A stretch of DNA of 61,438 bases, counting the filler. It is 9 parts of 9 records of this genome, joined end to end, with 100 filler letters (N's around TTAATTAATTAA, not from the genome) between each part and the next. Parts side by side here need not be neighbours in the genome. Positions count along the whole stretch, not along the records: positions 27,531 to 35,088 come from SRR15195285_116; 8 more parts are not named here. The stretch is one strand, 5' to 3'. The position numbers and the translations under genes are program-made. The notes under the pieces were generated by a model that was not told the DNA's origin, searched no databases, and saw only the letters and a program-made list of their open reading frames with translations. Shown piece after piece: positions 1 through 61,438 of the stretch. Positions within the stretch are counted from its first letter, which is position 1; the number at the start of each line of letters is the position of its first letter.

Positions 1-302
1 CCCTATGGCGCCGTTTGTGGCGGTTTCCGCCCTTAACCAGCGGAAACCGCCACAAACGGCTCTGTGAGTACGCGTGCGGGGAACTGCTGATAAGTACCTG
101 TATAAATGCACTTGACTTGACTTGACTTGAGACTACCGATTCTAATCTGATACCTGGGCCACCAGCACCCCCACGACAGACGACTGGCTCGACTGCTGGC
201 TCGACTGGGTGTTTTGAACCCATGTCGCTTTGAACGCCGCCGAGCGATGGCAGCGCAGAGGTCTGTTTGAAAGGTAACGGCTGGTGACGGCTGAGGAGAG
301 CG

Positions 303-3300
303 ATGTCGGTGCTCGCGGGGCTCTTCGCGCAGGCGGAGGCGGGCGGCGGCGCAGAGCCCGCTGCGCTGCCGGCTCGCGGGTGTGATGGGACGTGGCGGTT
401 TGAGGTGCGGCTGGATCCGGCGGAGACCCAGGTGATCTGCTTTGACGAGCTGGTGGAGGTACCTTTCTTTCTCTGCTGAGACTCCTCCGCGCGATGCTGC
501 CACTGCGCAGTTTTGTTGGTTTTGTGCTGGAGACATGTACTGTTTGCTGCTGTGGCCGTCGAGCTCCTGCAACTCCTTTCGCTCCTTCAGCTCCGCGATT
601 TGTGTTGAAATCCTGTGCACCGATTTGAAAGCTGGCTGAGCGGTTCTTGATCGTCGGAGCAGCAGCAGCGCCGCTCATCGGCCGCGTCGATGCTGGACGC
701 CAGCGCGGCGAGCTCGAAGGCGAGCGAGCCGGACTCGGACAAGGGCTCGTGCTACGACTCGGAGGACTCATTCTTGGATGACGATGAGCTGGTGGCGGAG
801 CTGGAGCCCTCGAACATGAAGTCCAAGATCGGCGGGTTCTTCATTAACACGGGCACCATGGATGCCGAGGAGGATCCAGCATATGGGCAGCTCGGCGACC
901 ACTACGGCAGCAGCGGCAAGGCCGGTGGAGCGGGCGGCGGGAAGAAGCAGCAGCAGAAGAAGAAGGACGGCAAACAGAAAGAGGCCAAGAAGAAGGCACG
1001 GGACATGGCGACGGATCACGGCGCCAGCGGCAGCCAGAAGCGCCAGAAGCTGAGCGATTCACCCGGCGCGGTCGCCGCGGCGTCGTTGCCCTCCACAGCG
1101 ACGCCCGTGCCCGGCAGCGCCATGCCGGCTTCCGATAGTGATCCTATTGCAGGCAGCATTCCATCTGTGCCCGCGGATCGACAGCCGTCGCCCCGCGGCG
1201 GCTCAGGGCGTGGTGCTGACGCGAAGCCCAAGAAGAAGAAGGGTCCTCCACTACCTAAGATTCACGACGGAATTGCGGCACGCATCGAGGACTTACGCCG
1301 ATTGGTTGATAGCCGTGATAGCCAGAACGACGGTAAGTTCTCTACCGTGTACATGTCTTGGCACCGAAACAAGCCTTTCTCACAACTGCGGCGCGCTCGG
1401 CGCACAGGACTAGAGGATCTCAAGGTCCTCCCAGACTGGCTCGAAAAGCGCGCGAAAAAGATTGAGCGAGCGCTTCGTTTGCACATCGCCAAGCAGGCGG
1501 AATGGCAGAAAATGCGTGTCGACACACTGAAGCACATGCGCGAGTTGATGGCTCCGTGGAAGCTCACGGAAGCGCAGATGCGGAAAATTGGAGACCACGA
1601 CGCGGCAGATGATGAGGAATTCTCGAAGGAGCTGGGGGCAGACCTCTGCAAAACGCTTAAAGAAGCGGGACAGAAGCAGCTAGACGAGCACGCCGAGCGC
1701 GACGATGCAAAGGATGACGCATCTGATGCAGTATCGTCGCACGGTAACGAGTCTGGTGATGAAGACTCGTCTAGTCCTGGTGAGCATCCCACCGAGTTCT
1801 CAGCCGGCGACGCGCTTTCCACTCGTGGTATGGTTTGTACGGTAGTTTTCGACCATCGAGCAGCTATCATTTTCTGTCTCGGTGCTCAGGCGGGACGAGC
1901 CGGGGTGGCCGGAGCAAGCGGCAGCGCAAGGAAGTCTCGACGTTTGGCTACGACAGAGTCGCGACGAGCGCCTGCTTGTCCTTTACCTGGGTGCCGGATC
2001 ACATTTCCCGCTACAACGACTGCGTGGAGCTCATGTACGTTGGCGCGTGGTAGTTCGAGAGCTAGGTTCCTTGTAACTGTGTTCATTTGATCTTTTCGTG
2101 CAGGTACGATTCATACCTTTGTACGCACGGCAAGACGGGTAAGACGCAGAAAGACTTCGGCAAATCTGTCAGCCAGCTGCACAAGCGGCTTGCGAAGCAG
2201 ATGCCAAAAGAAATGTTTGAGAGCGATGCCGAGCAGCTGGAAAGGACGATCAAAGAGCAAGGCGCCAAGGACGTTTCGGACATCATGAAGGGCTTCCATG
2301 CAGACGTACGCTGTGTCACTTGCCCCATACGCAAACTTCTCCCATACTGGTAATTTCAAACTGTGAGATTTGATGCCTCTGCAGGTTGCCAAGCGCCTCG
2401 AGGCTGACAAACAAAAAGCGAAAGAGGTAGCTAACCTGCGAAAGCAGGAGGCTAAGCGTGAGATGGACATCAAGAAGCAAGAGAAGCAGGCGGCAAGAGA
2501 AGCAGCGGCTGCTGAGCGGCAGAAAGCACAAGCCGCGGCTGCGGCAGTCAGAGCACAGCAGGCGGCACAACAAAAAGCGCAGGCTGCAGCGTTGGCGGCA
2601 CAAAAAGCGCAAGCCGCGGCGGAGTCTGCGGCGCAGTCTGCGGTGAGAATGCAGGAGTCGCCGCAGTCGACAGAAGCAACAGTGGGTACCGGGGCTCCTG
2701 GCTCTACCAAGGGCTCGTCCCCGGCAGCATTGCATCGCCCAACGGCTGTGTTGGCACCGACGGTTGCACAGCAAAAGCAGCAGGCCTTTTTGCAGCAGCA
2801 GCAGCAGCAGGCGCACGTGCCGCCTAAGCGTTCGAAGGAAGAGAAGCTCGCGCGAATTGCGAGAGCAGCGGCTGCAAAGGCTAGCTCTTCCGGTTCTCCG
2901 GCCAGTGCTAGTACGGCCAAAGGTTCTCCTCCTGCGTCGGCTCCCGGCCGAAGCTCGGGTAAGTCACCAGAGGCAGAGGGCGAAAGAAGCCTTCTTCTTT
3001 CCGTTTCTCCTGCTGCGCCGAAAGCTGGCAATGGAGCACAGCCAGAGAAGGCAGCAAAGAAGCCGCGCAGTGTGAAGGAGCCATGGCAGAAGGAGAAACT
3101 CGCTGAAGGTGAGTCAAACCGATCATGCGTGACAACTGCATGAAAGCATCGGTTGCATAGCGCCACCTACAGGTTCGTCCTCAACCAGTTGCTGGGTGGC
3201 TGACATCGGCGGGCGTGTGCGTTGATAGCGTTTATCGTGAACGACCAAACGCCCACAGGCGAGGCGCTGGAGGCTTTGGCAGCGACAACGAAACTGTCTG

Positions 3301-3383
3301 CTTCGGAGATTAGGGAGTGGTTCTCTAGACGGCGCGCTGCACGCAAACGCAAGGCTGCAGCGGCAACGGAGCAGACAGGTTGA
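303..3383 (+). CDS. Ubinuclein/HPC2-like (HUN domain) histone H3.3 chaperone subunit with C-terminal homeodomain, ~807 aa, 7 exons
   Basis: Exons 303-458, 663-1332, 1408-1779, 1890-2034, 2104-2305, 2385-3108, 3229-3383 join in frame via GT-AG introns (2424 nt; first acceptor uncertain among tandem CAGs). HUN motif YDSEDSFLDDDEL...GGFFINTG; N-terminal RFEVRL...FDELV; last junction builds KKPRSVKEPWQKEKLAEAF...EIREWFSRRRAARKRK. Confidence 0.75.
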
Positions 3384-3596
3384 GCTGTGGCTTTGGAGTA
3401 AGGACGGGCGGTTCGGGCAGCAGTGCAGTACACAGATCAAATTCCAGTTGAAAAGAATGAAAACTTCGGCCTGCATTTTGCACCTCTCGGTCCCGGTTTT
3501 TGGCAAGCCTGAGGTACCACCCCCAGGCCTCCCCCAGCATCGAAAGCGCACCGCTGACAAGCCGTCGTCTCACAAGGTTACCTTGCTATGAGTGCC

Positions 3597-4415
3597 CTAC
3601 TTGGCGGCAGTTCCGGCGGCGGCCGGCTTGTCCTCCCGTCGCGGGGCGAAGCGCTGCGGCGGCGCCCGCTTGCGGCGGTTGGTGCGCGACCGCACGCGCA
3701 CGTAGTGCGAGTGGATCGCCGCAGAGATGGAGAAGTACATCTTGTGGTACAGCTTCGGGAGCGCGTACCCTTCGATGGCGGAGGCCTCAGAGATGTCACG
3801 GAACGACGCAGCGTCGACCATGTTGCGGACGACGTACCGCTTGACCGCCTTGTCCTGTAAGACAAACGAAAAGACGGAGCACTGGGTGAGTGGCTGATTG
3901 AGTGGCTGATCGAACGTGTATCCTACTGCTAGCCCCCCGCCCCCCCTTTCCCGCCGAATTTCCGATACAGCTGTTCCCGCGGCCGGGGTCCGGGCGAGGC
4001 AAGCAGGTGCCCCTCCTCCCAGGGGCCTGCGCTCTAGCCGCATGCCGTGTGTCGCAACCCCCGGGGGCGGCGGGGGCACGACGAGCGGCGCCGCGCCGGC
4101 TCCCTCGACAACGGCGAGAGAGGAGGCAGCGGGGCCGGGGTGGCACATCACCACCCGGCGCAACGCATGCGCCAGCCCCGCAGCGAACCCGCTCCAACCC
4201 GGACGGCGCCGCACCACGGCGCCCATCTCGCGGCGCAACGCAGAAAGAAGCAGAATGCCGCTGGCACACACAGACAGAGCCCACCCCGCAGGGGAGTCGA
4301 AACAGCCACTCACCTTCGGGATGCACTTGGAGCTGAGCGCGCAGCGCACGAACTTGACGTGCCCACGGGCCTTCGGCGGCTTGTTACGTCCGGTGGCGCG
4401 CCTCTTCTTGGTCAT
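3597..4415 (-). CDS. RPS26: 40S ribosomal protein S26 (eS26), 119 aa, 2 exons
   Basis: Exon 4415-4314 [25 protein letters not shown]...IPK, 459-nt GT-AG intron, exon 3854-3597 [14 protein letters not shown]...YALPKLY...[11 protein letters not shown]. Confidence 0.97.
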
Positions 4416-4504
4416 CTCGGGCTGGTTAGGGGTTCTGGCGGTGCTGTCGGAGCCACCGCGGCTGAGCGCCGATCGAATCGCCGGCGGAAATCGCTATTAA
4501 TTCA

Positions 4505-4604
4505 NNNNNNNNNNNNNNNNNNNNNNNNNNNNNNNNNNNNNNNNNNNNTTAATTAATTAANNNNNNNNNNNNNNNNNNNNNNNNNNNNNNNNNNNNNNNN
4601 NNNN
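4505..4604. other. Artificial contig spacer
   Basis: 44 N + TTAATTAATTAA (stops in all frames) + 44 N; identical spacers recur 8 times. Confidence 0.99.
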
Positions 4605-5200
4605 AACGCCTCGTGTTCGCGCGCTGGGCGGCACGAATCTGTGTCTTGGGTTAATTTAACATATGGGCTTGTAAGATGCTCCTGCATGTCTACACTCATT
4701 TAGACATTGGAGTGCGTTTGCGTAGAAGAGTGCTGCCAATCTCCTTTCGTCCCTCCCCGTCTCCTCGTCACCCCTCATGGCATCTTCACACAGCCAGTAC
4801 CATCACTCGTGGGTCAGGTGCATGGCTGAAAACCATGAGAATGCCTCTCTTCGAGAGCTTAAAAGTACAAAGACCACTTAACTAGCACCGGGCAAAAGGC
4901 CTTATGCCGTGATAGATGTATTTGTATATTGATAGATACCTGATGGAACCTCAAACCAATTAGTATTGGCCCCTCAGCAGTGAGTTCTGGGTTTTGAAAA
5001 TTGGTTTCTGTCAATACCAGGCTATTTTGGGCATCTCGTCAACAGGTGCTACCAGAGCGTTGCTCGCGCTGTAACTCGTCACGGTGGGTGGGAGGGACCT
5101 ATTCCTTGTGACTGGACCGTTGGCTGCGCTCTGGGCCGCGCACTAGGGGTATTTCGTGGCCCAGTCTGATATTCATTTATGTCCCATGGCTCGGGATCCA

Positions 5201-7996
5201 CTACCGATTGAAACCATGTTGTCCATTTCGGAACACGTCAACGCGAAGCGCCGCTGGGCTAAGAACTGTGGCGTCGAGATCGCAAGATTTCAGCACAAAG
5301 ACTCGCCGCAAGGTACCCATCGGTGCGTTTGTACTATTGATTCTAGCGACTAGCGCAGAACTTCCTGGACCGAGACGCCAGGCCGTCCCGTCGGCAGGAA
5401 AAGGTAGAATGACTTCGCGCGAGCATTCAGACGATGTCATGCACCCGCCAATGTAGTGCCCATTCACCCAGAATTTGATGGATGATGCATTCCTGCCGTC
5501 CTTGAGGTACAGTTTGGAGGTAGTGTTGTCGCCAAACAACGGTGGACTGCTGCAATCGGTTTTGTTGTCGGTGCATGTATCGATGTCGTGCAATGCCCAC
5601 CAGCTCACGCCTTGGTATGGCAGACCGTTTGTGCGCTCCCACTCGTCTTCTGCGAGGCTTCCGCAGCGACCACACCAGTTCATATCGAAGCACCCGACTG
5701 CAGACCGATTCCATACTGAAGTGTGTGGATAGGTCGGTCGGAACCACTTGTCCTTCAACCCTATGTCAGAAGGATCCAGTGCCATGAACCAAAACAGAGG
5801 TGAGAGCATGTAGTCTGGCAACTGAGAGACAGGTGCGTCCCCAGTTGCTAAAAGTCCGAGAAGATCGCCACGCTCGTTCGCTTTCCCCAGGCCGAGATAA
5901 GTGTTGACGACATGTTGCCCAGCAATAGCCTGAGCTATTGCATGTAGAGCCCTTCCAGCAGCGATCATTTCTCCTGCTGGCACGGTCAAGTGGCTCACTG
6001 TGCGGCGGTAAATCCCAGCTGATGGAGTGGTTGCGTTAGCTGCTGTCGCCATTGCATCCGTGTAGGCCAAATGAGCTCGTGACTTAGCCACTCGAACGCA
6101 CGCAGCTTCGCTGATCACACCACAGTAGCTTTCTGCCTGCGTAAGCAATGCCGATGCCTGGCCGAGTACTGCTTTGCTGTACAAGCTTCCAGCCATTATA
6201 AATTGTGCTCGTTCAGCGCCTAAGTTGTGGTCATACTCAGCAATGCGCGCTAGGACGGCTGGATTCGTATAAACTCGCTGTGCAAATTTCCGCCAGAACG
6301 AATGGTAAGTTTGCATATATTTCGAAGCTTGTCCGAACCCACTGTAGTACTCCGACATTATGGCTGTTCGATTGGCTCTGGCTGGATCCCAAAGAGTCCG
6401 TGCCAACGCATAGTATGACGGTCCTACTGCAGCCCAGTCGCCAAGGAGTGAATCAAAATCTGCTGCATGCATCGCATTCTGACCACACCACTCGATGTCA
6501 TCCAGCCACTGTTCTGAGAAGACAAAAGGAAGTCCCGAGTATTCTGACCAAAGAGAATTCGGTCGAAGCGCCAAGCCTTTGGCACCCGCGGCCAGCCAGC
6601 CAGCCCAGCCAGCTCTTGACTCCGTCGAACTATTGTCTTCCACGGCCGAACCAAATCCCACGCTCAGGACTAAGACCTTTGATTCGTTGTCAAAGCGCTG
6701 CCGGAGCGGTGGATCTGTGTACGAAGCATACGCGTATGCACCAACCCAGCCCTCAGGATGACCAGCCTTTCGCAGTGCACGATGCACGGCATTCCAAAAG
6801 TAGGTGTATCGATCAGAAAGCCTCCCGTGAGGACTGTGTGCCCTCTCTGGTGGGTCAAGCTTCCGGCACTTCGCACAGGTACAGTAGCCAGCATCATAAT
6901 CGTCTTCGCACGCTGAGACCCCAATCTGACCCGAGTCGACGAACCCACCTGCAACATGCTTCGCCATCCCATCGGAACTTGGATCGACTTTGACGTACTG
7001 GGCATGGTTCATACAATCTGTCATCTTTTGGCACCCTCGGAAGCCGTCCTCGTGCAGAGCAAACCATGTTGGATGTGTTGCACCATACTTTTCCCACGCG
7101 CCCATGAATGCCTGTCCCCAAGGCACAACGTGCTGACCACCGAGGCCATTCCGCAACATCCACATTGCGTCCTCCTCCGCACTGCGTTCCACTGCCTCTG
7201 CTACACCATGCCATGTTGGCCCAAGTGCTTGCGTGAGTTCATGAGGGATTCCGGAAGCTGGGTCCGGCCGAATTCGTCTCAGTGCAATTCCTGGCACGGT
7301 CCGAATGAACACGTTGTTTGCAATAGTCAATGTACGGCTGGGCTTCGGCCGGACCACTCCATCTTCTCCCGGCCAAATCCACCTTACACCAAGAACCTCA
7401 CGAAGCAACGTGACGGCCGCGTAAAAGGTGCCGCCACGACACCCGCTCTGCGTCGAGGCAGCCATTGCGCCCACACATGCCGGAATGCCCGAGCCCAACG
7501 CCGAGCGGCACGCACTTGCAGCCACTGGAGAGCCGGAATCGTCGCCGAAAACGTACATGTCATTTCCAACGGTAGCCACTACTGCTTCTTCAGCGAGAAA
7601 TTGTCGCACTCGAACACCCGCCACTGCGCTACGTGTGGTGTTGCCAACAAATAGACGTGGCGAGAACGTCACCCCCTGGGACATCACGGGCTCGAACAGC
7701 AGAGGTGGTAGCGCAGCCATGTCACCGACAGTGATCATGGCTATCTCCCGACGCAGTTCTTGGGCTGCCAGGCGCTCGATACAATTCGGAATAGCTGGAA
7801 GCACCACCGATACATTGAGAAGTGACAACCCTGGTGGCTCCATCACGACCTTGTCGTGCAATTGTGGCTGCTGCACCATCGGTACTGCACGAAGCGTGGC
7901 TGTTTCGATGCTCAGTCGCAACAGCAGCAGCACTACTCGCGTAGTGCTCTGGCGAGTACATGTAGTGCTGTGTGCGCCATCCTGACACTGCAGCAT
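5201..7996 (-). CDS. Secreted DUF4838-like putative carbohydrate-active protein, 931 aa, intronless
   Basis: Hydrophobic leader VVLLLLRL; GH20b/GH67N-like N-terminus (LAAQELRREI...GTFYAAVTLLREVLGVRWIWPGEDG); HPTWFAL, GYCTCAKCRKLD, LSDRYTYFWNAV, YAYASYTDPP, YYALARTLWDP; C-terminal DPSDIGLKDKWF...YQGVSWW sugar-binding-like module. Confidence 0.7.
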   Translation of the reverse strand: MLQCQDGAHSTTCTRQSTTRVVLLLLRLSIETATLRAVPMVQQPQLHDKVVMEPPGLSLLNVSVVLPAIPNCIERLAAQELRREIAMITVGDMAALPPLLFEPVMSQGVTFSPRLFVGNTTRSAVAGVRVRQFLAEEAVVATVGNDMYVFGDDSGSPVAASACRSALGSGIPACVGAMAASTQSGCRGGTFYAAVTLLREVLGVRWIWPGEDGVVRPKPSRTLTIANNVFIRTVPGIALRRIRPDPASGIPHELTQALGPTWHGVAEAVERSAEEDAMWMLRNGLGGQHVVPWGQAFMGAWEKYGATHPTWFALHEDGFRGCQKMTDCMNHAQYVKVDPSSDGMAKHVAGGFVDSGQIGVSACEDDYDAGYCTCAKCRKLDPPERAHSPHGRLSDRYTYFWNAVHRALRKAGHPEGWVGAYAYASYTDPPLRQRFDNESKVLVLSVGFGSAVEDNSSTESRAGWAGWLAAGAKGLALRPNSLWSEYSGLPFVFSEQWLDDIEWCGQNAMHAADFDSLLGDWAAVGPSYYALARTLWDPARANRTAIMSEYYSGFGQASKYMQTYHSFWRKFAQRVYTNPAVLARIAEYDHNLGAERAQFIMAGSLYSKAVLGQASALLTQAESYCGVISEAACVRVAKSRAHLAYTDAMATAANATTPSAGIYRRTVSHLTVPAGEMIAAGRALHAIAQAIAGQHVVNTYLGLGKANERGDLLGLLATGDAPVSQLPDYMLSPLFWFMALDPSDIGLKDKWFRPTYPHTSVWNRSAVGCFDMNWCGRCGSLAEDEWERTNGLPYQGVSWWALHDIDTCTDNKTDCSSPPLFGDNTTSKLYLKDGRNASSIKFWVNGHYIGGCMTSSECSREVILPFPADGTAWRLGPGSSALVARINSTNAPMGTLRRVFVLKSCDLDATVLSPAALRVDVFRNGQHGFNR

Positions 7997-8134
7997 GGAC
8001 GGCTGCCCCTACATACAGTGCGTGGTAGCCGACCACGCGCCGGCAGGCGCGCGCGCGGGGCGCGCCGGACGGACGCGGATGGAGCGCGAGCGCGAGCACA
8101 CCGATAGTATGTTGCGTTCTACCACATGAGACGC

Positions 8135-8171
8135 TGATAGAGGGCATACGGCCGCCGTATGCCCTCTATCA
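8135..8171. repeat. Perfect 37-nt palindrome (18-bp arms, 1-nt centre)
   Basis: TGATAGAGGGCATACGGC-C-GCCGTATGCCCTCTATCA; flanking GACGC/GCGTC extend the stem. Confidence 0.95.
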
Positions 8172-8408
8172 AGGCGTCGGCTTTACGTTGACGAAAGGAA
8201 CCCGGCCTACACCTTCAATGTGGCCAAGTTTGCGCAGACGAGGGGCAAGCGCATCATTCTCACCCGAATGACCCCCTTCGACCACGAGTTCGATGAGCTG
8301 CATGCGCGTGTGTTGATCGGGCTCAACAAGCTCGGGGAGCCATGGATGGTGGGCGAGGTGATGCCAGCGGATTTGCCAGACAAGATCGTGGCGGGGATGG
8401 GGCTTTAG
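8172..8408 (+). pseudogene. ATG-less gene fragment, possibly the C-terminal half of a TIR-like domain
   Basis: Open frame RRRLYVDERNPAYTFNVAKFAQTRGKRIILTRMTPFDHEFDELHARVLIGLN...LPDKIVAGMGL* is protein-like; in-frame stop at 8127 and no ATG before its N-terminal part. TIR resemblance is by eye only. Confidence 0.3.
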
Positions 8409-8528
8409 CTGTGAGAGACGTGGATTTGTTGCCGGTGTGAAATATTGATCTCGCTACAGCCGGAGAACATTATTTTGCAACGCTCAGTATTTTACAACGC
8501 TAGATTGCCTTGCCAGCTCTGACCAACG

Positions 8529-11500
8529 TCAGACGTGTGCAGCCTCCACTACCAGCTGCTGAGCTAAGCTAGTCACGTTTGGGTCCGTGTCAGCGCTGGC
8601 ACCGTCGACCAATCGAGCTGCCGCGCGCGCCAGCGAACGCCACTGAGTCGTGCTGGTGCCACCGCGTGCTAGGCGCAGCGCAAGGTCGAGCACGAGAGAT
8701 TGGACCGCAGCGTCCGCACCATCCTGCGATGGGCACGGCCAAATGTGCTGGCGAGTTAGCAGCTATTCCAAAATGGTGGATAAACCGGGCCCAGTGGTGC
8801 CATGCCACGTGCATGGTTGCATCAAATCATTGAGAGTTCTGTTGTTTACCAGTGCGTTTGTGAGGGCGTCAACCGCATGCGGCTGGCCGAGCGTCTCCAG
8901 TGCCCGTGTGCTTGTGCTGGGAGTCTGCTTGACTAGCGCAACCAGACACGCTGCAGCCAGTTCACCGACCCCACCGTCCGCGTGGTCTGCGTGTGAATCA
9001 AGACGGCGCAAAACACGCTGAGCCAGAAAAAAAGCACCGCAAGTGATGTCGCACATTTTGGAGCTGTGATCGTACCGAGCAGCGCCAGCAGGCACTCCAT
9101 TGCGTCACAGAAGATCGCATTCCATCGATGCACATCATCGGCTTCATCATTATCGATCGAGAGCAGGCACAGCACAATTCCAAGCACAGACTCGAAGAAC
9201 GAGTCCACCTGGTTTTCGTATGCATAGTCCAACACCGCAACCAGGCTTTCGGCCAGCCCCAGAGAGTACAGCGTAGGGATGCAGCTACCACCGCTGCTGC
9301 CGCTTGCTTCGTCTGTGCCCATACTCATTGTCATAGTGCCACACTGCACGAGCGCCTCGATCAGTCGCAAGTTGTGTATATTGTTGTTCGGGTGGTCTAG
9401 CCGCAGAAACTGCACAGTAAGTGGCAATAGTCCGAGTGGTTCTGCCTCGATTGCCAATGCTGGTGACCGTTCCATCACAGCCGAAAGCAGCTTAAGAGCG
9501 TACAGCGGGATAGGATCCTCGTCAACCAGCAGCTCGGCCGCCTGAGGTAGGAATGCCTGCAGGCATGACAAAAGCACGGACGTCAGTTTGTGCAGCATTT
9601 CTGCCAGAAAGGTCAAGAATGGCCACAATGAATGAAATTTCAGCGTGTATGATTCGTGCAACAGCATCCATTGCAGCATCCATTGCTTCTTACCTCGCGC
9701 AGCAGTTTTTCCACTGTGGCCGTCGCCATCCTAGGGTCCATCCCTGTGGCTGCATCAGCAGTATCCTCCACTGGAGGAGGTGCCCCAGATGGCGTATACA
9801 GGGTTGGTTCATTCACGTAGGTCAACATGATGTCAGAAAACTTCTGCAATGCGAAGAAACGCGTGTCGCCGTCGTGTGTGCGGAGCAAGCATGCCAGTGC
9901 TGGGCAGAGGGACGTCAGTACCTGCACGACGTGACAACCGCACGGCATTGTGCAAAACCCATAAACGATACGGTGCTAGATATAGGTCTATGCGAGTGAA
10001 ACATACACACGCGCAAACAACAGGGACAGACAGACAGCCGGACAGACAGACGGACAGACGGACAGACAGACAGTCCGTGTGCATCTTACCGCTTCCCACT
10101 CCCTCAGCAAAGTGGGCGAGTGCTGAGTGAAGGCCTCGACCACCAGCAGCAATTCTGACTTGAACTTGTCCGCAGGGCCGAGCTTTCTTTTGGCAACGAT
10201 TTGCAGGAACTCTCCAAGCTGCATAAGCGTTTGAGTAGTCCCGAGCCGCGCTAGCAAATGCGGCGATGTTGTCAGGTGGTGCAACACTGTGAAATCAGAG
10301 CCGGCACTGCTCCCACTACCGGAAGAGGCGGGGCGCCCACGGGAACCGGGGCGCGAAGAGCCTGGTCTCTGCTGCAGCAACCGAGTCTGCTGCTCTAAAA
10401 CTGCCGGTGCCAGCTCGACTAAACCATTGGCAAGGCAGGTGGCACACTGGCGTGGGTAGTTGTCGGCATCGCGCAAAAGAACCTTCTCTAGAGTCGGCAG
10501 CAGCTTCGCTTCGCACGCGCGGGTCAGCCACCTCAGACCAACTTTTCGTGAACAAAGCAATGCCGCGAGCAAAGCCTTGCCTCTAATTGCAGCCGTGGCA
10601 TGCTCAGAAAGCTTAACTAGTGTCTGTGCAAGCGCTCGCTCAGACTCAAGCGACTTGACAAGACGGCTGCTTGGGTCCTGCAGTGCCTGTAAGAGGATTG
10701 TCAGAGCCGCCTGCTGAATCTTTGGGTGCGATTCTACCATCGCCTCCATCATCCATCGTACGCCATGCTTCTCCATCAGCGGTGCGACCAAAGAGAGGGA
10801 TGGACTGCGCTTGATCAACCGTGCGATGGCAGAGATGGCCGTTGAACGTAAGCCATCACTACTGCTGATGTTGACGACGGTGAGCAGCTCACTTACAGTG
10901 TCCGAACGGCAGAGCCTCACAAAATATTCTTGGGAGGCAGCAGTTGCCATGTTTTCTACGGCCTTGGCGGCATAGTGCTGCACGATTTCGTCTGTGTCCC
11001 TTAGGCAACGTACCAAGACGCCAAAAACATTACCAGGGACCGACCACACACTGCCACCAGCCGTCGCAGCAGAATCCTGCTTGTTCTGTGTCGCCACGTA
11101 AAACAGAAGCTCACCAAGAGTTGCGCACGAGCGGCGGCGCACTGCCTCGTGCTTATCCTGCACCATCGTGCTCAGCGCGTCGACCAGGCCCGCCTCACTG
11201 AGCTGCTCTGTGATGTAAGTCGCATGGCGGATCAGTAGTCCCATCGCTGTCGCTAGCCGCACTTTCAGTGTCGGCGACTTGAAAGCCTTCGCCATCTTGA
11301 CAAAAAGAGACATCAGTGAGCTGTTAATCAGGATGTTTGCAGCGTTTGTCTCAACACACAACGTCTCGAAGTACGCTAGTGTGTTGACCTTCTTCGCTAC
11401 CGGTACAGGGCCACCCACTGATCGGAAAATTGAAGTGAGAAACTGCTCGAGCTCTGCCGTGTCGTGCTCAGCTAAGGAAAGCATCTCCTCTAGTGTACGG

Positions 11501-13408
11501 GCTTGAAAAGGAAGAGCATTCCGGTCATACGGCGCGGGAACGACGATGCGCTCAATCCTCTTGTTGTTGACGATCGGCTTCACTCCTGCATCGCTCCCAT
11601 GGTACATGAGCTTCTCTAGCGTTTGCACTGCAGGTGGCCCGCTACGCGCCCCTCGTCTGTGGGCATTCAATCCACCGGCGCTCTTATCCTTGTCCTCTTG
11701 CTCAGCGCGCGTGCTAGTTGCTGTTGTGGCAGGGCGGACATCCTTTTGCTGCTGATCTGCTCCCCCAGGATGCTGAGAGGCAGCCGTTGTAGGTACACCA
11801 GCCGTGTCGACCGGCGGTGGCGCCAAAGAACCAGTTTCCGGAGCCGTGACGGGACGCGAGCCCCCGGGTCTCTGTGCCGTGGCCGCGCTGCTTGCGCCAA
11901 TGCTACCAGCCTCACCAGCAGACACCGTGGGTCGTTCCACGACCCGAATCGGTCCTATGGGTTCCTCCTCCTCTATCTCAATATCTTCTTCTTCGTCGTC
12001 CTCGCCCGCTGCCGTTGCCGCTGCCACACGATCCGCTGTTCCTTCCGAGTCACCTTCAGCCACCGCCGATTCCACCCGAGCCATTTCGCTATTTCTATCT
12101 GCTGCTTCGCCGTGGTTTTCACCTGGCAACTCTCCTCCGCCGCCTGCCTCTGTTTTGCCAGCCGTCTTCTCTTCGGGAGCCCCGTCACTGAAGTTGAGCT
12201 CAACGTCAGGCCCCGCAAGCTGAACATCTTCCGCCGCGGGTTCTGGTGTCGTTGCCCCCGCGTCATTGTCGTAGCCTCCATCGTCACCTTCTTGCGCCCT
12301 CGCGACCTCCTTGGCGAGGTTGCTGTTGGCTGCACGGGAGAGTCTCAGCACGTCTACCGCGCCACTGCCGCCACCTCTGGTGCCACGACTGCGGCTCTCG
12401 AGCTGCGCCGCCACCGCCGCCGCCTCGTCATCCTCCGCAGCCTGCTCGCGGCGCAGAGCGTCCAGCTCGCTGTCGAAGCGTGGTTGGCCCGGCAGCCGCA
12501 CGGGCGCTGGCGCCCTGCGCTCCCCGCCGTTCCAGAACGGACAGCTCAAAAGCTCTGACCATGTCATGCGACGAAAGCGGTCCTTGCTAAGCAGCTGTTG
12601 CAGCAGCTCGTTGAACTCCTGCGAGCTCCCGGCAATGGGTGGAAAGTCGCTGTTCAGGATCTGGTCCATGAGATCGCGGAAGCTGGTCGACACGAACGGC
12701 GGGCGACCCGCCGCCATCTCGTACAATACACAGCCGAGCGCCCAGAAATCCGAGGCGAAGCTGTGATACCCGTCGTCGCGAAAGAGCTCCGGCGCCATGT
12801 AGCACGGCGTGCCGCGCTTGGACTGTTCGCCGGCGTGGCCTCCGATGTCGCCCAGCAGCTGCGACAGGCCAAAGTCTGAGAACTTGAGCGTGCCGTCCTC
12901 ATCCAGCAGGATGTTTGACGGCTTCAGGTCGCAGCACACCACGCTCTTGGAGTGGATGTACTGCAACCCGTCCATCAGATCGTAGCCGAAGTGGCAGATC
13001 GCAGCCTCCGGCAGCTTCGTGTCCTGCAGCAGCACGTTGAGCAGGTCGCCGCCGGTGCAGTACTCCATGATCAGCCAAATGTGGTTCTTCGTCTCGTACC
13101 ACGTGTGGAACTTCAGCACGTTGCGGTGGTGCAGCGAGTTCAGCACCATCACCTCGTTCAGCACCTTCCCACGGCTCACCTGGCGCCCCAACAAAAAGCG
13201 CCGCAGCGCCCAGTCAGCCCCGACCACGCGACCCTCCCGTAAACCATGAATGGGGAGTGGGCGGTGCTGTGGGAGCAGGGCGGGCGAGTGTGCTACATTG
13301 GCTCACCTTATCCACGCTCTTAATCGCGCAGAACTCCACGCACTTCTTCTTCCGGCAGCGGTAGACCACGCTGTGCTTGCCCTTCCCGATCTCCTCATAA
13401 AAATGGTA
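8529..13408 (-). CDS. ULK4: ULK4/RUNKEL-like Ser/Thr kinase with ARM/HEAT repeats, 5'-partial, >1410 aa
   Basis: Exons 13408-13307, 13179-10090, 9921-9694, 9556-9076, 8986-8850, 8723-8529. YHFYEEIGKGKHSVVYRCRKKK, WYETKNHIWLIMEYCTGGDL, CDLKPSNILLD, KRGTPCYMAPELF, VKPIVNNKRIE, GLLIRHATYI, DEDPIPLYALKLL are ULK4/RUK hallmarks. Start exon not found. Confidence 0.92.
10026..10073. repeat. Intronic (GACA/GACG)n microsatellite
   Basis: gacagacagacagccggacagacagacggacagacgg... inside ULK4 intron. Confidence 0.85.
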
Positions 13409-13589
13409 CTGCCAGACAGACAGCGCCCATACAGATGAACACGCCGCTCCATTCGCAAGCCGAGCAACAGCGGGCGCAGACCGACACAGCAACGGCGCGG
13501 CCATCCACACCCACGGCAAGCGGCAAACGCCCCCAGAGAAAACAACAACCAAGCATCCAACAACAAAAGCAAAGGTGTACAGCCGCGTG

Positions 13590-13614
13590 TCTCTCTCTCT
13601 CTCTCTCTCTCTCT
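13590..13614. repeat. (CT)n microsatellite at contig end
   Basis: Direct observation; assembly breaks here. Confidence 0.9.
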
Positions 13615-13714
13615 NNNNNNNNNNNNNNNNNNNNNNNNNNNNNNNNNNNNNNNNNNNNTTAATTAATTAANNNNNNNNNNNNNNNNNNNNNNNNNNNNNN
13701 NNNNNNNNNNNNNN
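13615..13714. other. Artificial contig spacer
   Basis: N44-TTAATTAATTAA-N44. Confidence 0.99.
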
Positions 13715-16700
13715 CAAGAGCAAGAGCAAGAGCAAGAGCAAGAGGAAGAACTTGACGAAGTGGGGGAGGAAGAGGAGGACGTGAAATACTGGAGTTGGAA
13801 TCGTGCAGAGAACACCGACACAGACATTCCACAATCATCGCAAGAGGCACCTGGAAGCACCACACGCAATAGAAACCAAACCTTGATGCTATCGACAAGC
13901 ACCGTCACAGGAATGACGTTAGACTCAGGGACGACTCTGGTAGTTGACGAAGTGATTGAAAACGCCCGCAACACGCATTATATGTATGATGGCGAAAGTG
14001 CACACGATGTGCATACTCATTACTCTGCTGATGCACTCCTTCCGCAAGAGCGTGACGAATGGAGTGATGTGCACGGGCGTCCGCTAGCGCCACCAAATGA
14101 CGACACAGACGCACCAGAAAGTTGGGTCTGGTTAACGGTATGGACGATTGACAAATGTGAGAGCGCCACTGACGACGATGGTTGGCAGTATTGCCATAAG
14201 TGGTCTCTGTGGCCGTCGCTTTGGCACGCCAATGGGCATGACGGCGCTGACAACGTTAGGCGCCGGCGGTGGTATCGTCTACGTCAGTGTACGCTTTGGC
14301 GTAAAGACCCAGCCCCACAGAATTTACAGCGTGATGCACTAGACCTGCACCGGCGCCGCTCCCGACGTAAAGAGCGCGGCGCCCGCATGCTGGAGCGGGT
14401 AGAAAGCGAAATGCGCGAGGTCGCAAAAGCTGCCGTGAGGGAAAGGATGGAAGAAACTATTGATATCTCGGCCATTGACGGGCACGAAGACCAGCCGGAC
14501 TACGTCCTCGCTACACTCGAAACCTCACCCGAGGAGCTCAGGATGCGGGATGCTGATGCTCTCGACGACAGCTGTTTCGCAGAGGCTGTTGCTGATGAGG
14601 GGATGCTCATCCAAATCTACATTAAGTGCGTAGCATGTCTAGTTGGTGGACGGCTGCAGAATCCCGACGAACGCGTGCCCGCGGTTCTAACCGAGAACGG
14701 ATGTCTCATACTGAAGAACGCGTTGATCAGTGAAAGTCTTCAAGATGACCTGCGAGACTCAGATTTGCTCCAGGAGGGTATTGTCCGAAGTCTGGCACAA
14801 GAGGCAGAACTGCAGCGCCAACTAGGCCAGCTGGACAACCACCTCTATTATACGCCTGATGCTTTTCTCACAGAGGGTGCAGGTGCCGGGAAACCATTTG
14901 CGGCTTGGAAGTTGGGAGAACAGATGCGGCTTGAGCGATTGCTAGCGAACTATCAGAGTCGGGACTTGTTTCAGGGGCAGATTATCTTTCGATGCCATGC
15001 AGCATCGGGCCTCCAAAAAGGCCAGCATGTGGCGTGCCGCGTTCGAATTGGTCCACATTGGGAATGTCAAACCCAAGTTGTCACGGTGGACGCAGAAGGA
15101 GTCGCGACTTGGGACACTGATCTCGTGTGTGAGTTGGACGGTGATCCGGCACTCATGGGAACGATCCAACATCTGGATGATGGCACCGAAAAAGCTTTTC
15201 CTGACTGTGTAATTTTCGAAGTGATGCGGACGGGGGGTCCACACCACCATGGTGATCCAAATGTTGTTGCTGGATCATCGCGACATGACAATACCCGGCA
15301 GCTGTGGTGTCCTGCACCACATTTCCGACCAGTAGATGTCGAAGTGGAATGTGGTTGGAAAACAGCACACGGCCACACGAAACACGGTACAGACAAAGAA
15401 TCGCATGCGTTCCTCTCTGTTCAGGTCCAGTACAGCTTTCGGGCAAACGAAATCAATGCAACCGCAGCAAACAAGTCAGAAGATCCCCATAAAGAATTTC
15501 GCATGCTGAGTAGAAGATTGGGCGAGTGCCTCGAAGATGAATCAACTCCAACTAGTGCTAACGCTGGTTTCACGTGGCTTCTGGATGTGTATGCTGAGTA
15601 CTACGGGATTGGCTCAGTATACAGAAGATTATTCGAGTTGCGGGTAAGTCGGCCACATTTTGTGTTGCTCGGCGCTTAGTGATTCACTACATGTATGTGA
15701 CTGGATTGCTCAGGTACACCTTGCGCGTTTTGGGCTCAATGCTACCAGTTGTGTCAGCGTCAACATCGATATCCAGCGACTACAGCAGGAAAACGCAGAA
15801 ATCTCTCAGCAGCACTGGACCGAAGGAGAGAGCGAGATGTTCGCCGAGTGTGTTGCCCATGTTGAATCTTTGCTCTGTGATAGCTTCACGACTATCAATG
15901 CTTCGTTTGACAACGCCGTAGACCTCGAATGCGCTGTGAGCTTGTATCGAACCATCGCGTTTGGTCGTCACGATGTATTCGAGGAAGTGCTATACGAACT
16001 GTTGATTACTGGAGTTGACAGGGTGATAGACGGGGTTCTCTGTTTTATGCACGTCACTGCGCACTCACTACACACGCTCCTGCGAGTCGTTGAGTACGAT
16101 ATGAACGAGTTTGACACCACGTTTCGTGACGGCCTCCCAGAGGATATCCCGGAGCGAGTTATGCGGTACATGCTTGAACGGTGTCGCTCTGCGCTTCTAG
16201 ACACCCAAGCTTGTGTTGGACATGACTGGGAGGATGCTCTGGCTGCTTACTATGCGCTGTTGGAGCTCATCGAAACTGCGCAGCACCTTCTACAGCAACC
16301 GTGGCTAAATGATATCGATTTACAGAGCTTCTTTGCCCCAACGTTTGAGGCTTTTGTAGTCAACAACCAGGCACGACTGTGTGAATGGGCGTCGCAGGCG
16401 GTTGTGCAGGACACATGGGAGGCAATTGACGACACCAACTTGCACTCCAGTTCGGTGAACGACTTAGTCCAATTTCTTCTCGCGTGCAGCGGAGACTTTG
16501 AAAGCATGACAAGCTTGGAAAGCGAAGCCAAAGTTCTGACCACCGTTATGATTCACTACTGCGAAAGAGTGGCTGAGAGATGTGAAGAGGTCCTTGGAAT
16601 TCGAAAGCACGGACAATCTCGATCCCGCTCAAAATCACTTCGTTTAAAAGCAAAGGAGAAGGTTGCAGCGCAAGCCCATGTTATCGTACACGATCAGAAA

Positions 16701-19262
16701 ACGAACGAGATTGCCGAACCGGAACACGAGTTTCATCTGGTTGCTTTATGCGTAGGAATAAACAATATCTACATGCTGGGAGAAACTCATGCACGTGAGT
16801 TTAGCATAGAGCCGACGCGCATTATGGCCTCGCTGGCTGTTCAAGATGTCGCCGACGCGGCGGATGATGTCGACACTATCGTTGCTGAAACCTTTCTACA
16901 AACACACGGCGCAATTCGAAAGGTCTGGTGTTCCATACTCAACTCTCTCGTGGACGCACAAATCTCTGAAATGGAGAACATACTAGTCGACATATCTGAA
17001 GAAACAAAGACAGAGGTGTGGGATGCAATCACATCTCTCGTCGGGGACTTTCTTGAGGTGGTTTGCGATTCTCTTTACGAAAAAGCATTCCACCGGCTGC
17101 TTAGACAGCTATGTTGCGGAAGCTTTGCAATGCTGGAACGTGCTCTTTGCGGTAGACTGAAGTTTTCGCATGCACCAATCAGCGGAGATGAGTTGAGTAG
17201 CCTGATAAAGGGCCTTGCGGACAATCTTAGTGAGATGTATTCAGCTGGCTTCTCTTCCGAACAGCTGTGAGTTCACCGTGCAACTCTGTCATTTGTTGTC
17301 ACATGTTGGGGGTTTAGCTTGCTTTTCATTCTCGTTCTGTAGGGCACAAGTCGCCCTGAACTCGAACAAGTTCATCAAATACCATGCCCTGCCAACTGAC
17401 ACGCTTATACAGCTCTACCAAGCAAATGCAGAGCATGCTGGTGTGCAAACCGTCTCATCAGAAGATATGTCTGAAACACGCCGGCTAGTGTCAGACCAGC
17501 AGAATATGCTCGTGACCGTGCTGCAGATGCGTGCGGACGCGGGTGAAACCAAATCTCCTGCAGGTGGCCACAGATCTAGCACGGATGAGGAGGGATATCA
17601 GCTGGCATGCGAGTTCCTGTCTTCCCTGGGCACCGCAGCGTTTGGTTCGGCGCCGCCGAGACTTGGTTTACCTGCGGATGAGAGATTGATTGCGACTGCC
17701 AGTTGTCGGAGAGACGGAGCTTTTGGGACGCTGGTAAGCTTGCAGCTGCTCAATGCACCCTGTTGCACGCTTTGCCGTTGCGTAACCGGTGATTCGGTTT
17801 GCCTGCGGCAGTATGTTTGCACATCTGTTGTCTGCTTTGAGCCGCTCGAGCACACAGGCGCAGACGGTGAGCGCATATGGCAGGTCACACTCGGAGATTT
17901 GACAATGGCTCGCAAGGAGCAAAGCACAGCTGGACTGGGTCATCACACCTACCGCTCACAACGTCGGGCAGCCGAGCTGCATTTAAGCACGGGGTCAGAA
18001 GATGGCGTGGCCTGTTTCTCTAATTTCGATGATATTGGAGCTCGTGATGACACTCTGGCAAGAATTCGTGAGCTGGCGACAGGCTTTGGTGCTTCCTTCG
18101 AAGGTCATGCGGTAAGTGCGCCCTTGACAAGCTAGGTACATACCAAGTCGCTGCGTCACTAACACGAGCACTCGCTCGCTCACTGGCACAGACGAACTAT
18201 GAGTTGAGCATCGTCACGTCGAGAGGAGAAGATGACGGCTTGTCACCATCTTCGACAGCAATAGTGATTCAGCTGACGGGAGACGCAGCGTCCAGTGAAG
18301 AGATTCTATGCCGAAGTCCGAACCGAGAATCGGTCCGCCCAGGCGCGACGCTGAAACTGCACCACGAGCGCCGAGCTTCTGAAGAACCGTTTGGTGAACT
18401 TGTATGCATTCCTTCAAAACAGCATACAGCGTTCACGCTACGACCAAAGGATGCATGAGATGCACCGTCGCCGGCTGCGTGGTTTTGTTCCACCTGCCAG
18501 TGTTTCTAAGAAGATTTGTGTACGATATTGCAGGTAAAAATGCGGGTGCATCTGAAGCCACCGTCGAAGACGTCTGTCGCTGCTGTCTTGCAGCACCACG
18601 TGCATTGGAACATTTCTGAGATCCGCGTCGTCAACACTACCGACGGTACCATGTCGCGTTTTGTGGGAACGTCAGGGTCGACGAGTCTCAGCGCAGACCC
18701 GGTAAATCTCTGGTCCAGCTCCGGCGACGACCCCGAGGCAGCGTCTGCCTGTGTCGTGACGACAGTGGTTGAAGAGCTATGGGAAAATCAACGTCGACGG
18801 AAGCCTTTTGGAGAGTACTCTGCTGCAGAGCTTTTTCCATCAGACCCGCCTGCGTTCTCTGACACTACTGGGGTGGCGAGATACAAGTCGAGTGTGACGC
18901 TGCCCACAGCTGAAGCAGCAGGGATCAGGTGGACCTGGCTGGACGAGTGGAGTGTGAGCTAACTGCATATCCGACTTGCGCAGCACCTTTGCCAGTAGTG
19001 GTGTTTGTTGGCGCCAACGTTGTGTGGTGACTGTTTCGGCTGCACCGGCCATTGTTGCACCTTGCAGGTCGAGGCGACGAGGGAGACGGACGAGTCGGGC
19101 TGGCGATATGCCACTCGATGGGGCTCCAGTTGGCAAGACCACAAAACGAAAAAGAGCTTCGTGCGGCGAAGGAAGTGGTTCAGAGTGAGAAAGTCCACGC
19201 CGGCTGGAGAAGAGGCCGCGCTAGAGGAGGGCGTGCCGCCAGACGAGGGCCTAGCGAGCTGA
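13715..19262 (+). CDS. Munc13/Unc13-like MUN-domain protein (DysF-C2-MHD1/MHD2-GRAM-PLAT-DysF), 5'-partial, >=1665 aa, 7 exons
   Basis: Exons 13715-15643, 15714-17266, 17343-17733, 17812-18111, 18192-18401, 18534-18953, 19068-19262 all join in frame. DysF: WTIDKCESATDDDGWQY...VRRRRWYRLRQ and TDESGWRY...FVRRRKWFRVRK; MHD1: EWASQAVVQDTWEAID...HSSSVNDL, LCVGINNI; MHD2: DSLYEKAFHRLLRQL, ALPTDTLIQLY; GRAM: LGLPADERLIATASC...GTLYVCTSVVCF; PLAT: YELSIVTS...IQLTGD...FGELVKMRV...WNISEIRV. Confidence 0.72.
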
Positions 19263-19731
19263 GCTCAATGATTTTGCTCAATGCCCGGTGCATTGGTGGG
19301 GGCGGGGGCGGGGGCAGGATTTGGCAAGCAGATGGCCCGCCTACACGCCACGTCACACCCGCTAGACGTGATTGTCCCACTGACAACAATGTAACAATTG
19401 TGCAATTTTTTTTAAAAAGGTGTAGAATATTGGCGCGGGGGTTCTTGCGTGGGTGGCCCTGGGCCAGGTAAGTGTGGGAAGTGTGCTTCGCCAGCACGGG
19501 TTAGGTGCGGATGGTCGTTGAGCTCGACACAGCGGACGGAGCAGCGTGGAGGGCACGGTACAACGCACCCAAGCTCGCAGACGCCAAGGTCGCTGTAGGC
19601 GATCCGAGCCGTGGGTTAGCGGTCAGCGACCATGAGGGCGTCACGCAGCTGTACCACATGCAGCATTACTTGACCTGCTGCCTCCCAACCCCCCCTATAA
19701 TAAGACATCACCGTCGGCAGTTCATGTGATG

Positions 19732-19831
19732 NNNNNNNNNNNNNNNNNNNNNNNNNNNNNNNNNNNNNNNNNNNNTTAATTAATTAANNNNNNNNNNNNN
19801 NNNNNNNNNNNNNNNNNNNNNNNNNNNNNNN
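19732..19831. other. Artificial contig spacer
   Basis: N44-TTAATTAATTAA-N44. Confidence 0.99.
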
Positions 19832-20152
19832 GCCAACCTGGGCACTGCTACCGACACTCGGTCTTTCTGTCTTGTGGTCTCTGGTCTGTGATCAGTACCA
19901 CACTCGTACTCCCGGTACTGGTACTGCTGTCTGGGTCTTTTTGGTTCAATCCCTCCAGTGGCCACTGCACCGCTGTTCACCTCGACACAATCCTATGAAA
20001 ATTACAGTCTGTAGAGAAAAGAAAATGGCCTCGCCGCTGCCTCCCTCTGCGCGATGACCCCGCGCGGCAGCAGGCGCGAATCGCGCGGTGCGGCAGCTAT
20101 ACACCCAGAGCGATAGAGCGAGCGCGCACAAAAACCAAGTTAGCTTTTTGCC

Positions 20153-21577
20153 ATGGACGCGATCAAGAACATGCTGGGAATGGGCGGCGATGCCGGTCCG
20201 GGGCGCGTGACCACCGCCCCCTGGGGCTCGTTCAACGGGACGGACGCGCAACTGTACACGATCACGAACGGTGGCATCACCGCTGCGGTCACCGACCTGG
20301 GCGCGACGCTCGTGCAGCTCCTTCTGCCAGACAAGAACGGGGAGGTGCGCCCGCCCCGCCCCGGCCCTACGGAGCCTGTACTACGGCAGCGTGCTCGCTC
20401 ATTGCGTGGCGGCATCTGCTCCGCATGCGCGTAGGTCGCCGACTGCGTCCTCGGCTTCGACAGCGCCAACGTGAGATCCGCACCCTCGCTTGCGCTCCCC
20501 GCCACCAGCTCCCCAGGTGCCCTACCGCGACAGTAGCTGATCCGCGCTCGCTGCGAATGCAGTCCAACGACGAGGAGGACAATCGCGGTCCGTACTTCGG
20601 CGCGTCCGTGGGCCGTGTCGCGAACCGCACTGCTCTGGTACGCGCCGGGATCGTATGCTGCGCGCGTGCTCTCTTCGCCCGCCTGCAAGCCGCTGACAAC
20701 GTTCACGCCGATTGGTCTTCAGGGCAAATTCACCGTTGACGGGCAGGAGTACAGCCTCGCAATCAACAACGGCCCCAACTCGCTGCACGGCGGCATCGAG
20801 GGCTTCAGCTGGCAGTTTTGGACCGCCACCGTCATCGACGTCGAGGGCGCGCCGCCATCCGTCCGCTTTGAGTACACGTCGGCAGACATGGAAGAGGGCT
20901 TTCCGGGCGAGTGCGTCGCCACGGTGGTGTACACTGTCAGCGACCTAGGCGAGCTTACGGTGGCAATGGAGGCAACCGTCAGCAAAACGTGCCCCGTGAA
21001 CTTCGCCAACCATTCCTATTTCAACCTCGGCGGCCACAGCTCTGGCGATGTCCTGGGCACAAAGCTCCACCTCAACTGCGACCGCTACACGCCTACAGAC
21101 GACACACAGATCCCCACTGGAGAGATTCGGCCAGTGGCGGGCTCGCCATTTGACTTCACTGCTCCGCTCGCAGACGCGCACACCCTCGGCGAGCGGATTG
21201 ACAACGTGGCAGAGGCCGATGGCTTCGATGCCTGCCAAGGCTACGACCACAACTTTGTCATTAACACCGGAGGCATCGGAGGCAACCCGGCCGCCCTGTC
21301 CCTGGCCGCAGAGGCGACGGACACTGCCTCAGGCCGCACCATGGCCCTGTACACCAACGCCCCGGGTGTCCAGCTCTACACCGGTAACTTCATTGAGGGA
21401 GTCCCGGGCAAAGACGGTGCCACGTACGACAAACACGCGGGCTTCGCGCTGGAAACACAGCACTTCCCGAACTCGGTCAACACGCCAAGCTTCCCCTCCG
21501 TTCTGCTGTCGCCTGGCGAAGTGTACTCGCACACCATGCACTACCGCTTTGGTGGAGGCCCAGCTGCCAAGCTTTAG
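20153..21577 (+). CDS. galM: Aldose 1-epimerase (galactose mutarotase), ~385 aa, 4 exons
   Basis: Exons 20153-20344, 20435-20470, 20563-20637, 20723-21577. DCVLGFD, PYFGASVGRVANR, NNGPNSLHGG, NHSYFNLGG, GYDHNF, PGVQLYTGNF, FALETQHFPNSVN. Confidence 0.95.
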
Positions 21578-21686
21578 AGACAAGCTGGGGCACAAGTGTA
21601 GTAGCGAGGACTCAGTTGCATCAAGAAAAACTTCATTCGAATTGAAAGGGCCCTCGCCTCGTTCTCCTAGCTTCGGCTCAGATGCG

Positions 21687-23691
21687 CTACAAGCTGCTGC
21701 CGCCACCCTGCACCTCAAACGCTCCTGGGCCTGGTACCATGGGAAAGAAGACTGAAGTCTTCGCTGGGCCTGGAAACGCACTGCTGTATGCCGCCTTCCA
21801 CTTCGCGATGAACCCATCCACATCCTCATCCTTCACGAGAGCCCACACGGAGCCACCTGCAAGGAGACATGTGTGAGAAGCCCTCGAGTCGATCAATCCA
21901 GACGCGGCAAGGAAGATGAAGCAGCGTGTCGGCCGAAAGCGGTCAAATATCTTGCTTGCCTAGTGGATTGTGCAACACACGAAAACTGCTTGGCGCGGCT
22001 GAGGAGACGGGTTGCAGTGAACTCACCGAAACCAGCGCCGAATGCAGACGCCGCTATTGCGCCGCACTCAGCCGCCGTCGATGCCAGGAAGACCGTCTCG
22101 TCTACTTGGTTCTGCAAATGGGTGGTCGTCAGCTCTTGGGAGCGCTCAACCGCCGCTGCCGAGCATCAAAGTATCCACGATTTGTCATGGTGGCGTCGCC
22201 CATATGCCGAACACTCGTAGTCAGAGAGACGAAACCCAACGAAATGAAAGCATTATTGGCAAGCTACTAGATCAGTGCTCAAGCAAATCGGGCGACTGAC
22301 GCACCCTTAAATGCCGGCCAGTCAGAAGCCTGCAGTGAAGTTGCCACCTGTTGTACCAGCTCTTCTGACTCAGCGAAGAATTGATCAAAGCGTACCAACA
22401 GCTGCTTCTCAGTGAAGGCCGCCTTGCCCCCGCTGGCGAAGTGCTTCTTGATTGCTGCGCGGACCTGGTCCGCATCGTTTGACACAGCGGCACACACGGC
22501 AGCAAGGTGCGGATAGTCGGTGCCTACGCACAGTCACATCCAATTAGCACTGCTTTGGACCACCGTTGAAAGGCTTTGTCATCAGCAACTGTCCCGAGAG
22601 AGAGAGAGAGAGAGAGAGACTCGGAGGGTTCTGATCTTACCTGTCACAGTGCAGTAGACTTTTGCAGCCTCCTTGGCCAGCAATGAAGCATCGTTGTAGT
22701 CAGCCATCTTGTCGCCGGTCTTTTCTGCTACCTGACCTGATACACCAATCACAAACTTGACGCCCTTGGGCCATGTCACCACCCCTTCGCTCCGTGTTGG
22801 ACAATAAGAGAACAAGTTCAACTTTCCAGCATTGCACGACATGATCGCAGTGTGATCCTCAGAACCACCGAACGTGCCCACACCCTTGTCACCGACAAGA
22901 CCTTTGAAGTTCTGGCCATTCTCGTTGCAGCCCAGGTATTCCCAGAGCTCCTCTTCTGACGTGATGTTGGCCTTGAACTCAGGCCGCGCGCGGAGATTGT
23001 TGCGGCCGTTTACAGCGAGGAAGACGGCGCAGATGATTGCGGACGATGTGGACATGCCGGATGCGGCTGGAATGTCGCAGGCGATGGAGCAGTCAACACC
23101 CAGCAGGCCCGGGAAGTTGGCGGAGAGCCGACGGAGCGCAGTGGCAGGATAGTTTGTCCAGTGACCGCCCTGCTTGGGCTCGAGTGTCGCCGACATTGGC
23201 AGCGTGACGTCACCTCCCGGTTGGGCAGTGCTGAAGAAGCGGCACTGCGCGTCATCGCGATCCACTGTAACGACACAGAACGCCTTGCTGATCGCCGCCA
23301 GCAGGCTGCGCCCGCCAGCGTAGTCGGTGTGCTTGCCCATGACCTCGACTCGGCCAGGGACGAAGTACGCCTTGGCTGCCGTGCCAACGTCGGTGCCAGC
23401 CGCGACCAGGACATCAGCGGCCTCCGCGAAGAGTGCAGCTTTTTCACTCGCGGTTTGCTACGCGTAGCCACAGGTCATTAGTCGATGGATCACACTATGA
23501 GAACTGCGGTAGCTTCTACGCACCGGGTCAAGCCCCTGGTCCGCCAAAAGCTTCACGAGACTTGGGTCCTTGAGCGCCGCGAGCGTCAGCCCAGCCGCCT
23601 TCGAGGTGCTGCTCGTCGGTGACATGCACAGTGCGATCCCGCCTGCAGCGAGCCCACCAGCAACCATCAGCCGCGCTGCGGTTGAGTCCAT
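21687..23691 (-). CDS. galK: Galactokinase-like GHMP sugar kinase (divergent subfamily), ~500 aa, 5 exons
   Basis: Exons 23691-23524, 23457-22641, 22523-22305, 22155-22027, 21856-21687. PGRVEVMGKHTDYAGG, IPAASGMSTSSA (ATP loop), GVGTFGGSEDH, SAFGAGFGGSVWALV; hydrophobic N-terminal extension. Confidence 0.85.
22596..22619. repeat. Intronic (GA)n microsatellite
   Basis: Direct observation in galK intron 2. Confidence 0.9.
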
Positions 23692-23911
23692 AGCAGGATC
23701 TCCTGCGTGTACCCGCCTGTCCCTGCGTGTCTGCGCCTCCGGCACAGGCGTTCTGGTACGCAAACAGGCGTTCTGGCGAGCAGCAGCAGGCGGGGTCGGT
23801 GCGGAGCCGCAGGCGCCAGGCGGGCGGTGCGACGTCGACATGGACATGCACGATGCATTTTGGTTCAGTGGCCGTCGTACAGTCAAGACTCACCAGCGGG
23901 ATTCCGACCTC

Positions 23912-24011
23912 NNNNNNNNNNNNNNNNNNNNNNNNNNNNNNNNNNNNNNNNNNNNTTAATTAATTAANNNNNNNNNNNNNNNNNNNNNNNNNNNNNNNNN
24001 NNNNNNNNNNN
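23912..24011. other. Artificial contig spacer
   Basis: N44-TTAATTAATTAA-N44. Confidence 0.99.
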
Positions 24012-25027
24012 AGTGCACGGTGGTAGAGAGGCAGTACAGTTGTTGCTGCCAGCGATATTTTCGATTGATGGGAACACCGACGAAGGACGACGACAAGGCC
24101 ACATCGTGTTGTGCAAAGTGTGATGGGCGTTGCATCCAAGAAAACGCTGCGAGCAAACCCTTGCTATTAGGCGCTGAGTAAGCAACTGCTATTACCGCTC
24201 AAACCTTGGTGAATGAAGTGGCATGTACAACTTGATATCCGCATACGGTATACATAGACTACATAATTCAGTCCACAGTCGAGTCGAGTTGCAGTCAGAC
24301 ACAATGACTCCATCTCAAACTCACGGTGGCTCATGCAATATGAGATTCCTGTACTGTGTATCTCAACTGACGGCATTGACGGATATACCACCGTTCGCCT
24401 GACTATCTCCCTTGCTGCTGACAAGAAGAATGTGTATGCGATGGCTGGTGTTGCTGATCACTCCATGACGTTTCCGGCTGCGTTCCAAACTGTCCCAGCG
24501 CCTTTAGTGTGAGAATGCGGCCCACTGAACACTCACAAAAAATTTTCCTGATGCAGTGACTGTGCATGTACCAGTTGAGGTATAGTGCGCTCGCGAGGTT
24601 GGCGTTGGATTGTCATTGTCATCATGTAGCGGGTAGTTATAGATCAAACAGGCTCCGGAGTGTATTAGAAGAGACGAAACACATGATGCACAAGCTCATG
24701 ACGGAAAACAACGCTTGCAACACTGATTGGACTAGGGTTCCAATGATGTTTCTGACACGTGTGCAGACCGACATCGATGAAGTAATCCGTCGCGTCATCA
24801 ATCCTATCCTTGGCAACCTGACGGAGAGCGTTCAAACTGGCTGAGCGTATGTGCATGGTAGCGAACGATGCCCCAGATATTGCCAAAAATTCGTGGCAGT
24901 CTAGTTTCTTGGACTTTAGAACGCGAAAAGAATCTCAATTGCACATCACGACTAGGTTTCACGACTAGGTTTCGGCAACTAGCTTGGAAGGTTCGTCTTT
25001 GAATCGCGCGTCGCGCACCATTGAGCT

Positions 25028-26830
25028 TCATTCCTCAGAAGTCGGTGGTGGTTTTGCGCAACGTGCTGGATTGGGATCTCCAACCCACGGAGTCCACACT
25101 CCTCCAAAATTCTTCGGGTCGGACGCCGGGTCAGGTCGCCCTTTTTCTTGAGTGATATTTTTGTCCACGAAGAGCTGTAGCCGCGCTAGTAGCGTCTGGC
25201 GAAGGGCAGGCTGCAGTTTCGAGAGATCGTTGCGCTCGCTCGGATCCGCCTCCAGATCGAATAGCAGAATGTTAGATGTACTAGCGTAGCTCGAGTTTGG
25301 AAAGGAACAAGGCACAGCTGGGCAATCCACCTCCGGCGGTGGCTCCGGGAGTTTTCCAGACTCTGGTGCTGGAACCCACCCATTTTTGCACACCGCAGCT
25401 GAGGTCTCAACACTGATGTTGTAGGGGTAGCACTTGGGCGCGGTGCACACATTATCATCATGTGGGGTGCAGAAGGTGCCTTTGCTGGCAGGTCCACCTG
25501 CTAGGCCCTTGATTAGCTTGTACTTACCAACACGAATGGCTTGATTCCCTGCCGTCAACTGCAACAGCATTTCGGTACGTGCGGAGGGAGCCGACGCAGA
25601 AATGATGCTAGGCCACGCGTCAAGGCCATCCAGTGGTGGAGTACCATCGGCTGCCACTCCAACCTCCAGCCCAGCAATACCGTGGACGATTGTCGGATAC
25701 CAGTCCGAGACGTGAATCAGCGCACGTGAAACAGCGCCACGCTGGACGGCAGCTAGTCCACCACCAACCCAGCCAACCCCACGCACACCACCTTCGTAGC
25801 TAGTAGCCTTCTGCCCACGCAGCGGCGCGTTCGAGCCGCCTTCGTCGGTTGGGCCTCCATTATCCGTGCTGAAAATAATCACAGTTCTTTCCCAGATACC
25901 GAGCGACTTGTGTAAGTTGGTCATGTTCGCCAAGCTGCTGTCCACTGCCGCCATCATGCCACAGATGATGCGTCGGCCTGGGTACACGATCGGGATCCTA
26001 TCCGCACACTCGCCGTCGATGTACCGCTGTGGGACTTGCAGTGGCCCGTGATTGGACTGGTGAGCAAGGTACGAGAACGTGCTCCGGCCTGGTTCTGCCG
26101 CGACCGAGGTAGCCAGCCATCGCTGTGCTTCGGCCGTCACTATCTCGGTAAAGTACTCACCCTGAAAGCCTCGAGCGGGTGTCGTGTCGTTCCGCAGGTC
26201 CAAATAAGCACCGACCTACAGTGCAACGCGGTCGGCTCAACGGTCAGCCTCTCATGCCAGCGGCGGACGATGAACTACATGCAATCATGGCCACACGATG
26301 CAAACGCATCCCACTCTTCTTCCTACCTTGTGAGTGTAGTAGTCATTGAAGGCATTGTAGAAGCCAAAAAAATGGCCGAAGCCACGGCATGTCGGAGTAC
26401 AGCCCCACGATGTCATCCCCACGTCCCATTTGCCATACGCAGCAGTCGCCCAGCCGGCCGCAGAGAGCCGGTCGCCAATCGTGGCAACAGAGCTCGGCAT
26501 GCACGAAGCGTGACCATCGGTGATTACCTCCCCATTCATCCCAATCGTGTACGGGTATCGACCTGAGAGAAGCGACGTGCGCGTTGGGCTGCAGAGGAAC
26601 GTGACGTAGTACTGCTCCAGGCGCACTCCCTGCGCGGACAACTTGTCGATCGTGGGGGTGAACATCTGGCTGCCGACCGGTTTGCCGTGGTAGCCCACGT
26701 CCGCGAAACCAAGGTCATCAATCAGCATCAGCAAGACGTGACTCGCGGCGTTCTTCACCGGCAACAGCGCTGTTGCGCCAGCAGTGGCACCGGCGAGCAG
26801 CAGACCCAGGAACCGCCCTACCAACCCCAT
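25028..26830 (-). CDS. Secreted/lysosomal formylglycine-type (S1) sulfatase, ARSB/I/J-like, 563 aa, 2 exons
   Basis: Exons 26830-26327 and 26215-25028. Signal peptide; LIDDLG, CSPTRTSLLSGRY, YGKWDVG, STDNGG, SNAPLRGQKATSYEGGVRG, HVSDWYPT, LFDLEADPSERNDL. Confidence 0.93.
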
Positions 26831-27245
26831 CTCCCTGCGCTCTTGGGTCTCCCTGCCGTGTACGCTGCGGCCAGTCGCCGGTGCCGTGTACCGACGACCT
26901 CAATCCTGCGTGCAGCTGGTGGTGGCAGCGCAGGCCTCGACAGTAGTAGACAATTCCACGCGCCCACGCGCGGCGCAGCCTGATGCGCGGTCGTCGCGCG
27001 GTCGCGCGCGCGCGCACGCACGCGCCATGCCATGCCTGCCCAGGCAGGGGCCAGGGGCGCATTACTGTACGGTATAAGGGTATATTCTGCTAGTAGCATG
27101 CAACGCGTGCGAGGACGCGATCGTATCGCTCGCCACGCGCGCCGGCGCCGGCCGGAGGGAGCGCTCTCATTCTACAGTACGAGTACCCCTCTCCCCTGCT
27201 GTCGTAGTACCCGGTACAGTCAAATCTCAAAAGCGCTGCGCATAC

Positions 27246-27287
27246 AGTACCTAGCTAGGATCCTACTAGTAGGAATTCCTAGGTACT
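27246..27287. repeat. Chain of overlapping palindromes in the sulfatase upstream region
   Basis: AGTACCTAGCTAGGATCCTACTAGTAGGAATTCCTAGGTACT contains CCTAGCTAGG, TAGGATCCTA, TCCTACTAGTAGGA, TAGGAATTCCTA, plus outer 9-bp arms. Confidence 0.85.
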
Positions 27288-27430
27288 ACATCTACTAGTA
27301 TGATAGATATTCCGTATTTGAAAAAAGTTACAGCGTTACAAAATGATTTAGGAGTATTCCTGAGATCGACTCAAATATCCATCGTGTTAGGGTAGGACCA
27401 CACCACCCGGCGAGCGCCTCATATGAGCGG

Positions 27431-27530
27431 NNNNNNNNNNNNNNNNNNNNNNNNNNNNNNNNNNNNNNNNNNNNTTAATTAATTAANNNNNNNNNNNNNN
27501 NNNNNNNNNNNNNNNNNNNNNNNNNNNNNN
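27431..27530. other. Artificial contig spacer
   Basis: N44-TTAATTAATTAA-N44. Confidence 0.99.
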
Positions 27531-28580
27531 GCGCCACCACCGCCGCCGCCGCCGCCGCGGCCGCGCCTGCCTGGGGGGGAGCCTCCATCAGCGAGAGAGA
27601 CGCACGTGGAGGAAGGTGCACCTCCAGCCCGTTTCGCGCCCGCCATTCCAGCATATCAGACTCCGACTCGCTGGACGAAGATGGCGGCCTATTCTGTGTG
27701 CCGCCGCCACCGCCGCTGCTGGGGGCTGAAGACAGAGGCCCAGGAGCCACGACGGCAGTCACGTCTACCAGCGCATCATCGATCGCGCTTTGCACGACGT
27801 CTGCCGCCAACAGGGACTCAAGAAAGCGACTGCCGGCCTGGCGGGTGCCAGCCCCGGTCAAATCCCCACTTCCAGCTCGATCACTGCCTTCCTTTATATT
27901 GCCTTGCTGCAAGGCAGACTCTGCCACGATGGCGTGCGCAGAGGAGACAGGGGGAGCAGCCTGAGGGGTCTCCTCGGTTCCCTCCGCGTCTGGCTGCGTC
28001 GGCTGCATCACATTTTCCACGGAGTGCGACAGCACAGCGCGCTGCGCCTCCTTGCTCTGTGGTGATGGTAGCGAGGCGCCAGTGACGGCTGTGCTGCGAA
28101 GCGCAGCAACGATAGCTGCATGCGTAGCGCGTGCAAAGAACGTCTGCGCAAACTGCGCCTCACTGAACACATTGGACACCGGGCGCATGAGCCCCCACCG
28201 CCCGAATAGTGTGCGCCTGGGGCACGGGCAGCCCCCTCGGGCACGGCTAGGTGGCAGAAGCCGTCCTTCCAATTTTGGCACAGCGGTTTCGGCAGAGGCG
28301 GAGGCGGCGAGAATCGTGGAGGAGCGGAGCCCATGCACCTGCCTGCTGGATAGTAGGCAGCCAGCCAGTACGAGTACGTCAGTACAGGCCGTACGTCGAG
28401 AGAGGATAGAGCTGCCCTGCCTGGCCCTGCGCCCTGCTGCTGGGGGCGGCGCTCTGGGTCCTGCTGGGTCCTGCCATTTTTGCTGCTGGACCCGTGTCGA
28501 TCGACGGGCTGTGCGCCGGTCAATTTTACTTGTACAAATTGGGTAACCGAAGTTTCAGGGGATGCAAGATGCGTCGCCAA
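27531..28580 (-). CDS. Hypothetical low-complexity protein, partial
   Basis: Frames 28580-28395 and 28338-27531 join via a GT-AG intron; no ATG start found and no recognisable domain; runs off contig. Confidence 0.3.
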
Positions 28581-28718
28581 AGTCCGAAAATCGATTCACA
28601 GAGCTCCACTTGTCGGAAACACTGAAATTGTGCTGCCAGTCCGCGATTTGCAATCTCGGCGGTCTAAGGACGGTTTGCAATGCTTTCGGCGGTCTAAGGG
28701 ATCCTGAGGAGACTCTGT

Positions 28719-29225
28719 TACCCGCTACTGTACAGCTGTACTCGTACTACGAAGGAACCATATTATTAGACATCAGAGGAAAACACAAAGAGTACTAGTC
28801 TAGTACTAGCTCTAGTACTATGAAATCCCACGCAGCTACGTCCGTACTGTATGTACGACTAGATGGGTAGTACGAGTGCCGGTACAGTACGGTACGGTCT
28901 GCTAGGTCTAGTATCCAACCCACGCACCGCCGCGGGGATTCTTACTGTACAGCTGTACTCGTACCAGTCTAGTACTCGCGCTAGTACTATGAATTCCCAC
29001 GTAGCTACGTCCGTACTGTACGTACGACTAGATGGGTAGTACGCGTACCGGTACAGTACGGTACGGTCTGCCAGGTCTAGTACCAGTACCCAACCCGCGC
29101 ACCGCCGCGGGGGACCTGGGGGGGCTCTGCTACCCGCTACTGTACGGCTGTACTCGTACTACTAGTAGTACTAGATCTGGTACTCTGAACTCCCCTGTAG
29201 CTACGTCCGTACTGTACGTACTACT
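28719..29225. repeat. Degenerate tandem repeat, ~190-220-bp unit, ~2.5 copies, GTAC/CTAG-rich
   Basis: TACTGTAC(A/G)GCTGTACTCGTAC at ~28726, ~28943, ~29138; AGCTACGTCCGTACTGTA three times; GACTAGATGGGTAGTACG...GGTACAGTACGGTACGGTCTGC...GCACCGCCGCGGGG twice. Confidence 0.9.
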
Positions 29226-30743
29226 TGCCGTGGGTTCACCTTCGTTCCGGAGCAGTATCAGGCAGGAGTCTGCAACATTTTCGTGGCGAACTCCACCACC
29301 AGCGTATGGGTCAACGCCAAGCCGCTCACTCATCCACCGGGTGTGACAGGCGAGAAGGGCTGCTATGCGAAGGTGGCAAACTGCAATTCTATGCCCGCTG
29401 CATGCAGCACTTGCTCATACAGCCTGTGCTTTGGCAGAGGAGCCAACTCCACCTTCTGCTCCAGCCCAACTGCCTCAGTCATGCTGTCAGCACCCAACGC
29501 CGCTTGCCCGTCGAATTTTGCCAACGTCTGCAGCGGATGCAACGCATGCACAGACTACCAAGGTTGCCTACCTGATGTGGCTGGGACGCCCGCCACTTTG
29601 GAGCTCATTCCAGGCTGGGTGACCATCGACGATACCAAAAATTGTCCCATCGCCCACGCCGATAAGTATGAAATCAAGATGGTCAACTTTTCTGCGCCCG
29701 ATTTCACGCCAAAACTCGTGAACAAAAACTGGGACTGTGTCCAGTGGTCTCTTCACGAGCAACCCTCTCAGTGCAACGGCACGTGGGCCACCGGTAACAG
29801 CGCGTCGCAGCCCTTCAGCGCGGGGATGCGTGTGCTGGAATGTACTGGGGTCACCCCAGCAGGCAGCAACGTCACCAACTGCACGCTGCTGATGGCCGAC
29901 CAAGCGGCCTCCACGTGCCGCGCCGTGTGTGCTGGCATACCGAGCTCAAGCGCAGCGACGGCTGGCTGCGTCGCGGCTGGCTACCAGTTACCGGACTGGA
30001 GCCCCCCTCAATGCACACTCTACGACAACGTGGCCTTCCCCTCGTTCGCGACGCTGCCGGTCGCCCCGAAAGGGGGCACCTGCGCGACGGACCTCAACGG
30101 CGTGGGCTGCTGCTCGAGCCAACCTCCGGGATCGGTCACGCACTCGGCCACGCCGCACCCGCACTATGAGGCCTGGCCTCCCGTCTGTCTCAAGCCCTGC
30201 GTCTCGCGCATCCAGTACCTGGAGGTCATGCCGCAGGGGAGCGTGCCCTACCCGGCACGCTTCGTGGCCGCCTCCAATCGCTCGATGTACCACCTCCGCG
30301 TCCGCGTCATGAGTACAGCGATCTGAGCCGAGCCCTGACTTGGCTGAGATTTACCTACGTGTTGAGATACCGATACCAATGCTGATGACATTGCGGAGCA
30401 GGTACTGCAGCGAGGTGGCAGCCTGCGACATTTCTGCATGGTGCGTCCCCTGCTGTGTATCGTGCTGCTGTGTTCGGTGTGCCAGTGTGAGCGGATGTCT
30501 GTGTGAGCGCGTTGCTTCTGGCTGACATGGCGTCGTCTCGGCAGTGACGCGAGTGGCGTCCTCGCCCACACCAACTTCTTGGCCTGGTGCCGCGATCTCA
30601 GCACGCCGCTGGCATGCGGTAACTTGACCAGCTCACGCGCGTGCAGCGACATGGGCACCTGCAGTTGGCACGTCCCACACGGCAGCTCTGCAGGGACTTG
30701 CCAGACACGAACTGCGTCCTCTGGCCCACCGTCTGATGGGTAA
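29226..30743 (+). CDS. Cys-rich extracellular-type protein with PAN/apple-like modules, 5'-truncated
   Basis: Exons <=29226-30286, 30402-30440, 30545-30743 join in frame (...NRSMYCSEVAACDISACDASG...). Starts mid-module (CRGFTFVPEQYQAGVCNIF); second module CRAVC...GCVAAGY...QCTLY; many NxS/T sites. Confidence 0.55.
30287..30401 (+). mobile_element. Introner-like intron
   Basis: GTAC at intron start is repeated at next exon start; end arms GTACCACCTCCGC / GCGGAGCAGGTAC match 11/13 as inverted repeats; core GGCTGAGATTTACCTAC at 30342-30358. Confidence 0.55.
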
Positions 30744-30942
30744 GGTCTCGTGTAAACGTAGTTTGTTATGTGATTGTCATGGTCAAGTCGTCGTCGTAAA
30801 GGTTCTTCTTAATAGATGTTTTTTATATACTTTATACATGCGCCCGACTGGCATCAGCCATTCCTGCACTTCACTTGCACACACATTCATTGCCATTCGC
30901 TGCCACTCGCCCACCCACCTTTTTGGTCTCCCGCTGCGCCCT

Positions 30943-33426
30943 CTACGCCCACGTGTAATTGCTTCGGCGGTTTGTGCAGTCAATCTCCACCGTCAATCTC
31001 TCAAATTTCCGCGAGAAGACCAAGCCAGACTCAGTGTAGCGCCCCAGCGGCTCGCCGGCCGCCGCCACCCTGACCACGGCACCATCGCCCGTCAGTATCC
31101 ACCAGGGCCTCGAGTACATTGATCATATGACGCGGAACAGGTAGATCATAATAAGAAGTGACTGAGATTTCCCTGCGATTCTACATTTGTGCGATCCCAT
31201 GATCTCCGCCCGCACCCGTATTTCACCTTCCGAACAGGTCTCTGACCTCCTCCCAGCTGGTGTCGGTGTCAGCCCACCGCGGCCAGCCGCTCCATCCCTC
31301 ATGGTCGTAGCCGAAATGCGATCTCAGGCCCGTGGGTTGGGGGTCCGAGGCCGACTCCCGAGCCAGCAAGAACATCGCGAGCGCGAACCTGTTCGATCAC
31401 CGCGTCGTCAAGCAAGCGTGTGGTGGGGGGGCGGGGGAGCGATCTGTTAATAATGCGGGGCGATGATCACACTCACGGCAGGCTCAAGGTTGACGGCGGT
31501 GACCGCTTGCCGAGGGTGACGGCGGCGGAGGTGGCGGGGGCGACCTGGCGCCGCGGAGCCGCCGCCTTGAGATAGCCAATCTTGAGGCCGAGGCACTCGC
31601 CTGCGCGGAATTGTCCGGCAGCCAGCACAAGAGTGCCGTTGCCTGGCTGCCCAGCGGGCCCACTCGGCTTCCACACGAAGCGCTGCTCGTCGGTGGTCTT
31701 GTCTCCTGTGCTGCACTGGAAGAGCTTGGCAGACGCGTGCGGCGGAATGGCCACGCAGAACTGAGCCGACGCCACCTGGATCCTGCCCTCAGCGGTCAGC
31801 TTCAGCTGGAGCGGGGGGCACGCCGACTTGGACGCGCCCCCTCCCACCTCTAGCTCGGTGCCTGCTCACGTGACGACCGTTTCTCAGAATGGCGTTGGAC
31901 GGGGTGAGGGTCGCGGGGGGCGGTCGCCGCACTCACCGTTGCGGATATCTTCCAGCTGGCAGTTGGGCCAGCTCCCCATCCGCAGTCCCGAGCCCCCCAA
32001 CGCCGCCGAGACAAGCGCGGATCCCTCCTGTGGGCTGCTCCACGCCCACTGGGCGCTAGGAAGGCTGCATGCGATGGCGGGGCACTCCGTGGTGCCGCTC
32101 GGCGGAGGCGGGAGAGGGTCGCAGGTGGACCTGTCGCCCCGGAGCGTTTGCCCCCTCAATTTCTTGACCAGAACGGGCGCGGCATAGGTGGGTCCCAGTC
32201 AAAACGAAGAAGCAACCAAGAAGTGGCCAACGCCGCGCGCACGAGTCCCAGATGCAGCGCTGCGGTGGACAGGCGGGCTGCGACCTGTAGCTGTCACACG
32301 GCGGCGACGGTGGGCGGTGTGGGCTGGGCGACGGCCCCCGCCCCGGTGTTCCCCACGGATAATTGGACGCCGCGGCGATGAACGGCACCCCAAGCTCGGC
32401 CTCCCTGGCCGCGTTGCGGATGGAGTTGGCACAATACAGCGCGTTCGCCGCCACCGTGTGCTGGTCCCCCGGGTGGGCGAAGTACTCGTAAAAGCGCGCC
32501 CAGCCTTTCCGCGCCAGTGAGGAGGTGTTGATCGCCGCAAAGGCTGCGTCCTCCGACACGGGGCATGATTTGGTCTTCATCAGGTACGGGGTGGACGCAG
32601 TGAAGGAGTTCTGGCTCGAGATGATGGCGTGCTTGCCTGCCCGAGCCATCTCCTCTGCGGCCAGCCGCCAGGCCTGGATCGCACCTGCCTGCCATTCCTT
32701 CGCGCTGGGCATCGTCTTGCACGTGTTGTGCGAGCGGCAGGAGTAGTGGCACGCGAACGAGTCACCCTCGTCGAAAAATACACCGTCGACTCCCTGCGCT
32801 CGGGCGAAGTACCCGGCGACCTGCGCCGCAAGGTACTGCCGCGCGGACTCATTGCGGAAGTCCCACATCCGCCCGCCTGGTGTGTCGCCCGAGATAGGTT
32901 TGCCGTCGTCATCGTGCACGTAAAAGCCAGCAAATGCCGGGTCTGACAGGACCTTATGCTGAGCAGAGTACGCGGCGACGATCCCTGCGCATATGACGCC
33001 AGCCGTTGTTGCAGGGCGCAGCGTCATAAATTCTATCAAGGACAGGGCATGTTGGGCGGCGCAGCTGAGTGGAATACGCTCACCCTCGAACTGGCCACAG
33101 TATGCGAAAGTCTTAGTGGCGGGCGATTTTGCCTTGATAGCCGAAAGGATCGTAGCAAGCTTGGCCTCCTCGCCCCCCTGCTGCCCCGGCATCTGATCCT
33201 CACCCCACCCCATGATGACCAGCTGGTAGCTGGACGCGATGAGGAGTTGCCTGGCGTGCTCTTGTTCGATGGTGAAATTCAGCCCCTCGCGCTTAGGACC
33301 GTCCGCCGTGTTGTTCTCCATGAACACCATCGAGGGGAAGGGGCGGGCGGCTACAGTACGGCTCCCGGCAGCAACGGCGCGCAACAGCACCGTCGCCACC
33401 GTTGCAGCGCTAAGCAGCACCGCCAT
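30943..33426 (-). CDS. Secreted GHL15-like putative glycoside hydrolase with internal ricin-B-like module, 650 aa, 6 exons
   Basis: Exons 33426-33084, 32984-32243, 32130-31937, 31861-31477, 31388-31227, 31069-30943 in frame (1953 nt). Signal peptide; MWDFRNESARQY...GVDGVFFDE; FALAMFLLAR...HFGY; GEPLG...VFSRKFERLTVEIDC; ricin-like QWAW, FCV...LFQC...EQRFVW. Confidence 0.7.
31070..31226 (-). mobile_element. Intron carrying introner-like core (antisense to host)
   Basis: Plus-strand AGTGACTGAGATTTCCCTGCGATTCT (31157-31182) is 23/26 identical to 35012-35037; flanked by AGATCAT/ATGATCT inverted repeat. Confidence 0.55.
32131..32242 (-). mobile_element. Intron carrying degenerate introner-like core (sense to host)
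   Basis: GACTGGGACCCACCTATG (32200-32183) with subterminal inverted repeats GCGTT..TTCTTG / CAAGAA..AACGC. Confidence 0.4.
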
Positions 33427-34333
33427 ATGGACTGCGGACGCCGTCCACACCCGCTTAGTATCGTACCATGGGATAGGCCCTGGCTGGCTGGCTATTAAAA
33501 TTCAGCAGGCAGCATGCATGCAGCGGCGGCGGGGAATCCCAGCCAGCGGCCGGCCACAATTCTCGGCCGAGCGCTGGCGCGGCTGGGGGACACAGGGGGG
33601 CGTTACTGCCGGTTGTGGCACCTGCGCGGCAATGTTTCGATGTCCCCATTGGCGGCCCCGATGCCCCCCGGCCTCTCCTGGAGTAGCCCGACATGCCTGT
33701 GCACGCCTGAAATAGCTGCCCCATCGCCGCCGGGCGGCCGCTGGCTATCAATATCGCTGCATGCAGCCATGCAGCCATGCAGTAGGTAGATCGTAGATCT
33801 GGCTGTCAGCAGATCCCTAAGGTACTAAGCGGGTGTGGGCGCGGCGGCAAGCAAAGCAGATCGAATGCTTGCTTTGCTTAGACTTACTAGTGCCGAACCG
33901 GCTGTGATGCCAGCAAAGTAAGTCTAAGTCTAAGTAGTCTGATGCCAAAATTCACTGCTGTTCCGCTGGGCGGACTTCGCTCAGACTAAGCTAGTAGAGA
34001 CGAGCTCGTACGTGTGTGAGACTCCCCTACCCCTACATGTCCATTCCCCTACATCTACGTATCTTCGCGTGGATTGGGTCGCTGTGATGAAGGCATTGCG
34101 TGCACGGCGTGCCAATAGGTGGCGGCGCTGCGCCAGGCGCTCGGATATCGGTGTGAATCAATACAATCGAGTTGTAATTTTACTCGAGCCGGTGCAGCGG
34201 CGCAGTCACAGTCAGGCCCGCCGCAGCGGTAAGGGAGTCGATGACTTCCGGGACGCTCCACGCATCTCTCGGAGGCGGGCGGTGCTGGTGTGGCTGGCTT
34301 GCTTGGCGCCTGCGCCTGCGCCTGCGCCTGCGC

Positions 34334-35088
34334 CTACGCCGGGGGCACGGCTTCGAAGCTGGCCAGGCGGGCCGCGAGCGCCTGCAGCTCGGTCTCCTGC
34401 GCCGCGTGGCACACCACGCAGTGTCATAGTGTCATAGTGTCATGCCGGAGCCCGCTCGCAGCCAGCACGAGAAGCCCGGGGACAGCGGACAGCGTACCTT
34501 CGCTGCCAGCGTGGCGTTGTTTGCCGCTAGCGTGGCGTTGGTTTGCGCTAGCGTGGCGACCTACGCCCCACCGCACAATGTTACCATGCCACGCATCAGA
34601 CCATCCGCCAAGGCACCCAGCGCACGGCACCCAGCGCACCTTCGCGGCCAGAGCGTGCGTATGCTCCGCATCCTTGGCTGCCAACGCCGCCTCATGTTCG
34701 TGATCCTGCCGTGATGCATTTTGTCGATACATCAAGTGAGGCGATGCCAATGATGCCAATACTCGAGTCCGCTCTCAAACAGCGTACCTTCGCCGCTAGC
34801 GTGGCGTTGGTTTCCGCTAGCGTGGCGTCCTGCGCCCCACCGCACACAGTTACCATGACGCACGCACCTCTGGCAAGGCGTGTGCTCTCTGTTTCGCGCA
34901 CCTTCGCCGCCAGCTCCGCCTGCTGGGCTGCCACAACTTCCAACGCCTCGTCCAGGGTCGAGGGCGGCGCCTGGGCGCCCGCTGCGAATAGTTCACGATA
35001 AGAACCGGATCAGTGACTGAGATTCCCCTAAGATTCTGTTCATTTCATGTTCGGTTCTTAGCATGATAAAAGTTTCGTACCCGCTGCG
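34334..35088 (-). CDS. Coiled-coil repeat protein, 3' part (short exons)
   Basis: Exons 34981-34902, 34829-34788, 34705-34640, 34560-34498, 34396-34334 give QQAELAAK/DATLAETNATLAAK/DHEHEAALAAKDAEHTHALAAK/VATLAQTNATLAANNATLAAK/ETELQALAARLASFEAVPPA*; four donors are AAG|GT phase 0. Confidence 0.7.
34982..35080 (-). mobile_element. Introner/MITE-like intron with 9-bp flanking direct repeat
   Basis: CCCGCTGCG at 34978-34986 and 35080-35088; inverted repeats TCACGATAAGAACCG / CGGTTCTTAGCATGA (13/15); core AGTGACTGAGATTCCCCTAAGATTCT; GT-AG boundaries fall in or at the direct repeats. Right repeat abuts the contig end. Confidence 0.6.
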
Positions 35089-35188
35089 NNNNNNNNNNNN
35101 NNNNNNNNNNNNNNNNNNNNNNNNNNNNNNNNTTAATTAATTAANNNNNNNNNNNNNNNNNNNNNNNNNNNNNNNNNNNNNNNNNNNN
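35089..35188. other. Artificial contig spacer
   Basis: N44-TTAATTAATTAA-N44. Confidence 0.99.
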
Positions 35189-35314
35189 GCCTGAGCCTGA
35201 GCCTGAGCCTGAGCCCGAAATAATGGAACGTGCCATGTAACTCGAGTCAATCAAATCGATCCAGTAAAATCAGATGGGTGGAGTCGACGAGGATGAAGTC
35301 GGACAACAACGTTT

Positions 35315-38300
35315 TCATTCGTTACCGAGATTTCGCTGCAGGTCTATCGCGTCGGTGTCCAGTTCATCCAGATCTGAATCGCCTTCTTCATCCTCATCAG
35401 ATTCTGTGTCCGGGCATGCCATGGCAATGGTGGTTAATCCTTGTATGAACTCATCTAAATCGACCGTTCCGGACTCATCGGTGTCGACCATTTTCATCAT
35501 CTCTTCCTCAACCCTGTGGGGCATTTTGCCCATCAACATCGCCATGCCCTTCCGCATCTCGGACTCATCGAGCTCGCCGCTGTCGTCGGCGTCGAGCTTT
35601 TCGAAAACCATCTCTATCTTCTTCACGTCGACCTCTAGGCCATCTTGCTTGGCACGTTCCAGTCGCTCTTGCCTCTTGTGCTCTTCCTGTGCTTCAGCCT
35701 TTTTCATACGTCGTTTTTCGAAGAAGCCTGGCTTGCGTCCACTCTCGGGCTTTGCGGCTTTCGGATCTCCTCCCCCTTCGCTGTCGTAACCTTCAGGCTT
35801 GCGCTTTTTCACTTCACCAAAGAGCACGCGCAGAGAACGCAGACGTGCCACGCATGCTGCATCCGATGCTTGCAAGTAAAGGGCCTGGTTTTTCGACCAG
35901 ATCGGCAACTTCGGGAACTTTTTACCGCCTTGGGTCAAGCCAACGCGCCGTCGATTGACCCACCACTGCAGCGCTGATTTGATGACGTGCAAACTGATTG
36001 TGTTAAGCTCTTTTTCGTACTCTTTAGCTTGGTCCTCATAGCTCAAACATTTTTGCTTTCCGAGGTTTAGCATTGCAAGTCGCTCTAGTGTGCGATGAAA
36101 AGATAGTCCACGTATGTCAACCAAATATAAACCGTTCGAGTTGCGCCGTTTGGTTTCCTTTCTCTTCAGTTCTTTCTTCGATGCTGCCATGCAATGCATC
36201 TCAATGTTGAAAATCATATAGGTTGTCCAACGTCGTGTCGGCTTGTGCCCACCAACTACCTGTCGATGATGAAGGCCGCTGATCAGTCTTGAAAGTCGCA
36301 CCATTGGCAGGTCTAGCAGCGCAATGTTGTGCGACGATCGCACTAACTCGCTCGGTGCGAGCACGGCCGGCGGAAGTGGCTTCGGGCGAGTTGCCTCGGG
36401 GCATCCGCGTGTGAGCCATCGCACGGCACTCACCCAGGCCATTTGACACTGTGGAGAGAGTGCCCGGAAGCGATAGTCAATGCGCGTCTGCCTTATCACT
36501 GCCAACTTCGATTCCGAAAGCTCATCTTGCTTGGCTTGGTCATTCTTTTTGCTTTGTTTGAGACTGGCATACTTCTCTTCGATGTTTGTCGCGATCCTAA
36601 CTAACTGGGTCACCTCGTCCTGAGAGGTCGTGGCTACGTACTTGAGCGCCAACGTCACAGTCCCAGCATCCGTGTCATCGACATCTGTGGTCAAGTCTCG
36701 CTGAGAACGCTGCTCCGGCTTGAGACGAACTTTTACACCTGTTCGCTCGGAAGCTCCCAGATCAACGCTTGATGACCCATCCTCTGCCACAATTGCATCG
36801 CTTGTCCAGACTGGGCCAGGACCGTCTGAGCCGATTTGCAGCTCGGCAGTGCCTATCAGCAGGTCTCTCAAGGATCTTCTATCGTAGACCTCAACAAGCA
36901 GTGTTTTAGTCGTTACCATTGCATCAAGAGAAAATTCGTGGTTCCACGCTGGGTTCAAGTTGTCTTTCACTGGCTGCGTTTCAACAACGCGACGGTCATC
37001 ACCGTACGCCTTCGCTAACGAGCCTGATGAGATGAATGTCAGTACGCAGTATGGATCGGAGGTCTCTCCAGTTCCTCTGGCAACATTGATCAGCTTCTCC
37101 GCAGACACAATCTGACCAGATATATGACCAACTGTCTTCTCTGCCTTTTGGTCTTCGTTATTTTCGTCGCAACCAATTTGAAACTCGCATCCGACGTGTG
37201 TCGCGTTCTTGGCGCCCTGATGTTGGCCATCTTCCCCCTCTCTGTATTGAAAAGCGCCAAAGATGTTCATGATGGATTCTACCTTGATTTTTTTCAACTC
37301 GATCTTGTCTGCAGAACCCTGATGCTCGAGCTGATTTCCATCCATGGCGTTGGTAACGATCTTTATGCACCCGTTGCTTGTGGTACCTTTGTCTTGAATG
37401 TAAACGAATTGGCGCACAAATGGGCCACCATCAAATGAACACTCCAACCATCCTTCGACGCCGCAATTCGCTTCCTTATGCGTATACGTCACTTCATACT
37501 CGTCTAGAAAACCCATCTTAGGCGTGTGCAGGCTGAACCGCTCGAACGCAAACGTGACCTGCAGCGTCACACCAGAATCTACCCACTGTTGGGCGACTAC
37601 AGAATCTGAAGGATTCCTCGGAGACAGTGACTCAGCATCAACTTCGGGAATTCCTAACTTCTTGCGTCGCTTTCGTTCCATTTTAATCGCTTTTTGCCTA
37701 GCCTTGTCAGCCTTTTTTTCAGCTTTGAGGCGCTTCTTTTCTTGCTTCTCCCATGCTTTCTGTTCTTTTTTCAGTTGTCGCAAGTCTTCCTTCGTCAGCG
37801 TCTCAGTTGCTGTAGGGTCCATATCAGCAGGCACGGCGTTGTTCAAACCGTTTTCGAGTCGAGATAGATTGCCTGCGCGTGGGGACAATCCGCCCCCGCG
37901 TGGAGACGATCCGCCTGCACGCGGAGACAGCGCACGTGGAGACAGCAGTGTGCCGCCAAGATCGCTCTCATCCTGTACCATCTCCAATTCGTCGATAACC
38001 TCTGCTTTGTAGACCGTATCTGTCTCGAAACGAGCCCAGTGGTCAGTTCCGGACGAGGATGCTCGCGGGCTCGGAGGCTTGGCATTGATGCGCTTCTGCA
38101 GTATTATATTCTTTGTCACCGGCTCATCTGACTGCTGAAGTTCCTCCCGTGAAAGCTTTACAGCCCCAATGAAATCGGCGACGAATTGACAGTTATCGTG
38201 AACCTCGATTGTCAACGCGTCGTGGTGCTCGTTGATATACATTGACAACGTATACCCAACAGCTTTTGTGACCGGATCTGGCGTGAGGGCAGGGATCTCT

Positions 38301-41300
38301 ACTCCTTCCTCGAATTGTGCCTTGCCGTCAGTTGTCGTGGCTGCCTCTGGTGTCCATACTTCTTGCCTGTCATGACCATGCAGTTGAACTTTGCAGTACG
38401 GTCGAACAGTATCGTTCTGAAGGTCAGAAGCGCTCTGGATCGTCACTCGTAGACTACCTTGCTGGTACGATGCACCATCCTCAGGCACCCTGTCACTATC
38501 ATCTGTTTCGTCTGTTTCGTTGTTTACGATTCGGCCTAATGAGTCGATTGGATTCGCGACCTTGGTTGCAATCGTCTCCAGCAAAGACTTTTTCTTGGTT
38601 GCAAACGGAACGGCGTGTACGCCTATTGTGAGTGCAGCCCAGCAGTGCGCGAACCCTTCGAAGTCATCCAGTCGGGTTCCTTCCGTATCGGTGTCTGCTG
38701 TTTCGGCAGCAAAGGTGTCGAGAACACTAACAAGCAGCAGGTTCATACACACCCAGACGATGACCATGTAGTACGTCGCGAAGTACAAGAATGGTTGCCA
38801 AAAGCCTGCACCTGCATCAGCAAGATCTGCAACAAATCCACCGATTTCTTGGCCAAACACTATCTGCACGAGAACGGCTGCTGCCGAAGGGAACGTAGAG
38901 AAATTGTTGTAGTCGTTCAAGAACTCCATATCCGGGTGGAGGCTTAAATCGATATTTCCAAACAGATTCACGCCAACGACACCATACACATATATGATAA
39001 CGCACGAAATTGCTATTAACGCCATACTGGCTCTCAAGCAGTTGATCAGCGACTGAACCAGAGCCACCAGAGTAGGCATCTTCGCTGCTAACGCTATGAG
39101 CCGGAACACGCGCACAACTCGCAACGCCTCGACGCCGGACCTGATCTGCCCTAACCGTAGGCCCCACGAAACCAGCACAAGGCAAAAGTCTGACACGAGC
39201 CAACCGCTGCCAAAAAAGCTCTTGACGCCGTAGCCCGTGAGTTTGATGATCACTTCCAAAGTGCAGAATGACAAGCACGCTAGATTCAGGTAGACAACGA
39301 CCTCATTTCTCACCTGACTGGCTGGAAATTTATCAGTGGCCAGTGTGATTGTGTTGACCATAATGACCGATCGCCAGAACACCTCCAGCTTCTCGTTTGT
39401 AGCAAGGTTGAAGTTCAGCAGTCTCCACCGGAACCACCAGTCAGGCACTACTACCTTGCAGCACTTCTCTGTAGCAACAGGCCTTACGCCTTCTAATTTG
39501 GTAACCGTTGGATGAAAGGCTGCAATGCTTTGCCTCACAGCCTGCCACTGCCTTTGTCGGATGGTGTGTGTTGCTGTTCCTTTACTTTTTGAGAAGGATG
39601 CGGAGAGCACACCTATGAACAGGTTAAGAAAAAAGCATGTGAACACCAGGTGGAAAGCAATCCAAAACAGGATCGATCCGTCATCGCCCAGTGCGGTTGT
39701 GGAATCAACCATATATGGATGGACTCCGTCCGCTAATGCTACAAAGAGCAGTGAGACTCCACCTAACGTGTTGTCAAAGTTAAACATTTCAGAAACCCAG
39801 GTGCCACCAGCCTTCACACACGATTCCAGGTTTAGCAACTTGTCTGCTGCACTGTCAATATTCAGTGAAACATCTACAGATTCAGCAATGTTCGCTGCTG
39901 CAATGCACCGTGATTCTGTCACCACTGTGCAGCTCGCGTGACATTCACCTAAAGAGCCACCAAACCACTCTTGGCCAACCACTGCAAACACCACGGCCAT
40001 CAAGAACAGAGGTAGAATAATGACCGATGTGTCGGGAATCGAACGTAAAAACGACATAACCACCAGCAGAATTTCCGGGCTCTTCGTCAGATTCACCAAT
40101 GGTGTCAGAACACGAACAACGCGCAGCGACTTCGCCCACCCGCCCTGTAGCTGGTCGCCAATCCACGGCAAATATCCAATCACGCACACCACGATGATCA
40201 AGAAATCGACACGATTCATCTTGGTCTGCAGGTACGATTTGGACGGTCCGGAAGAGTAGTAGAAGCCATGTATGACGATCTTCAAAGCGGCCTCCACCAA
40301 GAATGCAAAAAGCACAATTGCACTGATCGCATCAAAGTATTCTCCGTAATTTTGTCTAACGGGTCCGTTATCAGGGCCTTCAATGGCAAGCGTTAGACAG
40401 GATACAAAAATTAGAACCAAGATGGTGTTCCTGAAAATAGGGTGACCTTGCACACCGGCACAGCCGATCCGAAATGGATGCGTCAGGGTAAACAAGTAGA
40501 GCGATTTGTTCTTATTGTCGGTCAGGTCGGCGACTGCAGCTGCATGTAGTAGCAGGTCTTTGATGGAGTCTTCGTTTGTGTGTGCAATGCCTTTTGTTTT
40601 CTCTGATTCCATGGTCTTGACCAGCAATGAGCCTCTGCCTTGCCGCCAGTGCTTCATTGCTTTCTTCTTCCGTCGCTCCCACACCTTCTTTTGAATGGGC
40701 AACTTCTCATCCTCCTGAAGATTGAAGTTCTCCAGCAACATGGCAATAAACAGTGAAAACAATATACAGTTCATCCACAGATATTGGATCATGAAGAATG
40801 CTGAGATAAGAGTTGTCATGGAGCCGGAATCACCACCCACATGAGCTCTATACCAGTACATGATGTTCGCCCACTCTTCTCCCACCGTCAATTCAAAACA
40901 AGCAAGAACGCCTCTCAGGAATGTCTCATAATTCTCGTATGGATAGTCACCGGCGACTGCCTTTCGGCAGTGATGGCATTCGAAAAGGGCAACTTTTTCG
41001 TGCTCGGGACAAAGACCTCCTGGGGAGTCTTCTAGACTCAAACTGCAGCCGAGAGACCCACCGAGAACATGCATGCCGATCACCGCGAACATGCACACCG
41101 AGAAAGCGCAGAAGATTGCGTGTACACAAATTGGCTTCCACGCAGAAAAAATGGTTTGGAGAACAACCTTCAGTGCCTTCTGTTTGTGCAGTAGTCGCGC
41201 TATCTGCAGAGCACGAAGAAGTCGCACTGCTCTCAAAGCCTGCATTCCATCTCCACCGTCACCACTGATATTGAAGGTTTCTATGATTTCGTCGTGAAAC

Positions 41301-44300
41301 ACCACCGCGAGGTATCCAATCATGCAAACGAAAACAACAAAAAAATCAAAAATGTTGGACGCTTGCGAGAAGTACAACTTCCGCCCGAGTCCCAAAATCT
41401 TCGAGAAGAACTCCAGTATAAATATCGCTAAGAAAGTTGTCTCAACAAAGTTCAGAACCCTGGCTGTCTGTGCATCGATCCCTTGGTGGTTGAAGGCCAT
41501 TACTACAGTGTTTCCAAGAATCACCACAGAAATGACCATTTCGAACGCCTGCGACAGTATGACCGTCTTGCACATGTTTCTACACCCAGCAATCTTCGAT
41601 TCTTTTTCATACCAGTCCAATGTGTCCACAATTTCCTCCGTCGTCAGTGCATCTTTCGCCTGTTGGGCTTCTCGCAGCTCTGTCTCTTCTGGGGTTTCGC
41701 TCAGCTGAAGCGCTTCGAGTCGCTTCTGGTGTTGAAGTTCCTCTCTTTGCTCGAGCTCTATCATCTCGCTGTTGATGTCCGAATATGCGCTACAGCATAC
41801 CGCGAGGAACAGGTTCAGTGCAAGCATATTCAGCAGCACGGATGCCAAGAAAAATATCAGCCAAGCCGTGCCTGATGATGCTCCTCCGGATGCATATAGC
41901 GCCTCTGGCATGACGTGCATCCCATCACCAGTCATTTGCACAAACATCGTGACCACAGAGCGCACAATGTTGTCGAAATCCTGAAATCCAAATTCGTCAG
42001 ACCCTACGAGAAGGGGAGTAGTCAGTGACTCGCATGCCGCCAATTCAGATTCCGACGCTGTGTAGTTGTTGAAACCAATCTCTGAGCACTCGCCACTTCC
42101 CAGCTGCATGCAACGAACGATGTCAGTGTTCGGAGGCAGTACCGACTCCGCATCCTGTGCACACAACATTGAGACCGGACAGCTTATCAAATCGCCGTCA
42201 TCCTGCAAAGGCTCCGTGTGCCGCAGTATTCCCTTCGTGACTAAAGTTTGTGGTAGATACAACAAACACTGATTGGTGCAGCCCACTGGATAATCCGTTC
42301 CCACAACCATGTCTTCGGATCCCGTGATCGATGAGCGCGCAAGAAGCGTGTCCATGCACGTGTACTGAATGGCGCCGCTAAAGCATGACATGCCAATCAG
42401 AGAGAACAACAGCAAAAGGAAGAGCAGCAGAACACATACAGTGAAGAAGATGCCCATGGAAGAAGCAAGAATTTTCACAACCAGGTCTATGTGGCGAATC
42501 ATCCGTAGGGTGCGAATCGGCCGGATAATCCTGAAGATTCTGCTGACAGACACTAGTTTTGCCAATGCCTGACCGTCGGTTCTTCCCGTTAGCTCAACAG
42601 GCTGGAAAATCGTCGCCCAGTTGCACAGCATTACATACAGCGCAAGTATCGTCCATGGATTACGAAGCTCAGCCATCAAGTCGCCATTGGAGAGGTCGGA
42701 GAACAGCTCTAAAAGCAGCTCAATTGTCATGTGAGTGGCAACGAAAATCTCCAGAATGCTCAGGGTGCCTTGTAAAGCATCACTCGGTGGATCAGTTGGG
42801 CTTTGAAGCGCTAAAATGCACATGGAAACCCCAACCATTATCAAGACGGTGGCCTCAAAATACCACGACTTCGTGACAGACTTTGCAGCCTTTTCCGCCG
42901 ATCCACCGACGGGCACGTAGAGTAGCCTGAGGTGGACAGTTCCAGCGTTGACAGCGTGTTCTTTTGGCTCTCCGCGACCTGCATTCTTAACTTTCTCAGC
43001 GATCATTATGTCAACCTCGATTATATCTTCCCCAGTCATTTCCTCTGACCCGCCGCGTTCGAGGTTTCCGTTGCCATCCAAGCTCAGGATGGCTTTCCCC
43101 ATTGACACTGGTTTTTTGGGCTTGCTCATATCAACTACCGAGATCAGTAATTCTCTAGATCCAGCGTACGCGACCATTTGATCAAAGTCTTCGTCCCATT
43201 CCGGAGAGAGAGTGTCGACGAGTGGTTGTGACTCCGCTGACTGCACCCTGTGGGCCTTCACAGCGGTATCAGGTGTGAGCAGCTCGACCACACACTTGGG
43301 ATCGCGGCCTCGCTTCGACTTGGTGTCATAAAGATCACGGCCGGCCACTATGGTCCCTCGCAGGGTTCCCGTTGGCGGCCCGCCTGCCTGTTTCTTCAGT
43401 TTTTGTTCCGCCTCATAATCAAGATCAACGATCATTCCCCACCCAAGCTTTGCCAAGAGCAGTTGTAGCAATATCGCGGCAACCTGTGCATATTGAAAAT
43501 CTTCTGGCTGAACGCCATGCTCCCGTTGCATATAGGCAACAATGCACGTGGCTGCTCCGTCTTCGCACATGCAGAGCTCGGACCCTGCTGCCTCAGCCCG
43601 CTCGGCAACCGTGGAGTTTTCATTGAGAGTGAAATTCGCGCTCACGTCGATCCCGAGATCTGCACACAGCTTTGCTTGTGCAGCAGCTGCACTACTCTGG
43701 AAAACCAGTAGCATTTCATCGCCGCGTGCGACAACAACCATTGCGATACTAAATTGCATAATCACCGCCATGAGCAGCATAAACGTGTACAGATTAAGCC
43801 CCGCCTCATTGGCCCGGTGCGCTGCTCGAACGCCCCAGGCTAGCACTAAAACCAGAAACGTGCTTTGCACGACGAGTACAAACGTGATTGACTCGGTGGC
43901 GACGGAAAAAATGTACCAGAACATGGCGGCCACCAGCGACGCGTACAGTAACGCGAGCAGCGACAGCACGAGAAACGCCATGTAATGTAGTCCCTTACGC
44001 CCAAGCCCGAGAACAGCCTCCTTTTCGAGAAACATATCAACACTGTCGTCACGACTGAGCCCGGGGCTCATCGGACTCATCGGACTTTCAGTGCCATCGA
44101 CACCTGCCGAAGAGTCAGGCGGCGCCGCTGCGTCTGTTGACTCCATACCTGTTGCATCTTCAGATGAGTTGCCAAGGAAGCTATCGATATTTTTGAGGGT
44201 GCTGACAAGCTTGTCATCTTCTGCCTCTACCGGGTTCTCTTGTGCGGATCCGCTCGTACTCGCGGTCTCCTGCGCCAGAGGAAAGAAACAGAGTCAGAAC

Positions 44301-44448
44301 AGCACATAGAGATAGGTACCGCGCTACTAGGACTCACGCTTTTCTCGGCATCATCCCCCTCAGAAGCCAACGGGTTCGAAAATTTGACCTGGTCTGTTTC
44401 GTCCGCTGCTTTCTTGACCTCTCCCTTCTTCCTTTTGTTCCTCTTCAT
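35315..44448 (-). CDS. Four-domain voltage-gated cation channel (Cav/Nav superfamily) alpha subunit with 4-TM, C2, PH and EF-hand modules, ~3021 aa, 2 exons
   Basis: Exon 44448-44338 plus a single 8955-nt exon 44269-35315. Four 6-TM repeats with S4 segments (RIFRIIRPIRTLRMIR; RAVRLLRALQIAR; KSLRVVR; RVVRVFR), pore helices FDNI / YETF / FDNT / NNFSTF, S6 LNLFLAV, FSLFIAMLLENF, LNLFIGVL, MNLLLVSVLDTF; C-terminal EF loops DADDSGELDESE and DTDESGTVDLDE. Confidence 0.93.
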
Positions 44449-45049
44449 CCTGTCCCTCTGATGAAACGCGAGCGGTGTGTCCCACCCAACGGTGTAGCCT
44501 AGGCCATTCTCATCCCGCCCCCAGTTCCTAGCAACCCAACAACCACAGCCAGCAGTGGCTACAGTTTTCACGTCGGGCTTGCCGGGGACGAAACCGCGTC
44601 TTCGTTTCTGTGCGCCTGTGCATCAGGTCGGCAGCTACAACATAGTTCCCAGACGGTGCCTGCAGCTCAGCGGCTGCTCAACAGGATAATGCCGGTGAAG
44701 CGCCGCGGGGAGTGCTAATTGGTCTCTCGGGCAACCAGCAACTGGGGCTACAATCCGACTGCGGGTTGCCCACGGGAGTGCCCTGAACGCACAGCCGGCA
44801 GCTAGTGGGCAGTTAGCGCCCAGCTCCCTAGATATTGGCGTGGGCCAATGCGTATACCACGTTCTGGCCTCTACCAGCGTTGCTACCGTGGCCACGTCGA
44901 CTCTCCGCGCGCGGTCCGTCCGCCGTCACACTCCGTCCGCGGGTGTGCGCGCGCGTGGTCGTGGTGGACAGGCGGCACGCTCCATTTGCCACATGTCTCC
45001 CTCACAGTAAAAGCTAAAACCTTCCTATCACTCAATATATTGACTGACC

Positions 45050-45772
45050 CGGTACGTACCATTACTACTACTAGCTAGTACTAGTACATGTACTATTCGA
45101 ATATGTACCTAACACTACTAGTAGTACTAGTAGTAAAGTGGTACTATTCTGCAACGCAGCACCAGTGCAAGTCCTAGGATCCTACACGTACTATTCATTA
45201 TTGGATTTCCTTGATCTCCATTCATAGTACTGTACTGGTACCAGTACTGTACTTCAGGGTCTGGCAGTATTATAGTATACTCAGAGTAGGCTACACTAAG
45301 ATATGATAGTAGCATACCGCGGACAGCACTCATCTCACTACTGTACAGCTGTACTGTTTTCAGACGCGGCCCAAAAAGCATTCATCGATAGTGGTGTGGG
45401 TGCTTCAGTGCAGAGGTACAGCTGGGGTATGAAATACGTACGTACCACATACTAGTATGTACATGTTCATATGTGTACAGAGGGTCATACGGTAGTGGAA
45501 TTACGTACTAGTAGTGGAAGTACGTACGTACCGGTAGTGGAATTACTACGTACTGTACCGCTGTAGTAGGATCCATGTACTGGTAGTCATCGATACTACT
45601 ATTGTATAATAGTGAATTTGTACGAACCGCGGTAGTAGGAGAGTCTACACTGGTAGCCGAATTGTACCGCTAGTGTACTACTCATGTACGACAGCCGCTA
45701 CTGGCACTAGTGTGTAGTAGTGGAATTTCGTACTGCTAGTGTATAACAAAGCCATTAAGGCATACCCACGCG
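45050..45772. repeat. AT-richer low-complexity tract of GTAC/CTAG/TACGTA palindromes
   Basis: TACTAGCTAGTA (45069-45080), AGTACATGTACT (45083-45094), GTACAGCTGTAC (~45343), repeated GTAGTGGAA; no credible ORF. Confidence 0.75.
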
Positions 45773-45872
45773 NNNNNNNNNNNNNNNNNNNNNNNNNNNN
45801 NNNNNNNNNNNNNNNNTTAATTAATTAANNNNNNNNNNNNNNNNNNNNNNNNNNNNNNNNNNNNNNNNNNNN
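45773..45872. other. Artificial contig spacer
   Basis: N44-TTAATTAATTAA-N44. Confidence 0.99.
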
Positions 45873-47020
45873 TGATCGCGATGAAGGAGAACCCACACGA
45901 CGCACCAGCTCCCCAGCCGCCTCACCCGCATGGTCCTGGCGAGGTTCGCACTGGTGATTGCTCCACTGCAACCGACTGGCACTACACACCCAGTGGAGAC
46001 AAGGTGACCGGAGGTGGATCTCTTGTCCCATCTGGTGTCGGATCGAGACTGATGCTAACAGATCAGCATTGCACAAACGTTGACGCGCGTCCTGGCGATC
46101 GGATAATTGTCTTCGGTCCAACCGTTGGGTCTTGCGGCGGGCAAATGCCTTCAAATCAGGCGTTCGCACTGAATGGAACGCGCTTAGTTGTCCAACAGAA
46201 CGGCGAATGTGTCAGCGCCTCGCCGTGTGAGGCGAGGGACTCAGCAACTCCTCCTTCACTGTGCATTACTGCCGAGGTGTGCAGTGAATCGGTTGCAACA
46301 CCCAAGGGAGGTTATCTCCAGCAGTGGGGTTGGCTGAATGGGACCACAAAGCTTCAGCTTCTCGGACCCAGAGATGAGTCTTCGGGTGCTTCGAAGTGCC
46401 TTGATATTGATGTGCATGCTAGCAGCACCACCGCCGCAGCAGCTACACATGACGATCACGAATCCGCTGGATGCGTTAGGCTGGCGACCGCCTCCGATCC
46501 GACCAAGTGTCTCGGGCTCGCTGCAGTGAATGGGACGACTGAGTATCGTACTGCTGCGCTTGTGCCGTGCACTGACCCGACCGTGCTGTGGCGCTACGGG
46601 TCTACATATTTGAACATGACGTATGGCTCTCTGTCGAACTGCCACGCACCACTGTCGCTCGATGCAAGCCCACGGTGTGCCACAGCATTTCCATTACATC
46701 CACTCCGTCGCCTTTGCTGTGCGAGCAGAATATCTGAGGTCTGTGGTGCCAATAGGGCGCGAACGAACGTCTTTGCCGGTCCGCTCGTTGGCGGTCGATG
46801 GGCTGCACTGCTCATCAACCGAGGCGAAGCAGATGCGGTCGCGACACTGCATTTCGATCAGCTTCCAGGGCATTCGGCTGACAGCCGCGAACTAACGCTC
46901 AACGCGACAGAAGTGTGGAGTGACAAGGCTCTAGGAGCACAAAAGGGAAGCTTGAGTCAGAACCTTGGCGAGCATGAGTCGCTGTTCGTCATCTTGTCTC
47001 CACCACAAGACAAAGTCTAG
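45873..47020 (+). CDS. GH27 alpha-galactosidase-like protein, 3' part (ricin-B-like modules + C-terminal beta-sandwich)
   Basis: NVFAGPLVGGRWAALLINRG...EVWSDKALG...NLGEHESLFVILSP matches the melibiase C-terminal domain; upstream QCxx/QQW/KCLD ricin-like motifs; probable in-frame intron 46621-46728; catalytic domain is off contig. Confidence 0.7.
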
Positions 47021-47593
47021 TCATCTCAGATAATGCATTCAAAGAATCGCGCTTCAATTTAGTGACCATCCATCGTCGAGCGGAGGAACAATTATGTTAA
47101 GAATAGGGCTCCTGCAACGGCAGGGCGGGGCGTGGGGTGGTGTTTTCCTCCGCTTCAGCGTTGCGCTGATGGCCGCCGCCTTCAAACAGTGTCCAATTGC
47201 CCTTCTTTCCCGTTTGCAGCCTCAATTTCGTTCTTAAGCAGTTTGTACCAAATATTCTGAGCCAAGTGCAATCTGGAGTTCCAATTACTCAACGATGACC
47301 CACTCGTTCTTCCAATACTTCAACTGCAGACAGCCAAGTAGGACACGACCCTTCGTGGAACTGACTTTGGCGTTTCTGGACAGACTAGATCTCAAGTATT
47401 AGGGTTTCTTCGAAGCTTCCACGATGCGTTCCCCTCGAGCGAGCCTCTTTGAGGATCCCGCAACGTCGAGTTGAGTCATGCCCAGTCGTTTGCGCACGTG
47501 TGGAGGCCGACAAGGGAGCAACGGTCGGTGGCAGCAGGTCACGCTATGGTCGGGCTGATGGCAACTCGCAAGGTATTAGAATGCACATGTACA

Positions 47594-49152
47594 TTACAAC
47601 TCGTCTAACAAGTCATCCAACAGATCGTCCTGCAGATCATCTATGCCCGTCCCAGTGCCGTCCAGCGTGCCCAGTGCAGCCTCCTCTGTTCTGGTGGTGG
47701 CGCCGCTAGATGTCATCGCCGCCGCAATCTGCCCCTGCCGCTCTTCCTCCGCGTCTAGATCGTCCAGAAGATCGTCAAGCAAACGTTCTTGTAGCTGGGC
47801 CGCTTCAATCTCATCTATACCTGCAGTTGCGGTGCCGGACTGCTGGGTACCGGACTGCTGGGTACCTGTGATAACAGCTTCCACGTTTGGCGACGGTTGC
47901 TGCTCTGTGTGACCCATCGCCTTCACGACTTTTTGTAAGTTCTCCTGAGCGATACTCGCATCGGCATCTGGGTTGCTGATCACCGCCCTGAATCGGCGTT
48001 CTGCTGCCAACAGAGCCTGCGACAACCGTGGAGCCCCAGCAGCATTATCAATCACCCGCTGTGGCAGTACGCGTGTCCCGTCGTTGCACTCTATGGAGTC
48101 GACCAAGCTCGAAATAGCAGCATCATACGCCTGTTCAGATGCGAGTGTCTCTGCGAACCATTCGTGTGCTTCACAGATCTCAGGGCGTTTCACGAGCATC
48201 GTGGTGTATGATGATTGAGCCAGTCTCCAGTACGCGGCGTCCCACTCTCCTACACACACGGAGCGCGTGCACTGAGCGTCTTCGGAGATGCTGATACTCA
48301 TTCGATCGAACAGGCCTCCTCTATGGCGACGGGAGAAACATGGGACGCACCTGCAAACCATGCTACGATACTGTGCCTCACACCCGAGGTGACTCGGTGC
48401 ACTTTGTGTGGCAGGTACGACGGAAAGAGTGCCATGGTTCCAATCGCGGTGGAAATATTTCCGTGTGTACCCATCTCAACCTCGCCCCCGGTGTACGCCT
48501 CCGGTGGACTCAGCTGGACTGTGACAGACATGATTCTCCCGCGGGATACGCCACCGACAGGTGCAGAGGAGTCTGTGTGCCACTCGTAGTGGTGGCCCTG
48601 TTTGTATGTCGCCACTTGAATGCCATGGGTGCCGAGCCCAACCGACCGAACACCCCAGGCGGACTCGCCACGCCGAAGCTGAGACTCCATCCGCTCTAGA
48701 ACCCAGCGATGCTTCGAGCCTGGAGCGATCTCCTACCAACGCAAGGAGTGGCCGCGGTCACAAACGTGACACATAGCGCGCACCCCAATGGACGGATGTT
48801 TGTGCTACAGAGACAGAGAGCGGAGTATACGGAGCAAGGAACAGCGAGAAGATGCAGCAAGTGCCAGGAACATCGCTAGGGATCCCAGGGCGCGAGCTCA
48901 GCTACGCACGAGCCACGTCAGCGTGGAATCTCGAGCATTCACATCGCGCTGCGCTCCGCCTTTGCCGTCGTGCAACACTGCCTCCTCCTGCGGCTGCGCC
49001 GCAGCAGCGCTGACAATCTCACTGCACTCTGCCGCTGTGAAGGCGGTGGCCGTCTCGAAGACGTGCTTGGGCTTCTTTGGACGGCGCGCTGACGTGGCGG
49101 CGCTGAGTGAGAGGATAGCCAGTGCCAACAGGAGCAGCGAAAATCGCGCCAT
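47594..49152 (-). CDS. Secretory-pathway 2OG-Fe(II) oxygenase (PKHD/P4H-like), 426 aa, 3 exons
   Basis: Exons 49152-48910, 48732-48351, 48249-47594. Signal peptide; FTAAECSEI, YEWHTD, RIMSVTVQLS...YTGGE, LFPSYLPHKVHRVTSGVRHSIVAW (HxD...H...RxS); acidic tail ending LDEL. Confidence 0.88.
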
Positions 49153-49161
49153 ACTGCGTGC

Positions 49162-49236
49162 CGCCCAGAGCCCCCAGACGCCGCCGCCACAACGAACGCG
49201 TATAACGTAAGCGGCCGCGTCTGGGGGCTCTGGGCG
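49162..49236. repeat. Perfect 20-bp inverted repeat in divergent promoter
   Basis: CGCCCAGAGCCCCCAGACGC (49162-49181) / GCGTCTGGGGGCTCTGGGCG (49217-49236), 35-nt spacer. Confidence 0.95.
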
Positions 49237-49395
49237 CTTATACGGCGCCCGCGGGCGCGCCGTCCCGGCGGGCTATCTACGATAGATGTTAGATCTACGT
49301 ACGCTCGCGTATATCGCGCGCTCGATCATGCATGCACGCGCTACATATATATGACTGACTGACCCGCCGCCGCCTGGCTAGTGCGTAGTGGCTCC

Positions 49396-52300
49396 ATGGC
49401 AACACTAACAGTGAAACCTGCAGCGGGCGCGGGCATGATCATGCTCATGCTAATGCGGACGGCGCTCCTTCTCGCAGCTGCAGGTTTCGCTGCGGGTTGT
49501 GCGGGCGCCGGCGACGTGGGTCCCGACCAAGCGGAGCTCCACCGCGAGCTGCATGCGGCATTCCTGCTGCGCGACCGTGACGGCGACGGTGACGTGACGC
49601 TGGGTGAGCTAGCGGCAGGAATTCAGTCCAGCCTGGAGATTGAGTGGGCTGCGCGCCCAGCCGCAGCCCCGCCGCCGCCGCCGGCGCATCCGTCTGGGCG
49701 GGCTCAGTGCGAGGATCCGACCCTCGATGCGCTCAGCTTTGTCGAGTGCGCCGTCCATCGGGCCCGCGTCGAGCTCGACGGCAACAACGCATCGGTGAGA
49801 CTGCAGCCAGTGCTGTTCGCAGCGCAGCTTGATTCCTACCTTGCAGGCTGTGAGACGCCGACCGCGGCGTGGCTGAGCGGCGACTGCATGGGCAGCTGCG
49901 CAGCATGCTGCGCGAAGCCAGAGGCTTCTGCAACGGCCCTGGAAACTGTGCCCGAGATTGCCGCATCCGAAGGTCCGTTCACGACGGTGCTGATCAGCAG
50001 CGACTGGCACACAGAGCCGTGGTACGTCTCGTCGGCTGCTGCCAGGTGCGGCGCCGTCTGCCGCTTCGGCGACGCGAACCTCTCCAACATGTTCACGTGC
50101 CAGGACGGCCACAATGCGACTGTCCCGTGTACGCTCGACGGGAAGCAGGACCCGCCGATTGAGTTCGAGGAGTCGCACCTGGCGTCCGCTGCCGTAGCAG
50201 CAGCTACGGTGCACTTTTTCGTGGGCGACACTCAGGCGCACTCGTTCACCGGGCAGTGGTCGCAGCCCGAGGCCATCAGCACGCTGCTCAACCGCGTGCT
50301 GACTGTGGAGCTGCGACAGTTCGGCAGCGCTTCCAACATTGTATGGACGCCCGGGAACAACGATGGCCCACACTCTGCGATTTTTCAGCAGCAGGATGCC
50401 AGCACAATTGCGTGGGCGAACGCGCTCCTGTCGCACGGCATCGTGACGGACGATCTCGGCTTTGTCTACCCGATTGACAGTCCAAACTCGCTCTCTGTCT
50501 CATCGTGAGTCGGACAAGCACCGCCAGCCCAAGCTTGATGTCGGTGTTCTTTTTGAATTTACTCAGCAGAGCGTCTTTTCATGTCGTGTCCATGGTGTGT
50601 TGTTTTCACAGGCTGAATCAGACGGCGCTGTTCCGATCTCTCGGATTCTACGCGAAAGCGCTGCCCACCATCTCCAACGCTAGCTATGCGATTGTGCTCA
50701 ACACAAACCTTGGTCGCGACAACCCGCGACAGCTGGCGGCTCTGAACCACACGATTGGTGCCATCGCTGCCCGTCACGCAAGCAGCCGTGCGGTGCCGTC
50801 GGTCTATGTGCTGGGCCACCACCCATCGATCATGGGAGGCGGCGTTGCCACGGTCTGTGCCAGCATGATAAGCGGACCCCTGTCCGCAACTTGCCGCGAG
50901 ATGGTGAAGGGAGTATTTGCGGGCCACGTGCACACGGCCGCGTCAACGACAGGTCAGCTTTTTACTCTGGTGCCAGCGCTGACCCAGGTACGCCGCCAAC
51001 TGCTGCTCTTGCCTGTGCCACCCGCAGTCAGCACCGGCCACGACTGACAGACATGTGCCATCGCTGAGCGGCTGCACAGGCTGTGCCCAAGATTGTAGGG
51101 AGCACCGGCTTTTTCATCGCTCGTGTGAGCGAGGCGGCCCCAGAGATCAAGGTATCCACGCGCACAGACCTGTACACGTATCAAGATACCGCCGGGCGTC
51201 TCGCTGATAAGACCAAATGGCAACCAAAGCATGTGGACACTGCCATCACCGCCAGCACCACCGGCGCCGCCCCGGTTCCGTTCGACCCACGCAGGGATGT
51301 GAAGAAAGTGCACGTCCAGTTCTGCCATCACTTGGACGTTGGTCTGGACATCGGCCTCAAACTGACTGAGGACTGCGTCGGCTTTGCCACCAAGATCATC
51401 CAGCGATACTTTGACGAGTTCATTCCACGCGCCATCAAGCTTGCGAATGAGGTGCGCGCCAAGGGCAGCAAGGACACCTTTGCCTACACTATGCATCCGT
51501 GGATCCTGAGCTTGTACGTCGATTGCGACCCGTGGACGATTGAGGACGGCTGTCCTCTCAACCCTGGCACACTGCGCTGCCCGAGCAAGGCTGAGTTGGG
51601 AGCCTTCGATGCCGCGGTCCGGCGGGGCGATATCCTCTGGGCTGCTTCGCCTATGAATCTCGATCCAGGGATTGTCGGCTCGCCGGCTCTGTTCAAGGAT
51701 CTGCTCTCTATCTCAGCCAGCCTGAACGCGCGGTACAACATCACCAAAAGCGCGCGTGTGTGGTCCAACGTCGACGTGCCTGGCTTCGTGCGCTCAACCG
51801 TCCCGCTGCTCGCGCAATCAGGCGTCAAGTTCCTGAGCATCGGCGCAAATGCGCGTGGCGCCTTTCCCAACGGCAGCTACCCGATCAACTACGGGTCGTC
51901 TCCCTGGCAGACAGTCGGCAACAACTTCTCGACCATGTTCCGATGGCGAGACAACGCCAGCGCTGAGGAGATTGTTGTGATGTACCACCGATCATACGGC
52001 TCAAACTTTGAACTCTCAGGAGGAGGAGGCGTGTTCCCCAACACCACCCTTATGTCTGAGTCTTCAGGTACGGCTCTCGCGTCCTACTTCCGCTCGGACA
52101 ACACAGGGCCGCCTGCTAATGTCGCAGAGATCGAGAGCATTTTCAAGTCGGTGCGAGCTCAGTTCCCAGCAGCCAAAGAAGTGATCGGGAGCACGATGGA
52201 TGCATTTGCAGCTGAGGTCACCACTGCCGACATCGCCGAGATGCCGTTGCTGCAGCACGAGTGGGGTGATCAGTGGCTTGGCGGTCTTCAGACAGACCCC

Positions 52301-53983
52301 TATCGGATCCAGGTGTATCGCGAGATGGTGCGGCTGCGGGAGGACTGCATTGAAACTGGTGACTGCAAGGCTGACTCGCTGGCGATGCGCAACATGACGC
52401 GCTGGCTTGCCAAAATCTCAGAGCACACTCAGGGAGTCCAAAACGAAGGGTGGTCACCCGGGGTCCCTGGGTGCACGGCGCCTGACGGCAGCTTTCAGTC
52501 CCCGTGCCAGGCCGAGACGAACAAGCACTGGAGCAATGCTGAGTTCGCACAGATTCACTCGGCGTCGCACAACCTGTTCACAGGCGCAGACCTGAGCTGG
52601 ATCGAAGCCCGAAAGTTCAACGAGCTTGCGGTCGGTGCCCTCGAGGCGCAGGCGAAGAGTGATGCTGGAGCAAGCAAGCTGCTCGCTACTATCAAGCAAG
52701 AGCTGCCGAGGCTGCGGCCGGTGGAGCCGAGCATGGCTGGCCTCAGGGAAGCGTCGCCCCGTGGCGAGATGCTGCAGTGCGGTGGCATGGAGATTGGTTT
52801 CGATAGTGGCTCTGGGGCGATCGCGCACCTACGCTTCAGCGCTACCGGCTCGCCCTGGGCAGCACCGGACGCCCAGTTGATGGATCTGCGCTACATGACC
52901 TACAACGACCGCACGAACCTAACCTGCAACGAATCAGGCTGTCCCAATCCTATTCCTGGCTCGTGGAAGCCCTCTCTCGCATCCGTGCACCACAACTGCT
53001 CGTCTTCCGCTGAGAGCACCACCGATCTATCATCGTCATCGTCATCGTCATCCGCTACCTCTGCAGGCAGCAGTAGTAGCGGCGGCGGTGGCTGTGTGTC
53101 GTGTCGTGTGGTCGTCCAAGCGAGTTGGAATGAGACCCTCTCTGGCAAGTACGGCTCCCCGTCAACGATCGTGACTGAGTACACGCTGACACCCGCTGCT
53201 ACTAGCAGCAGTGACGGTGGCGGTGATGGTGAGAGTGGTAGGCTATCAGTGCACCTGAAGCTTTTCAATAAGACCACGACCCGGCTTCCAGAGGCGACCG
53301 TCCTGCTCTTCCAGCCACAGAATCTTATCCGCAAGGACAACCTCAGTGAGGACTCTCGCTCAAGGCCCAACGTGGCTGCGGACCGTGATGGAGACGTGAA
53401 TGCTCATCATCGACCTAGCTCTAGCTCTAACTCAAGCTCAAGCTCTGGTGTGAACGGTGCGCAGTCGGTCTACGGCTGGGCGATGGATGTGCTGGGTGGT
53501 TGGGTAGACCCGTACGATGTGCTATCTGGTGGACAGCAATATGCGCACGCTGTCTGGAGCGGAGTGAAGTACTCTAGTAGCCACGGTGCCGGCGCCAGCG
53601 GACTGTACATCGACAGCCTCGACACAGCGATGGCATGCCCGATGATTGCGCAGTGGAACTTCTCCGATCACACCAACGGGTGCACGGACCCCGAAGGCTG
53701 CGGTCTGATAGGCGACGGCTCACGGAATGTGTGCGATACCGATGGCCTCAACGGTGCGGGCGGCCAGCAGCAGCTCAACCGCAGCGCAGGCTGCCCGACC
53801 GCCCATGTCTGCCGAAGCTACGGTGTCGGCGGCATGGCCTTGCAGTTGCACGCCAATCGGATGGGCATCAGCGGGTTTGCTCAGTGGTACCCGTTTGGGA
53901 TCAAAGGTCGCAAAGGGCACCGAGGTACCTACCAGGCGGCGGATGAGAACCTCCTCTACCGCTTCACCCTCTTTGAGCGCTAG
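49396..53983 (+). CDS. Secreted fusion: EF-hand-like loop + metallophosphoesterase (sphingomyelinase-like) + DUF5054/GH38-like domain, ~1462 aa, 3 exons
   Basis: Exons 49396-50504, 50612-50987, 51080-53983 in frame. DRDGDGDVTLGE; SDWH, VGDTQAH, PGNND, GHHP, FAGHVH; then KKVHVQFCHHLDVG, DVPG, DNTGPP, EWGDQW...TDP, KISEHTQG, NKTTTRLPEA. Confidence 0.75.
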
Positions 53984-54352
53984 TGTGGAAGTCAAAAGTA
54001 CTCGAGCACAGAGCTGCGGATGGCGCCGGTCCTTCGATCGAGGGCGCTCGGGCATGTGCTCACGCCACCAGCAGGGGAGCTGCGGCCGCAGTTTCGCGCG
54101 TCCGGTCCGCGATCGGCACCGAAGCGGAGCTTGACGAGCCCCTGACCTCGCCCACCAAACGCCCGAGAGTGGCGCCAGGTGGGTTTCTGCTGGCGCAGTG
54201 GTACGCAATGCTGCAAGTATAATTATGATGCGAGTGGTTTCCTTCTGCACTCGTCTACGGCCATACTCAGTGAAAAGTACCGTATCTCGTCCGAACTACG
54301 CAGTCAAGCCACTGCAAGCCCTGTCAGTACTACGGTGGGGGACCACGTGGGA

Positions 54353-54452
54353 NNNNNNNNNNNNNNNNNNNNNNNNNNNNNNNNNNNNNNNNNNNNTTAA
54401 TTAATTAANNNNNNNNNNNNNNNNNNNNNNNNNNNNNNNNNNNNNNNNNNNN
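54353..54452. other. Artificial contig spacer
   Basis: N44-TTAATTAATTAA-N44. Confidence 0.99.
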
Positions 54453-54647
54453 CCGCTCCTGCTCCACTGCTGTGCCGTCACGGCCGCCTCGCTCTGTGAC
54501 AGGCTCTGTGATGGGCTGCTGCAGCGCTGCTGCTATAGGAGACATAAACACGGCTCCGTGTACCATAGCAGCAGCTGCGCCGATGGGCTGCTGACCAGCC
54601 GTCCGCCACGGTCCCGGGCTCCGATAGCTAGACCCACCGGCGCGACC

Positions 54648-56539
54648 ATGGCTCGCATGTATGCGGTGGTGGAGCGCGATTCGGTGGCGGAGGAGGACGG
54701 AAGCGACTCGGACACGGAGCTGAGCGCGCTCGGTGCGGCCGGTGGATCACGCAGTCCCGCACCGCGGCCGCCGGGCATGGGCGAGCGGCACGTGATCATG
54801 CTGTGCTTCTTCTTCGGCGGCATGATCCTCTACGCGCAGCGAGCTGGGATGGCTGTCGGGATAGTGAGAATGCAGTCGATCTACAACTGGGATAAGGAGC
54901 TGCAGGGTATGATTTTGAGCGCTTTTTTTCTGGGTTACGCAGTGCTGCAGATCCCGGCCGGATATATCGCCGTGAGGTTCGGCGGTGTGCGCTGCGTCAC
55001 CGCCTCGGTGCTTGGCGCATCGCTGCTCTCGCTGCTGGTACCGGCGGCCGTGAACTACTCGCCGTACGCGCTATTCCTCGTGCGGGTCGGCCAGGGTCTG
55101 CTGCAGGCGCCGTTCTACTCCGCTGGCTTCGCGATGTGGTCCTACTGGTCGCCCCCGGTCGAGCGAAGCCGGCTGAGCGCCCAGGCCCAGATTGGTGGCT
55201 ACGCGGGCACGCTAATCTTCGGCGGGCTCGCTGGCTGGCAGTGCGATCGGCCGGATCTGTTCATCATAGGTGGCTGGGAAGGGGTATTCTACCTTCACGG
55301 GCTCATGGGTATCGTGTGGTTCCTCGTCTGGTTGCGCGTTGGGCGGGAGCGCCCTGCCACGTCGCACCGCTGCTCGGCCGCCGAGCGCAAGTACATTGAA
55401 GATGCGCTGCTCGTCGAGCTGGAGCGACTGCGGCACAGCGATGAGGCGGTGGCAGCGGCGGCGGCAGCGGGCTTTCAGGAAGATGCAGAAAAGGCGTCAG
55501 ACGGTGGGTCGGAGGGTGAGTGGGCTGAAGAGATACTCGTCGGCAGGAAGCTGATCTGGGTGATTCTTACGTCGCCAGCTGTCATCGCCATGTGTATAGC
55601 TCATACGGCCGCTGACTGGGGATCCTATATCCTACAGGACGGCCTGCCTGGTTACCTCAGAGACGTGCTGGATTTCTCACTCACAGAAGCGGGGCTTTTC
55701 GCATCGATGCCGACGTTGCTTGTGCTCGCAACGTCATCCGGCAGCGCACACATCGCGGACTGGCTGCGACAAGATCGCATGAGCACTGGAGCTGTGCGCA
55801 AGATGTTCAGCAGCTTCGCGTTCGTGCCTGCTTCAGTAATGCTCCTGGCTCTTGGTGAGTGCAATATGCTATGACATTGGCTGCTAGCGCATTGCTCGTT
55901 GCTCAGACTAAATGCGCACTCACGTGCTAACCCTGGCTTATAGGGCTCGGCGTCGTGCACGAGCCAGACTCGGTTCTGATTGCTCTCGTGCTCATCTCTG
56001 GTGTGAAGGGATGCAACGCCGGCGGAGGCTACCAGCTGAACGCCCTTGATATTTCCCCAAAGTTAGCCGGGTTTACACACGGGGTGATGAATATGTGCGG
56101 CCAAGCAACTGGCTGGCTCGCTCCGATTGTGCTGGGCTACATGACAAGGTACCCAGTGATCACACAGGAGTCCGCACGAGTTGGGGCTGCAAGCGGTGCT
56201 CTTGACTTCGTGCCCTCACCCGATGGCGACACCGGCACGAGTGACTCCCTAGCATTTGTACCAGCGATAGAGGATGAGGCCGACTCTCTGTCGTTCGCCC
56301 CTACCGCTGTTGGTGGTGTCGGTGGGGAGGATAACGCCATCAGCGGCCGTGGGCTCTCGCGGGAGCAGTGGATGTCGCTCCGCGGATCCGCGCCACCGGC
56401 GAGTTGGGTTGACGAGATGCGCGCAGAGTGGCGTGTGGTGTTTGTGATGGCTGCCGCGATTGATATCTGCGGGTTGCTAGCCTTCTTGTGGTTTGGAAGC
56501 GGCGACCGGCAGTGGTGGGATGCGAAGGGGCGGATGTAA
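54648..56539 (+). CDS. SLC17/ACS-family MFS anion transporter (sialin-like), 600 aa, 2 exons
   Basis: Exons 54648-55854 and 55944-56539. YAQR, WDKELQGMILSAFFLGYAVLQIPAG, WSPPVERSR, GWEGVFY, LDISPKLAG, WRVVF...FGSGDRQWW. Confidence 0.92.
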
Positions 56540-56602
56540 GCAAACACATTTCTAGTGAACGATTACCTGTACAGTATTCTATCATATATTTTACGCACCA
56601 GC

Positions 56603-56770
56603 CACGCGCGCGCGCGCGCGAGGTCCGCGTCGATAGCACTATCGACCCCGGCCGGGCGGCCCCGATCGATCGCGCGGCCGGGACGATCGCGCCGGCCACG
56701 GGCCGGTATTGTTGATAGTACTAGCTAGTACCGCGGCGTACGTACCGGTATTATTACGCGCGCGCGCGTG
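56603..56770. repeat. Palindrome-dense promoter region bounded by (CG)n runs
   Basis: (CG)8 at 56605-56620 and (CG)6 at 56757-56768; GTCGATAG-CA-CTATCGAC, CCCGGCCGGG, CGATCGATCG, GTACTAGCTAGTAC inside. Confidence 0.8.
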
Positions 56771-56818
56771 CGCCGTCCACGCAGCGAGCGATCGCGAGCA
56801 GCGTGCCACGGTTGCCCG

Positions 56819-59800
56819 ATGCTCCTGTCGCTGTCGCTGTCGCTGCTGTCGCTGTCGCTGCTGTTGCTGTCGGGCACAGTATTCTCACAGCACACCACCA
56901 AGCCATGTGGCCCCAACCCCGGCAGTCAGATGGTGAAGAGAGTGGACGGCAGTCAGTATCCGTACTTCGGTATGCCATGCACCAGCGTTGGGCACAACAC
57001 CACAGACCCAGCGTGTGGCGACTGCTTCCTCGACCAGACCTGCGTCTGCACGCCACAGAGGTGCTGTGCCCCACGGCCCGGCCCGCCGGGGTATGCCTGC
57101 CTCCCCAACGGCACGGACTTGCTCGGCGAGGTCTGCGTCGATAAGGGCGTTGGGCCACACAAATCGCTCGTGGAGCTCGCGTCGCTGTGCGACGCAGCGC
57201 GGCATGCCGGAGCGGGAGGCACCAGCGAGGGCTGCCAGGGCTTCAACAACAATGGCTACCTCAAGAAATGTGTGCGCTCCTCATGTGGAGCCCACCCAGG
57301 CATTGTCCCCGACCATCCACTGCTTGTTTCCTGCGTCAGCACCGAGACCCCTGTCGATCAGCCGGTCCCGAAGGGAACGGACCCGTCGTGCCACCACGGA
57401 GGCCCATCACCACCGGGGCCCGGGCACTTCGTCCCACCGTACGGTGGTGGCTGTGCTGGCACGTGGAATAAGTCCAGCTGCAACTGCGCTGGCGTCCGCC
57501 CGCCGTTTGGAGCGCCCGAGCACGCTGTCACCATCCAGGACGACTACCACTTTCCAAAAGACGAGATGACACAGCGCGACTCGCTTCCGGATCTGCAGCT
57601 GCTGAGCACCAGCACTGCTAGCTCCGCGGTTCTGCACAACCCTTTGACCAAACAGAGTGCGACGCTGACCGTTGGTGGTGCCACGAAATGGGGCTGGGAG
57701 CTGCTGCACGTTGAGGGAAGCAGCGTGGTGCTTGAGCACGACTTTGCCGAGTGGTCAGAGCTGCGCTATCTGTGGACGGCGGCAGCAGCGGCAGGGCGCA
57801 GCAGTTTATCCGTGCGCAAGCCGGTCGGGCAACTGGCTGGCATATCTCAGCCACTATATACGATGGAGGCCACCATCGATCCACAGTATCACTGTAAGCA
57901 GGACATCGACCCGACCGACTGGATGGGCCGGCTGGCTGCAAACATCTCGGGTGGCGAGGAGGCAACCATCGTCTCGGCCAACACACTGATGGCACCCAAC
58001 ACTGATTCCGGTATTTTCGGCAACCCGGAAGACAGGAACAAGTTCTATCTCACGCACCGTTCCGTGCTGCAGACCACCGGGGACTTTGCTCACCCACACA
58101 GCGGCTCGCGGACACTGTGGTCACTTGCTGACTCGCCACAGCACCTGCCACCTGGCTGTCAAAGCGTTAAAGATTGGGCCCAAGTCAAGTTGGGGATGGT
58201 GGGCGATCACCTCCGAGCGTTAAACCAAGGCATGTGGCAGCCATCTACCAGCACTGCTGGTTCTGCTGGTGGGTGCGGTGTGGAGATCATGGCCGTATCC
58301 CCACCCCCGATAGCTGGTCCCAATGGGAACTACACTGGCAACACGACAGCGCTGCTGCGGGTGACCTCCTCGCAAACAGGGATGCTAACCAACACCACCT
58401 ACCTACGTGCACAGATCTCCGATGACGGTGCCGGTCCACTGCAGCTGGACGAGCTGACTGGTAATCAAGGGGGTGCCCAGTTCTACGCTGCCCTGTTGGC
58501 ACAGGCTGATCGCTGGGGTGCTTTCATCGAGCGTGGGGCGAAGGCTAGCCTACCAGAGACAGACAGACGCTACGTGGCGTCATCGAATGCCCTGATGACC
58601 ATGTACATGAACACCGACCGTGGTCTGATCCCACAATACGGCGCTGGACAATTCTGGAACACGTACAACATCTATCTCCCCCTCGATACTCTCGCGCTCA
58701 ACGGCGCGCTACTGGAGTGGGGCCACAGCACCGAGGCGCAGCAGTACCTGGGGTACTTCTTCAATAACTTCGTCTGTATGCAGGAGGTCTGCGCCCAGCC
58801 CTATGTGCACCAATACGGCAAGCTGAATGGTATCGGGAATGCCTCTTATGGTGGGATCCTCTACTACTCATTTGGCTGCGACTCTGACGCCGACTACGGC
58901 CGCTTGATCGATATGTACGTGCAAGCTGTACGCTACAGTGCTAACCTGACATGGGCGAAGGAGATGCTGCCCGCAGTTCAGGCCTTGGCTCAAAATGTCC
59001 TCATTCGGCGTGCCAACGCCACTGCTACCCACCCTGTCGGCCATCCGTTCCATGGTATGGTCTGGGGCAGCCCAGAGCACGACATCTGCTCAGCGCCCTC
59101 GTACTTCTTCTCCCCTAACGTCTGGTTCGCACGTGGTCTGCTCTCGCTGGGGCAGCTGCACGCTGAGTACCCAGAACTAACCATCAACACAACTCTCGAG
59201 GCTACGCTCCTGCCCGAGGCCAACGCATGGCGGGAGGACCTACGCTTTGCGGCCAACTTCACAGCAGTGCGGAGCAGCTCAGGGGACGGCTCAGTTTTCT
59301 TCCTGCACCCTGTGGTCGGCTCGGCGTACTCCGAGACCAACCCGCCGATGAGCCAACCCACACCCCGTGACAAGCTGTTGCCGATTGAAGGTGGCGATGA
59401 GGCCACATGTGTCGCTCGTGGGACATGCTTTGAATCTATGACTGCTGGCGTCATTGGCCAAGCAGGTGGTGGGTCAAACCAGCACACGAACTACGCCAAC
59501 TTCCGTATCTTCAGCGAGACGCTGCTTGCGAATATGTTAGACCCAGAGTACGAGCTCGGCATCATGCGCTTCCGAGAATCACACCGGGGGACGCTGCTTG
59601 GGATGACACGCTTCAGAGACGGACTTGATGACATGCCGATACTCGGGTACGGCCGGTCTTCGTTGGCACACGATCGGCTCTACTCTTTCCACAATACCCT
59701 CGCCGGGCACAGCATGAATTACATTTCCCGAGGGACGTATTGGGGGACGGAACAGCGCTTGCAGTTAGATTACTCCGTGGGCAACCGCACCGGAATCGTG

Positions 59801-60280
59801 AATCGTCGCTGGCGCAACGATTGCGGTGTGACCGGCGAGGACTGCTCCCTTTGCATGGTCTCCGGCATCGCCTCGGCGTACTGGACCCGCTGGATGATGG
59901 TCTCCGAGTCACCAGACATCAGTGTCGTCTTCGTTGCCCGTGGGGCACCGCGCCGCTGGTACGCGCAGACAGCTGAGAGCTTTGGGATCGCCAAGGCGCC
60001 CACGCGCTTTGGCATGGTCACATTTACCATACAGGCTAACAACAACGGGTCCGTGCACGGGTCAGTCCAGCTGGTGGCACGGCGAGGCGTGGCCGACAGC
60101 AGCGTGCCAGTACCACTGGTGGCAGTAAAAATTCGCGCTGCAGACACCAGCAAGCCGTTGCTTGGGACGGTGACGTTGCAGGGAGCGGCGGGCGCAGAGC
60201 TCGTGGCGTGGCATGCCGGCAATGAGACGGCAGTGGTTAAGCTTGGACCTTCGCTGGCGTTCAACTTCACGGCCAAGTGA
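56819..60280 (+). CDS. Secreted six-hairpin glycosidase-like protein with Cys-rich N-terminus, 1153 aa, intronless
   Basis: Signal peptide MLLSLSLSLL...; IPQYG, ALLEWGH...AQQYLGYFF, GMVWGSPEHD...YFFSPNVWFARGL, RGTYWGTEQ, RWMMV...ARGAPRRWY...APTRFGMVTF typical of (alpha/alpha)6 glycosidase-like proteins. Confidence 0.65.
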   Translation: MLLSLSLSLLSLSLLLLSGTVFSQHTTKPCGPNPGSQMVKRVDGSQYPYFGMPCTSVGHNTTDPACGDCFLDQTCVCTPQRCCAPRPGPPGYACLPNGTDLLGEVCVDKGVGPHKSLVELASLCDAARHAGAGGTSEGCQGFNNNGYLKKCVRSSCGAHPGIVPDHPLLVSCVSTETPVDQPVPKGTDPSCHHGGPSPPGPGHFVPPYGGGCAGTWNKSSCNCAGVRPPFGAPEHAVTIQDDYHFPKDEMTQRDSLPDLQLLSTSTASSAVLHNPLTKQSATLTVGGATKWGWELLHVEGSSVVLEHDFAEWSELRYLWTAAAAAGRSSLSVRKPVGQLAGISQPLYTMEATIDPQYHCKQDIDPTDWMGRLAANISGGEEATIVSANTLMAPNTDSGIFGNPEDRNKFYLTHRSVLQTTGDFAHPHSGSRTLWSLADSPQHLPPGCQSVKDWAQVKLGMVGDHLRALNQGMWQPSTSTAGSAGGCGVEIMAVSPPPIAGPNGNYTGNTTALLRVTSSQTGMLTNTTYLRAQISDDGAGPLQLDELTGNQGGAQFYAALLAQADRWGAFIERGAKASLPETDRRYVASSNALMTMYMNTDRGLIPQYGAGQFWNTYNIYLPLDTLALNGALLEWGHSTEAQQYLGYFFNNFVCMQEVCAQPYVHQYGKLNGIGNASYGGILYYSFGCDSDADYGRLIDMYVQAVRYSANLTWAKEMLPAVQALAQNVLIRRANATATHPVGHPFHGMVWGSPEHDICSAPSYFFSPNVWFARGLLSLGQLHAEYPELTINTTLEATLLPEANAWREDLRFAANFTAVRSSSGDGSVFFLHPVVGSAYSETNPPMSQPTPRDKLLPIEGGDEATCVARGTCFESMTAGVIGQAGGGSNQHTNYANFRIFSETLLANMLDPEYELGIMRFRESHRGTLLGMTRFRDGLDDMPILGYGRSSLAHDRLYSFHNTLAGHSMNYISRGTYWGTEQRLQLDYSVGNRTGIVNRRWRNDCGVTGEDCSLCMVSGIASAYWTRWMMVSESPDISVVFVARGAPRRWYAQTAESFGIAKAPTRFGMVTFTIQANNNGSVHGSVQLVARRGVADSSVPVPLVAVKIRAADTSKPLLGTVTLQGAAGAELVAWHAGNETAVVKLGPSLAFNFTAK

Positions 60281-60398
60281 GGTGAGGTGACTGAGGTGTG
60301 AAAGCGGAGCAGGTGAGAGTCAACCATATCGTATCCGACTGCAATTCGAATGAAGATCCGTATCAGTCTGTATAATTATCACTAATGTACGCGCGCCG

Positions 60399-61397
60399 TC
60401 AGATGCTGACATGCGGAGCCCGGCCGACCCAACCTGGTCGCGGGGAACCAGAGCTTGTGCGAGACCGAGAAACAGATCGATCGTGTCGATGCCGAGCGCT
60501 TGGACTGTGCTGCCACGATCTTCCACTTTTTCGTCTACGTTCACTGAACCCAACCAGGCCCCCATCGGTTGAGCTCCACGTCTCGTACTCAGACTCTCCG
60601 CTACCTGCCGAGAAGTACTTAGCTTCGAGAGCATGCATAAACTCCTTGTAGTCCAGCGTTTCGTCGCCGTCTTCGTCAATCACACGCATTAACTGTTGCA
60701 TTTCCCGTTCTGAGACCCTTATCCCGCGGTCGCTCAGACCGCGCTGAAACTCACGAGCTGTAAGGAGGCCATCCTTGTTGGTGTCCATCCTGTCAAACGC
60801 TCGCAGCAGGCTCTCACGCTGGACGTCGATGCTACGCCGCAGCTCCGAAGTGACAGACTGCGCGAGCTGCCGAGCGTGTTCGGTGCGTCGGAACGCTGCG
60901 ATGAACTCGAGGTAATCCACGCGGCCATCCCCGTTCCGATCGATCTCATACATGAGGTCGTCGAGTTGTGCCGCCGACAACTTTTTGCCTGTGAGCGACT
61001 GCAATCCGCGACGGAACTCCGAAGCGGTGAGATCGCCATTGTTGTCGCGATCCATGTGCTGAAACGCGTCAGACCAATCTTCATAATCGTTGCCCAACGC
61101 GAGCCGGACTTCGTCCGTCACCAGCTGCGCGGTGCGCCGCGCCGCCGAGCTCGTCCCGCGCGCCAGTCCGCTCGCATCGATTCGCTTGGGCGAAGACGGC
61201 GAACGGCTCGGGCTCCGCAGGCGACCTGGGATCTTCTCCCGCCGCAGCTTCTTCCGCCGCCCGGACTTGCGCTTCCGTCGCTTCTTCTCCTCGCGCGCCT
61301 CTCGCGTCTCCTTCTCACGCTGCATCTCGTATAGCCCATAGGCGCCGCACGTCACGAGCGAGCCGCAGAGCGCGAAGCCGAGCAGGAAGCCAGACAT
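60399..61397 (-). CDS. Membrane-anchored four-EF-hand calcium-binding protein, 332 aa
   Basis: N-terminal hydrophobic helix; loops DRDNNGDLTASE, DRNGDGRVDYLE, DTNKDGLLTARE, DEDGDETLDYKE. Confidence 0.85.
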   Translation of the reverse strand: MSGFLLGFALCGSLVTCGAYGLYEMQREKETREAREEKKRRKRKSGRRKKLRREKIPGRLRSPSRSPSSPKRIDASGLARGTSSAARRTAQLVTDEVRLALGNDYEDWSDAFQHMDRDNNGDLTASEFRRGLQSLTGKKLSAAQLDDLMYEIDRNGDGRVDYLEFIAAFRRTEHARQLAQSVTSELRRSIDVQRESLLRAFDRMDTNKDGLLTAREFQRGLSDRGIRVSEREMQQLMRVIDEDGDETLDYKEFMHALEAKYFSAGSGESEYETWSSTDGGLVGFSERRRKSGRSWQHSPSARHRHDRSVSRSRTSSGSPRPGWVGRAPHVSI

Positions 61398-61438
61398 CCA
61401 GCTACTATGCTCTGGCTCTGACTCTGGCTCTGGCTCTG

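Follow-up and report, generated by a model that had tools for sequence, protein, structure and literature searches.

The question raised by contig 6 (27531–35088) is whether small transposons have made spliceosomal introns there or have entered introns already present; the contig is one of nine eukaryotic contigs in the window, by which the whole 61,438-nt stretch of DNA analysed is meant. Intron gain by a DNA element had been proposed in a preliminary description, in which four related intronic stretches (copies 1–4) were listed; the proposal is supported by multi-copy mobile DNA in spliced introns and by the architecture of copy 1, and is weakened at copy 2, which may be a secondary insertion. 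Three introns of contig 6 are spliced, copy 2 belongs to a multi-copy family, and copy 1 nearly coincides with its intron. It is held with moderate confidence that some contig 6 introns are made of, or were invaded by, TA-inserting MITE-like elements, copy 1 being an introner. The elements would be small non-autonomous cut-and-paste transposons with terminal inverted repeats, inserted into TA with duplication of this dinucleotide, and they would be mobilised in trans by a Tc1/mariner-type transposase.

Sequence sources and host

The source of contig 6 is best explained as an uncultured, GC-rich marine eukaryote. Evidence of splicing was taken from RNA contigs of seawater metatranscriptomes (runs X14, X16 and X17); X4 is a DNA metagenome run containing a strain ca. 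3% divergent from the window. By the RNA-junction check suggested in the preliminary description, introns 30287–30401, 31070–31226 and 32131–32242 were confirmed as spliced. The suspicion that contig 6 derives from another organism was not borne out: it was no compositional outlier in the k-mer comparison (tetranucleotide correlation with the other contigs 0.63; range of the set 0.61–0.78), and contigs 6 and 7 have in common an 18-nt word from an intergenic repeat rich in GTAC. GC content is lower in the elements (0.38–0.55) than in the contig (0.62). No transposase was found among 20 long ORFs scanned in the window, and no Rfam family was matched on contig 6 at E ≤ 1. Gene 2 is a GHL15-type hydrolase gene, the best named relative being 38% identical (EukProt); four related loci were found by hydrolase alignment, all short and none spanning the copy-2 or copy-3 site. 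Green-lineage ULK4/RUNKEL kinases gave a weak lead to the affinity of the organism.

Copy 1

Intron 1 of gene 1 (30287–30401, plus strand, 115 nt, GT..AG) is spliced out of RNA contigs from two studies (runs X16 and X17), which have 0 mismatches; since GTAC occurs at either border, the splice joint can be placed only to within 4 nt. The element (30290–30402, plus strand, 113 nt; core-like stretch 30342–30358) is flanked by TA at 30288–30289 and 30403–30404, is bounded by the 10-nt terminal inverted repeats CCACCTCCGC (30290–30299) and GCGGAGCAGG (30393–30402; 8/10 match), and its borders differ from those of the RNA-defined intron by 1–3 nt only, at both ends. Removal of the element together with one TA gave the peptide SNRSMYCSEVAACDISA, the same as in the spliced form; homologue P0057 (82% identical) reads NRSMYCSEVAAC across the site. 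Copy 1 thus has the classic introner layout of inverted-repeat ends, TA duplication and frame-restoring splicing.

Insertion would have taken place at a G^TA site, where the host G and the T of the duplicated TA would form the GT donor, the acceptor being supplied by the element's own end (...GCAG|G); splicing would then take out the element and one TA and so restore the reading frame. The intron was probably created by the insertion itself. In a scan for TAC...GTA inverted repeats, copy 1 was the sole match outside GTAC-rich repeats; its RNA fold gave z = −4.4. A contig of X14 matches 30342–30405 (3 mismatches, 3 gaps) and has a different left flank, which points to a second copy of the copy-1 element, extending to the 3' end only. 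The X4 contig at the copy-1 site diverges from the window at 30326, for 87 nt. In the copy-1 peptide search the window's own ORF was the sole match.

Shared core

The core was located on the plus strand at 30342–30357, 31160–31175 and 35015–35030 (copies 1, 2 and 4), each with one mismatch to the 16-mer originally proposed; at ≤3 mismatches 0.41 matches were expected and three were reached in 0/100 shuffles, a test that is partly circular because the pattern was built from these very copies. The reported 23/26 identity of copies 2 and 4 was reproduced at 31157–31182 and 35012–35037; their local alignment scored 37 (null maximum 22; reached by 0/200 shuffles), and they align over nearly their whole length with four indels. 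Copies 2 and 4 are homologous. Copy 1 vs copy 2 gave 16/20 and 19/26 (background maximum for other intron pairs, 15/20 and 17/26), with shuffle p = 0.015 vs copy 2 and 0.025 vs copy 4; by these alignments, membership of copy 1 in the core family is marginal. The core described for four introns was thus retained in copies 2 and 4 and, marginally, in copy 1, and was dropped for copy 3, which lies at background level. Both orientations do occur: relative to the host gene, the core of copy 1 is sense and that of copies 2 and 4 antisense. An inverted repeat of its own, described for each copy, was found for copies 1 and 4; that of copy 2 is a terminal-repeat remnant, and in copy 3 the core lies within the stem. 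The core would be an internal segment of an element lineage, its likeness between copies reflecting common descent and recent amplification and not a separately selected motif.

The 25-nt core of copies 2 and 4 gave 0 matches in public viral, metagenome and genome contig collections, and a 24-nt core nearer the family consensus gave 0 matches in public genome and viral contig collections. The first pattern demanded the C of ...GTCAC, a base absent from most family members according to their peptides; for this reason, and because metagenome assemblies break at the repeat (X4 contigs end at 30326 and 31195), the blank scans say little. Six motif strings searched in the full-text literature gave only unrelated primer matches among the matches listed.

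Copy 2

The last intron of gene 2 (31070–31226, minus strand, 157 nt) holds copy 2. An X17 RNA contig joins 31003–31068 to 31226–31315, and a one-base shift of the joint gives GT..AG on the minus strand; exon continuity across the intron agrees with homologues P0008 and P0010. Copy 2 (31144–31218, minus strand; core 31157–31182) is a shortened member of an abundant family of ca. 108 nt, and it is the only place in the window matched by the family profile (E 1.6e-18, profile positions 1–26 of 36). TA stands at 31219–31220 and 31142–31143; one terminal repeat is kept (about 31192–31218) and the second is absent. Other copies in X4 and X14 begin to match the window at 31144 and cease at 31220–31222, and a consensus built from 20 X4 contigs has the 31192–31220 arm, inverted, ahead of 31144. 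The arms of copy 2 look different because one terminal repeat was lost.

Copy 2 fills only the 5' half of the intron, with 6 nt between it and the donor and 73 nt between it and the acceptor; minus the element, the intron would measure ca. 79 nt, a normal length here. The element contains neither the donor nor the acceptor nor the branch-point-like CTGAC of this intron, so that copy 2 may have entered an older intron secondarily. The intron is also present in the ca. 3%-divergent X4 contigs. The shortened element is followed by TA and a 10-mer 9/10 identical to a copy-1 terminal repeat, and the 3' part of the intron resembles copy 1 (p = 0.032, marginal). A 9/10 direct repeat (31133–31142/31231–31240) was rejected as a target-site duplication: about 0.2 such repeats per intron are expected by chance, and what lies behind it does not represent former exon sequence.

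The copy-2 family

A phmmer search of 1.84 billion representatives with the 34-aa translation of copy 2 returned 37 proteins at E ≤ 1e-3; 35 contain a stretch of ca. 36 aa, and the other two are spurious Ig/repeat proteins. The local profile gave 41 copies in the 35 proteins, which represent 34 loci, since P0032 and P0037 are one locus. The flanks of the matches are unrelated to each other. In the 41 translated copies the ends would read TA...TA and both arms are about as conserved as the core; the conserved core with variable arms of the preliminary description gives way here to a shortened copy 2 and an indel-bearing copy 4. The family peptide is palindromic at the DNA level (RVRVEIMG... / ...PIIFTRTR), and the full element would have ca. 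108 nt with terminal repeats of ca. 27 nt starting TA-CGGGTGCGGG.

A recognisable exon stood beside the element in 4/27 proteins sent to Pfam (TatD, GH92, Arf and, weakly, GH43); an intronic position is suggested for these four and is known within the family for the window copy only. In 31/33 copies the element is preceded by V, I or L (NTA-compatible), and in 21/23 the residue that follows fits an A-starting codon; these flanking codons point to a TA duplication. G precedes the terminal TA in 10/33 copies, about the base-composition level, so that the family is not specialised for a GTAC donor; its end carries no AG. Summed X4 contig depth was 8227, 3537 and 417 in the bins with copies 2, 4 and 1 (unique bins, 15–20), a sum that is not a copy number and that for copy 1 comes from a bin also covering intron 2. 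Proteins P0027 and P0033 carry the copy-4 core variant (GESQS) and have altered right arms.

Copy 4

The intron of gene 3 predicted from sequence (34982–35080, minus strand, 99 nt, GT..AG) ends 8 nt short of the contig end; its GT and AG lie at or within the direct repeats on either side, and the frame continues open downstream. None of the RNA contigs spans this predicted intron, a blank that does not speak against splicing. The element (34987–35079, minus strand, 93 nt, GC 0.38; core 35012–35037) has internal inverted-repeat arms at 34994–35007 and 35052–35065 (12/14 match; fold z = −1.9), which were made by indels in sequence still aligning to copy 2. The perfect 9-bp direct repeat CCCGCTGCG (34978–34986, no strand assigned; second copy 35080–35088, at the contig end) is not what a TA duplication would leave. 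With the predicted splice, 3 extra nt would remain; copy 4 has an open frame of 31 aa. In an X14 RNA-library contig the match is limited to 35013–35046, with unrelated flanks on both sides. Copy 4 would be a diverged, indel-bearing relative of copy 2 that fills the predicted intron between the 9-bp repeats.

Other introns

Intron 2 of gene 1 (30441–30544, plus strand), skipped in X16 and X17 contigs, contains no element, its similarity to the copies not being above background. The intron with 'copy 3' (32131–32242, minus strand) was spliced in one X14 contig, was also present in a ca. 3%-divergent X4 DNA contig, and was read through in P0003. The supposed copy (32183–32200) scored 14/20 and 16–17/26 (p 0.32–0.62), with the supposed core itself part of a stem; it was rejected as a family member and the intron treated as ordinary. 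A further gene 2 intron without element (32985–33083, minus strand, 99 nt) is in frame and free of stops; the 33 extra residues it would encode are missing in 7 homologues spanning the site and in L002 and L003. Locus L002 (82% aa identity) has a TA-flanked, inverted-repeat-bounded intron of 67 nt at a site uninterrupted in the window. Intron turnover in the lineage looks fast, since close homologues differ in the intron sites occupied. No empty site was seen, the X4 strain having both the copy-2 and the copy-3 introns; protein matches continuous across intron sites may be transcripts.

Comparison with known systems

Stowaway-like MITEs are mobilised by Tc1/mariner transposases. The present elements resemble them in length (ca. 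100 nt), in the absence of coding capacity, in long terminal inverted repeats and TA-bounded ends, and in high copy number close to genes; they differ in that no autonomous partner was seen with them and that at least one copy is a complete intron. The terminal repeat presumably has no relation to the Stowaway consensus of plants. The usual MITE traits of terminal inverted repeats, small size and lack of an ORF were found; as read from the sequence, stops interrupt 2/3 frames in one orientation and 3/3 in the other. TA was present at an end in 3/3 window copies, and at both ends in copies 1 and 2. In Daphnia, introns are reportedly gained by double-strand-break repair with short flanking direct repeats; copy 4, between perfect 9-bp direct repeats overlapping both predicted splice sites, is similar, but the inserted DNA is here a recognisable transposon relative.

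Introners were reportedly described by Huff et al. in 2016 as intron-generating transposons. The present elements share with them shortness, non-autonomy, AT-richness, terminal inverted repeats, a putative target-site duplication and a location within introns that are spliced, in unrelated genes of a marine picoeukaryote; in copy 1, moreover, the element provides one splice site and the duplicated target the other, and mRNA length is unchanged. Spliceosomal removal was observed for copy 1 (two studies) and copy 2 (one RNA contig), and a restored coding sequence for copy 1, in agreement with P0057. In PMC9860276 and the review PMC11282704, introners are described from Micromonas pusilla, Aureococcus and many TARA Oceans eukaryotic MAGs. 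The duplication differs, being TA here vs 3 nt in M. pusilla IE1 (PMC11282704) and vs 8 bp with 12 added nt in Aureococcus sp. (Gozashti 2022, Fig. 2F, PMC9860276). Two conditions are set for introners (Gozashti 2022, PMC9860276): a single genome should have 4 or more similar introns, placed in unrelated genes, and their similarity should come within ca. 10 intronic/5 exonic bases of both splice sites. End-to-end similarity of this kind was not found, copy 2 stopping 73 nt from the acceptor; the pair of copies 2 and 4 would fail the published end-to-end filter, because its similarity is interior and not at the intron ends. The supplementary spreadsheet of Gozashti 2022 contained none of four motif strings; the family may already be catalogued in the PDF appendix or in the authors' repository.

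Weighing of the explanations

If ordinary MITEs had landed secondarily in existing introns or other non-coding DNA, insertions in exons having been purged, none of the copies would have made an intron. This is rather unlikely, and it draws on copy 2, where both splice sites and CTGAC lie outside the element and an intron of ca. 79 nt would remain, on the absence of a G excess before the terminal TA (10/33), and on two protein matches in which the element lies 28–35 residues from the recognisable exon; moreover, interior-only similarity of this kind is left out as secondary insertion by Gozashti et al. 2022 (PMC9860276). It accords poorly with copy 1, which meets the intron ends within 1–3 nt, so that a prior intron there would have had almost no length, and whose removal with one TA restores the ORF. 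Two further observations tell against it: copy 4 fills its predicted intron between 9-bp direct repeats, and the L002 intron consists almost wholly of an element with inverted-repeat borders, where the window has unbroken coding sequence. That an internal core is selected while its arms are free to change between copies, contrary to the pattern of normal MITEs, is quite improbable: copies 1, 2 and 4 do have different arms round a similar core, the X14 contig match is confined to 35013–35046 with unrelated sequence on both sides, and P0027 and P0033 combine the GESQS core variant with altered right arms, but arms and core are equally conserved in the 41 main-family copies, truncation accounts for the odd arm of copy 2, the copy-4 arms lie, indels apart, in sequence alignable with copy 2, the match of copy 1 is marginal, and the sample amounts to three window copies and one 34-nt contig match.

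Chance resemblance, a splicing signal or an intron-encoded small RNA such as a snoRNA is the least probable source of the motif, a highly improbable one, and for copies 2 and 4 it stands contradicted; the motif is short, and 14–15/20 is reached by chance in copy 3 and other introns, but copies 2 and 4 score far above all shuffles, the stretch recurs in 35 unrelated proteins, the distance to the acceptor varies, and the core is antisense in two of three copies. A small RNA would be expected to match Rfam and to lie sense to the host; no family was matched at E ≤ 1, and the core is antisense in copies 2 and 4. It is also conceivable, though improbable, that a TA-inserting MITE lineage keeps an internal module of ca. 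45 nt while its sublineages swap or re-template their arms, several of them making introns and some being nested. Candidates for such arm swapping are copy 1, the copy-2 type, copy 4 and the RNA-library contig matched over 34 nt only. Amid these readings, TA-inserting MITE-like elements in contig 6 introns, with copy 1 as an introner, is the explanation preferred.

Meaning of the locus

Among the sources of new spliceosomal introns, introners are the best documented, and their activity is highest in marine picoeukaryotes. The element kind being already well described, the gain is one more lineage and family and not a new principle. Copy 1 is a clean single-locus case, in which inverted-repeat ends and a TA duplication go together with splicing verified by RNA and a restored frame; beside the decayed copy 2, it illustrates that intron creation and secondary invasion can look alike.

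Core Matches and Introns of Contig 6

Genes of contig 6 (27531–35088, GC 0.617): The product of gene 1 (+) is rich in Cys. Gene 2 (−) specifies a GHL15-type hydrolase (Pfam E 6.7e-07) that carries a C-terminal extension, and gene 3 (−), truncated by the contig end, a coiled-coil-like protein of repetitive sequence. Both introns of gene 1, 30287–30401 (+; 115 nt, GT..AG) and 30441–30544 (+), were found spliced in contigs of the RNA libraries X16 and X17 (seawater metatranscriptomes, two studies) and are spanned by P0057, a transcript-like, 82% identical relative that reads NRSMY|CSEVAACDISA|CDASG. The gene 2 intron at ~31070–31226 (−) is spliced in an X17 contig, and the intron with copy 3 (~32131–32242, −) in a contig of the RNA library X14; alignment with 12 homologues confirmed the exon joins of gene 2 and gave a further intron, 32985–33083 (−; 99 nt, in frame, stop-free). 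Exon-plus-intron units are repeated inside gene 3 (34340–35088, −; for example, 34520–34588 is 91% identical to 34789–34857), and four repeats of the donor context GCGAAG|GTGCGC are seen; this is tandem duplication within one gene, not a mobile family.

Core copies: The preliminary description had placed a shared core in four introns. Three matches to the 16-mer core were located, every one of them on the + strand and with a single mismatch. Copies 2 (31157–31182) and 4 (35012–35037) agree at 23/26 positions, their local alignment scored above all 200 shuffles, and global alignment extended over nearly the whole length with four indels between shared blocks. Copy 1 (30342–30358) has 19/26 (background maximum 17/26; p 0.015 and 0.025) and would be a marginal member. 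Copy 3 (32183–32200) was dropped at background level (p 0.3–0.6); in its fold the supposed core sits in the stem, not the loop. The finding belongs to a known kind and is real but narrower than stated, with three of the four copies real, one of these marginal. Two copies lie antisense to the host gene, which speaks against a splicing signal or an RNA encoded in the intron; an Rfam search of contig 6 returned no family at E <= 1.

Copy 1

The copy 1 element (30290–30402, 113 nt) nearly coincides with the RNA-defined intron (30287–30401). It has 10-nt terminal inverted repeats (8/10 matching), with TA at 30288–30289 and 30403–30404; removal of the element and one TA gives SNRSMYCSEVAACDISA, identical to the spliced product. 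The donor GT consists of a host G and the T of TA, and the element's own terminus provides the acceptor AG. A search for inverted repeats (TAC...GTA bounds, at least 10/12, 50–170 nt apart) gave copy 1 as the sole match outside the GTAC-rich repeats; ~1.7 matches are expected per shuffled window, and the match is significant because it coincides with an RNA-verified intron. One X14 contig matches 30342–30405 and has a different sequence on the left, which indicates at least one further copy. A ~3%-divergent contig of the DNA metagenome run X4 tracks the window to 30326 (40 nt into the copy 1 intron) and is then unlike it for 87 nt; the intron interior therefore differs between strains.

Copy 2 and Its Element Family

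Protein matches: The single open frame of the copy 2 element (34 aa) was scored against 1.84 billion protein representatives and gave 37 matches at E <= 1e-3, two of which (Ig-repeat or other proteins) had no matched stretch and were rejected. Each of the remaining 35 proteins (P0032 and P0037 being one locus) has a stretch of ~36 aa, typically xRVRVEIMGSQKCRIVGKSQSVLIMINPIIFTRTRx, between flanks that are unrelated among the proteins. With 26 full-length stretches combined into a profile, 41 copies were found across the 35 proteins, two copies in six of them. Pfam check (29 of the 37 proteins, eight short ones left out) revealed a recognisable exon beside the element in four element-bearing proteins: TatD, GH92, Arf and a weak GH43; GH92 homology ends ~10 residues before the element (PDB search).

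Structure: In DNA terms each end of the stretch is the inverse complement of the other, and a 20-contig X4 consensus directly before 31144 is the inverse of window 31192–31220; the element is therefore ~108 nt long and its terminal inverted repeats ~27 nt. TA at both ends is suggested by the flanking residues (V, I or L, with NTA-compatible codons, before the element in 31/33 copies; an A-starting codon possible after it in 21/23) and by the window copy, which has TA on both sides. Window copy 2 covers profile positions 1–26 of 36 alone and has therefore lost one terminal repeat.

Host intron: The donor GTGAAA is found 6 nt beyond the element's edge, and the intron's final 73 nt have a CTGAC and an AG of their own; without the element ~79 nt remain, a normal intron size. 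The terminal TA follows G in just 10/33 family copies, a frequency that shows no specialisation for making a donor. By the rule of Gozashti et al. 2022 (PMC9860276), introner similarity must reach both splice sites, so that secondary insertions are excluded. Against this rule, copy 2 falls short at the donor and over the last 73 nt, the geometry of copy 1 conforms, and copy 4 would conform if spliced as predicted. Copy 2 may well be a secondary insertion. Directly after the truncated element (31132–31143, −) stand TA and CCTGTTCCGC, 9/10 identical to a copy 1 terminal repeat and followed, as in copy 1, by TCAT (local-alignment p = 0.032); the likeness could reflect nesting or a composite element, or could have arisen by chance.

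Copy 4

Perfect direct repeats of 9 bp, 34978–34986 and 35080–35088, enclose the copy 4 element (93 nt, GC 0.38). The predicted intron is 34982–35080 (99 nt, GT..AG), by which 3 nt would be added to the message; the contig stops before the upstream exon. Repeats of 9 bp are at odds with a TA duplication, so copy 4 may be rearranged or may have been captured in the course of break repair.

Core, Arms and Abundance

A conserved core with variable arms, as proposed in the preliminary description, was not upheld and has a low probability. In its favour are an RNA-library contig matching over 34 nt only, with unrelated flanks, the proteins P0027 and P0033, in which a core variant goes with an altered right arm, and the TA plus 10-mer after truncated copy 2 (p = 0.03); within the well-sampled copy 2 family, however, the arms are conserved as much as the core, and the differing arms in the window are explained by truncation of copy 2, by indels in the otherwise alignable copy 4 and by the only marginal kinship of copy 1.

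Summed X4 contig depth, which is not copy number, was 8227 (copy 2 bin), 3537 (copy 4 bin) and 417 (copy 1 bin) vs 15–20 in unique bins; these values are taken to mean only that the stretches have matches in a very large number of other contigs. The interval from gene 0 to gene 1 (28690–29230) holds GTAC-rich tandem or dispersed repeats at spacings of 169–196 nt, with summed depth of ~100 to ~2000 vs the same unique bins. The ~400 nt immediately preceding the start codon of gene 2 (33442–33841) are enclosed by a 24-nt inverted repeat (88% complementary); summed depth in the bins over 33327–34334 is 1460–5926, which marks a further repeat of very high abundance, perhaps a larger element that ends in terminal inverted repeats.

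Source Lineage

The window joins nine contigs with spacers N44-TTAATTAATTAA-N44 (total 61,438 bases). On every contig the long ORFs are eukaryotic; products include ribosomal protein S26e, ubinuclein, a ULK4-type kinase, several glycoside hydrolases and a four-domain ion channel of 2,992 aa with C2 and EF-hand domains. The last, of voltage-gated type, is one uninterrupted ORF (35318–44293, −); long genes of the other contigs are mostly intronless vs the intron-dense genes of contig 6.

Tetranucleotide usage of contig 6 correlates with that of the other contigs at a mean of 0.63 (nine-contig range 0.61–0.78), and an exact 18-nt word of the GTAC-rich intergenic repeat at 28690–29230 recurs in the likewise GTAC-rich intergenic end of contig 7 (45338–45355). 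Contig 6 is therefore not a compositional outlier, and its suspected origin from a different organism finds no support. Its words are present at 0.95–0.97 in three small runs of one study, one of them flagged as the possible source, and at ~0.4 in seawater metagenomes of several studies; the contig comparison covered X4 for DNA and X14, X16 and X17 for RNA. The closest relatives of the gene 2 hydrolase are metagenomic (one at 98% identity), and the best named relative is 38% identical; the source organism therefore lacks a close cultured reference in the collection searched.

Intron Turnover

L002, a locus homologous to gene 2 (82% aa identity), has a 67-nt intron (L002:317-386) made up almost wholly of a unit that has TA on both sides and terminal inverted repeats perfect over 10 to 12 nt; the intron's site is continuous coding sequence in the window gene. 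This intron starts with GTAC and holds GTGAGATTTTC, weakly core-like; its overall similarity to the window copies was not significant (p 0.19–0.67). The homologous locus L003 has its own 160-nt intron, and window intron 32985–33083 is absent from seven homologous proteins and from both loci. Introns of L002, L003 and the protein match P0002 lie at or near window ~32783–32806, uninterrupted in the window gene. Close homologues differ in their intron sites. One window intron is a clean introner-type unit, and at least one was most likely made by an inverted-repeat element. We conclude that intron turnover is active in the source lineage, with inverted-repeat elements involved.
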